This document shows positions 1 through 64,000 of a DNA stretch of 64,000 bases, piece after piece. Source of the DNA: a virus (taxonomy: Duplodnaviria; Caudoviricetes); IMG/VR virus record IMGVR_UViG_2895374923_000003, positions 18,026-82,025 of that record. One strand, given 5' to 3'. The translations under genes were made by a program, and so were the position numbers. The notes under the pieces are model-generated. The model was not told where the DNA came from. It saw only the letters and a list, made by a program, of their open reading frames with translations, and ran no database searches. The first letter of the stretch is position 1; each line of letters starts with the position of its first letter.

Positions 1-18
1 CGTAGGCGCGGGCAACAA

Positions 19-735
19 GTGGCGCTCGGCCGTCATGGCGCAGGTGGTGCTGTGAGAGAGAACGCCGTGACCGCCTGGGGCATCGTGGTCTCCACCGCCG
101 ACCCGCTCAAGAAGGGCCGCATCACCGCTAAGGTCCCCGACCTGCTCGGCGACAAGATCTCCAACTGGGCGCCGCCCGCGACCATCGTGGACAAGGTCTT
201 GAAGCCCGGCGACAAGGTGTGGGTCCACTTCGACGCGGGCGACCTGCGCAACCCGCTCTACACCGTCCCCTACGACCCGGCCCACGGCCGCATCCGCACC
301 AGCGGTTCGGCCCTGTCGCTCGACGGGCCCGCCGCGGCCGGGATCACCCTGAACTCCGACGTACACGCCATGAAGTCCAGCGGCGGCTACGTCATCGTCT
401 ACGCCAAGGACTTCATCAAAAGCTCGGCGCGTGAACTCAAGACCCAGATCGCGCCCCTGAATTTCGACCCTGTCCAGGCGGTGAAAAACGCCCCCGCCCA
501 CCTCTACCGCTACCGAGCAGACGGCCCAGGCCGCGCGGACCAACTCGGCCCCATGCGCGAAGAACTGCCCGCCATCGCGCGGGTCGGCGACGCGGCGGTC
601 TCCCAATCCGCGCTGGTCGGACTCTTGTGGGAGGCGGTCCGCCAGCTCGCCCACCGCGTGGACGCATTGGAAGAAAAACTCGCGAATACAAATGAGAAGG
701 CCGATCTGAATACACTTGAAAAGGATTCGGATTAG
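19..735 (+). CDS. Baseplate assembly protein V / spike (OB-fold) with C-terminal peptidase S74-like chaperone domain
   Basis: GIVVSTADPLKKGRITAKVPDLLG..WAPP is the gpV OB-fold signature; KELKTQIAPL..YRYR..LGPMREEL..LLWEAVRQL is S74-like. True start may be GTG at 53. Confidence 0.75.
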   Translation: MALGRHGAGGAVRENAVTAWGIVVSTADPLKKGRITAKVPDLLGDKISNWAPPATIVDKVLKPGDKVWVHFDAGDLRNPLYTVPYDPAHGRIRTSGSALSLDGPAAAGITLNSDVHAMKSSGGYVIVYAKDFIKSSARELKTQIAPLNFDPVQAVKNAPAHLYRYRADGPGRADQLGPMREELPAIARVGDAAVSQSALVGLLWEAVRQLAHRVDALEEKLANTNEKADLNTLEKDSD

Positions 736-764
736 ACGGCAATAATGTTCGGGAGGTGGCTTTA

Positions 765-1190
765 ATGGCGCTTACGCTGCCCTCCGCGATAGACCTGCCG
801 TTCCGGATCGAAAACGGCGCCATCGCCTCCAACCGCGACGTCGACCGGCAGATCCGCCAGCGGCTCATCGGCATCATCGGCACCAACCCCGGCGAGCGGG
901 TCATGCAGCCCACCCTCGGCGTCGGAGTCGCTCGCATGCTGTTCGAGACCGACATCAAGGTGGTCACCGCGCTGCTGACCACCGACATCAAGCGCCAGGC
1001 CGCCGCCTACGAACCGGGCGCCGTCATCACCCGCGTCATCGTCACCGACCACGAGGAACCCGGCAAGGGCATGCTGGATGTCGCCTACCGCCGTACCGAC
1101 GCCTCCGACTCCGACCCGGCCGCCGCCCGCCACATCCACACCGCGACCATCGGCCGCGACGGCACCGTCAAGGAGCACCTGCGTGGCTGA
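765..1190 (+). CDS. gp25/GPW-like baseplate wedge protein
   Basis: IDLPFRI..IRQRLIGIIGTNPGERVMQPTLG..AYEP motif; RBS GGAGG before ATG 765. Confidence 0.9.
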   Translation: MALTLPSAIDLPFRIENGAIASNRDVDRQIRQRLIGIIGTNPGERVMQPTLGVGVARMLFETDIKVVTALLTTDIKRQAAAYEPGAVITRVIVTDHEEPGKGMLDVAYRRTDASDSDPAAARHIHTATIGRDGTVKEHLRG

Positions 1191-2664
1191 GCAGAACGTC
1201 TCCCTCGACTACACCGCCCGCGACTTCGACGCCATCGTCGCCGAGCTGCTGCGCCAGGCCGAGCAGGTCATGCCCGAGTGGACCTCGCGCGGCGAAGGCG
1301 ACCCCGGCATGATGCTCGTGCGCCTGAAGGCGTACGCGGCCGAGCTGAACAACTACTACATCGACCGGGCGGTGGGGGAGTCGGTCCTGGCCACCGCCAC
1401 CACCCGGGCCGCCGTCTTGGCCCTGGCCGAGCAGGTCGGCTACATCACCCACGGCACCATCCCAGCTACCGGCAGCATCACCTTCGCCACCGATCCGGGC
1501 GGGCCCGCCGTGACCGTGCCCAAGGGCACCCAACTGCTGTCGGACTACGTGGCCGCGGTCGACCAGCCGGTCACCTTCGAGACCGACGCCGACCTCCTGG
1601 TGCCCGCAGCCGGCGGCACGGCCGTGGCCGCCATCACCCAGGGCGTCACCATCGCCCCCTTCGAGGCCGGATCCGGCACCGGCAGCTCCGGCCAATCCCT
1701 GGTCCTCGCCACCCCCGGCGTCATCGAAGGCTCGGTCCGGATCTGGGTGGAGGCCCCGCACGCCAACATCGAATGGATCCGCAAGTCCCGGCTGATCCAG
1801 GCCGCACCCACCGAGCGCGTCTTCACCACGCGCCTGCGCGCCGACGGCGCCACCATCGTCATGTTCGGCAACGGCGCCAACGGCGCCATCCCCGAGCTCG
1901 GCGCGACCATCTACGCCTCCTACCGGGTCGGGGTTGGCAAGGCCGGAAACCTGCCCGCCAGCAAGATCCTCCACCTGGCCACCTCCGGCCTGATCGGCGT
2001 CCAGATCGCCACCGACGCCTCCGGCAAGCCGATCAGCACCGCCACCACCGGCGGAGCCGACCCCGAAGGCAACGACGAGATCCGCCGCAACGCCCCCCAG
2101 GCGTTCGCCGCCCAATACCGGTGCGTCACCAAGGACGACTTCTCCCGCGCCGCGCTCGAGGTGCCTGGCGTTTCGGCCGCCAACACGGTCGCCGCCCGGC
2201 CCCAGTCGGTGACCGTGTTCGTCACCGGACCCGACCGCACCACCCCCAACGCCCAGCTCCTGGACACCGCCACCGCGCACCTGAACGCCCGCGCCCTGGC
2301 CGGAACCGTCGTCTCCGTCCAAGGCCCAACCTTCGTGCCGGTCAACTTCGGCACCGACGCCCTGCCCGTCAAGGTGTGGGTCGCCCCCGGCTGGCGCGAC
2401 ATCCACGTCAAGGCAGCCGTCCAGGCCGCGCTCGCGGGCCTGTTCAAGGACGACGCCGTCACCTTCGGCGTCCGGGTAACCCTGTCCCAGGTCTACTCCG
2501 CGGTCGCCACCCTGTCCGGCGTGCTCAACGTCAACATCCCGGTCATGGCCCGCGCCGACACCGCCCAGTCCGGGGCCGACGACGCCGTCATGGCCCTGTT
2601 CGAGATGCCCGTCCTGGGCACCGTCAAAATCGTCACCTCCGGTGGCGTCATCGCCCCCGTCTAG
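1183..2664 (+). CDS. Baseplate J-like protein
   Basis: LDYTARDFDAI..PEWT..DPGMML..; GGADPE..IRRNAP..RCVTKDDF; GTG at 1183 overlaps upstream stop. Confidence 0.9.
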   Translation: MAEQNVSLDYTARDFDAIVAELLRQAEQVMPEWTSRGEGDPGMMLVRLKAYAAELNNYYIDRAVGESVLATATTRAAVLALAEQVGYITHGTIPATGSITFATDPGGPAVTVPKGTQLLSDYVAAVDQPVTFETDADLLVPAAGGTAVAAITQGVTIAPFEAGSGTGSSGQSLVLATPGVIEGSVRIWVEAPHANIEWIRKSRLIQAAPTERVFTTRLRADGATIVMFGNGANGAIPELGATIYASYRVGVGKAGNLPASKILHLATSGLIGVQIATDASGKPISTATTGGADPEGNDEIRRNAPQAFAAQYRCVTKDDFSRAALEVPGVSAANTVAARPQSVTVFVTGPDRTTPNAQLLDTATAHLNARALAGTVVSVQGPTFVPVNFGTDALPVKVWVAPGWRDIHVKAAVQAALAGLFKDDAVTFGVRVTLSQVYSAVATLSGVLNVNIPVMARADTAQSGADDAVMALFEMPVLGTVKIVTSGGVIAPV

Positions 2665-2671
2665 GAACGGC

Positions 2672-3358
2672 ATGGCAGCTACCTACCCGGGCGGGATCCG
2701 CACCTGGACCACCAAACTGGGCTGGCGCAACATCGTGTGGGCCAGCCACGTCAACGAGCTCCAGGACGAGGAAGACGCCACCCAGCGCATCCTCGGGCTC
2801 AACCCGCACCAGGCCCGCAACAACCCCGGCGGGCTCAGCCGCGACTACGGCACCCTGGCCCGCCGCCTGACCGCCCACGCACGAGGCGAAGACCTGCCCT
2901 TCTACCGCGGCATGGCCAAGTCGATGAAGACCACCCCCAACACCTGGAACACCGTCGCCTTCGAGCACCGCTCCGACCCCTTCGAGCTGGCCGACAGCGG
3001 ACCGGCAATCAAGCTCAACACCCACGGGCTGTGGGTGCTGGCCGCCCGCGCCGAATGGCGGGCCACCGGCTACAGCCTGCAAAAACGAGCCAAGCGGCGC
3101 CTGCGCATCCTGCTGGATGACAAGGACGTCGGCCTGTCGGACTTCACCGCCGAGGACGCCCGCAACAGCTTCGCCCTGCACAACCAAGTCACCTGGCAGG
3201 AAGTCCTGCCCCGAGGAACCCGTGTCTCGGTCCAGGTCCGCACCAACCTGGACGCCCCGCCCCACGATCTGCTGGCCAACATCGTGCTGCGCGCCTACCT
3301 GGTGCGCTGCGTCGACCGCGTGATCAACGACGGCGCACTGCTGCGCCCGGCGGCCTGA
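2672..3358 (+). CDS. Tail-associated protein, paralogue 1 (YP..W.TK..HVN.LQDE anchor plus beta-sandwich)
   Basis: Follows baseplate J; N-terminus shared with 3379 and 4797 ORFs; RBS AGGA before ATG 2672. Confidence 0.6.
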   Translation: MAATYPGGIRTWTTKLGWRNIVWASHVNELQDEEDATQRILGLNPHQARNNPGGLSRDYGTLARRLTAHARGEDLPFYRGMAKSMKTTPNTWNTVAFEHRSDPFELADSGPAIKLNTHGLWVLAARAEWRATGYSLQKRAKRRLRILLDDKDVGLSDFTAEDARNSFALHNQVTWQEVLPRGTRVSVQVRTNLDAPPHDLLANIVLRAYLVRCVDRVINDGALLRPAA

Positions 3359-3378
3359 CGCGGCAAGGAGCACCTGAA

Positions 3379-3741
3379 TTGGCCGCGAGCTACCCCTCCG
3401 CCTTCCGCGCCTGGTCGACCAAGTTCGACTACACCACGATCGTGTTCGCCGAACACGTCAACACCCTCCAAGACGAGCTGCTGGCCGTCCAGCGCACCCT
3501 GGGCACCACGCCCCAGATCGCCGCCAGCGACCCCGGCAGCACCCCCTACGAACTGCTGCCCATCGTCGAATGGATCGGCCGCGCCCCCGAGACCGACATC
3601 CCGCGCATCATCGACGTCCTCACCGACCGCGCGCCCGTCCGCCACAACTACGACCCGGCCAAAATCCGCGACTGCCTGCTCGACATCTGGCCTGACTGGG
3701 GCACCCGCTACCCGTCCCTGCCCTGGGGCGGTACGGCATGA
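3379..3741 (+). CDS. Tail-associated protein, anchor-only paralogue
   Basis: MAASYPSAFRAWSTK..HVNTLQDEL matches paralogues; TTG start with AAGGAG RBS. Confidence 0.6.
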   Translation: MAASYPSAFRAWSTKFDYTTIVFAEHVNTLQDELLAVQRTLGTTPQIAASDPGSTPYELLPIVEWIGRAPETDIPRIIDVLTDRAPVRHNYDPAKIRDCLLDIWPDWGTRYPSLPWGGTA

Positions 3742-4793
3742 GCGACCTCCTCCTCACCCCCCTGCCGTACGGGCAAGACGATCTGTTGGCCGTCGACCCC
3801 CACCGCATCGCCTCCTGGATCGGCAACAGCGACACCACCGCCCTGACCCTCCTGGGCCGCTACCTGCGCGACAAGCCCAACTGCACGCGCACCGAGATCA
3901 ACGAAGCCGTCCGCCAGGCCGACCGGTGGACCTCGATCCCGCCCATCAAGACCGTGCCGCACCGGCCCAGCACCAAGCCGCCGTACGTCGCGCCGCGCGA
4001 CCACGCCACCATCGAGCGGCGCATGACCTTCCAAGCCCGCGGCGGCCACCTGCCCTACGCTCGTGCGGGCATCTACGACATGCAGGTCCCGGCCAACAAG
4101 TGGGCCCGCACCACCCTGCGCGCCTTCGACGACCCCTTCAAACTCGCCTCCGGCGACGGGCTGGTCATCAACCAGGACGGCTTGTGGACCCTCACCGTCA
4201 AGGTCGACTGGTCCCTCGGGCACGCCGAGGTCGTCTCCAGCGCCGCCCAGGCCACCCGCGTCATGGTCAACGGCTCCGACGTCGGCCTGCGCGACTACCT
4301 CGACGACGACGCCTACAGCATCAAGGCTCCCATCAACACCCTGACCTGGACCGACACCTTCCGCGCCGGCACCACCCTGAACGTCGACATCCGCAGCGAA
4401 GGACTCGGCACCGGCTACACCGCCGTGGCCAACGTCTACGTCCGGCTCCACCTGGTCCGCGTGGCCGAAGACGGCTTCGACATGGAAGGCTTCCCGCTGC
4501 CGCCCGACCCCGAGCCGATCCCCGAAACGCCGCTGGGCGGCTACTGCGGGCCGAACGACCACCAGCCGACCTACCCGCGCCAGCCCAACACCTGCAACGA
4601 CCGGGACTACGCCTTCACCTTCACCATCTCCGACGGCGGCCAGGTGGGCTCCTACCGGTGCGTCAACGGCCAGCTCACCACCGTCTGGTCCGCCTACGGC
4701 TGGGACGGCGGCCAATACTACGGCGGCGGTGTCGTGGGCGGAGACGGCTCCTCCTACGGGCCGGGACGCCCTTCCTACTCGGGCGGGTGGTGA
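3738..4793 (+). CDS. Tail-associated protein carrying the paralogue C-terminal beta-sandwich
   Basis: ARGGHLPY, DPFKL, GLW and YVRLHLVR match the 2672 and 4797 proteins; ATGA overlap with 3379 ORF. Confidence 0.6.
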   Translation: MSDLLLTPLPYGQDDLLAVDPHRIASWIGNSDTTALTLLGRYLRDKPNCTRTEINEAVRQADRWTSIPPIKTVPHRPSTKPPYVAPRDHATIERRMTFQARGGHLPYARAGIYDMQVPANKWARTTLRAFDDPFKLASGDGLVINQDGLWTLTVKVDWSLGHAEVVSSAAQATRVMVNGSDVGLRDYLDDDAYSIKAPINTLTWTDTFRAGTTLNVDIRSEGLGTGYTAVANVYVRLHLVRVAEDGFDMEGFPLPPDPEPIPETPLGGYCGPNDHQPTYPRQPNTCNDRDYAFTFTISDGGQVGSYRCVNGQLTTVWSAYGWDGGQYYGGGVVGGDGSSYGPGRPSYSGGW

Positions 4794-4796
4794 GCC

Positions 4797-6191
4797 GTGG
4801 CCCGCTACCCCGAGGCGTTCCGCTCCTTCACCACCAAGCGCGACCTGTCGCAGACCATCTTCGAGTCGCACGTCAACGACATCCAAGACGAGCTGCGCGC
4901 CACCCAGACCGTCATCGGCGTCAACCCCCACATCGCCAACCTCAACCCCGGCGCCCGGCCCGACAACTACGGCACCGTCGCCGCCCGCGCCACCGCCTAC
5001 GCCCGCGGCGAGCACCTGCCCTACTTCCAGGGCTCAACCAAGAACTTCCAGCTCCGCGGCGGCAACCTCGTCAAGCCCAAGGACCCGATCCGCAAGCCGA
5101 TGGACAACGACCGGTGGATCCACGAGACACTCGCCGGCCGCGGCGTGCTGGTGCGCGGCGACAACGCCCGCCAGGTGCACGCCTCCTACTACGACGCCCA
5201 GACCGGCGACAAACTGCTCGTCCCGCTGCACCCCACGGGCGGCTGGGTCAAAGCCCCCGTCTACGGGCCCGACAACCAGCGCATCAAGATCCGCACCCCC
5301 AACTCGCCCGACTGGGCCAACCCGCCCGGCGGCCACACCACCGTCTCCGAGGCCACCTTCGACAGCTACGCCAACGGCAGCCAGTGGTGGACGATCGTGA
5401 TGGACACCTACTACCACGGCGACACCTACCTGGGCCGCTCCGGCACCTTCGCCGGGCGCATCCTTCTCGAACCCGGCGTCCCCGAGGTCGAACCGGGCCT
5501 GCCCATCGAAGACGACCCGGGCACCATCGGCGACGGCGGATGGCAGCGCCTGCCCATCAAGGGCGACGACGACACCTTCGGCATCGGCTGGCACGACGGG
5601 GCCGTGCTGAACGAGACCGGCCTGTGGATGATGTCGCTGATGGTCGTCCACCAGCCCACCACGGAAACCACGACCGTCCGCGCCCGGCGCCGCGCCCGAC
5701 TGGAGATCAACGGCCGCGACCACACCCTCCAGCACATGGTGCGCGAGAGCGCCGACAACGGCGACGCCCTGGTCAACGTCATCCACTGGACCGAGGTGCT
5801 GTCCAAGGGCACCCAGATCAGCGCCTCGGCCCGGATCGACGGCACCGACCTGAAGGGCACCTACCCGGCCACCGCCTACCTGCGCCTGCACCTGGTACGC
5901 GTCACCGAGGGCGACGACGACGGCTTCCTGGACGACCACCCCAGCACGATCTACACCCCGCCACCCCCACCGCCCCCACCACCGCCGCCCCCGCCAACCG
6001 CGCCGCCCAACCCAACCGTGCCTGGCGACCACTACTACAACCCGTACCCGACCGGCCCGGTCTACGAGAACGACCTGTGCTGGATGTACCCCGAGCGCTT
6101 CCCGAACTGCCCCACCCACGGCAACCGGCCCACCCCGCCCAAGCACACCGGCCCCACGCCGAAACCCGGCGGCAAGAAGAAAAAGAAGTAG
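4797..6191 (+). CDS. Tail-associated protein, paralogue with insertion, polyproline linker and Lys-rich C-terminus
   Basis: MARYPEAFRSFTTK..HVNDIQDEL; ARGEHLPY; YLRLHLVR; long poly-Pro run; ends KKKKK. Confidence 0.6.
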   Translation: MARYPEAFRSFTTKRDLSQTIFESHVNDIQDELRATQTVIGVNPHIANLNPGARPDNYGTVAARATAYARGEHLPYFQGSTKNFQLRGGNLVKPKDPIRKPMDNDRWIHETLAGRGVLVRGDNARQVHASYYDAQTGDKLLVPLHPTGGWVKAPVYGPDNQRIKIRTPNSPDWANPPGGHTTVSEATFDSYANGSQWWTIVMDTYYHGDTYLGRSGTFAGRILLEPGVPEVEPGLPIEDDPGTIGDGGWQRLPIKGDDDTFGIGWHDGAVLNETGLWMMSLMVVHQPTTETTTVRARRRARLEINGRDHTLQHMVRESADNGDALVNVIHWTEVLSKGTQISASARIDGTDLKGTYPATAYLRLHLVRVTEGDDDGFLDDHPSTIYTPPPPPPPPPPPPPTAPPNPTVPGDHYYNPYPTGPVYENDLCWMYPERFPNCPTHGNRPTPPKHTGPTPKPGGKKKKK

Positions 6192-6215
6192 CACCCCGAC
6201 CAGGAAGACCCCCGC

Positions 6216-8669
6216 ATGGCTGTCTATCGCGTTGATCAATACGCGCGAACCTTCTACGGCCCCAACCCCGAAGTCCCGTACTTCCCCGAGCGCAGCTTCA
6301 CCTCCTACTCGGTCGGATACGAAGGGGTCTTCCTGGCGTGGGACCAGCCCTCCGGCGCCTATGCCGGGTTCCGGCTGGTGGCCAGCCTCGACGGCTACCC
6401 CACCACCGAGACCGGCGGCACGGTACTCATCGACAGTCCCGCCGCGCCCGCCTCCCACCTGGACAAGGACGCCCCCAACGGCCGGTTCTGCTACTACGCC
6501 ATCTTCCTTAAGATCAACAACGTGTGGGTACGCTCGGCCCTCACCTCCACCCTGCACATCGCCGACTACGGCTCGGTCCAGTGGATGTGGGAGCGCATCC
6601 CGCACCACTACCGGCTGCTGCGTGGCAACCACCTGACCGTGGACGCCGACTCCAACCAGACGCTCCTGCACTTCATCAAGATCCTCGGCTACGGCCTGGA
6701 CCGGGTCCGGACCTCGATGGAAGCAGCCCTGGAGTCCAGCGAACTGCGCACCACGCACATCACCACCGCCGCAGCCATCGCCGCCTCCATCGGCGCCTAC
6801 GTCCCCGAGGGGCTGGCGCCCGACCAGATGCGGGCCCTGACCATCGACGCCGCCTACCTCGCCTCAGAACGCGGCCACCCCGCCGCGATGCGGTCCCTGG
6901 CGCAAGCCGTGTCCGGCTGGGACGTCGAACTGCGCAAGAGCGGCAACCTGATGCCCAGCTACGACCAGGCCGAGCAGATCACTCCGCGCTACCCGGCCTG
7001 GGACGCCTCCATCCGCTACAAGGTCGGCGACCTGGTCTCCACCGACTTCCACCTCTACCGATGCCTGGTGGCCGCCTACGGCATCGACCAGGCCCCGCCC
7101 GGCAACGGCAGCAACAACACCTGGTGGGCCGTGCACACCGCGATCCTGCCCAACGACGCCACCAACCCCGCCTGGGAAGCCGCACGGGCGACGATGCACG
7201 GCTGGTCAGCCGTCAGCTTCACCGGCCAGAGCCAGGACGCCACCAGCAAGGCCCTGCCCAAGCTCGTCATCGGCGTCCCCCACCCGGTCACCGACGACCG
7301 CGACGCCAACACCCTCACGGTCACCAACACCAGCGCCAGCGCGGCCGACATCGCCCTGCACTCCCTGCCTCCCAACCCGGCCGCCACCTACGACCCGCTC
7401 CTGCCCATCACCCACGGCATCGCGCTGCCCCGCGTCCCGCGCTGGGAGGCAGCCCGCGCCTACCGCGCCGACGACCTGGTCACCCACCGCGGCCAGGTGT
7501 ATCGCGCGCTGCGGCGCTCCACCGGCAAGCAGCCCCAGGAGTCGCCCAGCGACTGGTCACTCAACAGCACCGACTCCCGCCTGAAGCTGACCGTCTCCGG
7601 CTACATCCACACACCCCACCTGGCCTCCCAGGCGGCAGCGCCGTGCTTCCCATACATCACCTGGTTCGACGAGCAGGGCAAGCAGATCGCCCGCGTCGAA
7701 GCCAAGAACAGCCCCGACACGCGCGTGCTGGACACCTTCACCGCCACCAGCGGAACCAACGCCATCTACCTGGCCAGCAACCAGGTAGCGGTCACCGCCG
7801 GAACCTCCTACGCCGTCCAGGGCCGCTTCTTCCAGACCGCGCCCTTCCCCTTCGACGTCGGCGTGGAGTGGTACAACGCCTCCGGCACCTTCCTCAACTC
7901 CACCATGAGCTCGGTCACCGTGACCGCCTCCACCTGGCGCAGCTACACCGCGCCGCTCACCGCGCCGGCCACAGCCGCCAAGGCGGTGCTCACCCTCTAC
8001 ATGAACGTCGGCGCGCACCTGGCCCCGCCCACCACCTACGTCGATGAGTTCTACCTGGCCACCGCAGCCGCCCCGAGCACACCTTTGACGGCCGACTCGA
8101 CCTTCGAGAACGGCTTTGCCACCTGGTATCTGGAGAACGCCTTCGCCGACATCACCACCGAGCGCGCCTACGCCGGGAGCCGATCACTGAAGCTCAGCGC
8201 TCTGGGCGCGGGCAACTACAGCCTCGGCGGCCGGGTCACCGAATACGGCAACAAGACCTGGACCGCCCGATCCAACGGCTTCATCCGCGACAGCTACGCC
8301 AACGGCGTCGCACGCCCCCGCGCCGACGTGCGCTGCCTGTCGACCATCGACTACGGAAGCAAGGACGCCACGATCGCCGCCACCTTCGCCACCGCGCCCA
8401 CCAAGGCATCCACCCGGCAGGCCCTGGTGCTGCGCTACCTGGACCAGAACAACTACCTGCGTGCCACCCGGACCCAGCTCGAGCGAGTCCAAGCAGGCGT
8501 GGTCACCGTCCTGGGCACCTACACCCGGCCAGTCACCGACGGCGACCGCCTGTCGGTGACGGTCTCGGGCGACAACTACAGCGCGAAGATCAACGGAACC
8601 GCCGTCCTCGCCGCGACCAGCGCCTTCAACAACACCTCGACGATCTTCGGCCTGACCGTGGAGCCCTGA
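6216..8669 (+). CDS. Baseplate/tail protein (gpI-like region plus CBM5/12-like and CBM4/9-like modules)
   Basis: AWDASIRYKVGDLV and RWEAARAYRADDLVTHRGQVY are chitin-binding-type repeats; DSTFENG..W..AYAGSRSL is CBM-like; tail-cluster position. Confidence 0.65.
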   Translation: MAVYRVDQYARTFYGPNPEVPYFPERSFTSYSVGYEGVFLAWDQPSGAYAGFRLVASLDGYPTTETGGTVLIDSPAAPASHLDKDAPNGRFCYYAIFLKINNVWVRSALTSTLHIADYGSVQWMWERIPHHYRLLRGNHLTVDADSNQTLLHFIKILGYGLDRVRTSMEAALESSELRTTHITTAAAIAASIGAYVPEGLAPDQMRALTIDAAYLASERGHPAAMRSLAQAVSGWDVELRKSGNLMPSYDQAEQITPRYPAWDASIRYKVGDLVSTDFHLYRCLVAAYGIDQAPPGNGSNNTWWAVHTAILPNDATNPAWEAARATMHGWSAVSFTGQSQDATSKALPKLVIGVPHPVTDDRDANTLTVTNTSASAADIALHSLPPNPAATYDPLLPITHGIALPRVPRWEAARAYRADDLVTHRGQVYRALRRSTGKQPQESPSDWSLNSTDSRLKLTVSGYIHTPHLASQAAAPCFPYITWFDEQGKQIARVEAKNSPDTRVLDTFTATSGTNAIYLASNQVAVTAGTSYAVQGRFFQTAPFPFDVGVEWYNASGTFLNSTMSSVTVTASTWRSYTAPLTAPATAAKAVLTLYMNVGAHLAPPTTYVDEFYLATAAAPSTPLTADSTFENGFATWYLENAFADITTERAYAGSRSLKLSALGAGNYSLGGRVTEYGNKTWTARSNGFIRDSYANGVARPRADVRCLSTIDYGSKDATIAATFATAPTKASTRQALVLRYLDQNNYLRATRTQLERVQAGVVTVLGTYTRPVTDGDRLSVTVSGDNYSAKINGTAVLAATSAFNNTSTIFGLTVEP

Positions 8670-8670
8670 C

Positions 8671-11031
8671 GTGCCCAATTACGCCAACTACATCCCCAAT
8701 CCCTCCCTGGAACTGGGCTCGACCGGCTGGCAGGCCGAAGGCAGCGGGTCGCTGTCGCGCGGCGGCAGTAACGCCGTCCACGGCTCCTACGCCCTCAAGC
8801 TCACCTACACCGGGTACGGCGAGGCCAAGGCCGGTGGCGGGGTCTCCACCCTCGTCGCCATCGAGCCCGGCGCGGGGCCGTTCACCTTGTCGGCCACGCT
8901 GAAGGGGCTGACCGAGTCCAACGGCGCCAGCTACAACGCGGGCGTCACCATCACGGTCTACGACCTGCTGCCCGGCGAGGCCGTCACCGCCCGCCAGCAG
9001 CTCAAGCAGCAGACCTTCGCCTACACCACCAACGGCCGGGTGGCGATCCGCAACTTCACCCCGCGCCCGGCCGCGGACCGGCTCGTGGTCGCCTTCACCA
9101 CGAACTCCTCCTTCTATCGCTCGGCCAGTTACAGCAACGAGTCGCGCACCTTCTGGACCGAATACTCCTTCGGGCAGTACACCACCAGCGAGTTTCCCTA
9201 CAGCACCAGCTCGCCCAGCGGCAGCCAGGTGGACTCCTCCACCTACTCCAGCTACACCAGTGACAGCTCCTGGTCCAACAACGGCACCAGCTCCGGTTAT
9301 CGCAAGGGATCGCCCTCCGGTGGCATCGGCAGCGGCGGCCAGCAGTATTACTACTACTACAAGTGGAACCAGGCATCCCAGTCGCGCTCGGTCCAGACCA
9401 GCCCGGCTGTCTACGGCGGCACCGCCACGTTCTACGTCGATGCCATCCAGTTGGAGCGCGGCGTCACCGAGACCGCGTACGTAGACGGCAGTACGCCCGG
9501 CTACGTCTGGTCGGGCACCCCCGGTAGCTCGCCCACCCTGGCCATGGTCGCCCTGACGGGATCGGGCACAGCCTCGGGCAACGGCAGCCTGCCGGACATG
9601 ATGCGCCTGACCTTCATGGTCGCGCAGGGCAGCAGCAAGAACCAGGGACAACTGACCGCCGACACCCACGGCGTCCTGGGCGGCAAGGCCCAGGGCCGCG
9701 GTAACGGCACCGTCCGTATGTGGGGCGTCGGCGCCTTCCGTGCGGGCGGTACCGGCGGATCCCTCGGCAGCGCCTACCTCTACTCCATCAAGAAGATCTC
9801 CGCCTCAGGCACTTCCGGGCCCGGCAGCGGCGCCAACGCCCCCCGCCTGGCCATCGTCAAGGCGTGGCCCACCTTCGGCAGCGGTACCGGCACCGGCACC
9901 GGATCGCTCGCGCTGAGCTTCCCTCAGCCGATCGAGATGAACGGCCGCGCCCTCGGCAACGGCACCTTGGCCATGGGCGTCGGCTGGCAGCTCACCGGCG
10001 ACGGCTACGCTGCCGCGACCGGATCGCTCGACCTGTCCGACGGCACGCCGCAGGCCGCCTTCAGCGATTTCGCGATCTTCGGCGTTACCGAGGAGGACCC
10101 GCTCAAGCTGGGTGTCGGCGCCACGAACGCCGGGACGGCATCCGGCGCGTTCAACGCGGCGTGGAACCGCGTGTACGCCGAGTTCGTCAGCCCGGCCGAG
10201 CAGATCAGCGTCAACGGCTCGGTCGCCTGGCGTCGCGCTGCCTACGCCGCAGTCGGCTTCCGCTTCAACGCCGTGCCCGCCAACAACTACCACGAGCTCA
10301 CCTGCGTGCAGGCCGAAGCCGCCGCCCAGACGGCCCCCGGGCCCCGCAGCTATAGCACGGCCCAGACCCTGCGCCCCTTCGTCGTCGCTGACCGCATCAA
10401 CTACGCCATCGGCGATGTGTGGCCGTTCTTCGGATCCCAGAACATCACGGTCACCCGCGAGGGGAGCTCGCCGTACGCCGACGACCCCAAGCCCGTGGCC
10501 AAGGTCGTCTACCAGCCCGGCTACACCGGATTCATGGGCGGTGGCATGATCGCGCCTCCTCCCGGATCTCCGTGTGTCGTCTCCCTGCACATCAAGACCG
10601 ACAAGCCCGTGATCCTCCGCCTGGCCGTCACCCGCGGCCAGGGCTGGGTCGAGCAGGGCACCTCCGAACACCTGTCCCTGACGCCGGAGATGGGCTGGAC
10701 ACGGATCCAGGCCCCCTTCACCGCCTCCGACCTGGGCCAGTTCTGGCACATCAACTTCCCCTACGACGGCGCGGTCCCCCTGCCGCTGACCCTCAACATC
10801 GCCGGCATCCAGGTGGAGGAGGGCAGCCGCGCCACCCCGTACTTCCACATGAAGCTCGGCAGCCGCGACTACTTCCTGCGCTACAACGGCACCGACACCA
10901 ACCTGGGGGCTTTCCACTACCGCGACATCGACCAGCGAACCGCGCGACTCGTCAGCGCGCTGGAGGAGCAGACGCCGATGGGTATCCGTGTCGGCACACC
11001 TGAATTCGGCGTCATCCCGCATTTGGACTAA
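8671..11031 (+). CDS. Minor tail / carbohydrate-binding structural protein
   Basis: NYIPNPSLELG..GW..GSYALKL; FYVDAIQLERG; IAGIQVEEGS..TPYF motifs typical of phage tail CBM domains. Confidence 0.65.
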   Translation: MPNYANYIPNPSLELGSTGWQAEGSGSLSRGGSNAVHGSYALKLTYTGYGEAKAGGGVSTLVAIEPGAGPFTLSATLKGLTESNGASYNAGVTITVYDLLPGEAVTARQQLKQQTFAYTTNGRVAIRNFTPRPAADRLVVAFTTNSSFYRSASYSNESRTFWTEYSFGQYTTSEFPYSTSSPSGSQVDSSTYSSYTSDSSWSNNGTSSGYRKGSPSGGIGSGGQQYYYYYKWNQASQSRSVQTSPAVYGGTATFYVDAIQLERGVTETAYVDGSTPGYVWSGTPGSSPTLAMVALTGSGTASGNGSLPDMMRLTFMVAQGSSKNQGQLTADTHGVLGGKAQGRGNGTVRMWGVGAFRAGGTGGSLGSAYLYSIKKISASGTSGPGSGANAPRLAIVKAWPTFGSGTGTGTGSLALSFPQPIEMNGRALGNGTLAMGVGWQLTGDGYAAATGSLDLSDGTPQAAFSDFAIFGVTEEDPLKLGVGATNAGTASGAFNAAWNRVYAEFVSPAEQISVNGSVAWRRAAYAAVGFRFNAVPANNYHELTCVQAEAAAQTAPGPRSYSTAQTLRPFVVADRINYAIGDVWPFFGSQNITVTREGSSPYADDPKPVAKVVYQPGYTGFMGGGMIAPPPGSPCVVSLHIKTDKPVILRLAVTRGQGWVEQGTSEHLSLTPEMGWTRIQAPFTASDLGQFWHINFPYDGAVPLPLTLNIAGIQVEEGSRATPYFHMKLGSRDYFLRYNGTDTNLGAFHYRDIDQRTARLVSALEEQTPMGIRVGTPEFGVIPHLD

Positions 11032-11126
11032 CTCGCGCATTACAAAGGGCCGCCCATTTATCAATACCGTCGTAGAGTGCCGGAATTTCTCCGGCGAATT
11101 CATAACTCTCCGGAGGAGTTAGAGAA

Positions 11127-11453
11127 ATGGCTGGTTTCGATACCGCCCTCGTGCTCGGCCTTGTGGTCGGGCCGTTCCTATCCCTGCTGGTCGGCCTAGT
11201 GACCAAGGCGTCGTGGTCCGGCGCGGTCAAGGGCCTGCTGCTGGCCGCCCTGTCGGCCCTCGACGGCTTCATCGTCGCCTGGGAGCAGGCGGCCGGCGCC
11301 GGTGACGTCTTCGACTGGCGCACGGCCCTGCTCGTGGCCGTCGGCGCCTTCATCGCCGCGCAGTCGGTGCACGAGGCGATCTGGAAGCCGACCGGCGCAA
11401 CCGACGCCGTGCAGTCGGTCCTCGTCCGGGACAAGGTGGATCTGGCGGCGTGA
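11127..11453 (+). CDS. Holin-like membrane protein
   Basis: 108 aa, three hydrophobic segments, PLLVGLVTK..S..VK pattern of actinophage holins; GGAGGAG RBS; end of tail cluster. Confidence 0.7.
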   Translation: MAGFDTALVLGLVVGPFLSLLVGLVTKASWSGAVKGLLLAALSALDGFIVAWEQAAGAGDVFDWRTALLVAVGAFIAAQSVHEAIWKPTGATDAVQSVLVRDKVDLAA

Positions 11454-11752
11454 TCAGCGTCGTCCTGACCGGTCTGGCGGCGTGGATGGCCTACCAGGTC
11501 GTCCGCGCCGTCGTGCCGGTGCCCGCCGCCCTCCAGTCGCTGCTGGTGATCGGCGCCTGCTACGGGCTGCCGTTCGCTCCGCCCCAGCTCACGCACGCCC
11601 TGGCCGCCGCGGCAGTGGCGGCCGTCGTCACCCGGATGTCCAGCCGCCCCGAAACCTCCGCGCAGTCGCTGACAGAAATGCTGATTGAGCTGCGCAAACG
11701 AGCGTCTCGGGGGAGGGGCCGCGCCTCCCGGGTGCCCGACCTGCCGCGCTGA
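11450..11752 (+). CDS. Small membrane protein with basic C-terminus (lysis-associated?)
   Basis: Hydrophobic segments, Arg-rich tail, 4-bp overlap with holin. Confidence 0.55.
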   Translation: MISVVLTGLAAWMAYQVVRAVVPVPAALQSLLVIGACYGLPFAPPQLTHALAAAAVAAVVTRMSSRPETSAQSLTEMLIELRKRASRGRGRASRVPDLPR

Positions 11753-11802
11753 GAATCTTCCCCCACGAGTTGATACGTAAGTTGTCGCAGACTCCCACTT
11801 TA

Positions 11803-11833
11803 CGTAAAGCTGAGACGCATCTCCCGCTTTCAA
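11803..11833. promoter_or_regulatory. Dyad operator AAAGC-N15-GCTTT, copy 1
   Basis: AAAGC 11806-11810, GCTTT 11826-11830; intergenic, directly upstream of the 11850 gene. Confidence 0.55.
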
Positions 11834-11849
11834 ATATGTGAGGATCTGC

Positions 11850-12926
11850 GTGACCACCACCAAGCCCCTCGTCTTCGCCGTCGCAGGAGCAGGCGAATCC
11901 AGCACCGACAACACCTGGGACCTGCTCACCGACTGGCTGGAAGACGACCCCGAGCGCGAGGTCGCGCTCTACCTGCCCGCCGATCTTGCGCTGACCAGCA
12001 AGGCCGTCGTAGACGTCGCGGAGTGGGCCGAGGCATCCGAGGTGTCCTACACCGCGCTGGCCGCCCCGAAGCCGGGCCGCCGAGGAAAGCTCGTCCTGGC
12101 CTCCTGCGCCCGCTCCGAAGAGACCATGTACGTCGCCGACGACCTCATCCAGACGCTGGCCAATGCCCAGCGGGACGGCAAGGAGGCCGTGCTCGTGCTG
12201 GCCTGGGGCGAATCCGACGAGGCCCCGGACGAGGACACCGGCACGCTGTTCGACCAGGCCGTGGCCGCGGGAATCCCCGTCAAGGACCTCACCGCCGGAC
12301 TGGACGACCTGGCCTACACCGATGACCCTCCGGCCGAGGACCCGGAGGAGGAGCACCCCGACGACGCCGACGACGACGATGACGCCGTGCCCCCGTCCGG
12401 CGAGCCTGCCGAACTCGAGCAGATCGAGCAGGAACTGACGCTCGAGGATCCGAGCCCGTCACCCCGCCCCGACCAGGGAGCGGCGCCAGCCGAGGAGGAG
12501 GCCGCCCCGGCAGACGAGGCGCAGGCCATCCCGCCCGCCCCCGCGCCCCGGCCCGCGGACGTCCCCGACCTGCTCACCACCCTCGCCTTCACGATCGAGC
12601 ACCTCACCCAGCAGGACCACGCCAACGCCGCCCGCCGCATGGAACCGGTCCACCTTGCCCCGCTCACCCGTGCCGTACGCCACCACTTCCAGCGCCTGAA
12701 CGAGGAACTCAACGCCCAGGCGGCCCCGAGCCAGAACCCACAGCCGTCCGCCAAGGCGCGCGGCAAGGCCCGCGACACCGCCGCAGATCCGGTCACCGTC
12801 CTCATAGACGAGGACAAGCAGACCATTCGCCTGGCCGGGCGCGGACGCCCCCGCAAGGGCGAGACCAAGCGCGAGATGACCCGCGCCGAATACGAGGCGT
12901 TCCTCAGCGACTTCGACCAGGACTAA
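11850..12926 (+). CDS. Hypothetical protein, alpha/beta N-terminal domain plus acidic disordered linker
   Basis: Long ORF with phage codon bias; GTG 11850 with GAGG RBS; D/E/P-rich middle. Confidence 0.7.
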   Translation: MTTTKPLVFAVAGAGESSTDNTWDLLTDWLEDDPEREVALYLPADLALTSKAVVDVAEWAEASEVSYTALAAPKPGRRGKLVLASCARSEETMYVADDLIQTLANAQRDGKEAVLVLAWGESDEAPDEDTGTLFDQAVAAGIPVKDLTAGLDDLAYTDDPPAEDPEEEHPDDADDDDDAVPPSGEPAELEQIEQELTLEDPSPSPRPDQGAAPAEEEAAPADEAQAIPPAPAPRPADVPDLLTTLAFTIEHLTQQDHANAARRMEPVHLAPLTRAVRHHFQRLNEELNAQAAPSQNPQPSAKARGKARDTAADPVTVLIDEDKQTIRLAGRGRPRKGETKREMTRAEYEAFLSDFDQD

Positions 12927-12932
12927 AACGCG

Positions 12933-12983
12933 AAGGGCCCCCAGCAATAAGCCGCCACACAGAGGACGGGGCTGGGGGCCCTT
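12933..12983 (+). terminator. 13-bp stem-loop (terminator or regulatory hairpin) upstream of the replication initiator
   Basis: AAGGGCCCCCAGC 12933-12945 / GCTGGGGGCCCTT 12971-12983 perfect inverted repeat. Confidence 0.55.
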
Positions 12984-13115
12984 AACCACCACGCACTCGC
13001 AGACAGGCAAATCATCTGCGAGGAAGGAGCCGGGAAGGGAACCGGACTTCCGTAAACATAAACGCTACCCCACGCGCTCCGTAATTCAGGAATTTCGGCA
13101 AGGAAAGTAACTCAA

Positions 13116-14090
13116 TTGGCCATCGAAATCGTTGCTGAGGTGTGGCAGAAAGCACCTGCGGCGGTGAAGGGAACCGAACTCCTCGTCCTGCTCCGGCTGG
13201 CCAACTCCGCCGGGGCCGACCACCGCATGACCTGGCTCGGCGTCGAGTCGCTGTGCCGGGAGGTCCGCGCCTCGCGCTCGACCGTCTACGCCGCCCTGGC
13301 CAAGCTCGCCGACCGGGGGATCCTCCAGGAGGTTGCCGAGGACCACTGGCCGGGCGAGGCCCGCGGCTACCTGTCGGTCGTGCGGCGGATCACCACGCCC
13401 GACTTCTGGGACGAGAACTGCCCCGCCCCGCCCTTCCGGGCAGGGGAGGTATCAACCCGTCCGGAATCTGGACCAGTTGATACATCGCAGCGCCAGCCGG
13501 TACCAACTCGTCCGGAATCTGGACCCAAGACTAAAAACCCTATTCATCTAGAGACTTCGTCTCTAGATTCATACGCCGCGCCTGCGGCTCGGCGGGCCGC
13601 CACGACGCCGAAGATGCGCCACCAGCAGATGGAGCTGGACGACGAGCACGACCCGGCGGTCGCCGCCGGGGTCCGGGAGCCACGACCCCCGCGCCAGCAG
13701 CGCACCCGCCGGGCGCCCGGACCCGACACCGGCCTCGGCCTGGCCGCGCACTTCGCCCGGGCGATGACCGGCAGCGCCAGCGACGGGTTCCCGGCCTACA
13801 TCGACGTGGCCAACCAGACCAAGCTCGCCGGTGCCTTCAACCGGTGGATGCGGCAAGGCGCGGCCCCCGACCAGATCCGGGACATGATCGCCGCCTACGC
13901 CACGGTGCCCGGCTACCGCTCGGACTCCGCCGTCCCGTGGACCGACTTCCTCGCCAAGCGGGCCCTGCTGTGGCAGCACATCACCCGCGCCCGCAGCGCC
14001 CAGGCAGCCCAGCAGTTCCGGCCCGAGGAGTGGTCCTCCGGCCTCACCGACGACCAACCGTTCAACCCCGACGACTGGACGAGCCTGTGA
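13116..14090 (+). CDS. Phage replication initiator (N-terminal HTH)
   Basis: ELLVLLRLANSA..WLGVESLCREVRASRSTVYAALAKL.DRGIL winged HTH; internal iterons; followed by DnaC-like ATPase. Confidence 0.8.
   Translation: MAIEIVAEVWQKAPAAVKGTELLVLLRLANSAGADHRMTWLGVESLCREVRASRSTVYAALAKLADRGILQEVAEDHWPGEARGYLSVVRRITTPDFWDENCPAPPFRAGEVSTRPESGPVDTSQRQPVPTRPESGPKTKNPIHLETSSLDSYAAPAARRAATTPKMRHQQMELDDEHDPAVAAGVREPRPPRQQRTRRAPGPDTGLGLAAHFARAMTGSASDGFPAYIDVANQTKLAGAFNRWMRQGAAPDQIRDMIAAYATVPGYRSDSAVPWTDFLAKRALLWQHITRARSAQAAQQFRPEEWSSGLTDDQPFNPDDWTSL
13448..13568. repeat. Putative replication origin: iteron pair plus AT-rich cruciform inside the initiator gene
   Basis: 27-bp direct repeats at 13448-13474 and 13499-13525 (25/27 identical); perfect 10-bp inverted repeat ATCTAGAGAC-ttc-GTCTCTAGAT at 13546-13568. 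Confidence 0.7.
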
Positions 14091-14779
14091 CCCCCGCCCT
14101 CACCGCCGACGCCGTCGCGCGCCGCGCCAACCTCGCCGGAATCCCGGCCCTGTACCGCGGACTGCGGCTCACCGACTGGAACCCCTACAACAACCACGCA
14201 CACGCCGCCAGATCGTCCGTAGAAGCCTTTCTCGACACATTTGAGGCCAGAGTGAGCAGTGAGGCTCAAAACGCCTCCAGAAGCCTCCTGGGACGCGGGC
14301 TGGCCCTCGTCGGCCCCGCCGGGGCAGGCAAGACCACCCTCGCCTGCATCACCGCCACCGAGACGGCCGAGCGCCACAACGCCGGGATCATGTTCGTCGC
14401 CGTCGCCGACTACATGAAGGCCCTGGCCAAGCAGCACGCCATCAAGGCCCAGGCCGACCGGGGCGTGCAGGAGGCCATCGACCTGTGGTGGGCCATCGAA
14501 CGCATGGTCCACAAGGCCGAGACGACACCGCTGCTGGTCTTCGACGACGTCGGCAAGGAACACCGCACCGCCAGCAACGCCGCCATCGACGAGGTCGACC
14601 GGTTGCTGCGCATGCGCTTTCGCCGAGCCCTGCCCACCGTGGCCACCACCAACCTGCGCCTGGCCGCCTGGGGCGAGTCCTACAACCCCTCCATGGCCTC
14701 CTTCGCCCACGAGACCTTCGACGAAGTCGTGCTGGGCGGCGTCGACCTGCGCAAGGAGGCCGCCCGTGCAAGGCGGTGA
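14087..14779 (+). CDS. DnaC/IstB-like ATPase (helicase loader)
   Basis: GLALVGPAGAGKT Walker A, LLVFDDVGKE Walker B, PTVATTNL; GTGA overlap with initiator. Confidence 0.9.
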   Translation: MTPALTADAVARRANLAGIPALYRGLRLTDWNPYNNHAHAARSSVEAFLDTFEARVSSEAQNASRSLLGRGLALVGPAGAGKTTLACITATETAERHNAGIMFVAVADYMKALAKQHAIKAQADRGVQEAIDLWWAIERMVHKAETTPLLVFDDVGKEHRTASNAAIDEVDRLLRMRFRRALPTVATTNLRLAAWGESYNPSMASFAHETFDEVVLGGVDLRKEAARARR

Positions 14780-15209
14780 CATCAGCAACCAGACCACCCC
14801 GCGGCTGCTGATCGAGTTCGAGAACCTGATCGGCCACCCGCCCGCCCGCAAGGGGCTGGCCGCCGTCAAGCGCACCCTGGGCCAGTGGCACCGCCTGGCC
14901 CTCGAGTGGGACCTCGACGACCTGGTCGTCAAGGTCATGTGGGATCTGTCCTGGCGCCTGCACCAGACCCTGGAGGTCATCACCACCCAGGGCCCGGACT
15001 TCGCCACCGCGCTGGAGGAACGGCTGGACGCCGAGCAGGTGCCCGCCTCCCGGGTGTGGGCCTACCAGCCGCGAGTGTTGGCCCGCCGGCTCGCGTCCAT
15101 GCCGTACGTGGCGGCCGTCTACACCACCGACCCCCACCACGCCCTGCTGTACGGCTCACGCGGGCGCCTGATCACCACCGACAACCTGCTCCAGATGGGA
15201 CGCTTTTGA
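14766..15209 (+). CDS. Hypothetical protein, degenerate HAD-like fold
   Basis: PRLLIEFENLIG resembles HAD motif I without the Asp residues; operon overlaps on both sides. Confidence 0.5.
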   Translation: MQGGDISNQTTPRLLIEFENLIGHPPARKGLAAVKRTLGQWHRLALEWDLDDLVVKVMWDLSWRLHQTLEVITTQGPDFATALEERLDAEQVPASRVWAYQPRVLARRLASMPYVAAVYTTDPHHALLYGSRGRLITTDNLLQMGRF

Positions 15210-16462
15210 TGGACATCGAGCGCTCGCTGATCTCGCGCGTGATCGAACTGGGCGATCTCGGGCCCCTCGCTCACGCCGGGATCACCCGCGTCTGGTTCCG
15301 CGACCCCGAATCCGCCCAGGTCTGGGACGCCATCACCAGCCACAAGCAGACCTACGGCACCGTCCCCTCTCTGGCAGCGGTCAAGGCCGACCACCCCACC
15401 TACAAACTGATCAAGGCCGACGAGGACCTGCCCTACCTGCTGGACAAGATGCGCGAGCACCGGCACCTGGTCGTGCTGGAGACCGGCCTGACCGACGCCG
15501 TGCTCAAGCACACCCGGCGCGACGTCACCGGCGCCACGGCCGCCATCGCCACCGTGCTGGCGCAGATCATGCGCGAGGGCCCGACCCTGCACGACGTCGA
15601 CCTGACCACCAACGGCGAGCAGCGCATCCAGCGCTACCGCGAACTGGCCGAACTGGACGGACGCCTGCGCGGCATCCCCAGCGGGTTCGGAGCCATCGAC
15701 CAGGCGCTCGGCGGATTCGAGGGAGGCCAGCTCATCACCTTCGTCGGCCCCCCGAAGGCGGGAAAGTCCACCGCCACCCTGCTCATGGCCAAGGCCGCCA
15801 ACGACGCCGGATACAGCCCGCTGTTCATCGGCTTCGAGATGTCCAACCTCGAGCAAGAGCAGCGACTGGACGCCTTCCGCGCAGGGATCCCGCACTCCAA
15901 GCTCCGCAACGGCACCCTGTCCCTGGCCGAGTGGAAGAAGCTGGAGCGCTCGGTCCACTCCATGGAGTCCATGCCGAGCTTCCACCTGTCGGCAGACTCC
16001 CAGTCCGTCATGACCCTCACCGGCCTGCGCGCCAAAATCGAGAAGATCCGGCCGCACATCGTCTTCGTCGACGGCGTCTACATGATGCAGGACGAGCAGG
16101 GAGAACCGGCCGGATCCCCGCAGGCGCTGACCAACATCACCCGCGGCCTCAAGCGGATGGCCCAGCAGCTCAACCTGCCCATCGTCATCGCCACCCAGGC
16201 GCTGGAGAGCAAGATGAACGGCAAGAAGGTGACCAGCTACTCCATCGGCTACAGCTCCAGCTTCGTCCAAGACAGCGACGCCGTCCTGGCAGTCGAACGC
16301 ACCGACGAGCACAACATCAACGTCATCAGCATCGTGCTGGCCCGCACCGCCTCGCCGATGCGCGTCCACTACGCCTGGGACTGGGAGCGCGCCCTCTTCG
16401 AGGAGATCGACGACCCCACAGGCTCGGGCTGGGACGAAGGAGGCTACGGTGTCGCGGCCTAA
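15209..16462 (+). CDS. dnaB: DnaB-like replicative helicase
   Basis: GIPSGFGAIDQALGG, GPPKAGKS, FIGFEMS, VFVDG, LKRMAQQLNLPIVIATQ, QDSDAVL. Confidence 0.92.
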   Translation: MDIERSLISRVIELGDLGPLAHAGITRVWFRDPESAQVWDAITSHKQTYGTVPSLAAVKADHPTYKLIKADEDLPYLLDKMREHRHLVVLETGLTDAVLKHTRRDVTGATAAIATVLAQIMREGPTLHDVDLTTNGEQRIQRYRELAELDGRLRGIPSGFGAIDQALGGFEGGQLITFVGPPKAGKSTATLLMAKAANDAGYSPLFIGFEMSNLEQEQRLDAFRAGIPHSKLRNGTLSLAEWKKLERSVHSMESMPSFHLSADSQSVMTLTGLRAKIEKIRPHIVFVDGVYMMQDEQGEPAGSPQALTNITRGLKRMAQQLNLPIVIATQALESKMNGKKVTSYSIGYSSSFVQDSDAVLAVERTDEHNINVISIVLARTASPMRVHYAWDWERALFEEIDDPTGSGWDEGGYGVAA

Positions 16463-17444
16463 GATCACCTCCGGCTTCGACGCCTTCGCCGACGTCGTCC
16501 CCGGCGACGTGATCTCCGCCCTGGAGGCGCTCGGCCTGGAGATCATCCGCATCGACGACTCCGGCGAGGCCACCTGCCGCTGCCCGGCCCACCTGGAATA
16601 CACCGGCCGCGAAGACCGCAACCCGAGCTTCGCGGTCAACGTCGAGAGCGGCTTCATGAACTGCTTCTCGTGCGGGTTCCGGGGCCGCTTCGCCGACCTG
16701 GTCGCCTACGTCCTGCGCATCGACCGCACCGACGCCGTCGCCTGGATCCGCGCCCGGGGCACCATCGCCCGAGCCGAGCGGCTCCTGGCCACCAAGCCAC
16801 CCCCGCCCGTCGACACCAGCGAGCTGATCACCGAAGCGGCCCTGGCCATCTACACCACCCCGCCCCCGCAGGCCCTACGCAGCCGGGGACTGACCGCGCA
16901 GGCGTGCGCCGCCTACGGCGTGCTCTGGTGCCCGCGCGAAGAGCTGTGGATCACTCCCGTGCGCGACGAGCACGGCACCCTGCTGGGCTGGCAGGAGAAG
17001 AACCGCCGACTCTTCCGCAACCGGCCCAAGTACCTCAAGAAGTCCACGGCCCTTTTCGGACTGAACACCGTGAAGCCCGGCCAGCCCGTCGTCCGGGTGG
17101 AATCCCCGCTGGATGCGCCACGGCTGCTGGCCGCCGGAGTGCCCGGCGCGGTGGCCACCTACGGCGCGTCGGTGTCGGCTGAGCAGCTCCGGCTGATCCG
17201 CCAGGTCACCGACACCCTGATCGACTTCCCCGACCACGACGAGGCGGGCCTGATCTACTCGCGCAAGCTGTGGCAGGCCGCTCGGGGAAGCGGGCTGTCC
17301 ACACTCTTCGTCGACTACGCCAACCTCGTCGACCGCGAGGACACCACGGGCCTGGACCCGGGCGACCTGACCGACACCGAACTGCGCACCATGGTCGACC
17401 TGGCCACCCCCGGCCTGCTCTCGCGCTGGCTGCGCGCAGGCTAG
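16449..17444 (+). CDS. DNA primase (CHC2 zinc finger plus TOPRIM)
   Basis: CRCPAH..NPSF..NCFSC zinc finger; VESPLDA and DHDEAG TOPRIM motifs. Confidence 0.9.
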   Translation: MSRPKITSGFDAFADVVPGDVISALEALGLEIIRIDDSGEATCRCPAHLEYTGREDRNPSFAVNVESGFMNCFSCGFRGRFADLVAYVLRIDRTDAVAWIRARGTIARAERLLATKPPPPVDTSELITEAALAIYTTPPPQALRSRGLTAQACAAYGVLWCPREELWITPVRDEHGTLLGWQEKNRRLFRNRPKYLKKSTALFGLNTVKPGQPVVRVESPLDAPRLLAAGVPGAVATYGASVSAEQLRLIRQVTDTLIDFPDHDEAGLIYSRKLWQAARGSGLSTLFVDYANLVDREDTTGLDPGDLTDTELRTMVDLATPGLLSRWLRAG

Positions 17445-17458
17445 CAACTCCCGCCCAC

Positions 17459-17498
17459 GAGCCCGTCCCAGCGGAATAGCCGCTGTTGGGACGGGCTC
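17459..17498 (+). terminator. Long stem-loop after the primase gene
   Basis: GAGCCCGTCCCA..TGGGACGGGCTC inverted repeat. Confidence 0.5.
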
Positions 17499-19178
17499 TT
17501 GCCGTTGGGTGTGCTCACCATCACGCTGCACTCCTACCAAGACCAGGCCGTCGAGAGGTTCACCGAACGCGGCTCGCTGCTGCTGGCCTTCGAGATGGGC
17601 CTCGGCAAGACCGTCACGGCCATCGCAGTGGCCGAGGAACTGCTCGGCCGAGGCGACATCACCTCCGCGCTGATCGTCGTCCCGTCCGGGCTCAAACTCC
17701 AGTGGGCCGCCTCCATCGCCCGCTTCACCGACGTCGCCGACACCGAACTGGTCGTGGCGGGCGAACCGATCGTCGTCCCGGAGGAGCGCTACTGCACGGT
17801 GATCGACGGCAGCCCGGCCGTACGGCAGGCGGCCTGGGCACGGATGGAACACCAGCGGCCCGACTACGTCATCGCCTCCTACGACACCGTCGTGGCCGAC
17901 CTGCGCATCCTTCGCCGGCTGGGGTTCGACCTGGTGGTGCTGGATGAGGCGACTGCGATCAAATCGTTTAAGGCCAAGCGGTCCAAGGCGATCAAGAAGC
18001 TCACCGCGCCCTACCGGCTCGCGCTGACCGGCACGCCGGTCGACAACCGGCTCGAAGAGCTGTTCTCGATCATGGAGTGGGTCGACCCTGACGTCCTGGG
18101 CGACTTCGTCGCCTACGACCGGGCCTACATCCGGCGCGACACCTGGGGCAACGTTAAGGGCTACCGCAACATGAAGACCTTGCACGCCAAGATCGCACCG
18201 GCCCTGGTCCGCAAGCGCACCACCGACGCCGACGTCGCGCCGTACATGCCCGCCGTGGAAGAACGCACCCGAATGATCGAGATGGAGCCCGCCACCGCAG
18301 CCGTCTACCAGCAGATATCAGCCGACCTGCTGGCCGAGTTGGAGCAGCTCGGGCCCACCGCGGAATGGGATCCCAGCGCCTACTACGCAGGCCGGGAGGA
18401 GAACACGCTCGCCGGTCGGGTCATGGCCGTGCACACCGCCGCGCAGATGCTGCTGGTCCAGCCCGACCTCGTGCGCGCCAGCGCGGCCAACTACGCCAAG
18501 GCCGAACACCTGCGGACCCGGCCCGGAGCCCCGAAGGTCCTTCCCGGCAGCAAATACTGCTTCGACCTGGTTGCCTCCGGCGCGGTCGACGGCATGAGCG
18601 AGGGCGCCAAGATGGCCGCCCTGCGGCAGGAGATGCGCGACCTGCTGACGAATTCAGAAGCGAAAGCCATTCTCGTTTCCCGCTTTACAGGAATGCTAAA
18701 CATCGTCCAGAAGATGTTTCCTGACGTGGAACTGGTCACCTACCATGGCGAGATGACGCCGGGGGAGAAGCAGGCGGCCGTCGCCAAGTTCCAGTCCGAC
18801 CCCAGTGTGCGGATCTTCGCCATGAGCCACGCAGGCGCCTACGGCGTCGACCTGCCCGCGGCAAGCCACCTGATCCTGCTCGACCCGCCCCGCTCGGCGG
18901 GCCAGTACCGACAGATCACCGCGCGCCATGTCCGCGCCTCCTCCCGGCACAGCAGGGTGTGCGTGCTCCGGCTGATCACCGCAGCCAGCATCGAAGTGCG
19001 CGAGTACGAGCGCCTGGCGCTCAAGGGCCGCGTGGGCGAGGCGGCCGTGGACGGGCGCGGCGCCGACCATCAGGGCCGGATCGACAACGACGTGACCTCC
19101 CTCACCTCGCACCTGGGGGAGGTGCTGGCAGCCGGAGCCGAAAGCCCTCGTCAGCAGGCTGGCGCACTCTCGCACTAG
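17499..19178 (+). CDS. SNF2/RAD54-family helicase
   Basis: FEMGLGKT, VVLDEA, LALTGTP..NRLEEL, GAYGVDL. Confidence 0.9.
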   Translation: MPLGVLTITLHSYQDQAVERFTERGSLLLAFEMGLGKTVTAIAVAEELLGRGDITSALIVVPSGLKLQWAASIARFTDVADTELVVAGEPIVVPEERYCTVIDGSPAVRQAAWARMEHQRPDYVIASYDTVVADLRILRRLGFDLVVLDEATAIKSFKAKRSKAIKKLTAPYRLALTGTPVDNRLEELFSIMEWVDPDVLGDFVAYDRAYIRRDTWGNVKGYRNMKTLHAKIAPALVRKRTTDADVAPYMPAVEERTRMIEMEPATAAVYQQISADLLAELEQLGPTAEWDPSAYYAGREENTLAGRVMAVHTAAQMLLVQPDLVRASAANYAKAEHLRTRPGAPKVLPGSKYCFDLVASGAVDGMSEGAKMAALRQEMRDLLTNSEAKAILVSRFTGMLNIVQKMFPDVELVTYHGEMTPGEKQAAVAKFQSDPSVRIFAMSHAGAYGVDLPAASHLILLDPPRSAGQYRQITARHVRASSRHSRVCVLRLITAASIEVREYERLALKGRVGEAAVDGRGADHQGRIDNDVTSLTSHLGEVLAAGAESPRQQAGALSH

Positions 19179-19216
19179 CATGAGCGAAAGTAGTAAACAA
19201 AGTAGCGCTGTCAAAG
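19178..19216. promoter_or_regulatory. Dyad operator, degenerate copy 2 (AAAGT-N15-GCTGT)
   Basis: GCATGAGCGAAAGTAGTAAACAAAGTAGCGCTGT aligns with the 47747 copy; AT-rich intergenic region. Confidence 0.5.
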
Positions 19217-19316
19217 ATTATTTGACGATTATTGGGTAGTAACGTTGTGGACGGCCAAGATGTCTGGTTAGGGTCTTCCCTATCCAACCCCGACATATTC
19301 ATCGAGGTGAGACATC

Positions 19317-19787
19317 GTGCGCAGGGTGACACGAACCGCCCCAGCCGAACCCGCCACCCCCGACCACGCCCCCCAGCGGGCCGAGCGGCTCTTCCGCCAG
19401 TGGGCCACCCTGCGCGAGCAAGCCGCTCAGATCGACAACCGTGTCAAGGCGCTCCGGGCCGACCTGCTCGACCTTGCCGCCCACCACGGCGACGAAGACG
19501 CCAAGGGGCACATGACGATCACCCTCGACCAGCCGTACGAGGGCGACAGAACCTACTCCGGCTTCGTCCGCGAGAAACGTGTCTCCATGACCGTCAACGA
19601 GGAGCGCGCCCGCACATTGGCACGCTCCAAAGGGCCTGACGTCGAAAAACGCGTCTTCCGCCACGAGGTCATCGAGGTCCTGGACCAAGACGAGCTCTAC
19701 GCGCTCCAGCAAGAAGACGTCCTGACCACCGACGAGCTCGACTCCCTCATCGACACGACCATCACCTACGCCCTGAAGGGAATCTGA
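19317..19787 (+). CDS. Hypothetical phage protein (coiled-coil N-terminus)
   Basis: GAGGTG RBS, phage codon usage. Confidence 0.65.
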   Translation: MRRVTRTAPAEPATPDHAPQRAERLFRQWATLREQAAQIDNRVKALRADLLDLAAHHGDEDAKGHMTITLDQPYEGDRTYSGFVREKRVSMTVNEERARTLARSKGPDVEKRVFRHEVIEVLDQDELYALQQEDVLTTDELDSLIDTTITYALKGI

Positions 19788-19794
19788 GCCCCCC

Positions 19795-20316
19795 GTGATG
19801 AGCACCACCCGCCCGGGAGCGCGCCAGCCCACCCGACCCGGCAACCGCACCGACTCCAGCCGCCCGGGCGCACCCCGCACCACACCCGCACGACCCGCCG
19901 CACACCTACCACCCGCGGGAAACGAAACCCCCATCCCCGCCTCCTGGCAGCGGCCCGCCGAGCTCGACGACCCGCTGGAGGGCAAGAAGCCTCGCGTCTA
20001 CAAGGTCCGCGGCATCGACACCGACTTCTTCACCGTCGGCCAACTCGCCGACGTCCTGGGCCGCAAGGCCGTCACCATCCGCAAGTGGGAGCGCGAAGGC
20101 ATCCTGCCCCACCCCCAGTACCGCTTCACCGGCAAGGACACCCGCGGCTCCCGGCGCCTCTACACCCGCGCCCAGGTCCTGGAAATCCGCCAGATCGCCC
20201 AGGACGAGGGAATCCTCGAACCCCACTCCCGGCCGATCAAGCACACCCGCTTCACCGAGCGCGTCCTGGCCATGTTCCGCGAACACCAGGCCCGCTCCCG
20301 GAAGGTCTCCACCTGA
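19795..20316 (+). CDS. MerR-like HTH DNA-binding protein
   Basis: FFTVGQLADVLGRKAVTIRKWEREGILP..RRLYTRAQV. Confidence 0.8.
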   Translation: MMSTTRPGARQPTRPGNRTDSSRPGAPRTTPARPAAHLPPAGNETPIPASWQRPAELDDPLEGKKPRVYKVRGIDTDFFTVGQLADVLGRKAVTIRKWEREGILPHPQYRFTGKDTRGSRRLYTRAQVLEIRQIAQDEGILEPHSRPIKHTRFTERVLAMFREHQARSRKVST

Positions 20317-20317
20317 C

Positions 20318-20575
20318 ATGCAGGTCACCTACACCCAGCGCCACCACGTCAACATGGGCGCCTACGAGTGGATCGAATACACCGCCTCGGCCACCGTCTT
20401 CGACACCGACTTCCCCGACGCCGACAACGTCGAGCTCGGCGACCTCCTGATCACCGCACGCGAGCAGGTGCAGCAGACCCTGGCCGCCGACATCGCGCGA
20501 GCCACCAGCCTGACCACCGAGAACGAGTCATACGTCCACGTCCTGGCCGAGCAGAACACCCAGAACATCCACTAA
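20318..20575 (+). CDS. Hypothetical phage protein
   Basis: Tight operon spacing, phage codon usage. Confidence 0.6.
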   Translation: MQVTYTQRHHVNMGAYEWIEYTASATVFDTDFPDADNVELGDLLITAREQVQQTLAADIARATSLTTENESYVHVLAEQNTQNIH

Positions 20576-20592
20576 CGAAAGGGCACCCCCAC

Positions 20593-21333
20593 ATGGCCCG
20601 CGCTCTCAAGCGCCGCACCTCCACCGAGCAGACCACCGAGCCCGAGGAGAAGGAAGCCAGCCAGCGCCGACACCCCGCCTCCCGGCCCGCGGGCCGCACC
20701 GACTCCCGCCGTCCAGCAGGCCGCACGAGCGCCGGAGCCTCCGGCGGCTGGGACGCCCTGCGCAACCAGGCCAAGGCATCGGCCGGCTTCGCCGACACCT
20801 TCAAGGTCGGCTCCGACGAGATCGTCTTCAAGTTCGCCCAGACCGAGCCGTTCGCCGTCTTCGCCTGGCACTGGCTGGAACAAGCCCAGGGCAAGAAGGG
20901 CTTCGTCTGCCACGCAGAAGACTGCCCCCTGTGCGAGCAGCTCGGTGACAGCCCCCGCACCCAGGTCCTGTTCAACGTCATCGAGATGCCCTACCGCGAC
21001 AGCAACGGCAACGACGTGGGCGAACCGGAGATGAAGATCTGGGCCTGCGGCGTACGGCTGGCCGAGAAGATCCGCACCCTGTCCCAGAACACCAAGACCA
21101 GCCCCATCGACCGCGACGACCTCTACTGGTCAGTCTCCCGCTCCGGCAAGGGCACCAAGACCGAATACAACCTGGTCCCCATCAAGGAACGCGACCTCGT
21201 CGCCGAATGGGCCGTCACCCCCCTCACCGAGGAGGACCTGGCCGAGCTACGCGAGGCCGTCCACGGCTTCGAGAACTACACCAAGACCGACAGCCGCGAA
21301 GACCTCGAAGAGCTCGTGGACGAGCTCACCTAA
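20593..21333 (+). CDS. Single-stranded DNA-binding protein (gp32-like, zinc-binding)
   Basis: HW..FVCHAEDCPLCE..VLFNVI..GKGTKTEYNL, acidic C-terminus; lies before the DNA polymerase. Confidence 0.65.
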   Translation: MARALKRRTSTEQTTEPEEKEASQRRHPASRPAGRTDSRRPAGRTSAGASGGWDALRNQAKASAGFADTFKVGSDEIVFKFAQTEPFAVFAWHWLEQAQGKKGFVCHAEDCPLCEQLGDSPRTQVLFNVIEMPYRDSNGNDVGEPEMKIWACGVRLAEKIRTLSQNTKTSPIDRDDLYWSVSRSGKGTKTEYNLVPIKERDLVAEWAVTPLTEEDLAELREAVHGFENYTKTDSREDLEELVDELT

Positions 21334-21370
21334 CCCACCAAACACCAGGGGCTACCAACCCCAGCAAGCG

Positions 21371-21412
21371 GCAGGCCGCCGTCCCAGGGCTCACACCGGG
21401 GCGGCGGCCTGC
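21371..21412 (+). promoter_or_regulatory. Hairpin in the DNA polymerase leader, related to the right-arm repeat family
   Basis: GCAGGCCGCCG / CGGCGGCCTGC stem with CTCAC in the loop; flanked by CCACCAAACACC and CCAACCACCGAAGG. Confidence 0.45.
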
Positions 21413-21452
21413 GCCACCTCACCGACCAACCACCGAAGGGCCCACCACGCCC

Positions 21453-23405
21453 ATGCGCCCCAGCTCCACCGTGGTGCTCACCCCCGAGCACCTCGACCAC
21501 GTCATCGGCCACTTCTCCCGCCACGACGCCTTCGCCTTCGACACCGAGACGACCGGAGACAACCGGCTCATCCCCGCACAGAACAAGGTCATCTGGCTGT
21601 CCATGGCCACCCACGGCATGGCCGTGTCGATCCCCATGGGCCACCCCATCGGCAACCGCATCGAGCGCTACGACACCCAGCCGCGCCTGCTGGCCAACGG
21701 CAGGATCCGCCGCGACAAGGTCCCCGTCTGGGAAGCCCCACCCGCCCAGCTTCGCCCCTCCCAGGTCTGGGAGAAATGCTGGCCCCTGTTCGACTCCGAC
21801 CGAACCAAGATCGCCCACAACTTCGTGTTCGACGGTATCTCCATCGCCAAGTACAACGGCGAGCGCATCGTCCCCCCGCCCTACGCCGACACCCGCGTCA
21901 TGGGCCACCTGCTGGACGAAAACCGCCAGAACGGCCTCAAGGCCCTGGTCAAGGAGCTCTACCAGGTCGACTACGACAAAGAGAACGTCGGCAAGTGCGT
22001 CGAGCAGCACCCCTTCCACAAGGTCGCCCGCTACGCCTACATGGACGCCAAGTACACCTGGCTCCTCTACCACCGCTTCGCCGAACTCATCGACCAGCTC
22101 GGCATCGGCGACCTGCGCGACCTCGAGCACACCCTCATCACCGAGCTGCTGGATGCCGCCCACCACGGCGCACCCCTCGAAGCCGACGTCCTGACCACCT
22201 TCGGCGCCGAGCTCGCCGGCCGCATCGTCGCCATCGAGGGCGACATCTACGCCACCGCCGGACGCCGGTTCAACCTCAACAGCCCCAAGCAGAAGGCCGA
22301 GATCCTCTACCTGCCCAAGAGCGAGGGCGGCCTCGGCCTCAAGCCCAGCGCGCTCACCCCGGGAGGCAAGAAGAAGGAACGCGCCCGACAGCCAGTCACC
22401 ATCTACGACTACTCCACCGACGCCGACGCCCTCAAGCCGCACGCCCGCGTCCCGCTCGTGGCCCGCCTCCTGGACTACCAAAAGGACGTCAAACTCAAGA
22501 CCACCTACGTGGACGGCCTGGTCGGCACCGACACCAAGCCCGGCATCGTCTTCGACGGCCGCGTGTACGGGAGCTTCAACCAGTCCGGCACCGCCACCGG
22601 CCGCTTCTCCAGCTCCGGCCCGAACCTCCAGAACATCCCCGTGCGCACCGCCGACGGCAAGCGCATCCGCGGCGCATTCCGCGCCGATGACGGCTGGTCC
22701 CTGGTCGTCGGCGACCAAGGCCAGATCGAACTCGTCTTGACCGCCCACTTCATCGGCCAGGGAGCCCTGTTCGAGGGCTTCCACGCCGGGATCGACCCCC
22801 ACACCATGACCGCCGCCATGGTGTTCGGCGTCGCCCCCGATGACGTCGCCAAGGACATGCGCCAGGTCGCCAAGGGCCTCAACTTTGCCATCATCTACAT
22901 GGCTGGACCCGCCACCGTCGCCGACATGGCCGGGATCACCGAGAAGCAGGCCCGCGCCCACATGAAGACGCACGCGGCCCAGTTCCCCGAGATCTACCAG
23001 TACCGTGCCGAGTGCATCAGCCAGGCCCGGCGAGCCGAACCCACCCCGCACGTGCGGACCATCCTCGGCCGCTACCGCCGCCTGCCCGACCTGCGCAGTG
23101 CCGACGACGGCCGCCGCGCCAAGGCCGAGCGCCAGACCTTCAACTCCAAGATCCAGGGTTCGAGCGCGGACCTGATCAAACTGTCGATCAACCGCCTCGG
23201 CCCCCGGCTGCGGGCCCTGCCTGAGCCCGCGCACCTGATCCTCACCGTCCACGACGAGCTCGTCATCCATACCCCCACCCACCAGGCGCCGCTGGTCGAG
23301 GCCGCGATGCGCCAGGCCATGCTCGGCGAGGGCATCCAGCGCCTGCTGTCGGTCCCGCTCACCGTCGACACCTCGATCGTCCAGCGCTGGTCGGAGGCCA
23401 AGTGA
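21453..23405 (+). CDS. DNA polymerase I family (3'-5' exonuclease plus Pol A domain)
   Basis: FDTET, HNFVFD, SGTATGRFSSSGPNLQNIP, DQGQIEL, RQVAKGLNFAIIY, VHDEL. Confidence 0.95.
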   Translation: MRPSSTVVLTPEHLDHVIGHFSRHDAFAFDTETTGDNRLIPAQNKVIWLSMATHGMAVSIPMGHPIGNRIERYDTQPRLLANGRIRRDKVPVWEAPPAQLRPSQVWEKCWPLFDSDRTKIAHNFVFDGISIAKYNGERIVPPPYADTRVMGHLLDENRQNGLKALVKELYQVDYDKENVGKCVEQHPFHKVARYAYMDAKYTWLLYHRFAELIDQLGIGDLRDLEHTLITELLDAAHHGAPLEADVLTTFGAELAGRIVAIEGDIYATAGRRFNLNSPKQKAEILYLPKSEGGLGLKPSALTPGGKKKERARQPVTIYDYSTDADALKPHARVPLVARLLDYQKDVKLKTTYVDGLVGTDTKPGIVFDGRVYGSFNQSGTATGRFSSSGPNLQNIPVRTADGKRIRGAFRADDGWSLVVGDQGQIELVLTAHFIGQGALFEGFHAGIDPHTMTAAMVFGVAPDDVAKDMRQVAKGLNFAIIYMAGPATVADMAGITEKQARAHMKTHAAQFPEIYQYRAECISQARRAEPTPHVRTILGRYRRLPDLRSADDGRRAKAERQTFNSKIQGSSADLIKLSINRLGPRLRALPEPAHLILTVHDELVIHTPTHQAPLVEAAMRQAMLGEGIQRLLSVPLTVDTSIVQRWSEAK

Positions 23406-23803
23406 GCCACGACAACCCTCTGCACGGCCTGGACTGGACGCCCCTGCTCAAGCACCGCCTGGTGTGGGACCTGGTGCCCTCCCGCAAGACCGAGAAGGTC
23501 ATGCGCCAGCTCGGCATGGTGCCCCCTAGCACCGACGCCGCGCCGGAAATGTACCTCGAATCCAAGCGGCGGCTATTTCGCGTCGCGCCCCTCCTGAAAG
23601 ACGTCACCGCACTATCTACGCTCTCTGCCGAAATCCTGATTGCCACTATCCTGGGTGACACGGCCGAAGAAGTCCCAGCAGAAATCCGCGAGGCGCTGGC
23701 GACACAATATGGCGAAGTCATCCGGGTCGGCGCGTTGGTCATCATCGCCAATCTCCTCGACACAGGAGTAATTACCTTCCCGGAAAGGAACGGCCGTGAA
23801 TAA
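23402..23803 (+). CDS. Hypothetical phage protein
   Basis: GTGA overlap with polymerase; overlap with next gene. Confidence 0.6.
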   Translation: MSHDNPLHGLDWTPLLKHRLVWDLVPSRKTEKVMRQLGMVPPSTDAAPEMYLESKRRLFRVAPLLKDVTALSTLSAEILIATILGDTAEEVPAEIREALATQYGEVIRVGALVIIANLLDTGVITFPERNGRE

Positions 23804-24212
23804 CTTCTGGGCCCGCAAGCTGGCCGCCGCACAAGGCCAGCAGCCGCCGCAGGCGCAGACCCCCGCCTCGCCCCCGGCCGCCAGCGCAGCCCGGCCGTGG
23901 TGGGACCCCTCCCCCGCGGCCCCGCTACCCCCGCCGCTCGAGCAGCCCGCGCTCGCGCAGGACTATCAGGCCCCGGCCGCGGCCAAGTCCGCCAGGCTCA
24001 CCGACACCTGCCCGGACTGCGCCAGCGGCAACTACATGCGTCCACCCGGCTCCCAGGCCGCGATGCGCTGCTTCGACTGTGGCTATCCCGTCGTCCAGAC
24101 CGGCAGCGGCGCAGGCGGGGCGACCACCCCGGGGCAGCCGGCCACCCCTGCCCGTCAGGTCCACGACGGCACCAGCAACTTCAACCCCCGGCAGATCATC
24201 GGCCGCGTCTAG
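23796..24212 (+). CDS. Pro/Ala-rich protein with zinc ribbon
   Basis: CPDC..CFDC motif. Confidence 0.6.
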   Translation: MNNFWARKLAAAQGQQPPQAQTPASPPAASAARPWWDPSPAAPLPPPLEQPALAQDYQAPAAAKSARLTDTCPDCASGNYMRPPGSQAAMRCFDCGYPVVQTGSGAGGATTPGQPATPARQVHDGTSNFNPRQIIGRV

Positions 24213-24257
24213 GCCGACCTGCCGCCGATTGCGAAACCCCTGCTAAGGACATCCCTC

Positions 24258-26192
24258 TTGACCATCCTCAACCCCGACGGCTCTCTCAAGGATCCCTTCC
24301 GCAACTACATCGCCCTGTCGCGCTACTCCCGCTGGCTGGAGGAGGAGCGCAGGCGAGAGACCTGGGGCGAGACCGTCGACCGCTACCTGACCTTCATGAC
24401 CGGCCACCTCAAGCGCAACCACGGCTACGTCCCCGACAGCGACCTGCTCCTGGAGATCCGCGAAGCGATCTGCGAGCACCAGGTCTTCCCCAGCATGCGG
24501 GCCCTCATGACCGCCGGTCCCGCCCTGCACGAGTCGTCGATCGGCGCCTACAACTGCGCCTACCTGCCGATCAACGACATCAAGGCGTTCGCCGAAGTGC
24601 TGTTCATCCTTATGCACGGCACAGGAGTGGGGTTCTCCTGCGAGCATGCCGAGATCAACCAGCTCCCCGCCGTCCCCGCGCTGCACCGCACGATGGACGG
24701 GGTAGAGATCGTCGTCCCGGACAACAAGCTCGGCTGGGCGACCAGCTTCGAGACCCTGCTGACCCTCATGTGGCGCGACGGCGTGATCCCCACCTGGAAC
24801 CTGTCGGCCGTCCGGCCCAAGGGCGCACGACTGCGCACCTTCGGCGGCAGGGCCAGCGGCCTCGAACCGTTGAATGAGCTGTTCTCCTACACCGTCAACC
24901 TGCTCAGCACGGCCCAGGGACGCAAGCTCACCGCGCTGGAAGTCCACGATCTGGTCTGCAAGATCGCATCCGTCGTCCAGGCGGGCGGCGTTCGGCGCAG
25001 CGCCCTGATCTCCCTGTCCGACCTCGCCGACCGGCCGATGGCCCTGGCCAAGTCGGGGGAGTGGTGGAACGCAGCAGGTCAACGGGCGTTCGCGAACAAC
25101 TCCGCGGTGTACGCCGAGCCGATCTCCAAGACCGACTTCGACCGCGAGTGGGCCGACCTGGTAGCCAGCGGCTCGGGCGAGCGCGGCATCTTCAACCGCA
25201 GCGCCGCCCGACGCCAGGCATCGCGCTGGGGCCGCCGGGACGCCCACACCGCCTACGGCGGAAACCCCTGCATGGAGATCCTCCTCAGGCCGCATGAGTT
25301 CTGCAATCTGTCCTCGGTGGTGGCCCGGCCTGGCGACGACGCCTCTCGCCTGCGGCGTAAGGTCGAGCTCGCCGCCATCCTCGGCACCTGGCAGAGCACC
25401 TTGATCAACTTCCCCTACCTGCGCGCCGACTGGCGGGCCAACTGCGAGGCCGAGCGGCTGCTGGGCGTCTCCCTCAACGGCATCTTCGGCAACGAACTGC
25501 TGCGCGAGCAGGGCCCGGACCTGGCCGACCTGCTGGACAGCTTGCGGGCAGCCGCCCGCCAGACCAACGAGCACCTGGCGGCCGAGCTCGGTATCAACCC
25601 GGCCGCCGCCATCACCTGCGTCAAGCCCGAGGGCAACAGCTCCCAGCTCGCCGGCGTCTCCTCCGCCCTGCACCCCTGGTACGCGCCGACCGGCTACATC
25701 CGCACCGTCCGCGCCGACACCAAGGACCCGCTCGCCCAGCTCATGCTCGACGCCGGGGTGCCCTGCGAGAGCGACTTGGCCCAGCCGGACACCGGCCTGG
25801 TCTTCGCCTTCCCCATCGACGTCCCGGCCGACGCGGTCACCCGCGAGGACCTCACCGCCCTTGAGCACCTGGAGCTCTGGCTGACCTACAAGCGCCACTG
25901 GTGCGAGCACACCCCCAGCGTCACCGTTAGCGTCCGCGACCACGAGTGGCCGGACGTCGGCGCATGGGTGTGGGACTACCTGGACGACATCACCGGCGTC
26001 TCCTTCCTGCCGCACTCCGACCACGTCTACCAGCAGGCGCCCTACCAGCCCATCACTGCCGAAGGGCTGGCCGCCGCCAAGGCCGCTATGCCGTCCATCC
26101 GCTGGGCCGATCTCGTCTTCTACGAAACCGAAGACCACACCGAAGGCGCTCGCGAATTCGCCTGTGTTTCCGGAGCCTGTGACACGCTCTAA
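24258..26192 (+). CDS. nrdJ: Adenosylcobalamin-dependent (class II) ribonucleotide reductase
   Basis: FPSMRALMTAG..YNCAY, GGVRRSALI, NPCMEI..FCNLS, TCVKPEG, C-terminal CVSGAC; no beta-subunit gene nearby. Confidence 0.92.
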   Translation: MTILNPDGSLKDPFRNYIALSRYSRWLEEERRRETWGETVDRYLTFMTGHLKRNHGYVPDSDLLLEIREAICEHQVFPSMRALMTAGPALHESSIGAYNCAYLPINDIKAFAEVLFILMHGTGVGFSCEHAEINQLPAVPALHRTMDGVEIVVPDNKLGWATSFETLLTLMWRDGVIPTWNLSAVRPKGARLRTFGGRASGLEPLNELFSYTVNLLSTAQGRKLTALEVHDLVCKIASVVQAGGVRRSALISLSDLADRPMALAKSGEWWNAAGQRAFANNSAVYAEPISKTDFDREWADLVASGSGERGIFNRSAARRQASRWGRRDAHTAYGGNPCMEILLRPHEFCNLSSVVARPGDDASRLRRKVELAAILGTWQSTLINFPYLRADWRANCEAERLLGVSLNGIFGNELLREQGPDLADLLDSLRAAARQTNEHLAAELGINPAAAITCVKPEGNSSQLAGVSSALHPWYAPTGYIRTVRADTKDPLAQLMLDAGVPCESDLAQPDTGLVFAFPIDVPADAVTREDLTALEHLELWLTYKRHWCEHTPSVTVSVRDHEWPDVGAWVWDYLDDITGVSFLPHSDHVYQQAPYQPITAEGLAAAKAAMPSIRWADLVFYETEDHTEGAREFACVSGACDTL

Positions 26193-26259
26193 TCGCAGGC
26201 GGGAAATTGGCCTAGCAACTCCGAAAACAATCGTGGCACCTTAGTTAATACATTGGTTG

Positions 26260-26311
26260 AGGCCGTATCCGGGATTCGCATAGCGTTCCCGCGTACGGCC
26301 TTTACTTATTT
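26260..26311 (+). terminator. Intrinsic terminator-like hairpin after nrdJ
   Basis: AGGCCGTA..TACGGCCT stem followed by T-rich tract. Confidence 0.5.
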
Positions 26312-26384
26312 GCGAGAATTCGGAGAATGAATTGCCGGGGTCACATTCACAACCGACAGCCGGGCTGGTCAGCAGGGGAGCCCA

Positions 26385-27467
26385 GTGACCAGTCACGCCT
26401 CCCTGCCCATCGAGGCCCGCAGCCTCATCGCCCAGATCAACAAGAAGCACGGCGAGGGCGCCCTCGTCACCGGCTCGGAGATGTCGGTCCCGGCCCGTTA
26501 CACCTCCGGCTCGATCGGCCTGGATGTGATCCTCGGCGGGGGATGGCCCGCCAACCAGTGGGCTGAAGTGATCGGCAAGGAGAGCCAGGGCAAGACCTTC
26601 ATCGCCCTCAAGACGGTCGCCGCCAACCAGCAGCGCGACCCCAAGTTCACCACCCTGTGGATCGCCGCCGAGCACTTCGACGTCGACCAGGCCCACGCCC
26701 TCGGCGTCGACACCGACCGCGTGATCGTGATGCCCACCCAGGACATGGAGCTGGCCTTCGAGACGATGCTGTCGTTCGCCGCCTCCAAGAGCATCGACCT
26801 GATCGTGCTCGACTCCTACCCCGCCCTGATCCCCGGCGAAGAGGCCGACAAGACGATGGAGGACGCCGTCGTCGCCGTCGGAGCCCGCCTGGTGGGCAAG
26901 TTCTTCCGCAAGATGGGCGCCGCCTCCAAGCGCGCCCTGGACGGCACCGAGCGGCCCATGTTCGGGCTGATCATCAACCAGTACCGGGACGCGATCGGCC
27001 AGTTCTCCCCGCACGGCACCCCCCAGACGACCCCCGGCGGCAAGGCGAAGAACTACTTCTACTACGTCCGCCTGGAGGTCAAGCGCGACGAGTTCATCGA
27101 CGAGGCCCGCCACGGCAAAGGCAAGACCCGCGTCGGCCAGACCGTCAAGCTGCGCACCCTGAAGAACAAGGCCGCCAGCCCCGGCCAGGTCGCCTCCCTG
27201 GACGTGTACTTCCGCGACGCCCCCAACCTCGGCTTCCTGCGCGGCGACTACGACAGCGCCAAGGAACTGCTCACCTACGGCGTCCTGTACGACCTGATCA
27301 AGCGGGCGGGTGCCTACTACTCCATCGGCGAGCGCCGCTGGCAAGGCAAGGACGCCCTCCTCCAGGACCTGCGCGCCGAAATCGACCTCCAGGAAAGCCT
27401 GCGCGCCGGCATCCTCGCCGCCTCCGCCAAACCCGACCGGGACCTGATCACCACGGAGGCATCATGA
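26385..27467 (+). CDS. recA: RecA recombinase (phage-encoded)
   Basis: SGSIGLDVILGGG, GKESQGKT, IVLDS, IINQYR, TPGGKA..YY..RLEV. Confidence 0.95.
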   Translation: MTSHASLPIEARSLIAQINKKHGEGALVTGSEMSVPARYTSGSIGLDVILGGGWPANQWAEVIGKESQGKTFIALKTVAANQQRDPKFTTLWIAAEHFDVDQAHALGVDTDRVIVMPTQDMELAFETMLSFAASKSIDLIVLDSYPALIPGEEADKTMEDAVVAVGARLVGKFFRKMGAASKRALDGTERPMFGLIINQYRDAIGQFSPHGTPQTTPGGKAKNYFYYVRLEVKRDEFIDEARHGKGKTRVGQTVKLRTLKNKAASPGQVASLDVYFRDAPNLGFLRGDYDSAKELLTYGVLYDLIKRAGAYYSIGERRWQGKDALLQDLRAEIDLQESLRAGILAASAKPDRDLITTEAS

Positions 27468-27580
27468 CCGGCCAGGACATCGGCCTCATCCTCGGCGGCA
27501 TCCTGCTCTGCCTGCTGTTCGGCGACCTGATCATCGAGCTCGGCGAGCGCGTCAGGAAGAAGGCCGACCGTGGTGCATAA
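27464..27580 (+). CDS. Small membrane protein (38 aa)
   Basis: MTGQDIGLILGGILLCLLFGDLII..; GGAGG RBS; ATGA overlap. Confidence 0.55.
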   Translation: MTGQDIGLILGGILLCLLFGDLIIELGERVRKKADRGA

Positions 27581-27686
27581 GCGCGACCGCCGCATCGAGG
27601 ACGGCTGCTTTTGGATGGCCGCGGCAGGGGCGGCGCTGCTGATCCTGCTGGCCTGCGGCCTGGTCGCCCTGGCGGTGTGGTGGTGA
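27573..27686 (+). CDS. Small membrane protein (37 aa)
   Basis: MHKRDRRIEDGCFWMAAAGAALLILLACGLVALAVWW; fills the gap with overlaps on both sides. Confidence 0.5.
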   Translation: MHKRDRRIEDGCFWMAAAGAALLILLACGLVALAVWW

Positions 27687-27988
27687 ACCGGCACAAGGCA
27701 TCCCGTCAGCAGGAACAGCGCACCGCGGCCGTGTACGGCGGGAGCGTCAACGCCGGATCCGGCAACCAGCCCTTCCGCAAGAACGACGTGCGCACCGCCA
27801 CCAAGTCCATCGAGTGCAAGACCACCAGCAAACGCTCCTACACGCTCAAGCTCGACGAACTCCTGGCCGCCGAAACCCACGCCCTGCTCGACGGCCGGGC
27901 AATGCTCTTCGAGATTGAAATGGGCGGCCGGACCTGGGTGGTGATGGCACGCGAGGACTACCTGGCCGACCTGGAGGCGGTTGCGTAG
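27683..27988 (+). CDS. Hjc-like PD-(D/E)XK nuclease / Holliday junction resolvase
   Basis: QEQRTA..GSGN..KNDV..SIECKTT. Confidence 0.75.
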   Translation: MNRHKASRQQEQRTAAVYGGSVNAGSGNQPFRKNDVRTATKSIECKTTSKRSYTLKLDELLAAETHALLDGRAMLFEIEMGGRTWVVMAREDYLADLEAVA

Positions 27989-28383
27989 TGGTCCTCAAGC
28001 CCCGCACCCGCGCCCCCGACTGGAGCGCCAGCGGTAACCCCACCCGGGCCGCCAAGTGCCTGCCGTTTCGGCCCAACCCCCGGCGCGACCCCTGGTTCGA
28101 CCCCGCCCAGTACAGCGACGCCCTGGCCGTCTGCAACGGCGAAGCCGACGGCCTCGTCTGCCCCATGCGCCAGCAATGCCTGGAGTTCGCCTGCATCAAC
28201 AACGAGTCCATCGGCATCTGGGGCGGCCTGCCCCCACACGACCGGCGCGCACTGCGCTGGGAGCGCAAGGCCCACCTGAAGAACCCCAAGACCCGAACAA
28301 CACCGTGGGAGTGGACGTGGCACCCGCCAACCCAGCAGGAAAGCGCCGACCTCGAAGCGGAGGAAAGCCCCCTGCTGGCCTGA
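27988..28383 (+). CDS. WhiB-family transcription regulator
   Basis: Four Cys (AAKC..AVC..VCPMRQQC) and GIWGG motif. Confidence 0.85.
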   Translation: MVLKPRTRAPDWSASGNPTRAAKCLPFRPNPRRDPWFDPAQYSDALAVCNGEADGLVCPMRQQCLEFACINNESIGIWGGLPPHDRRALRWERKAHLKNPKTRTTPWEWTWHPPTQQESADLEAEESPLLA

Positions 28384-29615
28384 AACTGACCGGCCGCCTG
28401 GCCGATCTGGGCGCCACCAAGAAGGAAGGCGGCCTGCTCGGCGACATCCAAGCCCACCTCATCGCCAAGGCCGATGCCCCCTCCGACCGGCGCCAGGACA
28501 TCATCCACCCCAGCGAGATGGCCTCGGCCGAATGGTGCCCCCGCCAGACCTTCTACCGCATCCGCGACGTGCGCCAGGGCACCCCCGTCACCGCGGACAA
28601 GCACGGCCTCGGCTTGCTGTCCATCTTCGAGGAGGGGCACAGCCTGCACGCCAAGTGGCAGAGCTGGATCCGGCAGATGGGCCGCCTGAAAGGCCGCTGG
28701 GACTGCCTGACCTGCCAACGCAAGGGCGTCGACTTCGGCGAGGACCCCATCTCCTGCCCCAAGTGCGACAGCGTCGTCGGCCTGGTCTACGGCGAGGTCC
28801 CCCTGGACGGGGAGAAGGAGCACCTGATCGCCGGGCACGCCGACGGCTGGGTGGGGGAGTCCTTCATTGAGATCAAGTCCATCGGCAAGGGCACCTTGCG
28901 CCTGGACGTGCCTGAGCTGGTGCGCGAGCACACCCACCCGACCACCGCGGGCAAGAAGCTGCTCGACCTGGACGGCATCTGGGCGGCCATCAAACGCCCC
29001 CTGGCGCCTCACGTCCGGCAGGCCAATATCTACCTGCACCTGGCCGCCCTGACGGGAATCCCGGTCAAGTCGATGATCTTCATCTACGAGTTCAAAGCCA
29101 ACCAGCAGACCCGCAGCTTCGAGATCAAGCCATCGCCGCGCATCCTCGAGCCCCTGCTGGCCAGAGCAGACGCCATCCGCGACGCCATAGCCGGCGGGCC
29201 GCTGCCTGACCGCGCGCACCACGAACCCGACAAGAAGCCCTGCGCAAGCTGTGCCTGGGTGAAGGAGTGCTGGAAGGTTGAGGACGGTATCCCGCAGCCG
29301 GAACCTGACCACGGCCAAGGCCGAGGCGAGGATCCAGGCCCGGCAGGAGCGGGCGTACGCCGAGTTGCACGCACCCGACCGCCCGGCCGAGATGCCACCG
29401 GCCGTCCCGAACGACGTGACCGAGCTCGACGACCGGGAGCTGATGCGTCTGTTCGGCGAGATGACCCAGTGGGTCGGGTACTACGCCGGGCTACTGGCCA
29501 AGGCCCAGATCGCCGAGAAGTACGCCGACAGCATCCTGGAGATCCGCCGCGCCCAGGCCGTGATCGGCAAGCTGTCCAAGACCGTGACGGCAGCCAAGGC
29601 CGAGGCCGCCTCTGA
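28317..29615 (+). CDS. Cas4-like PD-(D/E)XK exonuclease
   Basis: IHPSE..WCPRQ, GHSLH, GHADG..IEIKS, RQANIY, C-terminal CASC..C; start uncertain (28305-28317); reading frame runs on to 29615. Confidence 0.8.
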   Translation: MAPANPAGKRRPRSGGKPPAGLKLTGRLADLGATKKEGGLLGDIQAHLIAKADAPSDRRQDIIHPSEMASAEWCPRQTFYRIRDVRQGTPVTADKHGLGLLSIFEEGHSLHAKWQSWIRQMGRLKGRWDCLTCQRKGVDFGEDPISCPKCDSVVGLVYGEVPLDGEKEHLIAGHADGWVGESFIEIKSIGKGTLRLDVPELVREHTHPTTAGKKLLDLDGIWAAIKRPLAPHVRQANIYLHLAALTGIPVKSMIFIYEFKANQQTRSFEIKPSPRILEPLLARADAIRDAIAGGPLPDRAHHEPDKKPCASCAWVKECWKVEDGIPQPEPDHGQGRGEDPGPAGAGVRRVARTRPPGRDATGRPERRDRARRPGADASVRRDDPVGRVLRRATGQGPDRREVRRQHPGDPPRPGRDRQAVQDRDGSQGRGRL

Positions 29616-29787
29616 CCAGGACGTGGTCGACGCCCAGAACCACTGCCTGGACGCCTACGCCACCCGCAAGCAACACCAGATCGGCTACGAGAACGCCGAC
29701 CGGCTGAGCTCGTTCCTCTCGCGCGAGCTCACCCGCCGCACCGCCCGATCTGACCGCGACAGCCGAGCAGCCCGGTGGACGACCTAA
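29278..29787 (+). CDS. Helical hypothetical protein (possible recombination mediator)
   Basis: Phage codon usage, helical sequence, within recombination cluster; function is inference. Confidence 0.6.
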   Translation: MRTVSRSRNLTTAKAEARIQARQERAYAELHAPDRPAEMPPAVPNDVTELDDRELMRLFGEMTQWVGYYAGLLAKAQIAEKYADSILEIRRAQAVIGKLSKTVTAAKAEAASDQDVVDAQNHCLDAYATRKQHQIGYENADRLSSFLSRELTRRTARSDRDSRAARWTT

Positions 29788-29880
29788 CAGCGCCGCGCCC
29801 AACCCGTTTGCGGCCGAGCCGTTACCAGCGGCTGAGCCACCGGCCGAGACATCCACCACCAACCACCAGGAGAAACCACC

Positions 29881-30561
29881 ATGCGAGTCACCCTGCTGAG
29901 CTCAAGTAGGGCCAGCAACGAAGTGCTCGTCCGGGTCGCCCACCCCGACGAGCGTGACACCGACGCGGACCTGATCGCCGAGTACGCCGGGCGCATCTGC
30001 TACCAGAGCTGGCACAAACCCAACCCGGCCACCCGCCGCAACACCGACTACCTGGCCAACATCCTCGAGCAGGGCCACCACAGCGTCCTGGAGCACACCC
30101 ACGCGGCCTTCCTCATCGAGGGCGTGTCCCGGCACCTGCTCGGCGAACTCACCCGCCACCGGCACGCCGGATTCTCCGTCGAGTCGCTGCGCTACTGCCC
30201 GCCCCGCGACTACACCCTCCACCCCACCCTGGCCGAGCAGGAGAACCCCATGATCCGCCGGGTCCTCCAGGAGTCCTGGCGCACCGCGAGCGACCACTAC
30301 GACTGGCTCTACAAGTACCTGATCGCCTCCGGCTACAAGATCAAGGAAGCCCGCGAGGCAGCCGCCCAGGTGCTGCCCCTGAACACCAGCACCGACCTGG
30401 TCGCCTCGGCGAACTTCCGCGGCTGGCGCGACCTGCTGAGCAAGCGGCTCGACCTCACGGCCAACCGCGAGATCCGTCGGCTCGCCGAGCGCCTGCTGGC
30501 CGAGCTCCGCACCCTCGCCCCGAACTCCGTCCAAGACATCACGCTGAAGGAGCAGGCGTGA
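29881..30561 (+). CDS. thyX: Flavin-dependent thymidylate synthase
   Basis: AGRICYQS, GHHSVLEH, ELTRHRH.GFSVESLRY, EAREAA..LP. Confidence 0.95.
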   Translation: MRVTLLSSSRASNEVLVRVAHPDERDTDADLIAEYAGRICYQSWHKPNPATRRNTDYLANILEQGHHSVLEHTHAAFLIEGVSRHLLGELTRHRHAGFSVESLRYCPPRDYTLHPTLAEQENPMIRRVLQESWRTASDHYDWLYKYLIASGYKIKEAREAAAQVLPLNTSTDLVASANFRGWRDLLSKRLDLTANREIRRLAERLLAELRTLAPNSVQDITLKEQA

Positions 30562-30689
30562 ACAGCTACCTCGACACCCTCCTACACGGCCTGATCTTCG
30601 GCGTCACCGTCGCCGTGATCGCTGGCCTGCTCGCCCCCATCTCCGTCATCGTCATGAACGCCTACCTGCGATGGAAGGCCCGCCGATGA
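30558..30689 (+). CDS. Small membrane protein (43 aa)
   Basis: MNSYLDTLLHGLIFGVTVAVIAGLLAPISVIV..; AAGGAG RBS; 4-bp overlaps. Confidence 0.55.
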   Translation: MNSYLDTLLHGLIFGVTVAVIAGLLAPISVIVMNAYLRWKARR

Positions 30690-30823
30690 CCGAGATCCTC
30701 ATCGCGGTCATCGCAGCCGCCGCGCTGTTTGCCACCTACCGGTTCGGACACGCCATGGGCCACGCCGACGCCACCATCGACCTCGCCCTGGCCTCCCTGC
30801 GCGAGCTGGAGGAGCGCCAGTGA
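30686..30823 (+). CDS. Small membrane protein (45 aa)
   Basis: MTEILIAVIAAAALFATY..; 4-bp overlaps on both sides. Confidence 0.55.
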   Translation: MTEILIAVIAAAALFATYRFGHAMGHADATIDLALASLRELEERQ

Positions 30824-31386
30824 AGCTGATCATCGGCCTGCACGGCTTCGCCCAGTCAGGCAAGGACACCTTCGCCGACGCCCTCGTCCGAAACTACGAC
30901 TTCCGCAAGGTGGCCTTCGCCGACCCCGTGCGTGAGCTGCTGGCTGAGCAGAATCCCGTCGCCCTGTTCGAGGACGGCCACCCCGTACGGCTGCGCGAGC
31001 TGGTCGACCGGTTCGGCTGGGACGAGGCCAAGCAGATCTACCCCCCGGTGCGCGAACTGCTCCAGTCGACCGGCATGAGTGTGCGCCAGGTGCTGGGAGC
31101 GCGCACCTGGATCGACGAGGCGTTCCGCCGGGCCGAGGGCGCCGACCGCGTGGTCTTCTCTGACGTGCGCATGACCAACGAGGCCGCCCTGCTGCGCGAC
31201 CTGTACGGCGCCACCCTGGTCAAGGTCGAACGGCCCGGCGTCGGCCCGGTCAACGACCACATCAGCGACGCCGGACTGCCCGAGCCGCTGTTCGACTGGC
31301 GCATCACCAACTCCAGCACCATCGCTGACCTGATCGCCCAGGCCGACATGCTCATCCACCGCCTGACCATCCGGAGAACCCGCTGA
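30820..31386 (+). CDS. Deoxynucleoside monophosphate kinase
   Basis: IIGLHGFAQSGKDT, FADPVRE, RELLQ..G, VFSDVRMTNEA. Confidence 0.9.
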   Translation: MKLIIGLHGFAQSGKDTFADALVRNYDFRKVAFADPVRELLAEQNPVALFEDGHPVRLRELVDRFGWDEAKQIYPPVRELLQSTGMSVRQVLGARTWIDEAFRRAEGADRVVFSDVRMTNEAALLRDLYGATLVKVERPGVGPVNDHISDAGLPEPLFDWRITNSSTIADLIAQADMLIHRLTIRRTR

Positions 31387-31604
31387 TGAGCGCGCCCACC
31401 ATCACCGACATCTTCGCCATGGGCGGCCGACTGTACGCCTCCCGCCGCGCCCTGAACTGCGCCATCACCGCCGACTACGGCCGCCCCCCGTACAGCTACA
31501 CCGTCCGGCCGACCGTCTACCAGGCGTTCGGCAACGTCAACGGCGAGATCGAGTGGGGCGAGGTCACGGAAGAGTTCGCCCGCCCGGCAGGGGAGGGGGC
31601 GTGA
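31386..31604 (+). CDS. Hypothetical protein
   Basis: Operon spacing, phage codon usage. Confidence 0.55.
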   Translation: MSAPTITDIFAMGGRLYASRRALNCAITADYGRPPYSYTVRPTVYQAFGNVNGEIEWGEVTEEFARPAGEGA

Positions 31605-32182
31605 TGCAGCTCGCCCTGCCCGGCATGCCCGAACCCGAGCCGCTGTTTGTCGGGCTGGACCAGTCCTATACCGGCTTTGGGCTGATCGTCCTCGGCCCGG
31701 ACACCGGCATCGTCAAAGCCATCACCGGCACCTGGCCCGCCAAGAAGCACGGCAGCGGCGTGATGCGGCTGCTGGAGATCTACCACTGGCTGTGGAAGGA
31801 ACTGTCGCCCTACCGCGACCGCATCGAGCACGTGGTCATGGAGGGCTACGCGTATGAGGCCCGGTTCGGGCGCGAGCAGGCCGGCGAACTCGGCGCCACC
31901 GTCAAGCTGGCCTTGGCCGAGGCCCTTCCCGACCCGATCCGCTACCCGACGATCGTCCCGCCGCCCCAGCTCAAGCAGTTCGCCACAGGCAGGGGCAACG
32001 CCAGCAAAGACGACATGATCACGGCCGCAGCGCAGCACGGGTTCGTGACCAAGAACCACAATCTCGCCGACGCCTACCTGTGTGCCCGGCTCGCCCACCT
32101 GGCCGTCGCTGGCACCACCAATCCCGCCCAGGAAAGCGTGCTGAGAAAGCTCACACTCCTCACCGAACGGCACGCCGCCTGA
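31601..32182 (+). CDS. RuvC-like Holliday junction resolvase
   Basis: VGLDQSYTGFG, VVMEGY, P.QLKQFATGRGNASKDDM, NLADA. Confidence 0.85.
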   Translation: MMQLALPGMPEPEPLFVGLDQSYTGFGLIVLGPDTGIVKAITGTWPAKKHGSGVMRLLEIYHWLWKELSPYRDRIEHVVMEGYAYEARFGREQAGELGATVKLALAEALPDPIRYPTIVPPPQLKQFATGRGNASKDDMITAAAQHGFVTKNHNLADAYLCARLAHLAVAGTTNPAQESVLRKLTLLTERHAA

Positions 32183-32314
32183 CCGATGAGATACCAGTCG
32201 CCCCGCCCGGAACAATCCGTGCGGGGCGACTTCGTATTAACAAAAGAAAAACCGCCGAATCTACCCTGGAAGGAAGATTCCCAACACGGAGCATTTCCCT
32301 TTCAGGAGCCCTAT

Positions 32315-32599
32315 ATGAGCCTGCCCGACGACAACGAGGTGCTGCTGCGCGTCGCCTCGACCACCAGCTCTTCCTCCCTGGCCGCCACCATCAGCCACGC
32401 CGTCTACGACGGCAAACGCGTCTGGCTGCGGGCCATCGGAGCGGGCGCGGTGAACCAGAGCGTCAAGGCCCTGGCCATCGCCTGCGGATTTGTCGGCTCG
32501 CGCGGCTACTCCCTGTCGTTTCGCCCGTCATTCGAGACGGTGAAACTCGCCGACGGGTCACCCACGGCCATCAACATCCGCGTCATCGCCGAACGCTGA
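32315..32599 (+). CDS. spoVS: SpoVS-family (Alba-like fold) protein
   Basis: LLRVASTT..SLAATIS..LRAIGAGAVNQSVKALAIA.GF; AGGAG RBS before ATG 32315. Confidence 0.85.
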   Translation: MSLPDDNEVLLRVASTTSSSSLAATISHAVYDGKRVWLRAIGAGAVNQSVKALAIACGFVGSRGYSLSFRPSFETVKLADGSPTAINIRVIAER

Positions 32600-32667
32600 A
32601 TTAATTTCCGGGCGGCCAGAAAATCTACACTGGAAAAGCGGACGAACCAAAAAGGAAAGGCGGATTC

Positions 32668-32922
32668 GTGGACGGTTCCAGAAACGGCGGATTCGCAGAC
32701 TCCGCCCGCGCGGCCACCATGACCCGCTTCTACTCCCGGCAGGTCGGCGCCGGGCGCGCAGGCCATCGTCGGCGCTCGGTGCTGGAGCCGTACGCCGCCA
32801 GCCCCAACGGCCACTCGCCCTCCGACGCCCAGCGCATGCTGCCCAGCGGCGATGTCCTGCCCTCCGTCAACGGCGTGTCCGCAGAGACCTACGACCGGCG
32901 CACCTGGCTGGGCGCGTCCTGA
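32668..32922 (+). CDS. Hypothetical protein
   Basis: AAGGAAAGG RBS; own promoter-like AT-rich leader. Confidence 0.55.
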   Translation: MDGSRNGGFADSARAATMTRFYSRQVGAGRAGHRRRSVLEPYAASPNGHSPSDAQRMLPSGDVLPSVNGVSAETYDRRTWLGAS

Positions 32923-32936
32923 CCCGAGGAGAGTCC

Positions 32937-33251
32937 GTGAAGGACAAGACGACCACCACCTTCCCCACCATGGGCACGCAGGCGTCGACGTTCGTCAACC
33001 GCTCGGCCGAACGCGGCCCCACCCAGACCAGCGTCCTCAAGAGCGGCAACGCCAAGGGCGGCATGATCGAGGCCGTCCTGCACGGCTACCGCCAGCAGAT
33101 CCCCGAGCGGCTCGGCCACAAGGGCGCCGTCCAGGCCACCTACGTCTACCCCAACGCTGAGGAGTCGGCCGCCACCGGCCGCAACGTCTACACCGTCCCG
33201 TCCAAGGCCGGACTCGGCGACTTCTACCTGCACCAGAACCGGGGAGCCTGA
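32937..33251 (+). CDS. Hypothetical protein
   Basis: GAGGAG RBS; phage codon usage. Confidence 0.6.
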   Translation: MKDKTTTTFPTMGTQASTFVNRSAERGPTQTSVLKSGNAKGGMIEAVLHGYRQQIPERLGHKGAVQATYVYPNAEESAATGRNVYTVPSKAGLGDFYLHQNRGA

Positions 33252-33252
33252 C

Positions 33253-33456
33253 ATGCCCGGACCCCTGCTGGCTGCCATCCCGGCCGTCCTGGGCACGGTC
33301 GCCCGGGCCGCCGGGCCCCAGCTCCTGCGCGCGGCGGCTGGCGCGGCAGCCCGCGGCGCCGTCAGCAAGAGCGCTCAGTTCGCCGAGTCGGCGATGAACC
33401 ACAGCGCGGCTGCCCTGCACACCCAGCCCCCCGCCCCTGACGTTCAGGGGCCGTAG
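33253..33456 (+). CDS. Ala-rich hypothetical protein
   Basis: Operon spacing; amphipathic/hydrophobic N-terminus. Confidence 0.5.
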   Translation: MPGPLLAAIPAVLGTVARAAGPQLLRAAAGAAARGAVSKSAQFAESAMNHSAAALHTQPPAPDVQGP

Positions 33457-33974
33457 TGCCCTGGTCCTACAACACCTTCGTCGCCCAGCCCGGCGGCACC
33501 ACCACGGGCGGAGGCGGCGGAGCCGGGACCGGCTACCGCGACCTGCTCGACGCCAAGCGCTCGGGCCGCGTCCCCGCCATCCCCTCAGCCCAGTACCCCG
33601 ACGGCTACCTCGGCACGATCGCCTCACGCCGCGAGGACCGGCTGCTCAACTCCGTCAAGGCCAAGCTCAACCAGCGCTCCTACCAGCGCGGGGTCCACAA
33701 GGGCGAGCGCGTCGCGCCCGCGGACTACTTCTGGACCGCCGAGGTCAACCCCCAAGCCGGCCTCCAGGCTCAGGCCCGCGGCACCAAGTGGACCGCCAAG
33801 GGAGACGCCGTCGAGCGGCTCGCCCACGGCGGCAAGAACGCCCTGGTCAGCCCCGAGGAACTCGGCCGCCTGGCCGCCCAGTACGGCGTGCAGGTCACCG
33901 ACCCGGCCGCCCGCCGCGAATCAAACCCCCAGTTCGCCGAGCAGATGCGCCGCCATCTGCCCACCTGGAAGTAG
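33456..33974 (+). CDS. Hypothetical phage protein (YPDGYLGTI..QRSYQRGVHKGER motif)
   Basis: Long ORF with phage codon usage and a Gly-rich N-terminus. Confidence 0.65.
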   Translation: MPWSYNTFVAQPGGTTTGGGGGAGTGYRDLLDAKRSGRVPAIPSAQYPDGYLGTIASRREDRLLNSVKAKLNQRSYQRGVHKGERVAPADYFWTAEVNPQAGLQAQARGTKWTAKGDAVERLAHGGKNALVSPEELGRLAAQYGVQVTDPAARRESNPQFAEQMRRHLPTWK

Positions 33975-33977
33975 AGC

Positions 33978-35531
33978 ATGCCCCCCAAGAAGAAGGGTCC
34001 GGCCGACCCCAACCTCAACCCGATCACCGGCCAGCCCGCCAACACATTCACCGCCACCACCGGGCGCGAACTGTCCCGCGCGGTCAACGCCAAGCAGTTC
34101 GAGGGTCCCGCAGCCGACGCCACCCGGATGCGCCGTCTGCACCGCGAGGTCACCGCCCCCGGCGGCAGCGCTGACGCCCAGCTCGGCTACCGGCGGCCAG
34201 AGGGCATGTCCCACGGCGATTTCACCTGGCTGGCCGGTGGCCACCGCATGTTTCCCAACACCGCGGCCGAGCGCGGCAGCCCCGCGATCAACCAGCCGCA
34301 CGAGCATCACCCCGAGATCACCGTGCAGCGGCGGGCCGAGGACCTGACGGGCCCGGAGTACCGCAAGGGCGAGGCGGTGCTGGCGCACTACGGCCACGAC
34401 CCGAGGAACCCGGTCGGCTCCCTGGAGAAGACCCATCACCAGGCACTTGACCGGGTCATGGCCGAGCACATCCAGGCGGGCGTGAACGAGTCCGGCTCCC
34501 AGATGTTCTACGGCGGCAGGCCCACCACCCGCCTTCCCGACGCTGACCTGCAAAAGCGTCACGATGAGAGCATGATGTCGGCCTACGGCCGCCTCGAACA
34601 GGCCCATCACAACGTGATGAGCCACCAGCAGTTCGCGGACAACCCGGTCATGGCTCGCGCGGTGACCAACCAGGCCGTGGCCGACACATCTCCGAACTCC
34701 AAGTGGCGCTCGAAGGACTCATGGCCCAACATCGAGCAGGCCGAAGAGGCAGTGAGCGCAGCGGTCGAAGGCCGCGACCCGAGGTTCATCTCCGGCCGCA
34801 AGCAGAACAACTACAAGGTGGTCGAGCGCACTCTGCACAGCCTGTCCACCGGAGACCCGTCGACCCATCACTACGGCGACCCGTACTCCGCGGCCAAGAC
34901 GATCGCCTTCCGCGGCGCGCTGGCCGACAAGGACCACGCCGACGCCTACAAGGTCAGCGACATCCATGAGGCGTCCGTCGTCGCGCCGGGCCTGCCCACC
35001 AGCAAGTCGAAGATGTACACCGGCGCCGACGGTAAGAAGTTCCCGTACTACGCCGACCAGCCCGTCTCGGCGGTCAGGGGCGCGACCCCGGTCATCAAGA
35101 CCACCGTGAGCGAGAAGACCGGGAAGGTCACCGAGAAGCACGACACCGGCAACAGCCGCCCCGAGCAGATGCTGTCGGACGGCAAGAGCTACGTCCACGC
35201 CCTCAACGACTACGCCACCCGCCGGGTGGCCGCCGAGCGCGGCCTCAGCCGCGGCGTCAACTACGCCGACAACGCCCACACCATCCAGGCCGCCGCCTGG
35301 GGCAGCCAGCAGATGCGCCGCGCAGACGTGATGGTCAGCCACGCCGACCAGTACCCGGTCGTGCGTGACTGGGCCTCAGAAGGCGCGCAGTCACTGAGTC
35401 CGGAATGGTCGTCCCACTTCGGGGAGCACTCCGGAATGCACCTGGGGGCACAGTTCCGGCCGAACCCGAACACGAAGATCAACACCAATCCGAGCAAGGA
35501 CAAGCCCTACCCGGTCATGCCGGGCGACTAG
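33978..35531 (+). CDS. Hypothetical protein with a DUF7178-like / HhH glycosylase-like domain
   Basis: MFY..AVADTSPNSKW..NIEQA..K..AF..SDIHE..IQAAAW resembles the WY..SP..W..N..K..F..D.H..QA..W pattern; family call from memory. Confidence 0.45.
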   Translation: MPPKKKGPADPNLNPITGQPANTFTATTGRELSRAVNAKQFEGPAADATRMRRLHREVTAPGGSADAQLGYRRPEGMSHGDFTWLAGGHRMFPNTAAERGSPAINQPHEHHPEITVQRRAEDLTGPEYRKGEAVLAHYGHDPRNPVGSLEKTHHQALDRVMAEHIQAGVNESGSQMFYGGRPTTRLPDADLQKRHDESMMSAYGRLEQAHHNVMSHQQFADNPVMARAVTNQAVADTSPNSKWRSKDSWPNIEQAEEAVSAAVEGRDPRFISGRKQNNYKVVERTLHSLSTGDPSTHHYGDPYSAAKTIAFRGALADKDHADAYKVSDIHEASVVAPGLPTSKSKMYTGADGKKFPYYADQPVSAVRGATPVIKTTVSEKTGKVTEKHDTGNSRPEQMLSDGKSYVHALNDYATRRVAAERGLSRGVNYADNAHTIQAAAWGSQQMRRADVMVSHADQYPVVRDWASEGAQSLSPEWSSHFGEHSGMHLGAQFRPNPNTKINTNPSKDKPYPVMPGD

Positions 35532-35695
35532 ATGTAGTCGCGCTCGCCGTAGTAGAACTCGGCGTCCTCCTCGGAACCGCCCCGTTCCAAGAACTCCTCC
35601 CGGGTCATGTCCCCGGGTTCCAGCGACGTCCCAGGGCTGTCCAGTTCCGGCCCATCGAGCTCGGAGTCGAACTCCTCGCTGCTGCTCTCGCTCAT
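35528..35695 (-). CDS. Small very acidic protein (55 aa)
   Basis: MSESSSEEFDSELDGPELDSPGTSLEPGDMTREEFLERGGSEEDAEFYYGERDYI; -10-like TAGCAT 6 nt before ATG (leaderless layout); absent from the ORF track. Confidence 0.6.
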   Translation of the reverse strand: MSESSSEEFDSELDGPELDSPGTSLEPGDMTREEFLERGGSEEDAEFYYGERDYI

Positions 35696-35726
35696 GCCCG
35701 CATGCTACCGGAAAGGTGTTCGATTA

Positions 35727-35990
35727 GTGCCCGCTGGACCCTGGGCGTCGCTGCCCGAAAACCTCGTGAGTGACCGCCTGGACGAGCTGATGAACGCCTC
35801 GGCGCAGGCGATGAACGCCATCAGGCCACCGATCCCCAACATCGGCCGGGTCGCCCCCCGCTACGGCCTGGGCAAGCACGTCATCGAGGTGGCCGACGTC
35901 GTCCGCCTGGACGAGCTCTACCCCGGCCCCAAAGCAGACCCGCTGTCGGCCCGGCCTGGTTACTCGGGGACCGAACATTACCATTTGTGA
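35727..35990 (+). CDS. Hypothetical protein
   Basis: GAAAGGTG RBS before GTG 35727. Confidence 0.55.
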   Translation: MPAGPWASLPENLVSDRLDELMNASAQAMNAIRPPIPNIGRVAPRYGLGKHVIEVADVVRLDELYPGPKADPLSARPGYSGTEHYHL

Positions 35991-36047
35991 CGCCATTTTA
36001 AATACGCTGGGAAATGTCCACGTCGGAATTATCCAGGAAGGGCGCAC

Positions 36048-36212
36048 ATGGGCACTCGAAAGCCGATGGCAGCGACCGACCGGCGCCGTGGCGGAATTGG
36101 CGACAACGTGCGTTTCACCGTCCCGAAGGACACCGACGGCGCCGGGCCTCCGCTCGCGGAGATATTCAACGACCGGCGCAAGCCCAACGGAACCGGAAAG
36201 CGAATCGCCTAA
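36048..36212 (+). CDS. Small basic protein (54 aa)
   Basis: MGTRKPMAATDRRRGGIGDNVRF..; GGAAGG RBS; stop abuts the next ATG. Confidence 0.5.
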   Translation: MGTRKPMAATDRRRGGIGDNVRFTVPKDTDGAGPPLAEIFNDRRKPNGTGKRIA

Positions 36213-36383
36213 ATGGCCTACCCCACCTCCCGCAGCATGAGCGCCGAACTGGCCGAGGGCATCACCGACGGCGCCGTCCGCAAGCCCGCCCCCGATCGGG
36301 GCGGTCTTGGCCACAGCCCCGCCAACGCCTACCCCGGCCACGTCATGACCGGCGTGATCGGCCCGAAGGGCGGCCTGGCATGA
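36213..36383 (+). CDS. Small hypothetical protein (56 aa)
   Basis: MAYPTSRSMSAELAEGITDGAVRK..; ATGA overlap with the next ORF. Confidence 0.55.
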   Translation: MAYPTSRSMSAELAEGITDGAVRKPAPDRGGLGHSPANAYPGHVMTGVIGPKGGLA

Positions 36384-36508
36384 GCGAGCTCGACCACTCC
36401 CCGCGGCCCCTGGCCCCGCAGAACAAGGCGGCCGTCACCCCCGAGGACGGTGAGCAGGACGGCGAGATCCTGGACCTGCCCGTCTACGACGGCGGGAGCG
36501 GCTGGTGA
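36380..36508 (+). CDS. Small acidic protein (42 aa)
   Basis: 4-bp overlaps on both sides; directly precedes the endolysin. Confidence 0.5.
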   Translation: MSELDHSPRPLAPQNKAAVTPEDGEQDGEILDLPVYDGGSGW

Positions 36509-37314
36509 GCCTCACCGTCGAGGAGTTCCTCGACACCCTCAAGAGCTTCAAGGGTTACCGCGAGCAGCCCGACAAGGACACCACCTTCGGCCTGTGGTGG
36601 GACTCCCGGCACCGCACGCACGGCTTCCGCGACGCCGCCTGGTGCGACATGTTCCTGGCCTACTGCGCCTTCAAAGCCGGCGGCGAGCAGGGCCTGGACA
36701 TCATCGGCGAATATGCGTACACGCCCTACCATGCAGGCTGGTTCGCCCGCCACGGAGCGTTCGGCAACCGGCCCACCAAGGGCGCCGTGGTGTTCTTCGA
36801 CTGGGCAGGCACCCGCTCGATCAGCGCCATCGACCACGTCGGTGTGGTCCTGGGCACCGACAACCGGGGCCGCGTGGTCACCATCGAGGGCAACACCGAG
36901 GACGCGGTCAAGATCCGCTACCGCGACCGCCGCTACATCGTCGGCTACGGCTATCCCAAGTACGCCAAGGTCAGCGTCAAGCCCCGCCCGGACGAGAAGC
37001 CCGACAAGCCGACCAAGCCGACCCGGCCCACCAAGCCGTCGACTGGCAACCAGGCGCCGCGCTTCCCCCTGAGCGCAGGCCAGGTCTACGGCATCGGCCA
37101 CCGCACCGGCACCGCCAAGGCCGACAGGGACGCCATCCGCCGTGTGCAGGCCAAGCTCGCCGACCGCGGCTGGAACATCACCGCTGACGGCGTCTTCGGC
37201 CCCATCACCCGCCAGGTCGTACGCGCCTTCCAGGACGAGAAGGGCTTGGCCGTCGACGGCCTCGTCGGCCCCCGCACCTGGGCCGCGATCTGGGACGCCC
37301 CCGTCACCGCCTGA
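36505..37314 (+). CDS. Endolysin: CHAP domain plus peptidoglycan-binding domain
   Basis: AWCDMF (Cys), DHVG..TIEGNT (His); C-terminal VQAKL..ADGVFGPIT..FQ..GLAVDGLVGPRTW. Confidence 0.92.
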   Translation: MSLTVEEFLDTLKSFKGYREQPDKDTTFGLWWDSRHRTHGFRDAAWCDMFLAYCAFKAGGEQGLDIIGEYAYTPYHAGWFARHGAFGNRPTKGAVVFFDWAGTRSISAIDHVGVVLGTDNRGRVVTIEGNTEDAVKIRYRDRRYIVGYGYPKYAKVSVKPRPDEKPDKPTKPTRPTKPSTGNQAPRFPLSAGQVYGIGHRTGTAKADRDAIRRVQAKLADRGWNITADGVFGPITRQVVRAFQDEKGLAVDGLVGPRTWAAIWDAPVTA

Positions 37315-37343
37315 CCCCCACGACACGAATCAAGAAACGGCGC

Positions 37344-37850
37344 ATGACCACCGAACCCAAGATCCGGCTTCTGCTCTGCGGCACCTGCACCACCATCGAG
37401 GAACTGCCCGACCACCACGGCCCGGTCGAATCCGACGACCTGCTCGCCTACCTGGCCTCCCGCCACCGCTTCCCCTCCGGCACCCCCCACGCGGGCGGCC
37501 AGCTCTTCGACGTCGAGGAGAAGCACTGGCGCAACACAGAGACCCGCAAGCAGATCGTCGACCAGATCAACGTCCGTAGCGGAGAGGGCCTGGGTCGAAG
37601 CTTCTATGAGCTGAAGGACACCTTCAAAGAGGACGCCTTCACCTGTTGGAAGAAGCACAACCGCACCACCAACTGCGGCGACTTCAAGTCCGAGGCCAAA
37701 CGCCTGACCCCCGACACCGCGGCCGAGCGCAAGGCCGCCGGGCTCGGCAAGGCCCGCTCCAACCGCTTCCTGTGCGAGTTCTGCCCCCACTTCAGCGTCG
37801 TTATGCAGCGCATGCGGGCCGCCCGAGGCGACTACCACTACACCGGCTGA
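37344..37850 (+). CDS. Cys-rich hypothetical protein (probable zinc binding)
   Basis: CGTC, C..H..C, CEFCP motifs. Confidence 0.65.
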   Translation: MTTEPKIRLLLCGTCTTIEELPDHHGPVESDDLLAYLASRHRFPSGTPHAGGQLFDVEEKHWRNTETRKQIVDQINVRSGEGLGRSFYELKDTFKEDAFTCWKKHNRTTNCGDFKSEAKRLTPDTAAERKAAGLGKARSNRFLCEFCPHFSVVMQRMRAARGDYHYTG

Positions 37851-37912
37851 CGCCCGCCCACGCCACCGAACACCACCAGGCCCACCAGCCGACCAACCAC
37901 CCGGAGAACCAC

Positions 37913-38290
37913 ATCAACAGCGCAGGCGCCGCCACCATCATCGGCCACAACCCCGACCCGCAGCCCGCCGCCGGCCCGAGCCCCACCGGCCCGGATGACA
38001 CGCCCGCTCCCGGCCTGCCCGTCCGCACCGCGTTCGTCATCTACCAGGACTACGACGGCGCCTGGGTCGGCACCAACGACCCCGCCCTCATCAGCGACAA
38101 GCTCACCCTCGACAAGACCGCCCACCCCGACGAGATCACCGCCGGATGCTCGGTCGTCGCCGACGAGATCGTCGCCCAGAAGACGGCCATGCAGGTCCAC
38201 AACGTCATGATGGCCGCCGCCCGCCAGGCCGCCGAAGCCCAAGCCAACGCCGCCATCCTCAACCAGGTCCGCAACGCCCCCAGGCCATAG
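37913..38290 (+). CDS. Hypothetical protein, apparent ATC start
   Basis: GGAG RBS 6 nt before in-frame ATC; no in-frame ATG/GTG/TTG until near the C-terminus. Confidence 0.55.
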   Translation: MNSAGAATIIGHNPDPQPAAGPSPTGPDDTPAPGLPVRTAFVIYQDYDGAWVGTNDPALISDKLTLDKTAHPDEITAGCSVVADEIVAQKTAMQVHNVMMAAARQAAEAQANAAILNQVRNAPRP

Positions 38291-38308
38291 GCGGAAATCC
38301 CCACCGAC

Positions 38309-38342
38309 AAAGGGCCCTCCGCGCGCTTCCGGAGGGCCCTTT
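38309..38342. terminator. 13-bp terminator-like hairpin
   Basis: AAAGGGCCCTCCG / CGGAGGGCCCTTT. Confidence 0.65.
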
Positions 38343-38395
38343 CCGCCTATTCGGCGAATAACTCGAAAAACACCAATCACCCTAAACTGAAATAC

Positions 38396-39388
38396 ATGGG
38401 CTACCAATCGGCGTCACATTATCTCGACAATGCCGCACAATCGTCCGGGCGTATTACCGTCACCTCGGGCCAAAGCGGCTATTTCTCGACGCCCGATCCC
38501 GGCTTCGACCCGGCCCTGTTCGACGGCCAAAAACTCCGGCCGCACGTCCGTGACACGATCACCGGGTCATTCACACATTTCATGCGCTCCCGCTTCCGCG
38601 ACCCGGACTCCTGGACCCGGCTGTGGCTGGCCGGATCCGGCATCTCCCACCAGTGGTCCGGAGACCGAGGCAACGGCGACCTGGACGTCATGATCGGGAT
38701 CAACCCCCTGCGCTTCCGCCAGCTCCAACCCGAGCAAGCAGCACTGTCCGAACCGGAGCTGGCGGATTCCCTCAACTCCCTGCTGCGAGCTGAACTGTGG
38801 CCGCAGACGGCCCGCACCCACTTCGGCGGCAAGCTCTTCGAGCTCACCTACTACTGGAACCCGGCCACCACCAACGCCCCGGGCGGCGTCACCGCGATCC
38901 ACCCCTACGCCGCCTACGACCTGACCGCCGACACCTGGACCGTGCGCCCGCCGCGCCTACCCGCCGACCCGCGCACCCTCTACCCGGCCGACTGGTGGGC
39001 CCAGGTCGACCGCGAAGCGGCCACCGCCCGCGACATCATCGCCCGCTACAACGCCGCCCGCGGCACCGCCCAATCCACGTCCATCGCCAGCCCCGGCCAC
39101 ACCAACGCGATGACCGCCCTGCACCTGGCCGTCGACCAGGCCAGCCACCTGTTCGACGACATCCACACCGGCCGCCACCAAGCCTTCGGGCCCGGCGGCC
39201 ACGGCTACGGCGACTTCGCCAACTTCCGCTGGCAAGCGGCCAAAGCCTCCGGGATCGGACCGGCGCTGGCCGAGATCGCCGCCGTCGGCCGCCAAGCCGC
39301 CCTGGACACCCAGCGCCATCTGTACGGCCAGCCGCTCGCCGAGGCCAGCACCGCCCGCCTCCAAGCCCTGCTGTGGAGCAGCCGATGA
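38396..39388 (+). CDS. Pol-beta superfamily nucleotidyltransferase
   Basis: LWLAGSGISHQW..GDLDV (GS..DxD) and FELTYY third acidic strand; TAAACT 7 nt upstream of ATG. Confidence 0.75.
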   Translation: MGYQSASHYLDNAAQSSGRITVTSGQSGYFSTPDPGFDPALFDGQKLRPHVRDTITGSFTHFMRSRFRDPDSWTRLWLAGSGISHQWSGDRGNGDLDVMIGINPLRFRQLQPEQAALSEPELADSLNSLLRAELWPQTARTHFGGKLFELTYYWNPATTNAPGGVTAIHPYAAYDLTADTWTVRPPRLPADPRTLYPADWWAQVDREAATARDIIARYNAARGTAQSTSIASPGHTNAMTALHLAVDQASHLFDDIHTGRHQAFGPGGHGYGDFANFRWQAAKASGIGPALAEIAAVGRQAALDTQRHLYGQPLAEASTARLQALLWSSR

Positions 39389-39867
39389 CCGGACTCGCCC
39401 TGCTGACCGTGGACGGGCTGCTGCGCGACGAAGCCTCCGGCGCCCCGATCCCCACCGGCCGCGCCCTGTACGCCGCCATCGCCAGCGTCCACCGCCTGGC
39501 CCTCATCAGCGACCAGCCCGCCAGCCCGTGGCTGGAACTCAACGGGTTCACCGACCACCAGTTCGTCCTCGAAGCCCACCCCACCGACCCCGACGACCCA
39601 GCCATTCGCCGGCTACGCCAGGTCGAGCGGCTACGCGGCCAAGGCGCCCACATCGCCCTGCTGGCCGACCCCAACCCAGGCGTCATCGCGATCCTGGCCA
39701 GCAGCGGCATCCCCCTCCTGCACTACATCCACCCTGCCTACGCACGCCCCGAGTACCTGCCGGACCACGAGGCGGCCCTGACCCCCTGGCAGCTCATGGT
39801 CGACGAGGTCGACCGCGTGCGCGGCCTGCGCGCTGCCGACCCCCGACCCGACAAGGACGCCCTGTGA
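39385..39867 (+). CDS. HAD-like protein (degenerate motif I)
   Basis: ALLTVDGLLRD, LALIS, LLADPNP; ATGA overlap with the NTase. Confidence 0.55.
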   Translation: MTGLALLTVDGLLRDEASGAPIPTGRALYAAIASVHRLALISDQPASPWLELNGFTDHQFVLEAHPTDPDDPAIRRLRQVERLRGQGAHIALLADPNPGVIAILASSGIPLLHYIHPAYARPEYLPDHEAALTPWQLMVDEVDRVRGLRAADPRPDKDAL

Positions 39868-40697
39868 TCAACCCCGACGCCGTACCCGAGATCCTCGCCC
39901 AGCGCGCCGCTCGCCTGCACGCCGCGGGCAAGCTGTTCAACGGGTTCGTCAACAACCCCGGCCAGCAGCGCATCCGCGCCCGCGCCGAGCGCGGCAAGAA
40001 GCAGGCCACCGCCCGGGCCCGCGCCGAGTGGGAGCAGGCCGCCCGCAACGCCAGCGTCAAGAACCCCGCGCCCGTACCGGGGCCGACGACCGCACCCGGC
40101 GCGGGAGTGGACCTGTCGCCCTACGACAAGCCGTCCGCCGTCACCTTCGACCCGCTCAACCGCTCCAGCGCGAGCGACAAGCGAAAGGCAGCCCCGGCGC
40201 CGGGCGCCCGCAACCACGTCGGCCAGGTCATCCCGCCCAGCCCGCAGGAGAAGGCCGCGTTCATCCAGCGGCGCGTCGCTCCGTACGTGCGCCAGCTCAA
40301 CCGCGTCACCGACCCGCGGGACCTGCCCGCCGTCCAGGCCCGCGTCGGCGCCCGCCAGGTTCCCACCCCCGGGCCGCTGCCCAAGCCCGGCCCAGCCATC
40401 GCCCAGCCCACCCCCGCCCCGGCCGGCCCGCCCCAGCCGCCCACCTACGGCCAGCGGATGCGCCAGGTGATCCGCGAGGGCATCGAGGACATCCAGGCCA
40501 AGCGCATCGCCCAGTCCACCCTCCTGGCCGCCCAGCGCTCCGGCCGCATCCCCCCGCCGACCGGCGGCCAGCAGACGCTGTTCACCGTCGGCCAGACCAG
40601 CCACACCGCAGGCAAGGCGGCGCCCGCGGGCCGCGCCCCGGTCGACTGGTCAACCGCCCGCAAGCGGGCCCAGCACCACCAGCCCGGCCTGTTTTGA
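39864..40697 (+). CDS. Pro/Ala-rich basic hypothetical protein
   Basis: GTGA and TGATG overlaps place it in the operon; low-complexity sequence. Confidence 0.55.
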   Translation: MINPDAVPEILAQRAARLHAAGKLFNGFVNNPGQQRIRARAERGKKQATARARAEWEQAARNASVKNPAPVPGPTTAPGAGVDLSPYDKPSAVTFDPLNRSSASDKRKAAPAPGARNHVGQVIPPSPQEKAAFIQRRVAPYVRQLNRVTDPRDLPAVQARVGARQVPTPGPLPKPGPAIAQPTPAPAGPPQPPTYGQRMRQVIREGIEDIQAKRIAQSTLLAAQRSGRIPPPTGGQQTLFTVGQTSHTAGKAAPAGRAPVDWSTARKRAQHHQPGLF

Positions 40698-42184
40698 TGT
40701 TGTCGCTGTACTTCGGCGGCTCGGAGGTGCCCGGCTGGCGCACCCTCCTGGCCGCCCAAGGCGTCGAGCACGTCGCCCTGTCCTTTGTCGGGCTGCTGCG
40801 CCGGACCAAACTCACCCGGCCCTGGCTCATCTCCGCCAAGTACCCCGACCACCAGAGCGTCTTCGTCGACTCCGGCGGATACACCCTCAACGCCAAGCCG
40901 CAGGAGTGGCCCGCTGAGCGCGTCGAGGACCTGGTTGGCGCCTACCGGACCTTCATCGAAGCCAACCTCGACCGGATCGCCATGGTGTCCGAACTGGATG
41001 CGACCAGCATGGGGCCGGACTGGCTCGCCCGCCACCGATCGGACTTCTACGACCACCTGGGGGAGAAGTTCCTGCCGATCTGGCACGCCGAGCACGGCGT
41101 TGCCGAACTGGAACGGCTGGCAGACCGCTACGGCCGGGTCGGCGTCCCCCAGATCTCCGTCGCCGGGCGCGACATCGCCGGACTCCTCAACCGGCTCGCC
41201 CGCCGCGGCGTCCGGATCCACGGCGTGGCCATGACCAAGACCGACCTCATGGAGCAGATCGGATTCGACTCCGTCGCCTCCACGAGCTGGCTGTCCCCGG
41301 CCCAGTACGGCGACACCCAGATCTGGACCGGACACGCCCTCAAGCGCTACCCCCGCAAGTACAAGGACCAGGGCCGCAAACGCCACCGGCAGCACCTGGA
41401 GCGCGCCGGCTTCGACATCGAGCTCATCGAATCGGACAACGCGAGCGAGGTCCTCAAGGTCGCGATCTGGAGCTGGCGTCGGTTCGTCGACCACATCAAC
41501 ACGCGCAAACGGAAAGTAGTTGATATGTCCCCCGAAACGCCTTCCGGACCAAACGCGGAAGTCGAGCCGGACCCAGTTGATACCCCCGCCCCGCAAACGC
41601 GGAAGCCGGTACCAACTCCTCGCACCGGAGAACGAGCCCTCCTGCCCGGCCTGACCCTGGCCCAGGTGAGCGAAACCGGCATCGGAGACGACGGCCAGCC
41701 GACCACCACCACCCGCTCCCTCGTCGAGCTCCAGGCCGACAGCCTGCGCCAGTGCGACACCTGCTACCTCGCCTCCCACTGCCCGGCCAACAGCCCCGGC
41801 AGCGCCTGCGCCTACACCATCCCGGTCACCATCAAGACCCGCGACCAGCTCCGCGCCGTCGAGGACGCCGTGGTGTCCATGCAGTTCCAGCGGGTCGCCT
41901 TCCTGCGCCTGGTCGAGGAATCGGAAGGCGGCTACGCCGACCCCAACCTGTCCGCCGAGATCGACCGGCTCCACCGGATGCTCGCCAAGCGCGCCGAGGC
42001 CGACGCCGAGGGCTTCAGCCTGACGGTCAAGGCGTCCGGCCGCGCCATGGCCGAGGGCGGCACCATCGCCCGCCTGTTCGGCTCCGATGCCAGCCACCGC
42101 GCCCGCGAGTTGGAGGCGCCCCGCCGCAGCGATGACGTCCTGGCCAGCCTGGACGTCGTCGAGGCAGAGGTCATCGACAGGTAG
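40697..42184 (+). CDS. TGT/DpdA-fold protein fused to a Cys4 zinc site and helical C-terminal domain
   Basis: VFVDSGGYT, ELD, LPIWH, RIHGVAMT, FDSVASTSW follow the DpdA/TGT barrel motif order; then CDTC..HC..AC. Confidence 0.6.
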   Translation: MLSLYFGGSEVPGWRTLLAAQGVEHVALSFVGLLRRTKLTRPWLISAKYPDHQSVFVDSGGYTLNAKPQEWPAERVEDLVGAYRTFIEANLDRIAMVSELDATSMGPDWLARHRSDFYDHLGEKFLPIWHAEHGVAELERLADRYGRVGVPQISVAGRDIAGLLNRLARRGVRIHGVAMTKTDLMEQIGFDSVASTSWLSPAQYGDTQIWTGHALKRYPRKYKDQGRKRHRQHLERAGFDIELIESDNASEVLKVAIWSWRRFVDHINTRKRKVVDMSPETPSGPNAEVEPDPVDTPAPQTRKPVPTPRTGERALLPGLTLAQVSETGIGDDGQPTTTTRSLVELQADSLRQCDTCYLASHCPANSPGSACAYTIPVTIKTRDQLRAVEDAVVSMQFQRVAFLRLVEESEGGYADPNLSAEIDRLHRMLAKRAEADAEGFSLTVKASGRAMAEGGTIARLFGSDASHRARELEAPRRSDDVLASLDVVEAEVIDR

Positions 42185-42369
42185 TTGATATCCCGGCCCG
42201 CTGAGAGCAGGAAACCCTCTCTTCAGCGAGGCTGAGCGCGAGTGCCCGGCTGCTACCTTGGGCCTCGAGGCCGCCGCTCAGCGGTGGTTCCTTCGGTCGG
42301 CGGGGTGGTGCCCGCCGATTGGTTGGGCACCAGGGCGGATGGTACCCCCTGGTGTTTGGTGGAAATACG

Positions 42370-42402
42370 CGAAGACCCCGCCGGAGCCCGGCGGGGTCTT
42401 CG
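42370..42402. terminator. Bidirectional terminator-like hairpin between convergent operons
   Basis: CGAAGACCCCGCCGG-agc-CCGGCGGGGTCTTCG perfect 15-bp stem. Confidence 0.7.
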
Positions 42403-42415
42403 TGCATTCCGGAGA

Positions 42416-43528
42416 TCAGACCTTGGTCAAGCAGGTCCGGCCCCCGCGCGTGGTGATCTCCTCCCTGCGCCGCTCAGGATCGGCGTCCCACGTCACGATG
42501 GCCGATGCCTTGGCCACGCGCCCGGTCACGGTCCCCAGGCGGCCCGTCTTGCTCGACTGGACCCGATCGGACTCATCCAGCGGAACCAAGGTGTCGAAGT
42601 CAAAGCAGCAGTCCACGTAGGCGTAGCCGTTCTCATCCGTGACCATCCGGGCGCGGTGGTGGAAGGGGCACAGCAGGTGGCTCTCGTGCCGAGCCCAGCC
42701 GTCATCGCCCAGGTCCCGCTGCGCGCCGCAGTCACGGCACCGGTCGGACAGGTCGACCTGGAGCGGGCCGGATTCCACCACGCCGAGCTGCTGGCCCAGC
42801 GATCGGATCCCGTGGAGCAGACCGGCAGTCGCCGCCACCGTGGCATCCGAGGCAGGGAAGGCGGCCCGCAGCGCCATCACCTGCGAACCGTGGTCAGCCA
42901 CCACAGCCATGCTCTCCAGCAGTCCCAGCACCTTCTCCAGGTCATCAAGACTCACTGGAGCGGTCCGGACTTCGCCGCTGTGGTAGCCGTGCCTCTCCTG
43001 GTGCTCGATGGTCACCCCGTGGACGGCCAGCCGGTCGGCGATGGCGTTGTTCCGATCGCACGAGGCCATGATGCGCTCGCGGCGGGCCTGACGCAGAGCC
43101 TCGGCCTGCGCCTCCTCCTCGCGCCGCGCCGTGACGGTCGGCTCATACTCACCGAGGATCTTGGGTAGCGACGACACGAGGATGTACTCAAAGCCGTCGT
43201 CAGTGCTCGCCTTCGTCGCGGCCAGCATGTCGTCCAGCTTGACCGTGGCGGCCTTGGCCTGGAGCCGCTCCGCCGTTTGCGACAGCGTCTCATCCTTCTT
43301 GGAGGTGACGGTCAGCGCCGGGTATCCGGCCACACGGTTGCCGTAGGCGCTCAGCCGTGCGGGCCTGGCCTCCCTGGACGTCTGGAACACGGTGGAGCCG
43401 TTGCGGCGGTCGTAGGAATCGGCGTGCTGGACAAGCTGGGAAAGGTCGTTGAGGAACACAACGGGGTTGTCAAAGCCCCGGTGGTCGTAGAGGTAGACGA
43501 GGCCCGGCTGGATGTCGGCCTTCTTCAT
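42416..43528 (-). CDS. Hypothetical phage protein
   Basis: GAAGGAG RBS after C/A-rich leader; CRDC..CPFH near C-terminus. Confidence 0.7.
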   Translation of the reverse strand: MKKADIQPGLVYLYDHRGFDNPVVFLNDLSQLVQHADSYDRRNGSTVFQTSREARPARLSAYGNRVAGYPALTVTSKKDETLSQTAERLQAKAATVKLDDMLAATKASTDDGFEYILVSSLPKILGEYEPTVTARREEEAQAEALRQARRERIMASCDRNNAIADRLAVHGVTIEHQERHGYHSGEVRTAPVSLDDLEKVLGLLESMAVVADHGSQVMALRAAFPASDATVAATAGLLHGIRSLGQQLGVVESGPLQVDLSDRCRDCGAQRDLGDDGWARHESHLLCPFHHRARMVTDENGYAYVDCCFDFDTLVPLDESDRVQSSKTGRLGTVTGRVAKASAIVTWDADPERRREEITTRGGRTCLTKV

Positions 43529-43585
43529 GACGGGGACTCCTTCAGGTGCTGGTTGGTGGTGGTGTTTGGTGGTGGTCGCTGCCGG

Positions 43586-43834
43586 TCAGCAGCGGTCGCC
43601 GGGCCTGGTGGTCGCCCGGACCTCGCGCGGGCAGTCCTCGGCGATGTAGTCCTGCCACGAGGTGATGTTGTTCTTGAGACCCTTCACCCGGTTGCGTAGG
43701 CCCTTGCGGAGCCAGCCGTCTGCTTCGGCAGCCAGCGCGAGCTCTACCTGGGTCAGTTCGACCAGGCGCTCGGCGATGATCTCCTCGGCTGCTGCCTGGC
43801 GGACCGCTTGGTCGGTGCTGGCGAAGAGGTTCAC
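43586..43834 (-). CDS. Hypothetical protein
   Basis: Helical 82-aa ORF in the leftward operon. Confidence 0.55.
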   Translation of the reverse strand: MNLFASTDQAVRQAAAEEIIAERLVELTQVELALAAEADGWLRKGLRNRVKGLKNNITSWQDYIAEDCPREVRATTRPGDRC

Positions 43835-43879
43835 GCGGTGCTCGCTTTGTGGTGGGGGAGTCGTCGGGGTCGCGCGCGC

Positions 43880-44068
43880 CTATCGCCAGTCGGCGCTGAT
43901 CGCGGGGTATTCGGGGTTGTACGCGAAGTGCGAGGCGATCTGGTTGCCGATGTACCGGCGGATGTCCTCGCGAACGACTGCACCTGTCGGCTCCACGCCG
44001 TAGGCGGTGGCCCACTGCCGGACGCCCTCAGGCGAGGCGTCCACGGTGATGGTGAGGCTGATCTTCAT
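43880..44068 (-). CDS. Hypothetical protein (62 aa)
   Basis: MKISLTITVDASPEG..; AGGA RBS. Confidence 0.55.
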   Translation of the reverse strand: MKISLTITVDASPEGVRQWATAYGVEPTGAVVREDIRRYIGNQIASHFAYNPEYPAISADWR

Positions 44069-44187
44069 TGCGCATTCCTGTCTTGGTCGGACCTCTCGGA
44101 GCTGGCTGGACCTGTTGCCCGGTAACCGGGCGAGCCACGCTGCCAAGCAGGCGAGATCGCAACCGTGGTAGATCGGCCCGCCGGATT

Positions 44188-44535
44188 TCACGCGGACGCC
44201 TTGCGGAAGTCTTCGGCGAACTTCGGCCAGAACTTGAGCGCGGTCCCCAGAGCCCACTGCCTGGCCGCTTCGACCCCATCCGCATCGCTGTGCTCGTGCC
44301 AGGTCCACGAGATGTCGACGCCGTACTGCCGGTACTCCTCACGCATCCAGGACTCGAACCCTGCCTGGGTGGGGCGAGGGCAGGCGGAGATCGACTCTGG
44401 GTCGTAGCCGTCGGCCTCCTTGTGGGCGTACAGGGCGAGCATCCCCAGGAGGTCGTGGGTGTTGGGCTTGAACTCGACGCGGATCTGCGCGAACAGCTCG
44501 CTGCTCGGTAGGTAGCGATACCAGCGCAACGCCAT
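44188..44535 (-). CDS. Hypothetical protein
   Basis: CCGAAGGAG RBS before ATG; first gene of the leftward operon. Confidence 0.65.
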   Translation of the reverse strand: MALRWYRYLPSSELFAQIRVEFKPNTHDLLGMLALYAHKEADGYDPESISACPRPTQAGFESWMREEYRQYGVDISWTWHEHSDADGVEAARQWALGTALKFWPKFAEDFRKASA

Positions 44536-44575
44536 GTCCAACTCCTTCGGTAGTCGGTGGTGTGGCAGAAGCTAA

Positions 44576-44615
44576 GCATGAGTGAAAGCTGTAATGCAAG
44601 TTAAGCTTTACGAGA
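44576..44615. promoter_or_regulatory. Dyad operator/promoter, copy 3
   Basis: GCATGAGTGAAAGCTGTAATGCAAGTTAAGCTTTACGAGA. Confidence 0.7.
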
Positions 44616-44765
44616 TGCTGCGCGAGAGGATTGGGCTCGTCGTCCTCGTCCAGGTGTCGCGTGTAAGCCTGCTCGCGTGGGGGGCTCGGCGATGTTGGCG
44701 GCCATCGCGCCGAGCATCCCCGTGTGACGCCCCTGTGTGCCACGCTCTCGGACTCGTTGCAAGAT

Positions 44766-44805
44766 TCTCGTAAAGCTGGACTTGTATTACAGCTTTCGCA
44801 CATGC
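44766..44805. promoter_or_regulatory. Dyad operator/promoter, copy 4 (inverted relative to copy 3)
   Basis: Reverse complement reads GCATGTGCGAAAGCTGTAATACAAGTCCAGCTTTACGAGA. Confidence 0.7.
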
Positions 44806-44856
44806 TTTGATGGCTCCACCACCAACCAACCAGCCCCTCCGAAGGAAACCCGCTTC

Positions 44857-45456
44857 ATGGACACCCAGGCACCCGCGCCCCTCCCAGCGGTCGGCGAAAC
44901 CATCACCCTCCCGTACACCGCCCGCGCAACCATCAAGGCCGAGATCGTCATGTGGGGGGATGCGAAGGACTCCACGTGGAGGGTCTGTGTCGCCAAGGGG
45001 GCACGACGTGACAGCCCCCACAAGACGAGGTTCGCCGTCTTCGCCATCGAGACCACCGACACGCAGCGCACGCCCCGCTTCGTCATCTGGCACACGAAAG
45101 ACGCGATGTGGCGCACCTACCGCGAGCGCTTCACCTCCGCCGTCTACCGGGCCGTGGTCGGCCTCACCCACTACGTGAGGTACCTCGACGGGCAAGACGT
45201 CCGCATCCCGCTGACGTTCCTGGAACTGCGCGGTCAGGGCTGTTTCCGCATCCTGGGGCCTGACTTCACCGCCGTACTGGAGCACCACGGAGGCCGCCGC
45301 TACAGCCTTCACTACGGCCCCCAGGGCGAGGTCGCCGAATCGATGCCGGTCAAGGGGCGCAACCACGCCCTCCAGGCTCTGGCTGCCTTCCACGAATTGC
45401 CGGCAGATCGGCTCGACGCCGTCGACTACAAGGGCGACCCGCTGACCTCCCGTTAG
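44857..45456 (+). CDS. Hypothetical protein
   Basis: CCGAAGGA RBS after C/A-rich leader; first gene of the rightward operon. Confidence 0.65.
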   Translation: MDTQAPAPLPAVGETITLPYTARATIKAEIVMWGDAKDSTWRVCVAKGARRDSPHKTRFAVFAIETTDTQRTPRFVIWHTKDAMWRTYRERFTSAVYRAVVGLTHYVRYLDGQDVRIPLTFLELRGQGCFRILGPDFTAVLEHHGGRRYSLHYGPQGEVAESMPVKGRNHALQALAAFHELPADRLDAVDYKGDPLTSR

Positions 45457-45522
45457 ACCGCAACAGGCCCGCCTCACCAGCGGGCCCGCCACCTCCACCA
45501 CCCACCACCGAAGGAAGCCGTC

Positions 45523-45858
45523 ATGCGCCACGACCCCCGCCCGCCCTACCAGCCGGGCGACACCCTCTCAGGCATGTACTTCGACCGGGGGACCACACTC
45601 GGCCCGGTCGTCGTCACCTCGTGCGTGATGGATGCCAGCGCGGCACACGGGACGCGCTGGAAGATCCAGGGCACCGCTTCGACCTCCGGCGGACCCAAGC
45701 CGGTGTCCTACACCGTCAACCGCAACGGCGAGTCCGACTACTGCTCGCCGCGCCGCTGCCGCGTGTGCAAAGGCCAGGGAACCGTTCGGCTCAACGACGG
45801 GGCATGGCCCCCAGTTTGGGCCTGCGACACCCACCAGCACGACCCCATCAAGCTCTGA
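45523..45858 (+). CDS. Hypothetical protein with C-terminal zinc ribbon
   Basis: CRVC..CDTH; repeat leader upstream. Confidence 0.65.
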   Translation: MRHDPRPPYQPGDTLSGMYFDRGTTLGPVVVTSCVMDASAAHGTRWKIQGTASTSGGPKPVSYTVNRNGESDYCSPRRCRVCKGQGTVRLNDGAWPPVWACDTHQHDPIKL

Positions 45859-45950
45859 CGAGCCCTCCGCAGGCCGGACCCAGCCGGGCCCGGCCCGCCG
45901 GGGAGTCCGCCAGGACTGCCACCAAACACCGCCACCGAAGGAATCCGCCC

Positions 45951-47063
45951 ATGCTGACGATCGCCCGCAACCGCATGGCCAAACTCGCTGAGATCCGCGA
46001 CGCCATCACCCACCTGCACCACTACGCGTGGGACAAGAAAGAGCGCCGCTGGGTCTCCTGCCAGACCTGGGGGTACATCAACCGCGTCGTCACCGTGGCC
46101 GACGCCTTCGAGGTGCTGGCCCGCTACAACGACGCCCGGCTGATCGAACACGAGCCCGGCCAGACCTACACGATCACCTACGGCGGAACCCGCGAGACCG
46201 GAACACTCCGCCGCACCATCGTTCTGGTGGCCACCCCGATCACGGCGGGCATGAAGGGGATCACCTTCCACCCTGATCACAACCCAGACCTGACTGTGCC
46301 AGTCGACGTGATCGACGTCCAGGCCGCCCTAGAAGACGACACCCCGGCGGCTATTGCCCGCATCGACCACGACGGCGTGGAGCTCACCGTGCCCACCACC
46401 AAGCTGCGCCCCGAGCCGTGGATCTGGACCCCCTCGCCCGAATACCTGGCCGAGCAGGCCCGGGCCGAGGAGTCCAGCCGGAACGCCGACGAGATCGAAC
46501 AGGGACCGCGCACCGACTGGCTGGTCCCCTCGACCACCCGCTACACCCTGCGAGACCGGACCCAGATCGTGGACGACTTCGAGGTCCGCGACGTGTTCGC
46601 GAACGGCAACGTGCTCGCCTACGACATCAGCGGCCAGCCCCTGGAGGGACTCACCGTTTGGGACATCGAGCCCGTCGGGCCTCCCCCTTGCCCCAACTGC
46701 GGAGCGGACTGGGACGACGAGGGGGCGGTGTGCAGCGAGTGCGACACCATCCTGTGCGAATGCGGCGAGCCGGTCGACGGAGACGGCTACGACGGCAAAT
46801 GCGGCACCTGCGCGGACATCGAATACCGCAGCGAGGAAGAAGAAGAGACGGGCCCGCGCACCAACACCGACACCCCGTCAGCCCAGGTCTACGTGGACCG
46901 CACCGGGCCCGGCCATGTGCGCATCCTCTCCGTTGACCCCGACGCCCTGGCCCACGTACTCGGTGCTGACAGCGTCACCGGCTATGCCAGCGCCTGGGAC
47001 CTCGACCCTGTCGACTGCACCTGTGGGCACTGCATGACGCAGGAAGCCGTACTCGCCCGCTAG
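45951..47063 (+). CDS. Hypothetical multi-module protein with Cys-rich C-terminus
   Basis: CPNC..CSEC..CECG..CGTC and CTCGHC; repeat leader upstream. Confidence 0.7.
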   Translation: MLTIARNRMAKLAEIRDAITHLHHYAWDKKERRWVSCQTWGYINRVVTVADAFEVLARYNDARLIEHEPGQTYTITYGGTRETGTLRRTIVLVATPITAGMKGITFHPDHNPDLTVPVDVIDVQAALEDDTPAAIARIDHDGVELTVPTTKLRPEPWIWTPSPEYLAEQARAEESSRNADEIEQGPRTDWLVPSTTRYTLRDRTQIVDDFEVRDVFANGNVLAYDISGQPLEGLTVWDIEPVGPPPCPNCGADWDDEGAVCSECDTILCECGEPVDGDGYDGKCGTCADIEYRSEEEEETGPRTNTDTPSAQVYVDRTGPGHVRILSVDPDALAHVLGADSVTGYASAWDLDPVDCTCGHCMTQEAVLAR

Positions 47064-47139
47064 ACCCACCACCAGGCCCGCATCACCAACGGGCCCGCAC
47101 CACCACCACCACCAACCACCACCCCGAAGGAAGATCACC

Positions 47140-47676
47140 ATGGGCACTCACACCATCGACGCCCTGGCCGTCGTGACCTACCACGTCCCCGACTCAACCC
47201 CGCCCGCCCAAGCCCTGGAGCTCCTCCGTGCGATCCTGGCGGAAGGGATCGAGTACGACGACCAGCCCGCCCCAGGGCACGACCCCAGGATCCTCCTGAC
47301 GTGCATCTCCAGCCGCCGGGACCCGGTGCTGATCACCGGAGACGACGACGGCATCCCCTACCCGGACGAGTGCGCAGTCCCGTTCGCGCCCGCCGTCCTC
47401 GACACCCTGCTGACCAATCAGGCCACCAGCTTCTACGAGGCGACGAGCGAGCTTCGTAAGTTCTCCACCGAGGCTGCGCACCTGAAGTGGTTGCGGGACG
47501 AGTGGGGCAGGGTTGTGCAGTCTGAGCGTGCGGCCCTGGTCGCCCTGATCGGGCTGCGCTGGCCGCGCCTGACACCGGAGCAGCTCGCCGAGGTCCTCGA
47601 TGGCCTGGAGCGCGTGCACGGCACCATGGACGACTTTCTCAACGGCGGCGCTCGACGCCCGCCCTACCTGGCCTGA
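47140..47676 (+). CDS. Hypothetical protein
   Basis: Repeat leader upstream; terminator downstream. Confidence 0.65.
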   Translation: MGTHTIDALAVVTYHVPDSTPPAQALELLRAILAEGIEYDDQPAPGHDPRILLTCISSRRDPVLITGDDDGIPYPDECAVPFAPAVLDTLLTNQATSFYEATSELRKFSTEAAHLKWLRDEWGRVVQSERAALVALIGLRWPRLTPEQLAEVLDGLERVHGTMDDFLNGGARRPPYLA

Positions 47677-47693
47677 CCTGCTCTGACGCCACG

Positions 47694-47730
47694 ACAAGCC
47701 CCGGCCTGACAGCCGGGGCTTGTTGCGTTT
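47694..47730 (+). terminator. Intrinsic terminator
   Basis: ACAAGCCCCGGC-ctgaca-GCCGGGGCTTGT followed by a T-rich tract. Confidence 0.75.
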
Positions 47731-47746
47731 TGGTCACAGCCCGTCG

Positions 47747-47792
47747 GCATGCGCGAAAGCGCTAATACATGTAGCGCTTTACGAGATATGCT
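47747..47792. promoter_or_regulatory. Dyad operator/promoter, copy 5
   Basis: GCATGCGCGAAAGCGCTAATACATGTAGCGCTTTACGAGA followed by -10-like TATGCT. Confidence 0.7.
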
Positions 47793-47830
47793 GAGGCTCC
47801 GCCCGACAGCAACCCCGGAAGGACCCCCAG

Positions 47831-50215
47831 ATGGCCCGCAAGATCGCCCCCGCCAAGACCCCCACCATCGCCATCGCCCGCGCCCTCCGCTCTATCGGCC
47901 TGGTCCAGGGCCGGGACTTCAAGGTCGAAGGCGTCTACCGGCGGTGCACCGCATACGGCGAGCGCATCAAGGAGCGCACCGGCACCCAGGTGAGCCTGTT
48001 CGGCACCCACGCCGAGCGCGTGGTCTGGGAGCGGGCCGAGGAGATCGAGCGCTACACCCAGGCCGAGGGATACACCTTCGGCGTGCGCAGCATCGCGGTC
48101 ACCGCCGGGGGGCACCGCATCCTGGCCGTGGGCAACGTGTACGAGTCCAACTGGCGCGAGGTCCGCAAGGCCGAGGCCGAGGCCGCCAAGCTCGCCGAAG
48201 TCCGCGCCCTGGGCCTGCCCGACGAGGCCGCTCACCTCACGCCTGACGCGCTGATCCGCTTCGCCGCCCACGTCTTCCAGACCGAGGGCAATACCGACGC
48301 CTGGCACGCGATCAGCGGCGCAATGGAGAACGCCGACCAGACCATGAGTGATGACGGGCAGCCCTACCCCGGCCACATCCTCTGGAGCGACTTCTACGCC
48401 AAGCGCTGGGCCGAGATCGCCATCGCAGGCTGGGAGACTCATGTCGCCGCTGGCCTCCCTTCTGACGAGCTGCCCACCCTCGCGCACCCCCTCGCCGTCG
48501 ACTACTTCGGCTGGGAGATCGAGGCCCCCGCCTGCCCCGTCAACCCGCCAGTCCCCGGCGACATGGTCAACCTCCGCCCGGTTGGCTTCGACGCCCACCT
48601 GTACGACGTCATTGCAGCCACCCCCGCCGCGTCCGGTGCTGCTGTCCTGGCCGAGCACCGCACACCCACTGGTCGCACCATGTTCGCCGTCTACACCCTC
48701 ACCCCGCAGGGCCCCGCCGACGTGGTCGCCTACTACGGCTGGCACGACCCCGAGACAGCAGCCAAGCGGGCCCGTCTCGCCTTCTACGACCGCGAACACG
48801 AGCTGAGCGCCTCACCCCCCTCCACCGGCTCACCACCGCCGCCTGAGCAACCCCTCAGAGCCCGCCTCACCACCGGGCCGACACCACCACCAACCCGAGG
48901 CCGCCCGCCGTGTACCCACAGATCAGCCGCAGGCCCGCCGCTGAGGCACTTGCCTACCGAGTCGAGCCCATCGGCCACCTCTGCCCCGCTTGCTTCCCGC
49001 CGTACGACAACGACGACGCCGAGATCGGCGAGGTCTACCCCTGGACCCTCGACATGGAGCCCGGCGAGCCCGACTTCACCTGCGCCCTCTGCGCTCGCGT
49101 CATCGCCACCGCGCCGCCCGAGCCCGTCGACGACTAACCCACCAGGCCCGACTCACCACCGGGCCCGCACCGCCACCAACCAACCACCTGAAGGAGCCCC
49201 CACCATGACCGCCTACATCACCCCCGCCATGCTCCGCGCACTGACCTACGCCCACGAGACCCGGCAACAGGGCAAGCCCGGCATCATCTATCGGGGCGGC
49301 CCCCAGCTCGGCGAGCCCGGCCAGCACGCCACCGCCGCCACCCTCTCCGCGCTCGTCCGTCGAGGTCTGGTCACGCCGATCACGGCCGAGACCACTACCC
49401 GCCGAGGCCACCGCGTCCAGACCCTCGACGCCGCCCAGATCACCGACGACGGAAGCGCCTGGATCGAGAAGCTCCAGCAACTGGAGAACGCGGCCAATAG
49501 CGCTGACCCCATGGCCGACTACGTCGCCGACATGGCCGCCATGCACGACGTGTTCACCGAGCAGGCCACCGCCTACGCCGAGGGCTTCGAGCTGGTCGAC
49601 CCGCCTGCCAACTTCGCCCCCGCCACTGACGACGAAGAAGCGCCCAGCGCACCCCGCACCCTGCCGCACGTCACGATCAAGGCCCGCGACCTCAAGCCCG
49701 GCCACCTGATCCACGAGTGCTGCGCTGACTACATCCTGGTGCTCGAGGTCATCGAGAAGTTCGAGGGCTGGTCAAGCGTCGTCCACACCAACGACGAACA
49801 CCCCAGGATCGGCCTCTCTTACCCCTTCGACGCCGACGTGATCGTCTCCATCCTCACCCTGAGCGTCCCGCCCCTCGCCGCTCCGGCCACGCTCACCGAG
49901 CAACTCGCCGCCGAAGAGATCGCCATCGCCCTGCGCGCCCTCGGTGCCTACGTCCACACCTACGGCATCGAGGACGGGCACGACGTCTTCAGCAACCGCC
50001 AGCTCGACGTCGCCCGCAGGGTGGGCCACCTCTGGCACCGGCACCGGCCCGACCTCGCCGCCTTGCTCGGCGACGACGTAGAGACTGCGCTCCGCACGCT
50101 GGGCGAACTCGTCGAGACCTACGGCCTGGAGGACGACGAGAACGCCCTCACCGCCACCCAGCGCGAGATCGCCGAGAAGATCGGCCAGCTCTGGCAAGCC
50201 GACATAGACGCCTAG
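47831..50215 (+). CDS. Open frame joining two hypothetical genes (47831 to about 48850, and 49205-50215)
   Basis: No stop in frame; the 48850-49204 part translates as low-complexity sequence across two repeat leaders; 49205 has its own GAAGGAG RBS and a duplicated 55-aa module. Confidence 0.6.
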   Translation: MARKIAPAKTPTIAIARALRSIGLVQGRDFKVEGVYRRCTAYGERIKERTGTQVSLFGTHAERVVWERAEEIERYTQAEGYTFGVRSIAVTAGGHRILAVGNVYESNWREVRKAEAEAAKLAEVRALGLPDEAAHLTPDALIRFAAHVFQTEGNTDAWHAISGAMENADQTMSDDGQPYPGHILWSDFYAKRWAEIAIAGWETHVAAGLPSDELPTLAHPLAVDYFGWEIEAPACPVNPPVPGDMVNLRPVGFDAHLYDVIAATPAASGAAVLAEHRTPTGRTMFAVYTLTPQGPADVVAYYGWHDPETAAKRARLAFYDREHELSASPPSTGSPPPPEQPLRARLTTGPTPPPTRGRPPCTHRSAAGPPLRHLPTESSPSATSAPLASRRTTTTTPRSARSTPGPSTWSPASPTSPAPSALASSPPRRPSPSTTNPPGPTHHRARTATNQPPEGAPTMTAYITPAMLRALTYAHETRQQGKPGIIYRGGPQLGEPGQHATAATLSALVRRGLVTPITAETTTRRGHRVQTLDAAQITDDGSAWIEKLQQLENAANSADPMADYVADMAAMHDVFTEQATAYAEGFELVDPPANFAPATDDEEAPSAPRTLPHVTIKARDLKPGHLIHECCADYILVLEVIEKFEGWSSVVHTNDEHPRIGLSYPFDADVIVSILTLSVPPLAAPATLTEQLAAEEIAIALRALGAYVHTYGIEDGHDVFSNRQLDVARRVGHLWHRHRPDLAALLGDDVETALRTLGELVETYGLEDDENALTATQREIAEKIGQLWQADIDA
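48910..49137 (+). CDS. Small zinc-ribbon protein nested out of frame in the 47831-50215 ORF
   Basis: CPAC..CALC; flanked by repeat leaders; GAGG RBS. Confidence 0.6.
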   Translation: MYPQISRRPAAEALAYRVEPIGHLCPACFPPYDNDDAEIGEVYPWTLDMEPGEPDFTCALCARVIATAPPEPVDD

Positions 50216-50244
50216 CCGTACCGCCCGGCAATCCCTTCGCCGCC

Positions 50245-50502
50245 ATGAGCTACCTCCCCGACGCCCTGGCCTGGAAGCCCGACATCCCCAAAGACCGCAA
50301 GGGCGCAAGGGTCCGCCACTACGACCAGGGAGACCGCGACATCCAAGGGGCCGGAACGGTGACCTTCACCCTCGCCGGGGGAGCGGGCCGCTGGTTCGTC
50401 CAGCGCTCCCACTTCGGCGCAAGCCCTGAACCCCACAGGACGCGCTACTTCCCCAACCGCCGCACGGCCCGCGAGTGCTTCGAGCACCTGGCCTACGAGT
50501 AA
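50245..50502 (+). CDS. Hypothetical protein
   Basis: Phage codon usage; continues the small-gene array. Confidence 0.6.
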   Translation: MSYLPDALAWKPDIPKDRKGARVRHYDQGDRDIQGAGTVTFTLAGGAGRWFVQRSHFGASPEPHRTRYFPNRRTARECFEHLAYE

Positions 50503-50526
50503 CCACCAACAACCGAAGGACCACCC

Positions 50527-50818
50527 ATGTACGACTTCACCATGCAGGACGCCGAACTGACCGCCGCCACCGAGAGCCGCGAGGTCTGGCGACTCCACCC
50601 CAACCACGGCCTCGCCTTCCTGGTCGCCTACTACGCCCCCCGACGACGGCTACATCTGGGGCGAGGTCTTCCCCGACAAGGACGGCGACGGCTGGGTCTG
50701 GTCCGTCTGGAACGGCTCCAACTGCGTGCGCGGGATGCGCGGGAAAAGGCCCGAGGGGTCCGCCGAGATCGCGGTCAAGCGCGCCGAGGACCTCGTGAAC
50801 AAGACCCTCAGCGCCTAG
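50527..50818 (+). pseudogene. Small gene with a +1 frameshift in a C6 run
   Basis: Removing one C at 50636-50641 gives ..YAPDDGYIWGEVFPDKDGDGWVWSVW..LVNKTLSA* ending just before the terminator. Confidence 0.6.
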
Positions 50819-50830
50819 CACCCAACCCCA

Positions 50831-50856
50831 GGCCCCCGGCATCGCCGGGGGCTTCC
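50831..50856 (+). terminator. Terminator hairpin ending the small-gene array
   Basis: GCCCCCGGC-atc-GCCGGGGGC then TT. Confidence 0.6.
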
Positions 50857-51819
50857 GCATGTCCGGGCCCTGCTGACGGCCCGAAATCGCGCCAGGCTCA
50901 GCGCACTCCGTTGCCGACACGATGCCCCACAGCATGCCCACGGACTCGACCGGCCCGCCCACGTCGCCGGTACGGCGCAGCTCACGATTATTCAGCGCGA
51001 TTATCTGGCCCATTCTTCCGAGCCATTTTTGAATATGTGTAGCTATCGGTAAATGGTGCTCACTGATAATTGATGTGTCCGTGCGTAGCAAGTCCACCAC
51101 ATGGCGGCACCTCAGTTTGTCAGGACATACCGCCACGGGCCTTGAAAATGGCGGGACGCAGTGGCCTAAAGTCAAGCTCTGAACCCTACAAATCGTGGAA
51201 AAGCGCCAACTTGGCCACCTCGGCGACCTCCGAAAGAGGCTCGCGATGTCATTCCTTCGCGCCTTGCGTTCGTGCAGGTCAGCGCCTCGGCCTGAAAGGC
51301 TAGGAGATGTAACCATCTCCACGCGTCCACGTCTATGCAGGTCAAAGCAGCAATTCTGTCAGCGGTCAGCATTAAGCCAGCAAGTGCGCACAGGTACGCC
51401 GAACCCTTTGGTGCATCGTGGCGGCATGTGTACGCGCATGGATTTTGTAGGAAACCATGAACTTCTCAGCCCTCTTGACAAATGCGACCCCCGCCCACCG
51501 TTAAACACGTCTTATGCAACGTATCCAGCCCGGTTTTCTGGGCGTCTCGCGCCAGAGGCTATAAGACAGTGGCCAATGTGAAGTGGAATGGCTCGCAGTT
51601 GCCGAGAAGTGACTGGCGAGTGCTTGTAGTACATCTCAGGAAAGGTGTGACTCAAAGGCGAGAGGAAAAATCCGCTCGAAAACGCATGCGTTTGTCTGGG
51701 TGAAAGAGGGTCTATCTTGAAAATGAAACCTCCCCAGAAAGTGGCGAGGTGGCGGCCATGCTGGCAGCGGCGGCCCGCCGATACGCTAGCGGGCACAGAT
51801 CCGATAAGGGAGGGGCGAA

Positions 51820-52272
51820 GTGGCGAACTACAAGGCACACCCAGAAGAGATCCGACTCGACTTCAACGCGGGCCTGCCGTACGCGGTGATCGCGAAGAAG
51901 TACGGCATGACGGTCGGCGGTGTACAACAAGCGGCCGAGCGCGAGGGGTTCCAGGGCGGGAATGTGAGTCACAAATCCTTCCTCCCGTGGATCATCGCAA
52001 CGGAGCACCAACACAGTCGGGAGGCGACGAACCTACGTAATCTGTCCCGTTATGTACAGTTCGCTGATGTACCCGAGGTGAAGCTGAACACCGCCTTGCG
52101 CTGGTTGCTCAGTCAGGTCGAGCGGGGCCTAGACATCGACTACGACCGGGACTGCGGATTTACGACGAAGCCGCTGGCCCCAGGAGGTCACCTGAGCGCC
52201 GTCCACGAGAATGTCAGGGTTCGCAGGGAGTCGGAAACTACGGAGAACGCCGCCGACTCTGCATCGACTTGA
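51820..52272 (+). CDS. Actinophage immunity repressor-like HTH protein
   Basis: GLPYAVIAKKYGMTVGGVQ HTH, then LPW..EHQ..NLR..W..DYD..GF pattern as in L5 gp71-type repressors; GGAGG RBS. Confidence 0.65.
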   Translation: MANYKAHPEEIRLDFNAGLPYAVIAKKYGMTVGGVQQAAEREGFQGGNVSHKSFLPWIIATEHQHSREATNLRNLSRYVQFADVPEVKLNTALRWLLSQVERGLDIDYDRDCGFTTKPLAPGGHLSAVHENVRVRRESETTENAADSAST

Positions 52273-52495
52273 GGAGGGTTTGGTTGGCTAGGATCGCTCG
52301 CCATTAAACATCTTACGGAGAACCACGCCCCCCAAGCACATGCTCGACGCATTCGGCGACAACCCTCCCGTCGACCTCAACCTGCTCGACATGCATGAGT
52401 GGACGGTGCTTCCAGCCCGTCCCCGCCCAGACTGGCTGCGGCCTAACAACTTTGAGCCCGCTCTGGCCATGCCGGGGGTGTCCCTATGGAGTTTG

Positions 52496-52806
52496 TCAAG
52501 CAGCGGGGCGCTGGTTGAGCAGGCTGGTGAGGTCGTCGAGGCACGTAGCGAGGTCCTCTTGCGTGGCGAGGTTGTAGCGGGTGCTCGTGGTGGCGCCGCC
52601 GGTGGGGTGGCCGAGATCGAGTTCGGCTTCTCCGCTGGTCCAGATGGTGAGCTGGGCGAGGTTGTGGGTGTTCTCGCAGGTGGCCCAGACTGCGGGCTTG
52701 TCGGTCGTGGCCCGGTGGTGAGTAGCCAGTGGATGCCTGCTGCTTCCCAGATTGGTCCGCGGTCCTGGATGGCGGCGGCGATCAGGTCTGGGGTGAACTC
52801 GTTCAT
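52496..52806 (-). pseudogene. Frameshifted polymorphic-toxin immunity gene (TriTu-like)
   Basis: 1-bp deletion near 52708; repaired frame reads TDKPAVWATCEN..AQLTIWTSGEAELDL..LATCLDDLTSLL. Confidence 0.5.
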
Positions 52807-52829
52807 GTGGGTGATCGTCTCACGGGGGT

Positions 52830-53400
52830 CCATCCGGCCGCCTGAGCGGCGGGCGAGGCAGATGAGGGCGGCGTTGTGCCTTTGGCCTCGGCTCTCTTCT
52901 GGTCGTAGTAGGCCCTGCTCAGCGGGTCGGCGAGGGAGGCAAACGTGGCCAGGAAGATGGCGCGGTTCAAGGCTTTGTTGCCGCCTTTGGTTGGGTGTTC
53001 ACCTCGGATGGCGGAGCCGGAGCGGCGTGTGACGGGGGCGAGGCCGGCATAGGCGGCCAGATGTCCGCGGGTGGGGAAGGCAGTGATGTCGCCGATCTTC
53101 AGAAGGACACGGGAGGCGGTTCTGATCTCGAAGCCGAGCATCGAGATCAGAACCTCGGTGAGAAGGCGCGGATCGAGCATCCCCTCGACCTATGCCGCGA
53201 TCTGTTTGCGCTGGTTGTGGACTGATAGCAGGAGCGGGCCAGGTGCGGCAGGACGGTCACGTCTGCGGTGGTCCCGGGAACGGTGACGGTCTAGGCGTCC
53301 AGTGCGGTCTTGATCGCCTCGACCATTCGCAGGAGCGGATGTTCGAGCTGGGAAGGGGATTCGTCATCACAGCCGAGGAGCTCACGGACGTCGACCCAGG
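52830..53400 (-). pseudogene. IS110-family transposase remnant
   Basis: EVLISMLGFEIRTA..FPTRGHLAAYAGLAPVTRRSGSAIRGE..GGNKAL..SRAYYDQKRAE; several stops and frameshifts. Confidence 0.85.
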
Positions 53401-54028
53401 TACGTTCATCGAGGTGCGCTGATATCGCTCGTGACCTACAAGGCGCGCTGAGCAACGACCTGTACGAGCCAGCGAGCCGAGCCCGAGCCTGGCGCTACTT
53501 CGGGGATGCTCAGTTTGTTGGGCATGAGATCGGTAAGTGTGAATCCCCTGCTGGAACGCAAGGGGCCGCCCCGCCCTTGATGAGGTCGGGCGGCCTGTTT
53601 GGCTCGTGCCGAGCCCTGTATCAGTACCACCATCACCACGCGGTAACCATGGTTCACTCGCGGGTGGGTACATCTCGACTTCGCCTGACGGGCGCGATTT
53701 TGGGAGTACTTCCTGCTGGTCCTATGCCGAGGGAGCGAGTGGACCGACAAGCGCCGATACAACGGATGCGGTCTTGCTCGACTTATTGGTGCGTGTCCTG
53801 CTGGACCTGGCGTATGTATCAGTTCACTGAACCGAAAATATCACGCTATGTACCTGGATGATGTCAGGGGCGATCTTGCAGAGTGGTCGTTCGAAAGTTA
53901 CGCTTTGCCCGTTTGGTTGTGTGTTCTGAGCCTCCGGGCCGATGGATCTGCTGCGTGCCGGATGGAGCGGAGAACGTCTGACGTCCTGTGCGGGGACGTC
54001 CCTCGTCGGTTCGGAGTGTGAATAGCAC

Positions 54029-57000
54029 GTGCGTCCATTTTCGCGTGTCTTCTTTCGGCATACACGCAAGTCGCTGGCCGCGAGCTTAATACTTGCGGTG
54101 ACGCCAGGGCTGCTGGGAATGACTGTGATGCCGGCCGTGGCCACCGCAGGCCAGACGTCCACGGTAGCGGCAAATTCGGTTGACACGCCTCGGCAGCAAA
54201 TGGGTTCTGCAAAGTCGCTGCCGTCACTGGTGGAGACCACTGTCACGCAGCGGGTGGCTGCAGAGGTCGACCCCGAGATGGGGCGGCCGAAGAAGGCGCT
54301 GCGGTCTGAGGAACGTTCCAGCACAACGACTGCGATGTCCGGGGTGGCGAGCGAACCCTGTACCGGCTATCCGATTTGGGAACCGCGGAACTATCCAGGC
54401 GGTGCTCAGGTCACTTATCAGAACCGGGTCCGTGAATGGCGGATCTGGACGGCAAGGAGCGACGGCGCATCGTCCTTGGTCGCCCCGGGAAGTGATAATG
54501 ACTGGGGCACGTGGTACGACTCCGGGTCGTGCCCACCGGATCCGCAGCCGGAGCCGCCGGCGCCGACGCTGCACGCAGTGTCCCCGCCGGGTGGGATGTT
54601 GGTGGGCACACGAACACCGACACTGCGGGCGCTCGCGCGCAGCAATGCTGGCTTCTACGCACTCAGTTACGCCTTCACCGTCTGTGAGGACGAGGCACTG
54701 AGCAAGGGGTGCGCGTCCGCACCCACGCTGGGCAATGATGTGAACACCTGGCAGGTGCCGGCTGGCAAGCTGGTCTGGAGTAAGCAGTACTGGTGGCGGG
54801 TCATCGTCACCGACACCAGCAACTCCAAGACCGCAGGCTGGACCGGAACGTTCACCACCGGCGTGCGCCAGCCCGTGATTACCTCACAACTGTCCACATC
54901 CTCGACAGGAGCGGCGTTCGAGACCGCGACGGGCAACTACACGACGAGCGTGACCGACGCATTGGTGGCGAATGCTGGGCTCCCGCTGGGAGTGGTGCGC
55001 TCCTACAACAGCATGGATCCGCATCGCGGCGGCATGTTCGGTGCTGGCTGGTCGACGGCCTGGGACATGCGGATCGTGACGGAAAATCATCCTGACGGTG
55101 TGACACTGCTGGTGACCTTGGCCAACGGTAAGCAGGTGCGGTTCGCGGCCAGCGGGGACGGCACCTTCCAGCCACCTCCGGGGATGCACGCGACGCTGGC
55201 CAATGTCTCCGATGGCGGCTGGCGGCTTATGGACAAGGCGTCCACCTCCTATCACTTCGACGGCCAGGGCCGCCTGACCAAGATCACCGACCTGCGTGGC
55301 CGTGCCCTAACGCTCACCTACAGCGCTGCCGGGACTCTGGAGAAGGTGACCGGTCTTGGCGACCGGAGGCTGACGTTCACTTGGACCGGCAAGCATGTCA
55401 CCGAGGTGATGACTGCCCCGGTGAATGGGACGCCGCTGAAGTGGACCTATATCTACGACGGTGACAAGCTCACGCAGGTCTGTTCTCCTCAGAAGGCGCC
55501 TAACTGCACTGCGTATGACTACACCACTGGGTCGCAGTATGCGAGCACGGTCTTGAACTCTGACCCGCTGAGCTACTGGCGTCTGGGTGAGACGAGCAAG
55601 GAGGAGGCTAAAGACGCAGGCTGGGCGGGGTCCTCAGGCCGCTACAACGACGTGACCCTCGGCCAGCCGGGAGCGATTGAAGGCAGCACAGATACTGCAA
55701 TTCAACTGAGCCGCGGGGTCACTGGCCCTCAGCCGTCAGTCACGCTGCCTGAACATGTGATCGCCCGAATCGGCACTGGCGCTTCCTTCGAGACGTGGTT
55801 TAAGACCAGCCAACAGGGCGCGATCTTCTCCACGAGCGGAACTGACGAGTACTTCTACTCGCGGTCGGCGATTTATGTCGGCTCAGACGGCAAGCTGCGC
55901 GGGCAGTTCCGTCCAACCGATGGTTCCCCGATCACTCCGATTACCAGCGCTTCTGCTGTCAACGACGGACAGTGGCATCACGTGGTTCTGACCATGGCTG
56001 GTGATAAGCAGACCATGTACGTGGACGGCACGGTGGCAGGGACAGTGACAGCTACCCCCGGATGGGGCGGCTGGCCAGTGACCGCACAGCTCGGCGCTGG
56101 CGTTCTCAATGACGGTAATCCGCTGACCACGCCAGCCGGTGCTCAGAGCAACATCTGGCCTGCGATCCCGGCCACAAACTACAGCGGCTACTTGGACGAG
56201 GTGGCCATCTTTGACAAACCACTGTCGGCACAAGAGGTCGCCCTCCATTACGCCGCTCGCACCGCCGCGCCGCACCTGCTCACGAAGATTGCCCGTCCTT
56301 CGGGCAGAGTGGAGATGCGGGCTGTCTATGACACGGGCAATGACCGCATCAAGACCTATACTGACGCTAACGGCGGCACCTGGCAGATCAGTGCGCCCGT
56401 CCCCGGGCCTGTTGACCTCATTGACCTGTCCGTCGTGGAGAAGATCACGGTCACCGATCCCGCCAGCAACACACTCGTATACGAGCACGACAGCTGGCGT
56501 GGCAACCGTCTGATCTCGATAACAGACCAGCTCGGCAAGAAAACTAGCTACGGCTACGACACGGGCGGCTTCCTGGAGAAGGCCACGGACCCGAACGGCA
56601 ACGCCGTCACGCGCGCCAACGACAAACGCGGCAACGCACTAGCCGTCTCAACATGTCGTTCGGCGGGCAACTGCCAAACACAGCGCGTCGAGTACAGCCT
56701 CAACACCAACGACGAGTTCGACCCCCGCAATGACCGCCCTATCAAGATCCGCGACGCTCGCTCGGCAACGGCGACTGACAACACCTACGCCACCTCGATC
56801 GAATACAACAGCTTCGGCGAGCAGATAAAGCAGACCACTCCAGCCACCCCTGATTTCCCCAACGGCCGCTCCACCACGGTCGCCTACACCGACGGCACGG
56901 AGACAGCCGTCGGCGGTGGAACTACCCCGGCCGGACTGCCGAAGATCATGACTGATCTGCGGGGCCACTCCTGGACCTACCGTTACACAGCCGCCGGTGA

Positions 57001-60000
57001 TCTGGTTGAGCAGACCGACCCCGGAGGGCTGATCACCAAGCTGGACTACGACGCGATCGGACGACCGACCAGTTCCACCCAGGTATCGTCAGCTTTTCCA
57101 GATGGTGTGAAGACCGTCTTTACTTATGATGCTGCTGGCCGGCCCGAGACGCTGACCGAGCCTGGGGTGAAGAACGAGGTTTCCGGTGTTACTCACACCA
57201 AGAAGACCACGCGGACCTATGACGCGGACGGCAACACGCTAAGCGAGATCGTCACCGACCTGACCGGCGGCGACGTCGCACGCTCCATCGTCAATACCTA
57301 CGATGCCCAGGGCAGAGTGGAGACGATCACCGGCGCTGAGGGGGGTGTGGTCCGCCAGACGTGGAACACCCTAGGCCAGCTTGTACGCATAACTGATGCT
57401 CGTGGCACGGTAGTCGAGAACGCTTACACGAAGCGCGGCGAGCTTCACGCCCGGACGCTGAAGGGATGGACAGGCAGCCCAGTCAACCCGCAACCTGCTC
57501 AGGACGTGGTGCTGGAGTCTCTCGCGTACGACCCCGCAGGCCGCCTAGCCACCCGGACCGACGCCATGGGTCGCAAGACGTCCTACACCTACTTCACTGA
57601 TAACCTGCTGTGGCAGAAGATCGCCGACGACGTGAAACTAAACGGCTCGGCCACGGCTCGCGATGTCACTCTGGAAGCGCACACATACGATGCGGCGGGC
57701 CAGCGCACCAAGCTGGTGACCGGTGGCGGCGTCGCTACCACCGAGACCGTTTACGATGCGGCCGGCCGTATCACGTCGCAGACCTTCGACCCGGCCCAGC
57801 TCGTGCGCAAGACCGCCTTCACCTACGACGCCAACGGCAACATTCTGAAGACCACCCACACTGGTGGCGGCAGCACACGGGCAGAGAGCACCGAGTACGC
57901 CTACAACAAGGCCAACCTGCCAACCCGGGAGACGGTAGAGAACGGCGAGCAGGACCTCATCTCCACGCTCGCCTACGATGAGCGCGGCCTGGTCACCGCG
58001 ATCACCGACCCACGAGGCAACGTCGCTGGTGTGACCGCTGCCGATTTCACCACCAGGATGCGCTACGACGCGATGGGCCGCCTGGCCGAAGCCGTTGGAC
58101 CGCAGGTGGCGGTCGACAAAGCGGGATCCAGTACCTCGGCTAAACCGACTGTCAAGATCGGCTACGACACCTTCGGCGCCGAGACTCACAAGACCGACGC
58201 AGAAGGCCGGACGCTCACCTCGGTCTTCGATAAAGCAGGCCGTCTGATGAGCCAGGTCGCACCATCGTACACACCGCCCGGTGGGCTGGCGATGACGCCC
58301 ACCACCACGTACGCATACGACGCGGCCGGACAGCTGATCAAAACCACGAACCCGCAGGGTTTCTCCACCACCTTCGATTATGACCAGCTCGGGCACCAGG
58401 TCCGTATCAACAACTTGGCGCCGGAAGGTAAGCAGTCCGCCCATACAGTGGTCGATTACGATCTCGTCGGAGAGAAGCTCGCCGTCATCGACCCGACGGG
58501 CGCCCGCAGTGAGCAGACCTACGATGATCTGGGCCGAGTCATTACCAGCACTCAGGTGGAGCGCAGCCCTGCGCCTGCAGCCTTCACCACGCGGTTGGAG
58601 TACAACGACGGTGGCCGGCTCATCAGACAGGTCGCGCCGGGCGACCGGATTACCAGCTTCGCCGTGAACGCCGCCGGTGAGGTCATCACACAGACTGACC
58701 CGGCCACGAACAAGACGTTGATGGCCTACGACCTGGCTGGGCGCCTGATCAGGACGACCGACCCGGAGGGCAACGCCACCACGGCCGAATACGATCTGGC
58801 TGGCCGCCAGATCGGCGTCCAGGATCTGAACGCCAGCGGCGCGATGGTGCGCTCGGCCAGTACCGCCTACGATGCGGCGGGCAACCCGATCAGCGCCACC
58901 TCCCCCGAGGGACACGTCACCAAGCAGACCTACGATGCCCTCAACCGGGTCACCTCGCTGATCGAGCCGATTTCTGCGAGCGAGTCGACTACCACCCGCT
59001 TCGGTTACGACGCCACCGGTGCTCGTACCCGGCTGACCGACGGACGCGGCAACGCCACCTGGACCAGCTACAACAGCCTTGGCCTGGCCGAAACCGTAAC
59101 CGAGCCGGCCACCACGGCACACCCGAACCCTGCCGACCGCACCTGGACTAGCATCTACGACCAGGCAGGCAACCCCGTCACCTCGCTGCTGCCGGGTGGG
59201 GTGCGCATCGACCGGCACTTCGACTATCTCGGATTCTTAACCCAAGAGAGCGGTTCAGGCGGGGGCGCGGCCAGTGCTCATCGCTACTTCCGGTACGACC
59301 TGGCTGGCCGCACCACACGTATCAACAACACGGATCTCTCCTACAACGACCGCGGTCTGCTGACGTTCGTCGGTGTGGAACAACCCCCTACGGGTTTCAC
59401 TACATACACCGCCTATACCTACGACGAGGCTGGCAACCCCATTCAGCGTGTTGACGACGCGGGCACAGCGAACTTCACGTGGGACAAGGCCAACAGGCTC
59501 GCCACCGCCACCGATCCCCTTACCGGGCGGACGCTGACCTATGGATACGACAAGGCTAGCCGCCTGACCTCCATGACCGGCAAAACCAACACCGGAGCGG
59601 CTTCGGATTCCCAGACCTTCACTTACGACGCTGTTGACCGCCTCGAATCCCAGACGCTGAAGAACGGCACGGGCGCCCAGCTGGCGAAGATCACCTATGG
59701 GTGGGACAAAGATGACAACCTCACAACCAAGACCACTGCAGGTACGGCTGGCGCAGGTATCAACACCTACACCTACGACCACGCCGGCCGCCTGACCTCC
59801 TGGACCGCCCCCGGCGGCGCCAAAACCGACTACGCCTGGGACGCCTCCGGCAACCGCACCAAAGCGGGCGACAAGACCTATACCTACGACGAACGCAACC
59901 GCCTCACCAGCGGCAACGGCACCACCTACGCCTACACCCCCCGTGGCACCCTGGCCACCGAAACCAAGAACGGCCAGACCACGAACCTGACCTTCGACGC

Positions 60001-61774
60001 CTTCGACCGGCTCATCGCCGACGGCGACAGCCTTTACACTTACGACGGCCTCGACCGCGTCACCAGCCGCACCCGCGGTACCACTAAGCAGACCTTCACC
60101 TACTCCGGTCTCGGTAACGACCTAGCCAAGATCAGTGAAACCAGTGGCGACATCCAAGCGCGATACGGCCGCGACCCATTCGGCGGCCTGCTCGGTCAGC
60201 AAGAAGGCACTGGCCCGGTGGTAGCCACTCTTACCGATCTACACGGCGACCTTGTCGCCACCTTCAGCACTACGGGTCTGGCCACCAGCACCGCCTACGA
60301 CCCCTTCGGCACCATCACCGCCCAGACCGGCGCCAAGACCAACCTCGGCTACCAGGGCGAATACGCCGATCCCGAGACCGGCAAAACCAATATGCACGCC
60401 CGCTGGTACCAACCCGGAACCGGCACCTTCACCAGCCGCGACACCGCCAACCTCAACCCCAGCCCGTCGGTCCAGGCCAACCGCTACACCTACGCCAACG
60501 CCTCACCCCTCACCGGCATCGACCCCACCGGCCACGCCACGGAAACCCCCAACTCCTGGAACAGCGGCGGCACATCAGGCTGGGGCAACACCGGCGGTGG
60601 TTACTGGGGAGACCCATGCAGCGCCGGCGTATGCCTACAGCCTGGGGGGGCAGGTTCCGGAGGCCCCATAGCCTGCAGCGGGGCTGGCTTGGATATCTGC
60701 GGTGGATTTGAACCACATGCGGAATGGGAGTCGGTAGAGTACGCACCGCTTTTCGATGAAGCAGAGGCCAGGCGTATCGGTGTAATGGAGAATGGCCGAA
60801 AGCTGCCTCGAGGTATTGGTGAGGATTATTGGCTGGCAAGTCAAGCGGAGCGAGATGCTTTTCATCGAGCTTGGAATCCTGAGCTCAGTGACAAACAACT
60901 GAGTCGTATGTGGTGGTTTATGCGATTCGGTAGCACGAAGCCCTCAGGTGGGGGCAGGGCGGGCCCAAATCCTGACGACTGTACGGTATCGAAGACTGAC
61001 CCGTATTGTGCGGACTATAACGCGCAGAAGCGGTGCGAGCAGAAGCTGGGCAAGAAGCACTGCAACGACCTTTTGGAGGCAGCTCGCTATCGAGTTGTAA
61101 TTCTGGTCAACGGGACTATTATCGCCGCCCCAACCAAGGGGCAACTGGATAGCATTGTCAATGCAGCGGTTCAGAAGTTGTGCGGAAGCGATGCGCGATG
61201 CCGCAGACATGCAAGCGAGGATGAAACTGCAGAACAATCCTGGGTCATTAAAGAGGTCTGCCGTGTTCAGGCTTCATGGTGCAATAATTTCTCTAGCATC
61301 GGTGTTGGTGGAACACTACTAGTTGGCGGTGCTGGCGTAGTCGGACTAGGTAAATTCTCGTCAGGCAAGCCGCCGCACATCATGACGGTTACCGTTTACA
61401 ATGAGAAGGGCGTTCCCCAGAGCAGCTTTACGCTTAGAAGCGGCAATGCCACACCAGAGGAGATAGCAAAGGGTTTCCCCAGGACTTCTCTTTTGACTCA
61501 CACGGAAAACCGCGCTATGAGAAGTACGCCAGTTAGGCCGGGGTGGCACATAGTTATGGAAGGGCAATATCCGCCATGCCCTAGCTGTAAGGGGGCCATG
61601 AACGAGCGATGGAGAAACGAGAGAGGCAGAGTCAGTATCACATACATCTGGCGGTCCGCGGGTCCCGGAGCCCCTGGCGGAGGCTACTGGTCAGCCGGTG
61701 GCGGCCGCGGAAATAAGGCGGTATGGAATGGGTTCACATATGGAGGCGGCGGAAAATGCTCCAGATGTAAATAG
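54029..61774 (+). CDS. Secreted RHS/YD-repeat polymorphic toxin (CBM-like, DUF6531-like, LamG, RHS core) with C-terminal Pput2613-like deaminase
   Basis: Signal peptide; PLSYWRLGE..DEVAIF LamG; YD repeats; LGYQGEY..HARWY..NRYTY..DPTGH core; toxin tip SGNATPEEIAKGFP..THTEN..GQYPPCPSCKGAM..YIW. Confidence 0.9.
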   Translation: MRPFSRVFFRHTRKSLAASLILAVTPGLLGMTVMPAVATAGQTSTVAANSVDTPRQQMGSAKSLPSLVETTVTQRVAAEVDPEMGRPKKALRSEERSSTTTAMSGVASEPCTGYPIWEPRNYPGGAQVTYQNRVREWRIWTARSDGASSLVAPGSDNDWGTWYDSGSCPPDPQPEPPAPTLHAVSPPGGMLVGTRTPTLRALARSNAGFYALSYAFTVCEDEALSKGCASAPTLGNDVNTWQVPAGKLVWSKQYWWRVIVTDTSNSKTAGWTGTFTTGVRQPVITSQLSTSSTGAAFETATGNYTTSVTDALVANAGLPLGVVRSYNSMDPHRGGMFGAGWSTAWDMRIVTENHPDGVTLLVTLANGKQVRFAASGDGTFQPPPGMHATLANVSDGGWRLMDKASTSYHFDGQGRLTKITDLRGRALTLTYSAAGTLEKVTGLGDRRLTFTWTGKHVTEVMTAPVNGTPLKWTYIYDGDKLTQVCSPQKAPNCTAYDYTTGSQYASTVLNSDPLSYWRLGETSKEEAKDAGWAGSSGRYNDVTLGQPGAIEGSTDTAIQLSRGVTGPQPSVTLPEHVIARIGTGASFETWFKTSQQGAIFSTSGTDEYFYSRSAIYVGSDGKLRGQFRPTDGSPITPITSASAVNDGQWHHVVLTMAGDKQTMYVDGTVAGTVTATPGWGGWPVTAQLGAGVLNDGNPLTTPAGAQSNIWPAIPATNYSGYLDEVAIFDKPLSAQEVALHYAARTAAPHLLTKIARPSGRVEMRAVYDTGNDRIKTYTDANGGTWQISAPVPGPVDLIDLSVVEKITVTDPASNTLVYEHDSWRGNRLISITDQLGKKTSYGYDTGGFLEKATDPNGNAVTRANDKRGNALAVSTCRSAGNCQTQRVEYSLNTNDEFDPRNDRPIKIRDARSATATDNTYATSIEYNSFGEQIKQTTPATPDFPNGRSTTVAYTDGTETAVGGGTTPAGLPKIMTDLRGHSWTYRYTAAGDLVEQTDPGGLITKLDYDAIGRPTSSTQVSSAFPDGVKTVFTYDAAGRPETLTEPGVKNEVSGVTHTKKTTRTYDADGNTLSEIVTDLTGGDVARSIVNTYDAQGRVETITGAEGGVVRQTWNTLGQLVRITDARGTVVENAYTKRGELHARTLKGWTGSPVNPQPAQDVVLESLAYDPAGRLATRTDAMGRKTSYTYFTDNLLWQKIADDVKLNGSATARDVTLEAHTYDAAGQRTKLVTGGGVATTETVYDAAGRITSQTFDPAQLVRKTAFTYDANGNILKTTHTGGGSTRAESTEYAYNKANLPTRETVENGEQDLISTLAYDERGLVTAITDPRGNVAGVTAADFTTRMRYDAMGRLAEAVGPQVAVDKAGSSTSAKPTVKIGYDTFGAETHKTDAEGRTLTSVFDKAGRLMSQVAPSYTPPGGLAMTPTTTYAYDAAGQLIKTTNPQGFSTTFDYDQLGHQVRINNLAPEGKQSAHTVVDYDLVGEKLAVIDPTGARSEQTYDDLGRVITSTQVERSPAPAAFTTRLEYNDGGRLIRQVAPGDRITSFAVNAAGEVITQTDPATNKTLMAYDLAGRLIRTTDPEGNATTAEYDLAGRQIGVQDLNASGAMVRSASTAYDAAGNPISATSPEGHVTKQTYDALNRVTSLIEPISASESTTTRFGYDATGARTRLTDGRGNATWTSYNSLGLAETVTEPATTAHPNPADRTWTSIYDQAGNPVTSLLPGGVRIDRHFDYLGFLTQESGSGGGAASAHRYFRYDLAGRTTRINNTDLSYNDRGLLTFVGVEQPPTGFTTYTAYTYDEAGNPIQRVDDAGTANFTWDKANRLATATDPLTGRTLTYGYDKASRLTSMTGKTNTGAASDSQTFTYDAVDRLESQTLKNGTGAQLAKITYGWDKDDNLTTKTTAGTAGAGINTYTYDHAGRLTSWTAPGGAKTDYAWDASGNRTKAGDKTYTYDERNRLTSGNGTTYAYTPRGTLATETKNGQTTNLTFDAFDRLIADGDSLYTYDGLDRVTSRTRGTTKQTFTYSGLGNDLAKISETSGDIQARYGRDPFGGLLGQQEGTGPVVATLTDLHGDLVATFSTTGLATSTAYDPFGTITAQTGAKTNLGYQGEYADPETGKTNMHARWYQPGTGTFTSRDTANLNPSPSVQANRYTYANASPLTGIDPTGHATETPNSWNSGGTSGWGNTGGGYWGDPCSAGVCLQPGGAGSGGPIACSGAGLDICGGFEPHAEWESVEYAPLFDEAEARRIGVMENGRKLPRGIGEDYWLASQAERDAFHRAWNPELSDKQLSRMWWFMRFGSTKPSGGGRAGPNPDDCTVSKTDPYCADYNAQKRCEQKLGKKHCNDLLEAARYRVVILVNGTIIAAPTKGQLDSIVNAAVQKLCGSDARCRRHASEDETAEQSWVIKEVCRVQASWCNNFSSIGVGGTLLVGGAGVVGLGKFSSGKPPHIMTVTVYNEKGVPQSSFTLRSGNATPEEIAKGFPRTSLLTHTENRAMRSTPVRPGWHIVMEGQYPPCPSCKGAMNERWRNERGRVSITYIWRSAGPGAPGGGYWSAGGGRGNKAVWNGFTYGGGGKCSRCK

Positions 61775-61865
61775 GTGCTCCGCTGCCTCGGGCAAGGATT
61801 CTCTTGCTTGAGGCAGCACCGAGAGTGGGGATGGAGAGGGCTTAACCTCCACCCAACTTGCTCGC

Positions 61866-62276
61866 GTGGACATTAGGGAGTACTATCCCGACATGGCTAC
61901 GAGGTGGACCGTCCGGCATGTGTTCGCTCAGAAGGTTCCTTTTGAGGGGACTTTCGTTGTCACTTTCATAGAGGGCGAAAAGGGGACGGGTCGCAGGCTG
62001 TACTTCGACGGAAAGGTTGGGGCAGAAGCTGAGGATGCTCAGTCGTATCTTATTGCGACTGAGGCGGGGCAAGCGGTGGCTAGGCCCATAAAGTCTATTA
62101 GCTTCGACGGTTCTATTCTCAGCATTACGCTCGACGATGCTAGCGCTTGGCAGCTTGGTATAGACGCTAAAGTATCGTTGGATTTTGAACCGACCTCCCT
62201 TGCCGCTGAAGCACGGCATGGCCTGGAAGAGTTCTTTTCTTATATCTCCGTTCCGGAAGTGATTGTGAACCTATAG
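61866..62276 (+). CDS. Putative cognate immunity protein (Imm10-like)
   Basis: Directly downstream of the toxin; lower GC; beta-rich pattern similar to the next gene. Confidence 0.6.
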   Translation: MDIREYYPDMATRWTVRHVFAQKVPFEGTFVVTFIEGEKGTGRRLYFDGKVGAEAEDAQSYLIATEAGQAVARPIKSISFDGSILSITLDDASAWQLGIDAKVSLDFEPTSLAAEARHGLEEFFSYISVPEVIVNL

Positions 62277-62315
62277 GGAACCTGGGCGGCCTGTAGGATC
62301 CACATCCACTTAGTT

Positions 62316-62735
62316 ATGTTGGTGCGTATGACTGTAACATTCACGGCGCACGTAGTCAGCGTAGATGACTGCCAAGACTATGACTGTCTATCTGCTGGGG
62401 TGGCGGAAGCCCGGGACGGCACGGGAATGGCATTTGTCTTTCTATGCAGCACTGAACCGAATGAGCAGGGCGACGACCTTTCCTGGGACACCCACTGCGT
62501 TGTCACTGCTGACCAGCGGACCGCATACGGTGCGGTGGAGGAGATCACTCTCCGCGACAACAAGTTGTTAGTCACCTTAGACTTGGACGCTCTAGAGACG
62601 CTTGATCTGCCGAGCCCTTACGTCGAAATCGTCCTTGATTCGGATGATGTCTCAATTGAACGATTTCGGCAAGCACTCAGACGGATTATGACGTACGGCC
62701 GAGTCGATGCCCGCCCAAGAGTGATCGACTTGTAG
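62316..62735 (+). CDS. Imm10-family immunity protein
   Basis: TFTAHVVSV..AGVAE..G..F..EPNEQ..DTHCVVT.DQ.TAYG.V..ITL. Confidence 0.7.
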   Translation: MLVRMTVTFTAHVVSVDDCQDYDCLSAGVAEARDGTGMAFVFLCSTEPNEQGDDLSWDTHCVVTADQRTAYGAVEEITLRDNKLLVTLDLDALETLDLPSPYVEIVLDSDDVSIERFRQALRRIMTYGRVDARPRVIDL

Positions 62736-63038
62736 GGGCGACGTTGCTGCTTTGAAGAGATACTAGAACGTCAGCAGAGGGATTCTTTCGTTAAGCTTTC
62801 TGATCGAGTGGACCAAGGTCGTCCCCAGTCAGCTCAATTACCCGCACTACGGCAACATGGACACCACCGGCCTGGCGAGCACGAACCTGGATCACTGGTG
62901 GGAAGTGATCTGCACCAGTCCCGCCTGCGACAAGGCGGCCTACGCCGCGAAATGGGCAGACAATCGAATCCTGAAGTAGTCGTCCCGCCCGCAGGCATGT
63001 ACTCCTCGATCAATCAATCTATGACGGGATAGGACAAG

Positions 63039-63061
63039 GGCTCCGGTAGATCACCGGAGCC
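63039..63061. terminator. Terminator-like hairpin
   Basis: GGCTCCGGT-agatc-ACCGGAGCC. Confidence 0.5.
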
Positions 63062-63166
63062 TTCACCGCATCTGGATACGCTTGGCTGTTCGCTCGACGA
63101 CCCGGGAGATGCTGTTCGGGGCGCGGGTAGCAACCACATGCATAGTGGCAATGTTGGGCAATCTCG

Positions 63167-64000
63167 TTGACTCCCTACATCACCGGAGAGAAGGTGAGGA
63201 CGCTCACGGCAATCTCCGGCAATCCCCCAGCGCAGGAGGACAGCATGTCGCTAGATTTCGTCGGCATGAGCGACACTTCGCCGCACGGTAACTGCCCAGC
63301 GGTGCACGTCGAACGGGAAAGCGGCGACGGGATCTTCGTCGGGAAGGTCGTCACTGACCCAGAGATCATCGCCCAGGTGACCAAGCACGCCGACATCGAC
63401 ATCGACGAAGGTGTCTTCAGGATGCCCGCGTCGATGTGGCCCGCTATCGCGAAAGCTGCGGCCGGTGACTACGAGCCCGGCCTTCAAGGACACGGCCCGC
63501 TCCGCATCGAGGACATGATCGCCGTCATCCAGCGATCGGCCGCACATCTGGAGATGCAGCCGCATTACGGTCTGGACGATCCGTCGTTCCTCGTTTGGAA
63601 GGAGACTTCCCAACACCCAGCTGACGACGAGCGCGACGAGGCATGGCGCAACACCATCCGTACGGCAGTCGCCCGAGGCGTGACGTTCCGGCGTCTACGC
63701 ATCGTGCCTGAGCCCCTCACCGACTACCTCTGGTGGGAGCATGCGATTACGGAAGAGGTGAACGTCACGCCAGGTGAGCAAGTGCGCTGGCTGCCACGGA
63801 GTCAAGCGGTCGGCTTGTTGCTACCCGCTCATGACTTCTGGCTATTCGACACGGCAACCGTGAGGTTCGCACACTTTGACCTCGACGGTCGCCTTACATC
63901 GGAGCAGTCCACCGGGGATCGGACAGTAGTGGCGCAGAATCTCGCCGCTTTCGAGGTCCTATGGGATCGGGCCATTCCTCACGCCGACTTCAAGCCGTAA
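63167..64000 (+). CDS. DUF6879-family protein with an extra N-terminal domain
   Basis: HLEM..Y..W..RRLRIVPEPLTDY..W..N..GE.VRWLPR..DFWLFD..HF..W..AIPH; likely start ATG 63245 after GGAGGA; stop is the last codon of the window. Confidence 0.8.
   Translation: MTPYITGEKVRTLTAISGNPPAQEDSMSLDFVGMSDTSPHGNCPAVHVERESGDGIFVGKVVTDPEIIAQVTKHADIDIDEGVFRMPASMWPAIAKAAAGDYEPGLQGHGPLRIEDMIAVIQRSAAHLEMQPHYGLDDPSFLVWKETSQHPADDERDEAWRNTIRTAVARGVTFRRLRIVPEPLTDYLWWEHAITEEVNVTPGEQVRWLPRSQAVGLLLPAHDFWLFDTATVRFAHFDLDGRLTSEQSTGDRTVVAQNLAAFEVLWDRAIPHADFKP

Follow-up and report, generated by a model that had tools for sequence, protein, structure and literature searches.

A four-gene cassette in an actinomycete prophage

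The window, a stretch of 64,000 nucleotides, belongs to the genome of a BRock/GiJojo-like myovirus that lies inside a 735-kb chromosomal contig of an actinomycete. GC3 frame analysis resolved four tightly coupled genes between positions 38396 and 42184, all on the + strand (Table 1). The first and second genes overlap by ATGA (CGATGACC), the second and third by GTGA (CTGTGATC), and the third and fourth by TGATG (TTTGATGTTG). On the upstream side, the cassette is bounded by a hairpin with a perfect 13-bp stem (dG −26 kcal/mol, z −3.9), the folding of which was matched by 0 of 200 shuffles; on the downstream side, a hairpin with a 17-bp stem sits between convergent genes (dG −41 on the + and −43 on the − strand; z −5.3 and −5.8, respectively). 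Both the translational coupling and the strong flanking hairpins had been proposed in the original prediction, and both were borne out, the former by the GC3 frames and the junction letters, the latter by folding energies, z-scores and shuffles. No Shine–Dalgarno sequence precedes the ATG of P0001, and a scan for the sigma-70 consensus found no promoter for the cassette; the TAAACT hexamer alone makes a candidate leaderless promoter plausible.

Table 1 Features of the cassette and its surroundings (positions in the window)
Feature	Position	Strand	Description
c2	37344–37850	+	168-aa Cys-rich protein; conserved upstream neighbour
c3	37772–38290	+	Conserved upstream neighbour, ~110–170 aa; start codon uncertain
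Upstream hairpin	38309–38342	+	After c3; terminator-like; left cassette edge
TAAACT	38383–38388	+	−10-like hexamer read from sequence; 7 nt 5′ of P0001 ATG
P0001	38396–39388	+	330 aa; Pol-beta-type nucleotidyltransferase (NTase)
P0002	39385–39867	+	160 aa; HAD fold, PNKP-phosphatase-like, without catalytic motif
P0003	39864–40697	+	277 aa; Pro/Ala/Gln-rich disordered protein
P0004	40697–42184	+	495 aa; TGT/DpdA barrel, linker and Cys4 domain
P0004 barrel	40697–41530	+	Residues 1–278; TGT/DpdA fold
P0004 linker	41531–41623	+	Disordered, Pro-rich
P0004 C-terminal domain	41624–42184	+	Cys4
Downstream hairpin	42364–42408	.	Bidirectional terminator-like; right cassette edge

A DpdA-like barrel without the catalytic nucleophile

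P0004 belongs to the DpdA branch of the TGT superfamily, has two domains and keeps the residues of the guanine pocket. It matches PHROG 887 at 8.5e-70, and its barrel adopts the TGT-type (beta/alpha)8 fold, with VIA Z-scores of 16.8–17.9 against ArcTGT, TGT and Cap10 (rmsd 3.2–3.7 Å across 241–270 residues) and a Foldseek E value of 2.5e-5. The barrel is homologous to DpdA1 of Escherichia phages CAjan and 9g and Pseudomonas phage Iggy (hhalign against CAjan, Iggy and phiFN37: 97.8%, E 7.5e-13), with which it has in common the DSG Asp, the L-D Asp, the His of P-x-[FW]-H and an S-x-[ST]-W motif. The general acid/base Asp is present as D58 in FVDSGGY (Asp in 64 and Glu in 6 of 70 relatives); it aligns with FLDSGAF of CAjan and is the counterpart of TGT D102 and DpdA D95. 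The base-recognizing Asp is D101, invariant in 70/70 relatives and aligned with an invariant Asp of DpdA1 (TGT D156, DpdA D130), and H130 is retained as well.

In TGT and DpdA, the last barrel strand ends in a nucleophilic Asp (TGT D280, DpdA D256) that forms the covalent enzyme–nucleic acid intermediate. P0004 has Ala194 there (41276–41278), mapped to the nucleophile site by sequence and profile alignment, not by superposition; it stands opposite the invariant Asp that DpdA1 has in C-D-S-S-S-W. Asp occupies position 194 in none of 75 viral loci and in only 1 of 172 further motif-bearing family members, 159 of which carry Ala, Ser or Gly; about 93% of relatives have one of these three residues. 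TGT and DpdA proteins all share the three active-site aspartates of Salmonella DpdA, in which the D95A and D256A substitutions abolished exchange (PMC10164549). This enzyme, DpdA–DpdB of Salmonella Montevideo (PDB 7UI4), is a TGT-fold DNA enzyme that requires a partner protein. Its Asp95, Asp130 and His181 are mirrored in P0004 by Asp58, Asp101 and His130, whereas the essential Asp256 has no counterpart; the Salmonella partner is the ATPase DpdB, whereas that of P0004 is a pseudo-HAD. In addition, 7UI4 keeps the structural zinc site within the barrel domain, whereas in P0004 the site that follows the barrel (CxCxxC...H) is absent and residues 1–300 contain no Cys.

Beyond the barrel and the disordered linker (pLDDT below 50 at residues 275–304) lies a separate domain in which C353-x2-C356-x5-C362-x8-C371 is invariant and which also has the motif E-G-G-Y-A-D-P-N. 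This Cys4 domain occurs in 540 protein clusters (50% identity), almost always at the C terminus of ~440–520-aa proteins of P0004 architecture. One such protein is gp21 of Bacillus phage BCD7, a DpdA-type member of PHROG 887 known from its sequence, which likewise has a barrel, a long linker and C-x2-C-x5-C-x8-C with GG-x-ADP (27% identity in the barrel, 30% in the C-terminal domain). Unlike P0004, gp21 retains the Asp (F-T-G-D-S-T-T-W), and it directly adjoins FolE, QueC, QueE and QueD, with no HAD-like or P0001-type NTase neighbour. DpdA1 differs from P0004 in its length (~300 aa), the lack of a Cys4 domain and the presence of the nucleophile, and its gene, unlike the cassette, adjoins preQ0 synthesis genes and has a beta-clamp gene nearby. 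DpdA1, a DNA guanine transglycosylase, inserts preQ0 or G+, and modification of DNA by it has been demonstrated (PMC6884629). At the DNA level, the P0004 linker has two motifs in common with a site at 13473–13509, an 11-mer and a 15-mer that are repeated exactly.

An intact nucleotidyltransferase, a pseudo-HAD and a variable slot protein

P0001 has a probable Pol-beta-type NTase core (residues ~37–185) followed by a C-terminal helical bundle, and its AF2 model has a pLDDT of 94. The NTase signature is intact: G80-S81, D95-L-D97 and E149 (GS-x13-DxD plus the third carboxylate) are invariant in 69 homologs, the alignment of which has 39 invariant columns. Foldseek matches in the PDB were weak but exclusively NTases (E 0.03–0.3, probability up to 0.63), CD-NTases among them, and VIA Z-scores reached only 5.0–5.5 across 89–101 residues against minimal NTases, Tailor and MntA. 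A BFVD match (E 7.8e-7) is a phage protein named NTase domain.

P0002 is a pseudo-HAD partner, a HAD fold without the catalytic motif. Its Atlas model has the Rossmannoid fold of the PNKP HAD phosphatase domain (PF25109 HAD_PNKP clusters; TM 0.63–0.69 over residues 1–125), whereas motif I, DxDx[TV], is replaced by L-T-V-D-G-L. The DxDGT nucleophile motif of PNKP and its other HAD motifs are absent in 61/61 homologs: motif I of the family reads h-h-h-x-[D/E/W]-G with the nucleophile Asp in none and only G11 invariant, and no residue of motifs II–IV is conserved among them.

P0003 is a fast-evolving disordered protein in a variable slot. BLAST across 76 loci found no homolog, and in relatives the slot is empty or holds unrelated low-complexity proteins; P0003 is a replaceable disordered spacer, which many relatives do without. 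The one feature that recurs is a Q-x-G-L-F motif; P0003 carries QQTLF (40569–40583) and a C-terminal QPGLF (40680–40694). Several slot proteins bear Q-x-[GS]-[LM]-F, often at the C terminus, and motifs of this type are significantly enriched in slot proteins, by 14-fold; at least two copies arose in 16 of 100,000 shuffles of P0003. Several other slot proteins have no such motif, and in BRock/GiJojo the slot protein instead terminates with QPL[RK]NFAP. Sliding-clamp-binding proteins reportedly follow the pentapeptide consensus Qxx[LM]F or QL[SD]LF, often at the C terminus (as described by Dalrymple et al. in 2001). The slot motif fits Qxx[LM]F, a match over a five-residue pattern, and may act as a putative clamp tether.

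Conservation of the cassette and supply of 7-deazaguanine

The cassette is a conserved accessory in actinophages of the BRock/GiJojo type and in the prophages related to them. In a set of 72 related viral loci, the HAD-like gene adjoins the DpdA-like gene in 67–71, and the NTase is present in 57; where all three occur, the order NTase–HAD–TGT is kept in 55 of 55 loci. Neither a HAD-like nor a P0001-type NTase gene lies near the nucleophile-bearing DpdAs of BCD7, BS162P1, phiFN37, CAjan and Iggy. Two upstream neighbours recur with the cassette. The c3 cluster is present in 55 loci, immediately 5′ of the NTase or HAD-like gene; by GC3 the frame stays open to 38290, the conserved stretch is DYDGxW...AQKTA, and family searches returned no match. 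c2, without a match in Pfam or PHROG, has cluster members in 55 of 77 loci, and these invariably lie two genes ahead of the NTase or HAD-like gene; c2 may or may not be a member of the module.

No queC, queD, queE or folE gene lies within the window. QueC, QueD and TGT are absent from the genome as a whole (11.4 Mb; markers indicate 100% completeness); PF06508 and PF01242 found no match there but did in control genomes, and the only FolE is on another contig, C3. The host cannot make 7-deazaguanine, and the cassette therefore does not represent the standard modification pathway.

The original prediction read the locus as a nucleotide or nucleic-acid modification operon. Its three fold assignments stand: the NTase by its invariant signature and weak, NTase-only matches, the HAD-like fold by the Atlas look-alikes, and the TGT barrel with its Cys4 domain by Z-scores of 17–18 and the DpdA1 alignment. 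It was also right about the missing queC/D/E and folE genes, and the synteny that had been set beforehand as a refutation test is kept in relatives. Folds and synteny are as predicted, but the evidence does not support a modification operon with three functional enzymes, as the nucleophile Asp and the HAD DxD are missing; the replaceability of the Pro-rich protein and the host's lack of a 7-deazaguanine source count against it too. The roles suggested there, namely DNA tagging, tRNA repair and anti-defence signalling, are speculative.

P0004 could still be a DNA transglycosylase that inserts a scavenged or novel base, either dissociatively or with its nucleophile relocated (for example, to Asp206), and the NTase and HAD-like proteins would assist in the synthesis or delivery of that base. 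The residues for base binding and for acid/base catalysis are strictly retained, and Asp206 is invariant in the 70-sequence alignment and absent from canonical DpdAs; moreover, Salmonella phage 7-11 encodes DpdA alone and nevertheless has a small amount of dADG in its DNA (PMC6884629). However, Asp206 gives way to Ser or Ala in 8 viral loci and to Glu in others, catalytic residues are missing from the HAD-like partner, QueC, QueD and TGT are found in neither host nor prophage, and no base-synthesis gene is conserved near the cassette. We consider this reading improbable.

Less probable still is that the genes are what decay has left of an earlier deazaguanine system and now have no function. 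Canonical catalytic residues have indeed been lost from two of the four proteins, but gene order and open frames are kept in relatives down to 33% identity, the DpdA-like and NTase families each have 39 invariant columns, residue 194 is limited to small side chains, the C-terminal domain is as widespread as described above, and neither dN/dS near 1 nor frequent frameshifts were seen across the family and relatives.

A proposed role on DNA guanine

The cassette is a conserved offshoot of a known DNA-modification enzyme, and our best guess is a role on DNA guanine other than transglycosylation. DNA is preferred over tRNA as the target because all characterized relatives act on DNA, because the Cys4 domain is common to the BCD7 DpdA, and because the prophage keeps the cassette although its 130 kb contain no tRNA gene. 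The opposite choice would have a dead TGT barrel bind the anticodon loops of G34 tRNAs, as a shield from anticodon nucleases or a mark, with the NTase and the PNKP-like protein handling tRNA ends. The barrel is as close to tRNA TGTs as to DpdA (Z 17–18 for both), the HAD fold of P0002 is of the PNKP type, and lytic relatives carry 29–35 tRNAs, RNA ligases, a polynucleotide kinase and a Ro-like protein (PMC7453282). The nearest sequence relatives, however, are DNA DpdAs beside deazaguanine genes, and the PNKP-like protein has none of the phosphatase residues; with the tRNA-free prophage added, we give an RNA target only a slim chance.

A further option is a protein or small-molecule signal as the target, in the style of the Cap10 and CD-NTase of type IV CBASS, with the pocket holding a nucleobase ligand or the NTase and serving to regulate a nucleotide signal or, as anti-defence, to sequester a signal of host immunity. 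Cap10 of Cap10–CdnD (PDB 9NTN; chain 9ntn_B) is as good a structural match to the barrel as TGT (Z 16.8), likewise has no TGT zinc site and is co-encoded with an NTase partner (bioRxiv 10.1101/2025.04.06.647259); CD-NTases are among the weak matches of P0001, and the cassette forms its own hairpin-bounded, moron-like unit. Unlike P0004, Cap10 retains its catalytic Asp248, and it requires the QueC-like Cap9 and a deazaguanine-modified Gly2 of the NTase, all missing from the cassette. The genome has no QueC family member, PADLOC found no match for the four proteins, the NTase N terminus is variable (Gly2 in 11 of 69 homologs), and 15 of 72 loci have no NTase, against a nearly constant HAD-like partner. 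A signal target is accordingly unlikely, to about the same degree as an RNA target.

Overall, we see an even chance that the nucleophile-less DpdA-like protein and its partners act on DNA guanine without base exchange. The DpdA-like protein would no longer swap guanine for 7-deazaguanine; together with the pseudo-HAD it would most likely still dock on DNA and take guanine into its pocket. The pocket-held guanine could make the protein a sequence or base reader; alternatively, the protein could be a hydrolytic N-glycosidase in which the small residue 194 leaves room for water and Asp58 or Glu99 serves as the base. If such a glycosidase acted on phage DNA itself, some protection logic would be needed, and we have none to point to. 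The NTase would be the sole canonical catalytic centre of the cassette, and Q-x-G-L-F may let the slot protein hold the set on the sliding clamp of the host where DNA is being replicated. That the proteins act as a set is a proposal drawn from gene order and conservation. The full picture of a guanine-flipping reader or N-glycosidase derived from DpdA, with a pseudo-HAD adaptor, an NTase and a disordered clamp tether, is tentative and, taken in all its parts, unlikely. The biological role could be marking or protection of phage DNA, or interference with host DNA; if true, large actinophages would have a deazaguanine-independent route to mark, protect or attack replicating DNA.

A precedent for a DpdA-family gene outside the deazaguanine pathway is the singleton DpdA of Mycobacterium phage Orion, an actinophage gene with no such pathway in phage or host. 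It belongs to a different sequence family from P0004: tblastn with P0004 found no mycobacteriophage, and a search of the Orion record with the DpdA1 profile A3 gave no match. Orion DNA is without 7-deazaguanine, and its authors raised functional divergence as a possibility (PMC6884629).

A DpdA-like protein without the catalytic nucleophile

P0004, the DpdA-like product of the last gene in the four-gene cassette, matched PHROG 887 ("queuine tRNA-ribosyltransferase") over its full length (E 8.5e-70). Pfam, NCBIfam and PADLOC yielded no credible match for any of the four cassette proteins, sequence and profile searches of the PDB yielded none, and megablast of the cassette region against a phage collection was likewise negative. 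Literature searches on the P0004 family in Streptomyces phages turned up genome announcements only. An AF2 model built from 70 homologs placed the barrel at pLDDT >90 (residues 1–270), followed by a disordered linker (275–304) and a moderately confident C-terminal domain. Its barrel aligned with archaeosine TGT, bacterial TGT and Cap10 at Z 16.8–17.9, which bears out the TGT-type barrel of the original prediction, and DpdA (7UI4) was also among its Foldseek matches. Profile comparison of the P0004 family with CAjan/Iggy/phiFN37 (hhalign) gave 97.8% probability and E 7.5e-13 over 212 columns. Both domains of P0004 are matched by BCD7 gp21 (27% and 30% identity), which directly adjoins GTP cyclohydrolase, QueC, QueE and QueD; a tblastn search with the gp21 barrel recovers the CAjan, 9g-group and Iggy DpdAs, which lie in preQ0 clusters. 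Cysteines 353, 356, 362 and 371 of P0004 are invariant. Among 1.84 billion representatives searched, the C-terminal domain occurred in 540 clusters, virtually all of the same architecture; the domain is essentially confined to the P0004 family.

The active site of Salmonella DpdA has Asp95 as general acid/base, Asp130 and His181 for base recognition and Asp256 as nucleophile; the three active-site aspartates are invariant across TGT and DpdA, and exchange is abolished by D95A and D256A (PMC10164549). Catalytic residues of P0004 were mapped with MAFFT and hhalign alignments, which paired FVD58SGGY with FLDSGAF, SELD101 with SVLD, PIWH130 with PCFH and FDSVA194STSW with YSCDSSSW. Since A194 is aligned with the Asp of YSCDSSSW, the nucleophile position of P0004 is, as judged by alignment, alanine. 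Position 194 is Ala in 54, Ser in 13, Gly in 2 and Leu in 1 of the 70 homologs, and Asp in 0 of 75 viral loci; of 172 further members with a recognisable motif, 159 carry A, S or G and 1 carries D. A rival explanation is a relocated nucleophile together with an unknown base. Asp191 was rejected as nucleophile, being D in only 45 of 70 homologs and placed at the opposite strand end from the one required; Asp206 is invariant in the 70 homologs, but some viral loci have Ser, Ala or Glu there.

No deazaguanine pathway in the host genome

The host genome has a completeness score of 100%, and no match to TGT (PF01702), QueC (PF06508) or PTPS/QueD (PF01242) was found anywhere in it, with control genomes positive; FolE is present, on another contig. 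No Que genes appear in the annotation of Streptomyces phage GiJojo. The situation is similar to that of Mycobacterium phage Orion, which has a singleton DpdA and DNA without 7-deazaguanine (PMC6884629); a search for the Orion singleton with the DpdA1 profile found none. Together, these findings rule out the canonical reading (insertion of a preQ0-type base through a covalent Asp intermediate) and support a derived function of P0004 that still uses the guanine pocket.

Two fixed partners of the DpdA-like gene

Co-conservation was counted in 72 IMG/VR loci that extend 6 kb or more upstream of the DpdA-like gene (33–62% identity to P0004), many of them so closely related to each other that the counts overstate independence. 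The HAD-like gene was found in 67/72 loci by tblastn (71/72 with clustering included) and the NTase gene in 57/72. Relatives keep the proposed synteny: the order NT, HAD, TGT held in 55/55 loci having both partners. Where DpdA retains the nucleophile (BCD7, BS162P1, phiFN37, CAjan and Iggy), profiles of the NTase and HAD-like families found no match nearby; loss of the nucleophile appears linked with gain of the HAD-like partner. Decay is among the rival readings of the cassette. This DpdA branch is large, spanning hundreds of sequence clusters from phages and prophages of Streptomyces, Nonomuraea and other actinomycetes; it is predicted to be incapable of the textbook reaction, is without its substrate, and is nonetheless strongly conserved with two fixed partners.

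A large subgroup of relatives encodes a 282–325-aa protein with a ParB/sulfiredoxin-like V-A-D-[GA]-H-H-R motif between the NTase and HAD-like genes (L016:5608-6456) and a 96–99-aa membrane protein after the HAD-like gene (L016:6955-7245). In Fusobacterium phage phiFN37 (L086), too, ParB-like genes border the DpdA-like gene.

Partner proteins

P0001, the proposed Pol-beta NTase, keeps the NTase signature, with G80-S81, D95-x-D97 and E149 invariant in the family, and its model is very confident (pLDDT 94). PDB matches of the NTase core were weak and all NTases (TUT7, CD-NTases, CCA enzymes, minimal NTases, Tailor and MntA); BFVD yielded a set of phage proteins (E 1e-8 to 1e-6), and one of these bears an NTase-domain name. 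A VIA wide search with the model was dominated by the C-terminal helical bundle against generic bundles (Z up to 8.7) and is uninformative on the NTase core. By its motifs, P0001 is the sole cassette protein with an intact canonical active site.

For P0002, the HAD-like fold was upheld by the ESM Atlas model of its sequence, which resembles PNKP-type HAD phosphatase domains (TM 0.63–0.69). A word-indexed search returned only the self-match, and homologs were recovered from related loci by tblastn. Motif I in the 61 recovered reads h-h-h-x-[D/E/W]-G, and the nucleophile Asp and conserved motif II–IV residues are absent from all 61; P0002 is thus a predicted pseudo-HAD.

The slot between the HAD-like and DpdA-like genes is filled in the window by P0003, in which P, A, G, Q, S and T make up 56% of residues and for which no homolog was detectable in 76 loci. 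Elsewhere the slot is empty, with the flanking genes abutting, or is occupied by a low-complexity protein accompanied by a small membrane protein, or by a low-complexity protein (60–640 aa) that is unrelated. The single recurring feature is Q-x-[GST]-[LM]-F, which fits the bacterial sliding-clamp-binding consensus. P0003 has QQTLF and a C-terminal QPGLF; one slot group (c16) has Q[PRAK]GLF twice, and two others terminate in QGSMF or QGSLF. Slot proteins carry the motif at ~14 times the density of the other 1,446 predicted proteins, a count inflated by related c16 copies, and at least two copies arose in 16 of 100,000 shuffles of P0003. BRock and GiJojo slot proteins terminate in QPL[RK]NFAP instead, and no motif of this kind is present in several slot proteins. 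A clamp-binding reading of the motif is best treated as a lead. For comparison, the host DinB proteins were examined for a clamp motif: one has QLSLG and the other none. In the two characterised DpdA1 phages, CAjan (L084) and Iggy (L085), dpdA lies two genes upstream of the beta-clamp (processivity factor) gene and DNA polymerase.

Possible function of P0004

We favour a DNA-directed role for P0004 because every characterised relative acts on DNA, the Cys4 domain also occurs in a DpdA of a deazaguanine cluster, this prophage retains the cassette despite having no tRNA genes (none in 130 kb), and the slot motif points to the replisome. Binding of tRNA is a rival reading. In a DNA-directed role, P0004 would either bind only or hydrolyse the glycosidic bond. 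The fold similarity to Cap10 raises a further rival, in which P0004 and the NTase would be partners in the manner of Cap10; Cap10-like conjugation at NTase Gly2 was rejected, as the N-terminus is not conserved. A packaging or structural role was also rejected: in the colinear GiJojo, terminase, portal, capsid and tail have their own genes elsewhere, and the cassette follows the lysis genes.

DpdA is regarded as a signature of phage 7-deazaguanine DNA modification (PMC10516641), and annotation as "queuine tRNA-ribosyltransferase" or "dpdA-like" will lead pipelines to predict modified DNA wrongly in this branch. Hutinet et al. 2019 left open the role of singleton DpdAs in hosts without preQ0, for which the P0004 family is a concrete, testable case. 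If P0004 is a reader or glycosidase, it would represent a new activity on the TGT scaffold.

Gene layout and genome setting

Cassette genes and other features of the window
Feature	Position	Strand	Basis or remark
Endolysin	36505-37314		precedes c2 and c3
c2	37344-37850		Cys-rich, 168 aa
c3	~37772-38290		~130 aa
Upstream hairpin	38309-38342		
Cassette gene 1 (P0001)	38396-39388	+	GC3 frame analysis + translation
Cassette gene 2 (P0002)	39385-39867	+	GC3 frame analysis + translation
Cassette gene 3 (P0003)	39864-40697	+	GC3 frame analysis + translation
Cassette gene 4 (P0004)	40697-42184	+	GC3 frame analysis + translation
Downstream hairpin	42364-42408		
11-mer/15-mer, first copy	13473-13509		
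11-mer/15-mer, second copy	41573-41618		in linker-coding part of DpdA-like gene
794-aa protein	47831-50215		PHROG 15616

The proposed translational overlaps (ATGA, GTGA and TGATG) were all found, and the two flanking hairpins are real, being much stronger than in shuffled sequence. A consensus promoter scan found no sigma-70 site for the cassette, so the leaderless promoter, proposed on a TAAACT hexamer 7 nt 5′ of the ATG, is still something that we infer. The c2 and c3 genes lie directly upstream of the cassette in 55/77 loci and could be part of the same functional unit. Two exact repeats, the 11-mer CCAGTTGATAC and the 15-mer AGCCGGTACCAACTC, occur in the same order at two places 28 kb apart, flanked by CCTTCCGG and CCGGA. 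The 11-mer count was matched in no shuffle and the 15-mer count in 1 of 100; the pair might be a site bound by protein and preserved as DNA sequence.

The window (G+C ~68%, nearly all genes on the + strand) corresponds to C34:105332-169331, on a contig of an 11.4-Mb genome in 55 contigs; the closest NTase homolog (96% identity) is from Nonomuraea. Translated window genes are colinear with GiJojo (a BRock-like myovirus, 115 kb), the shared stretch beginning at the baseplate genes and ending with a gene that is annotated as "dpdA-like tRNA-guanine transglycosylase". Homologs of the GiJojo terminase-to-DpdA-like genes occupy C34:87.7–147.5 kb and those of its left-arm genes ~182–184 kb; compared with GiJojo, the element is therefore circularly permuted, and it lies inside the 735-kb contig. 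A BRock/GiJojo-like myovirus genome sits as a prophage at ~87.7–184 kb of this chromosomal contig. BRock is described as virulent, with 29 tRNAs; GiJojo has ~35. Genomes of actinomycetes (Streptomyces, Nonomuraea, Kitasatospora, Actinomadura, Saccharothrix and Terracoccus) contain a further 19 DpdA-like loci, some mid-way in 7-Mb contigs, and temperate relatives of the 'lytic' BRock/GiJojo group therefore seem common.

At window positions 50500–64000, G+C falls from ~0.68 to 0.58–0.63, unlike the prophage core and the host (0.71), and the GC3-based gene caller found almost no genes. The right arm at 42.4–50.5 kb consists of orphan genes without relatives among the 76 loci; its 794-aa protein, of a PHROG of unknown function, also has a Q..[LM]F motif.
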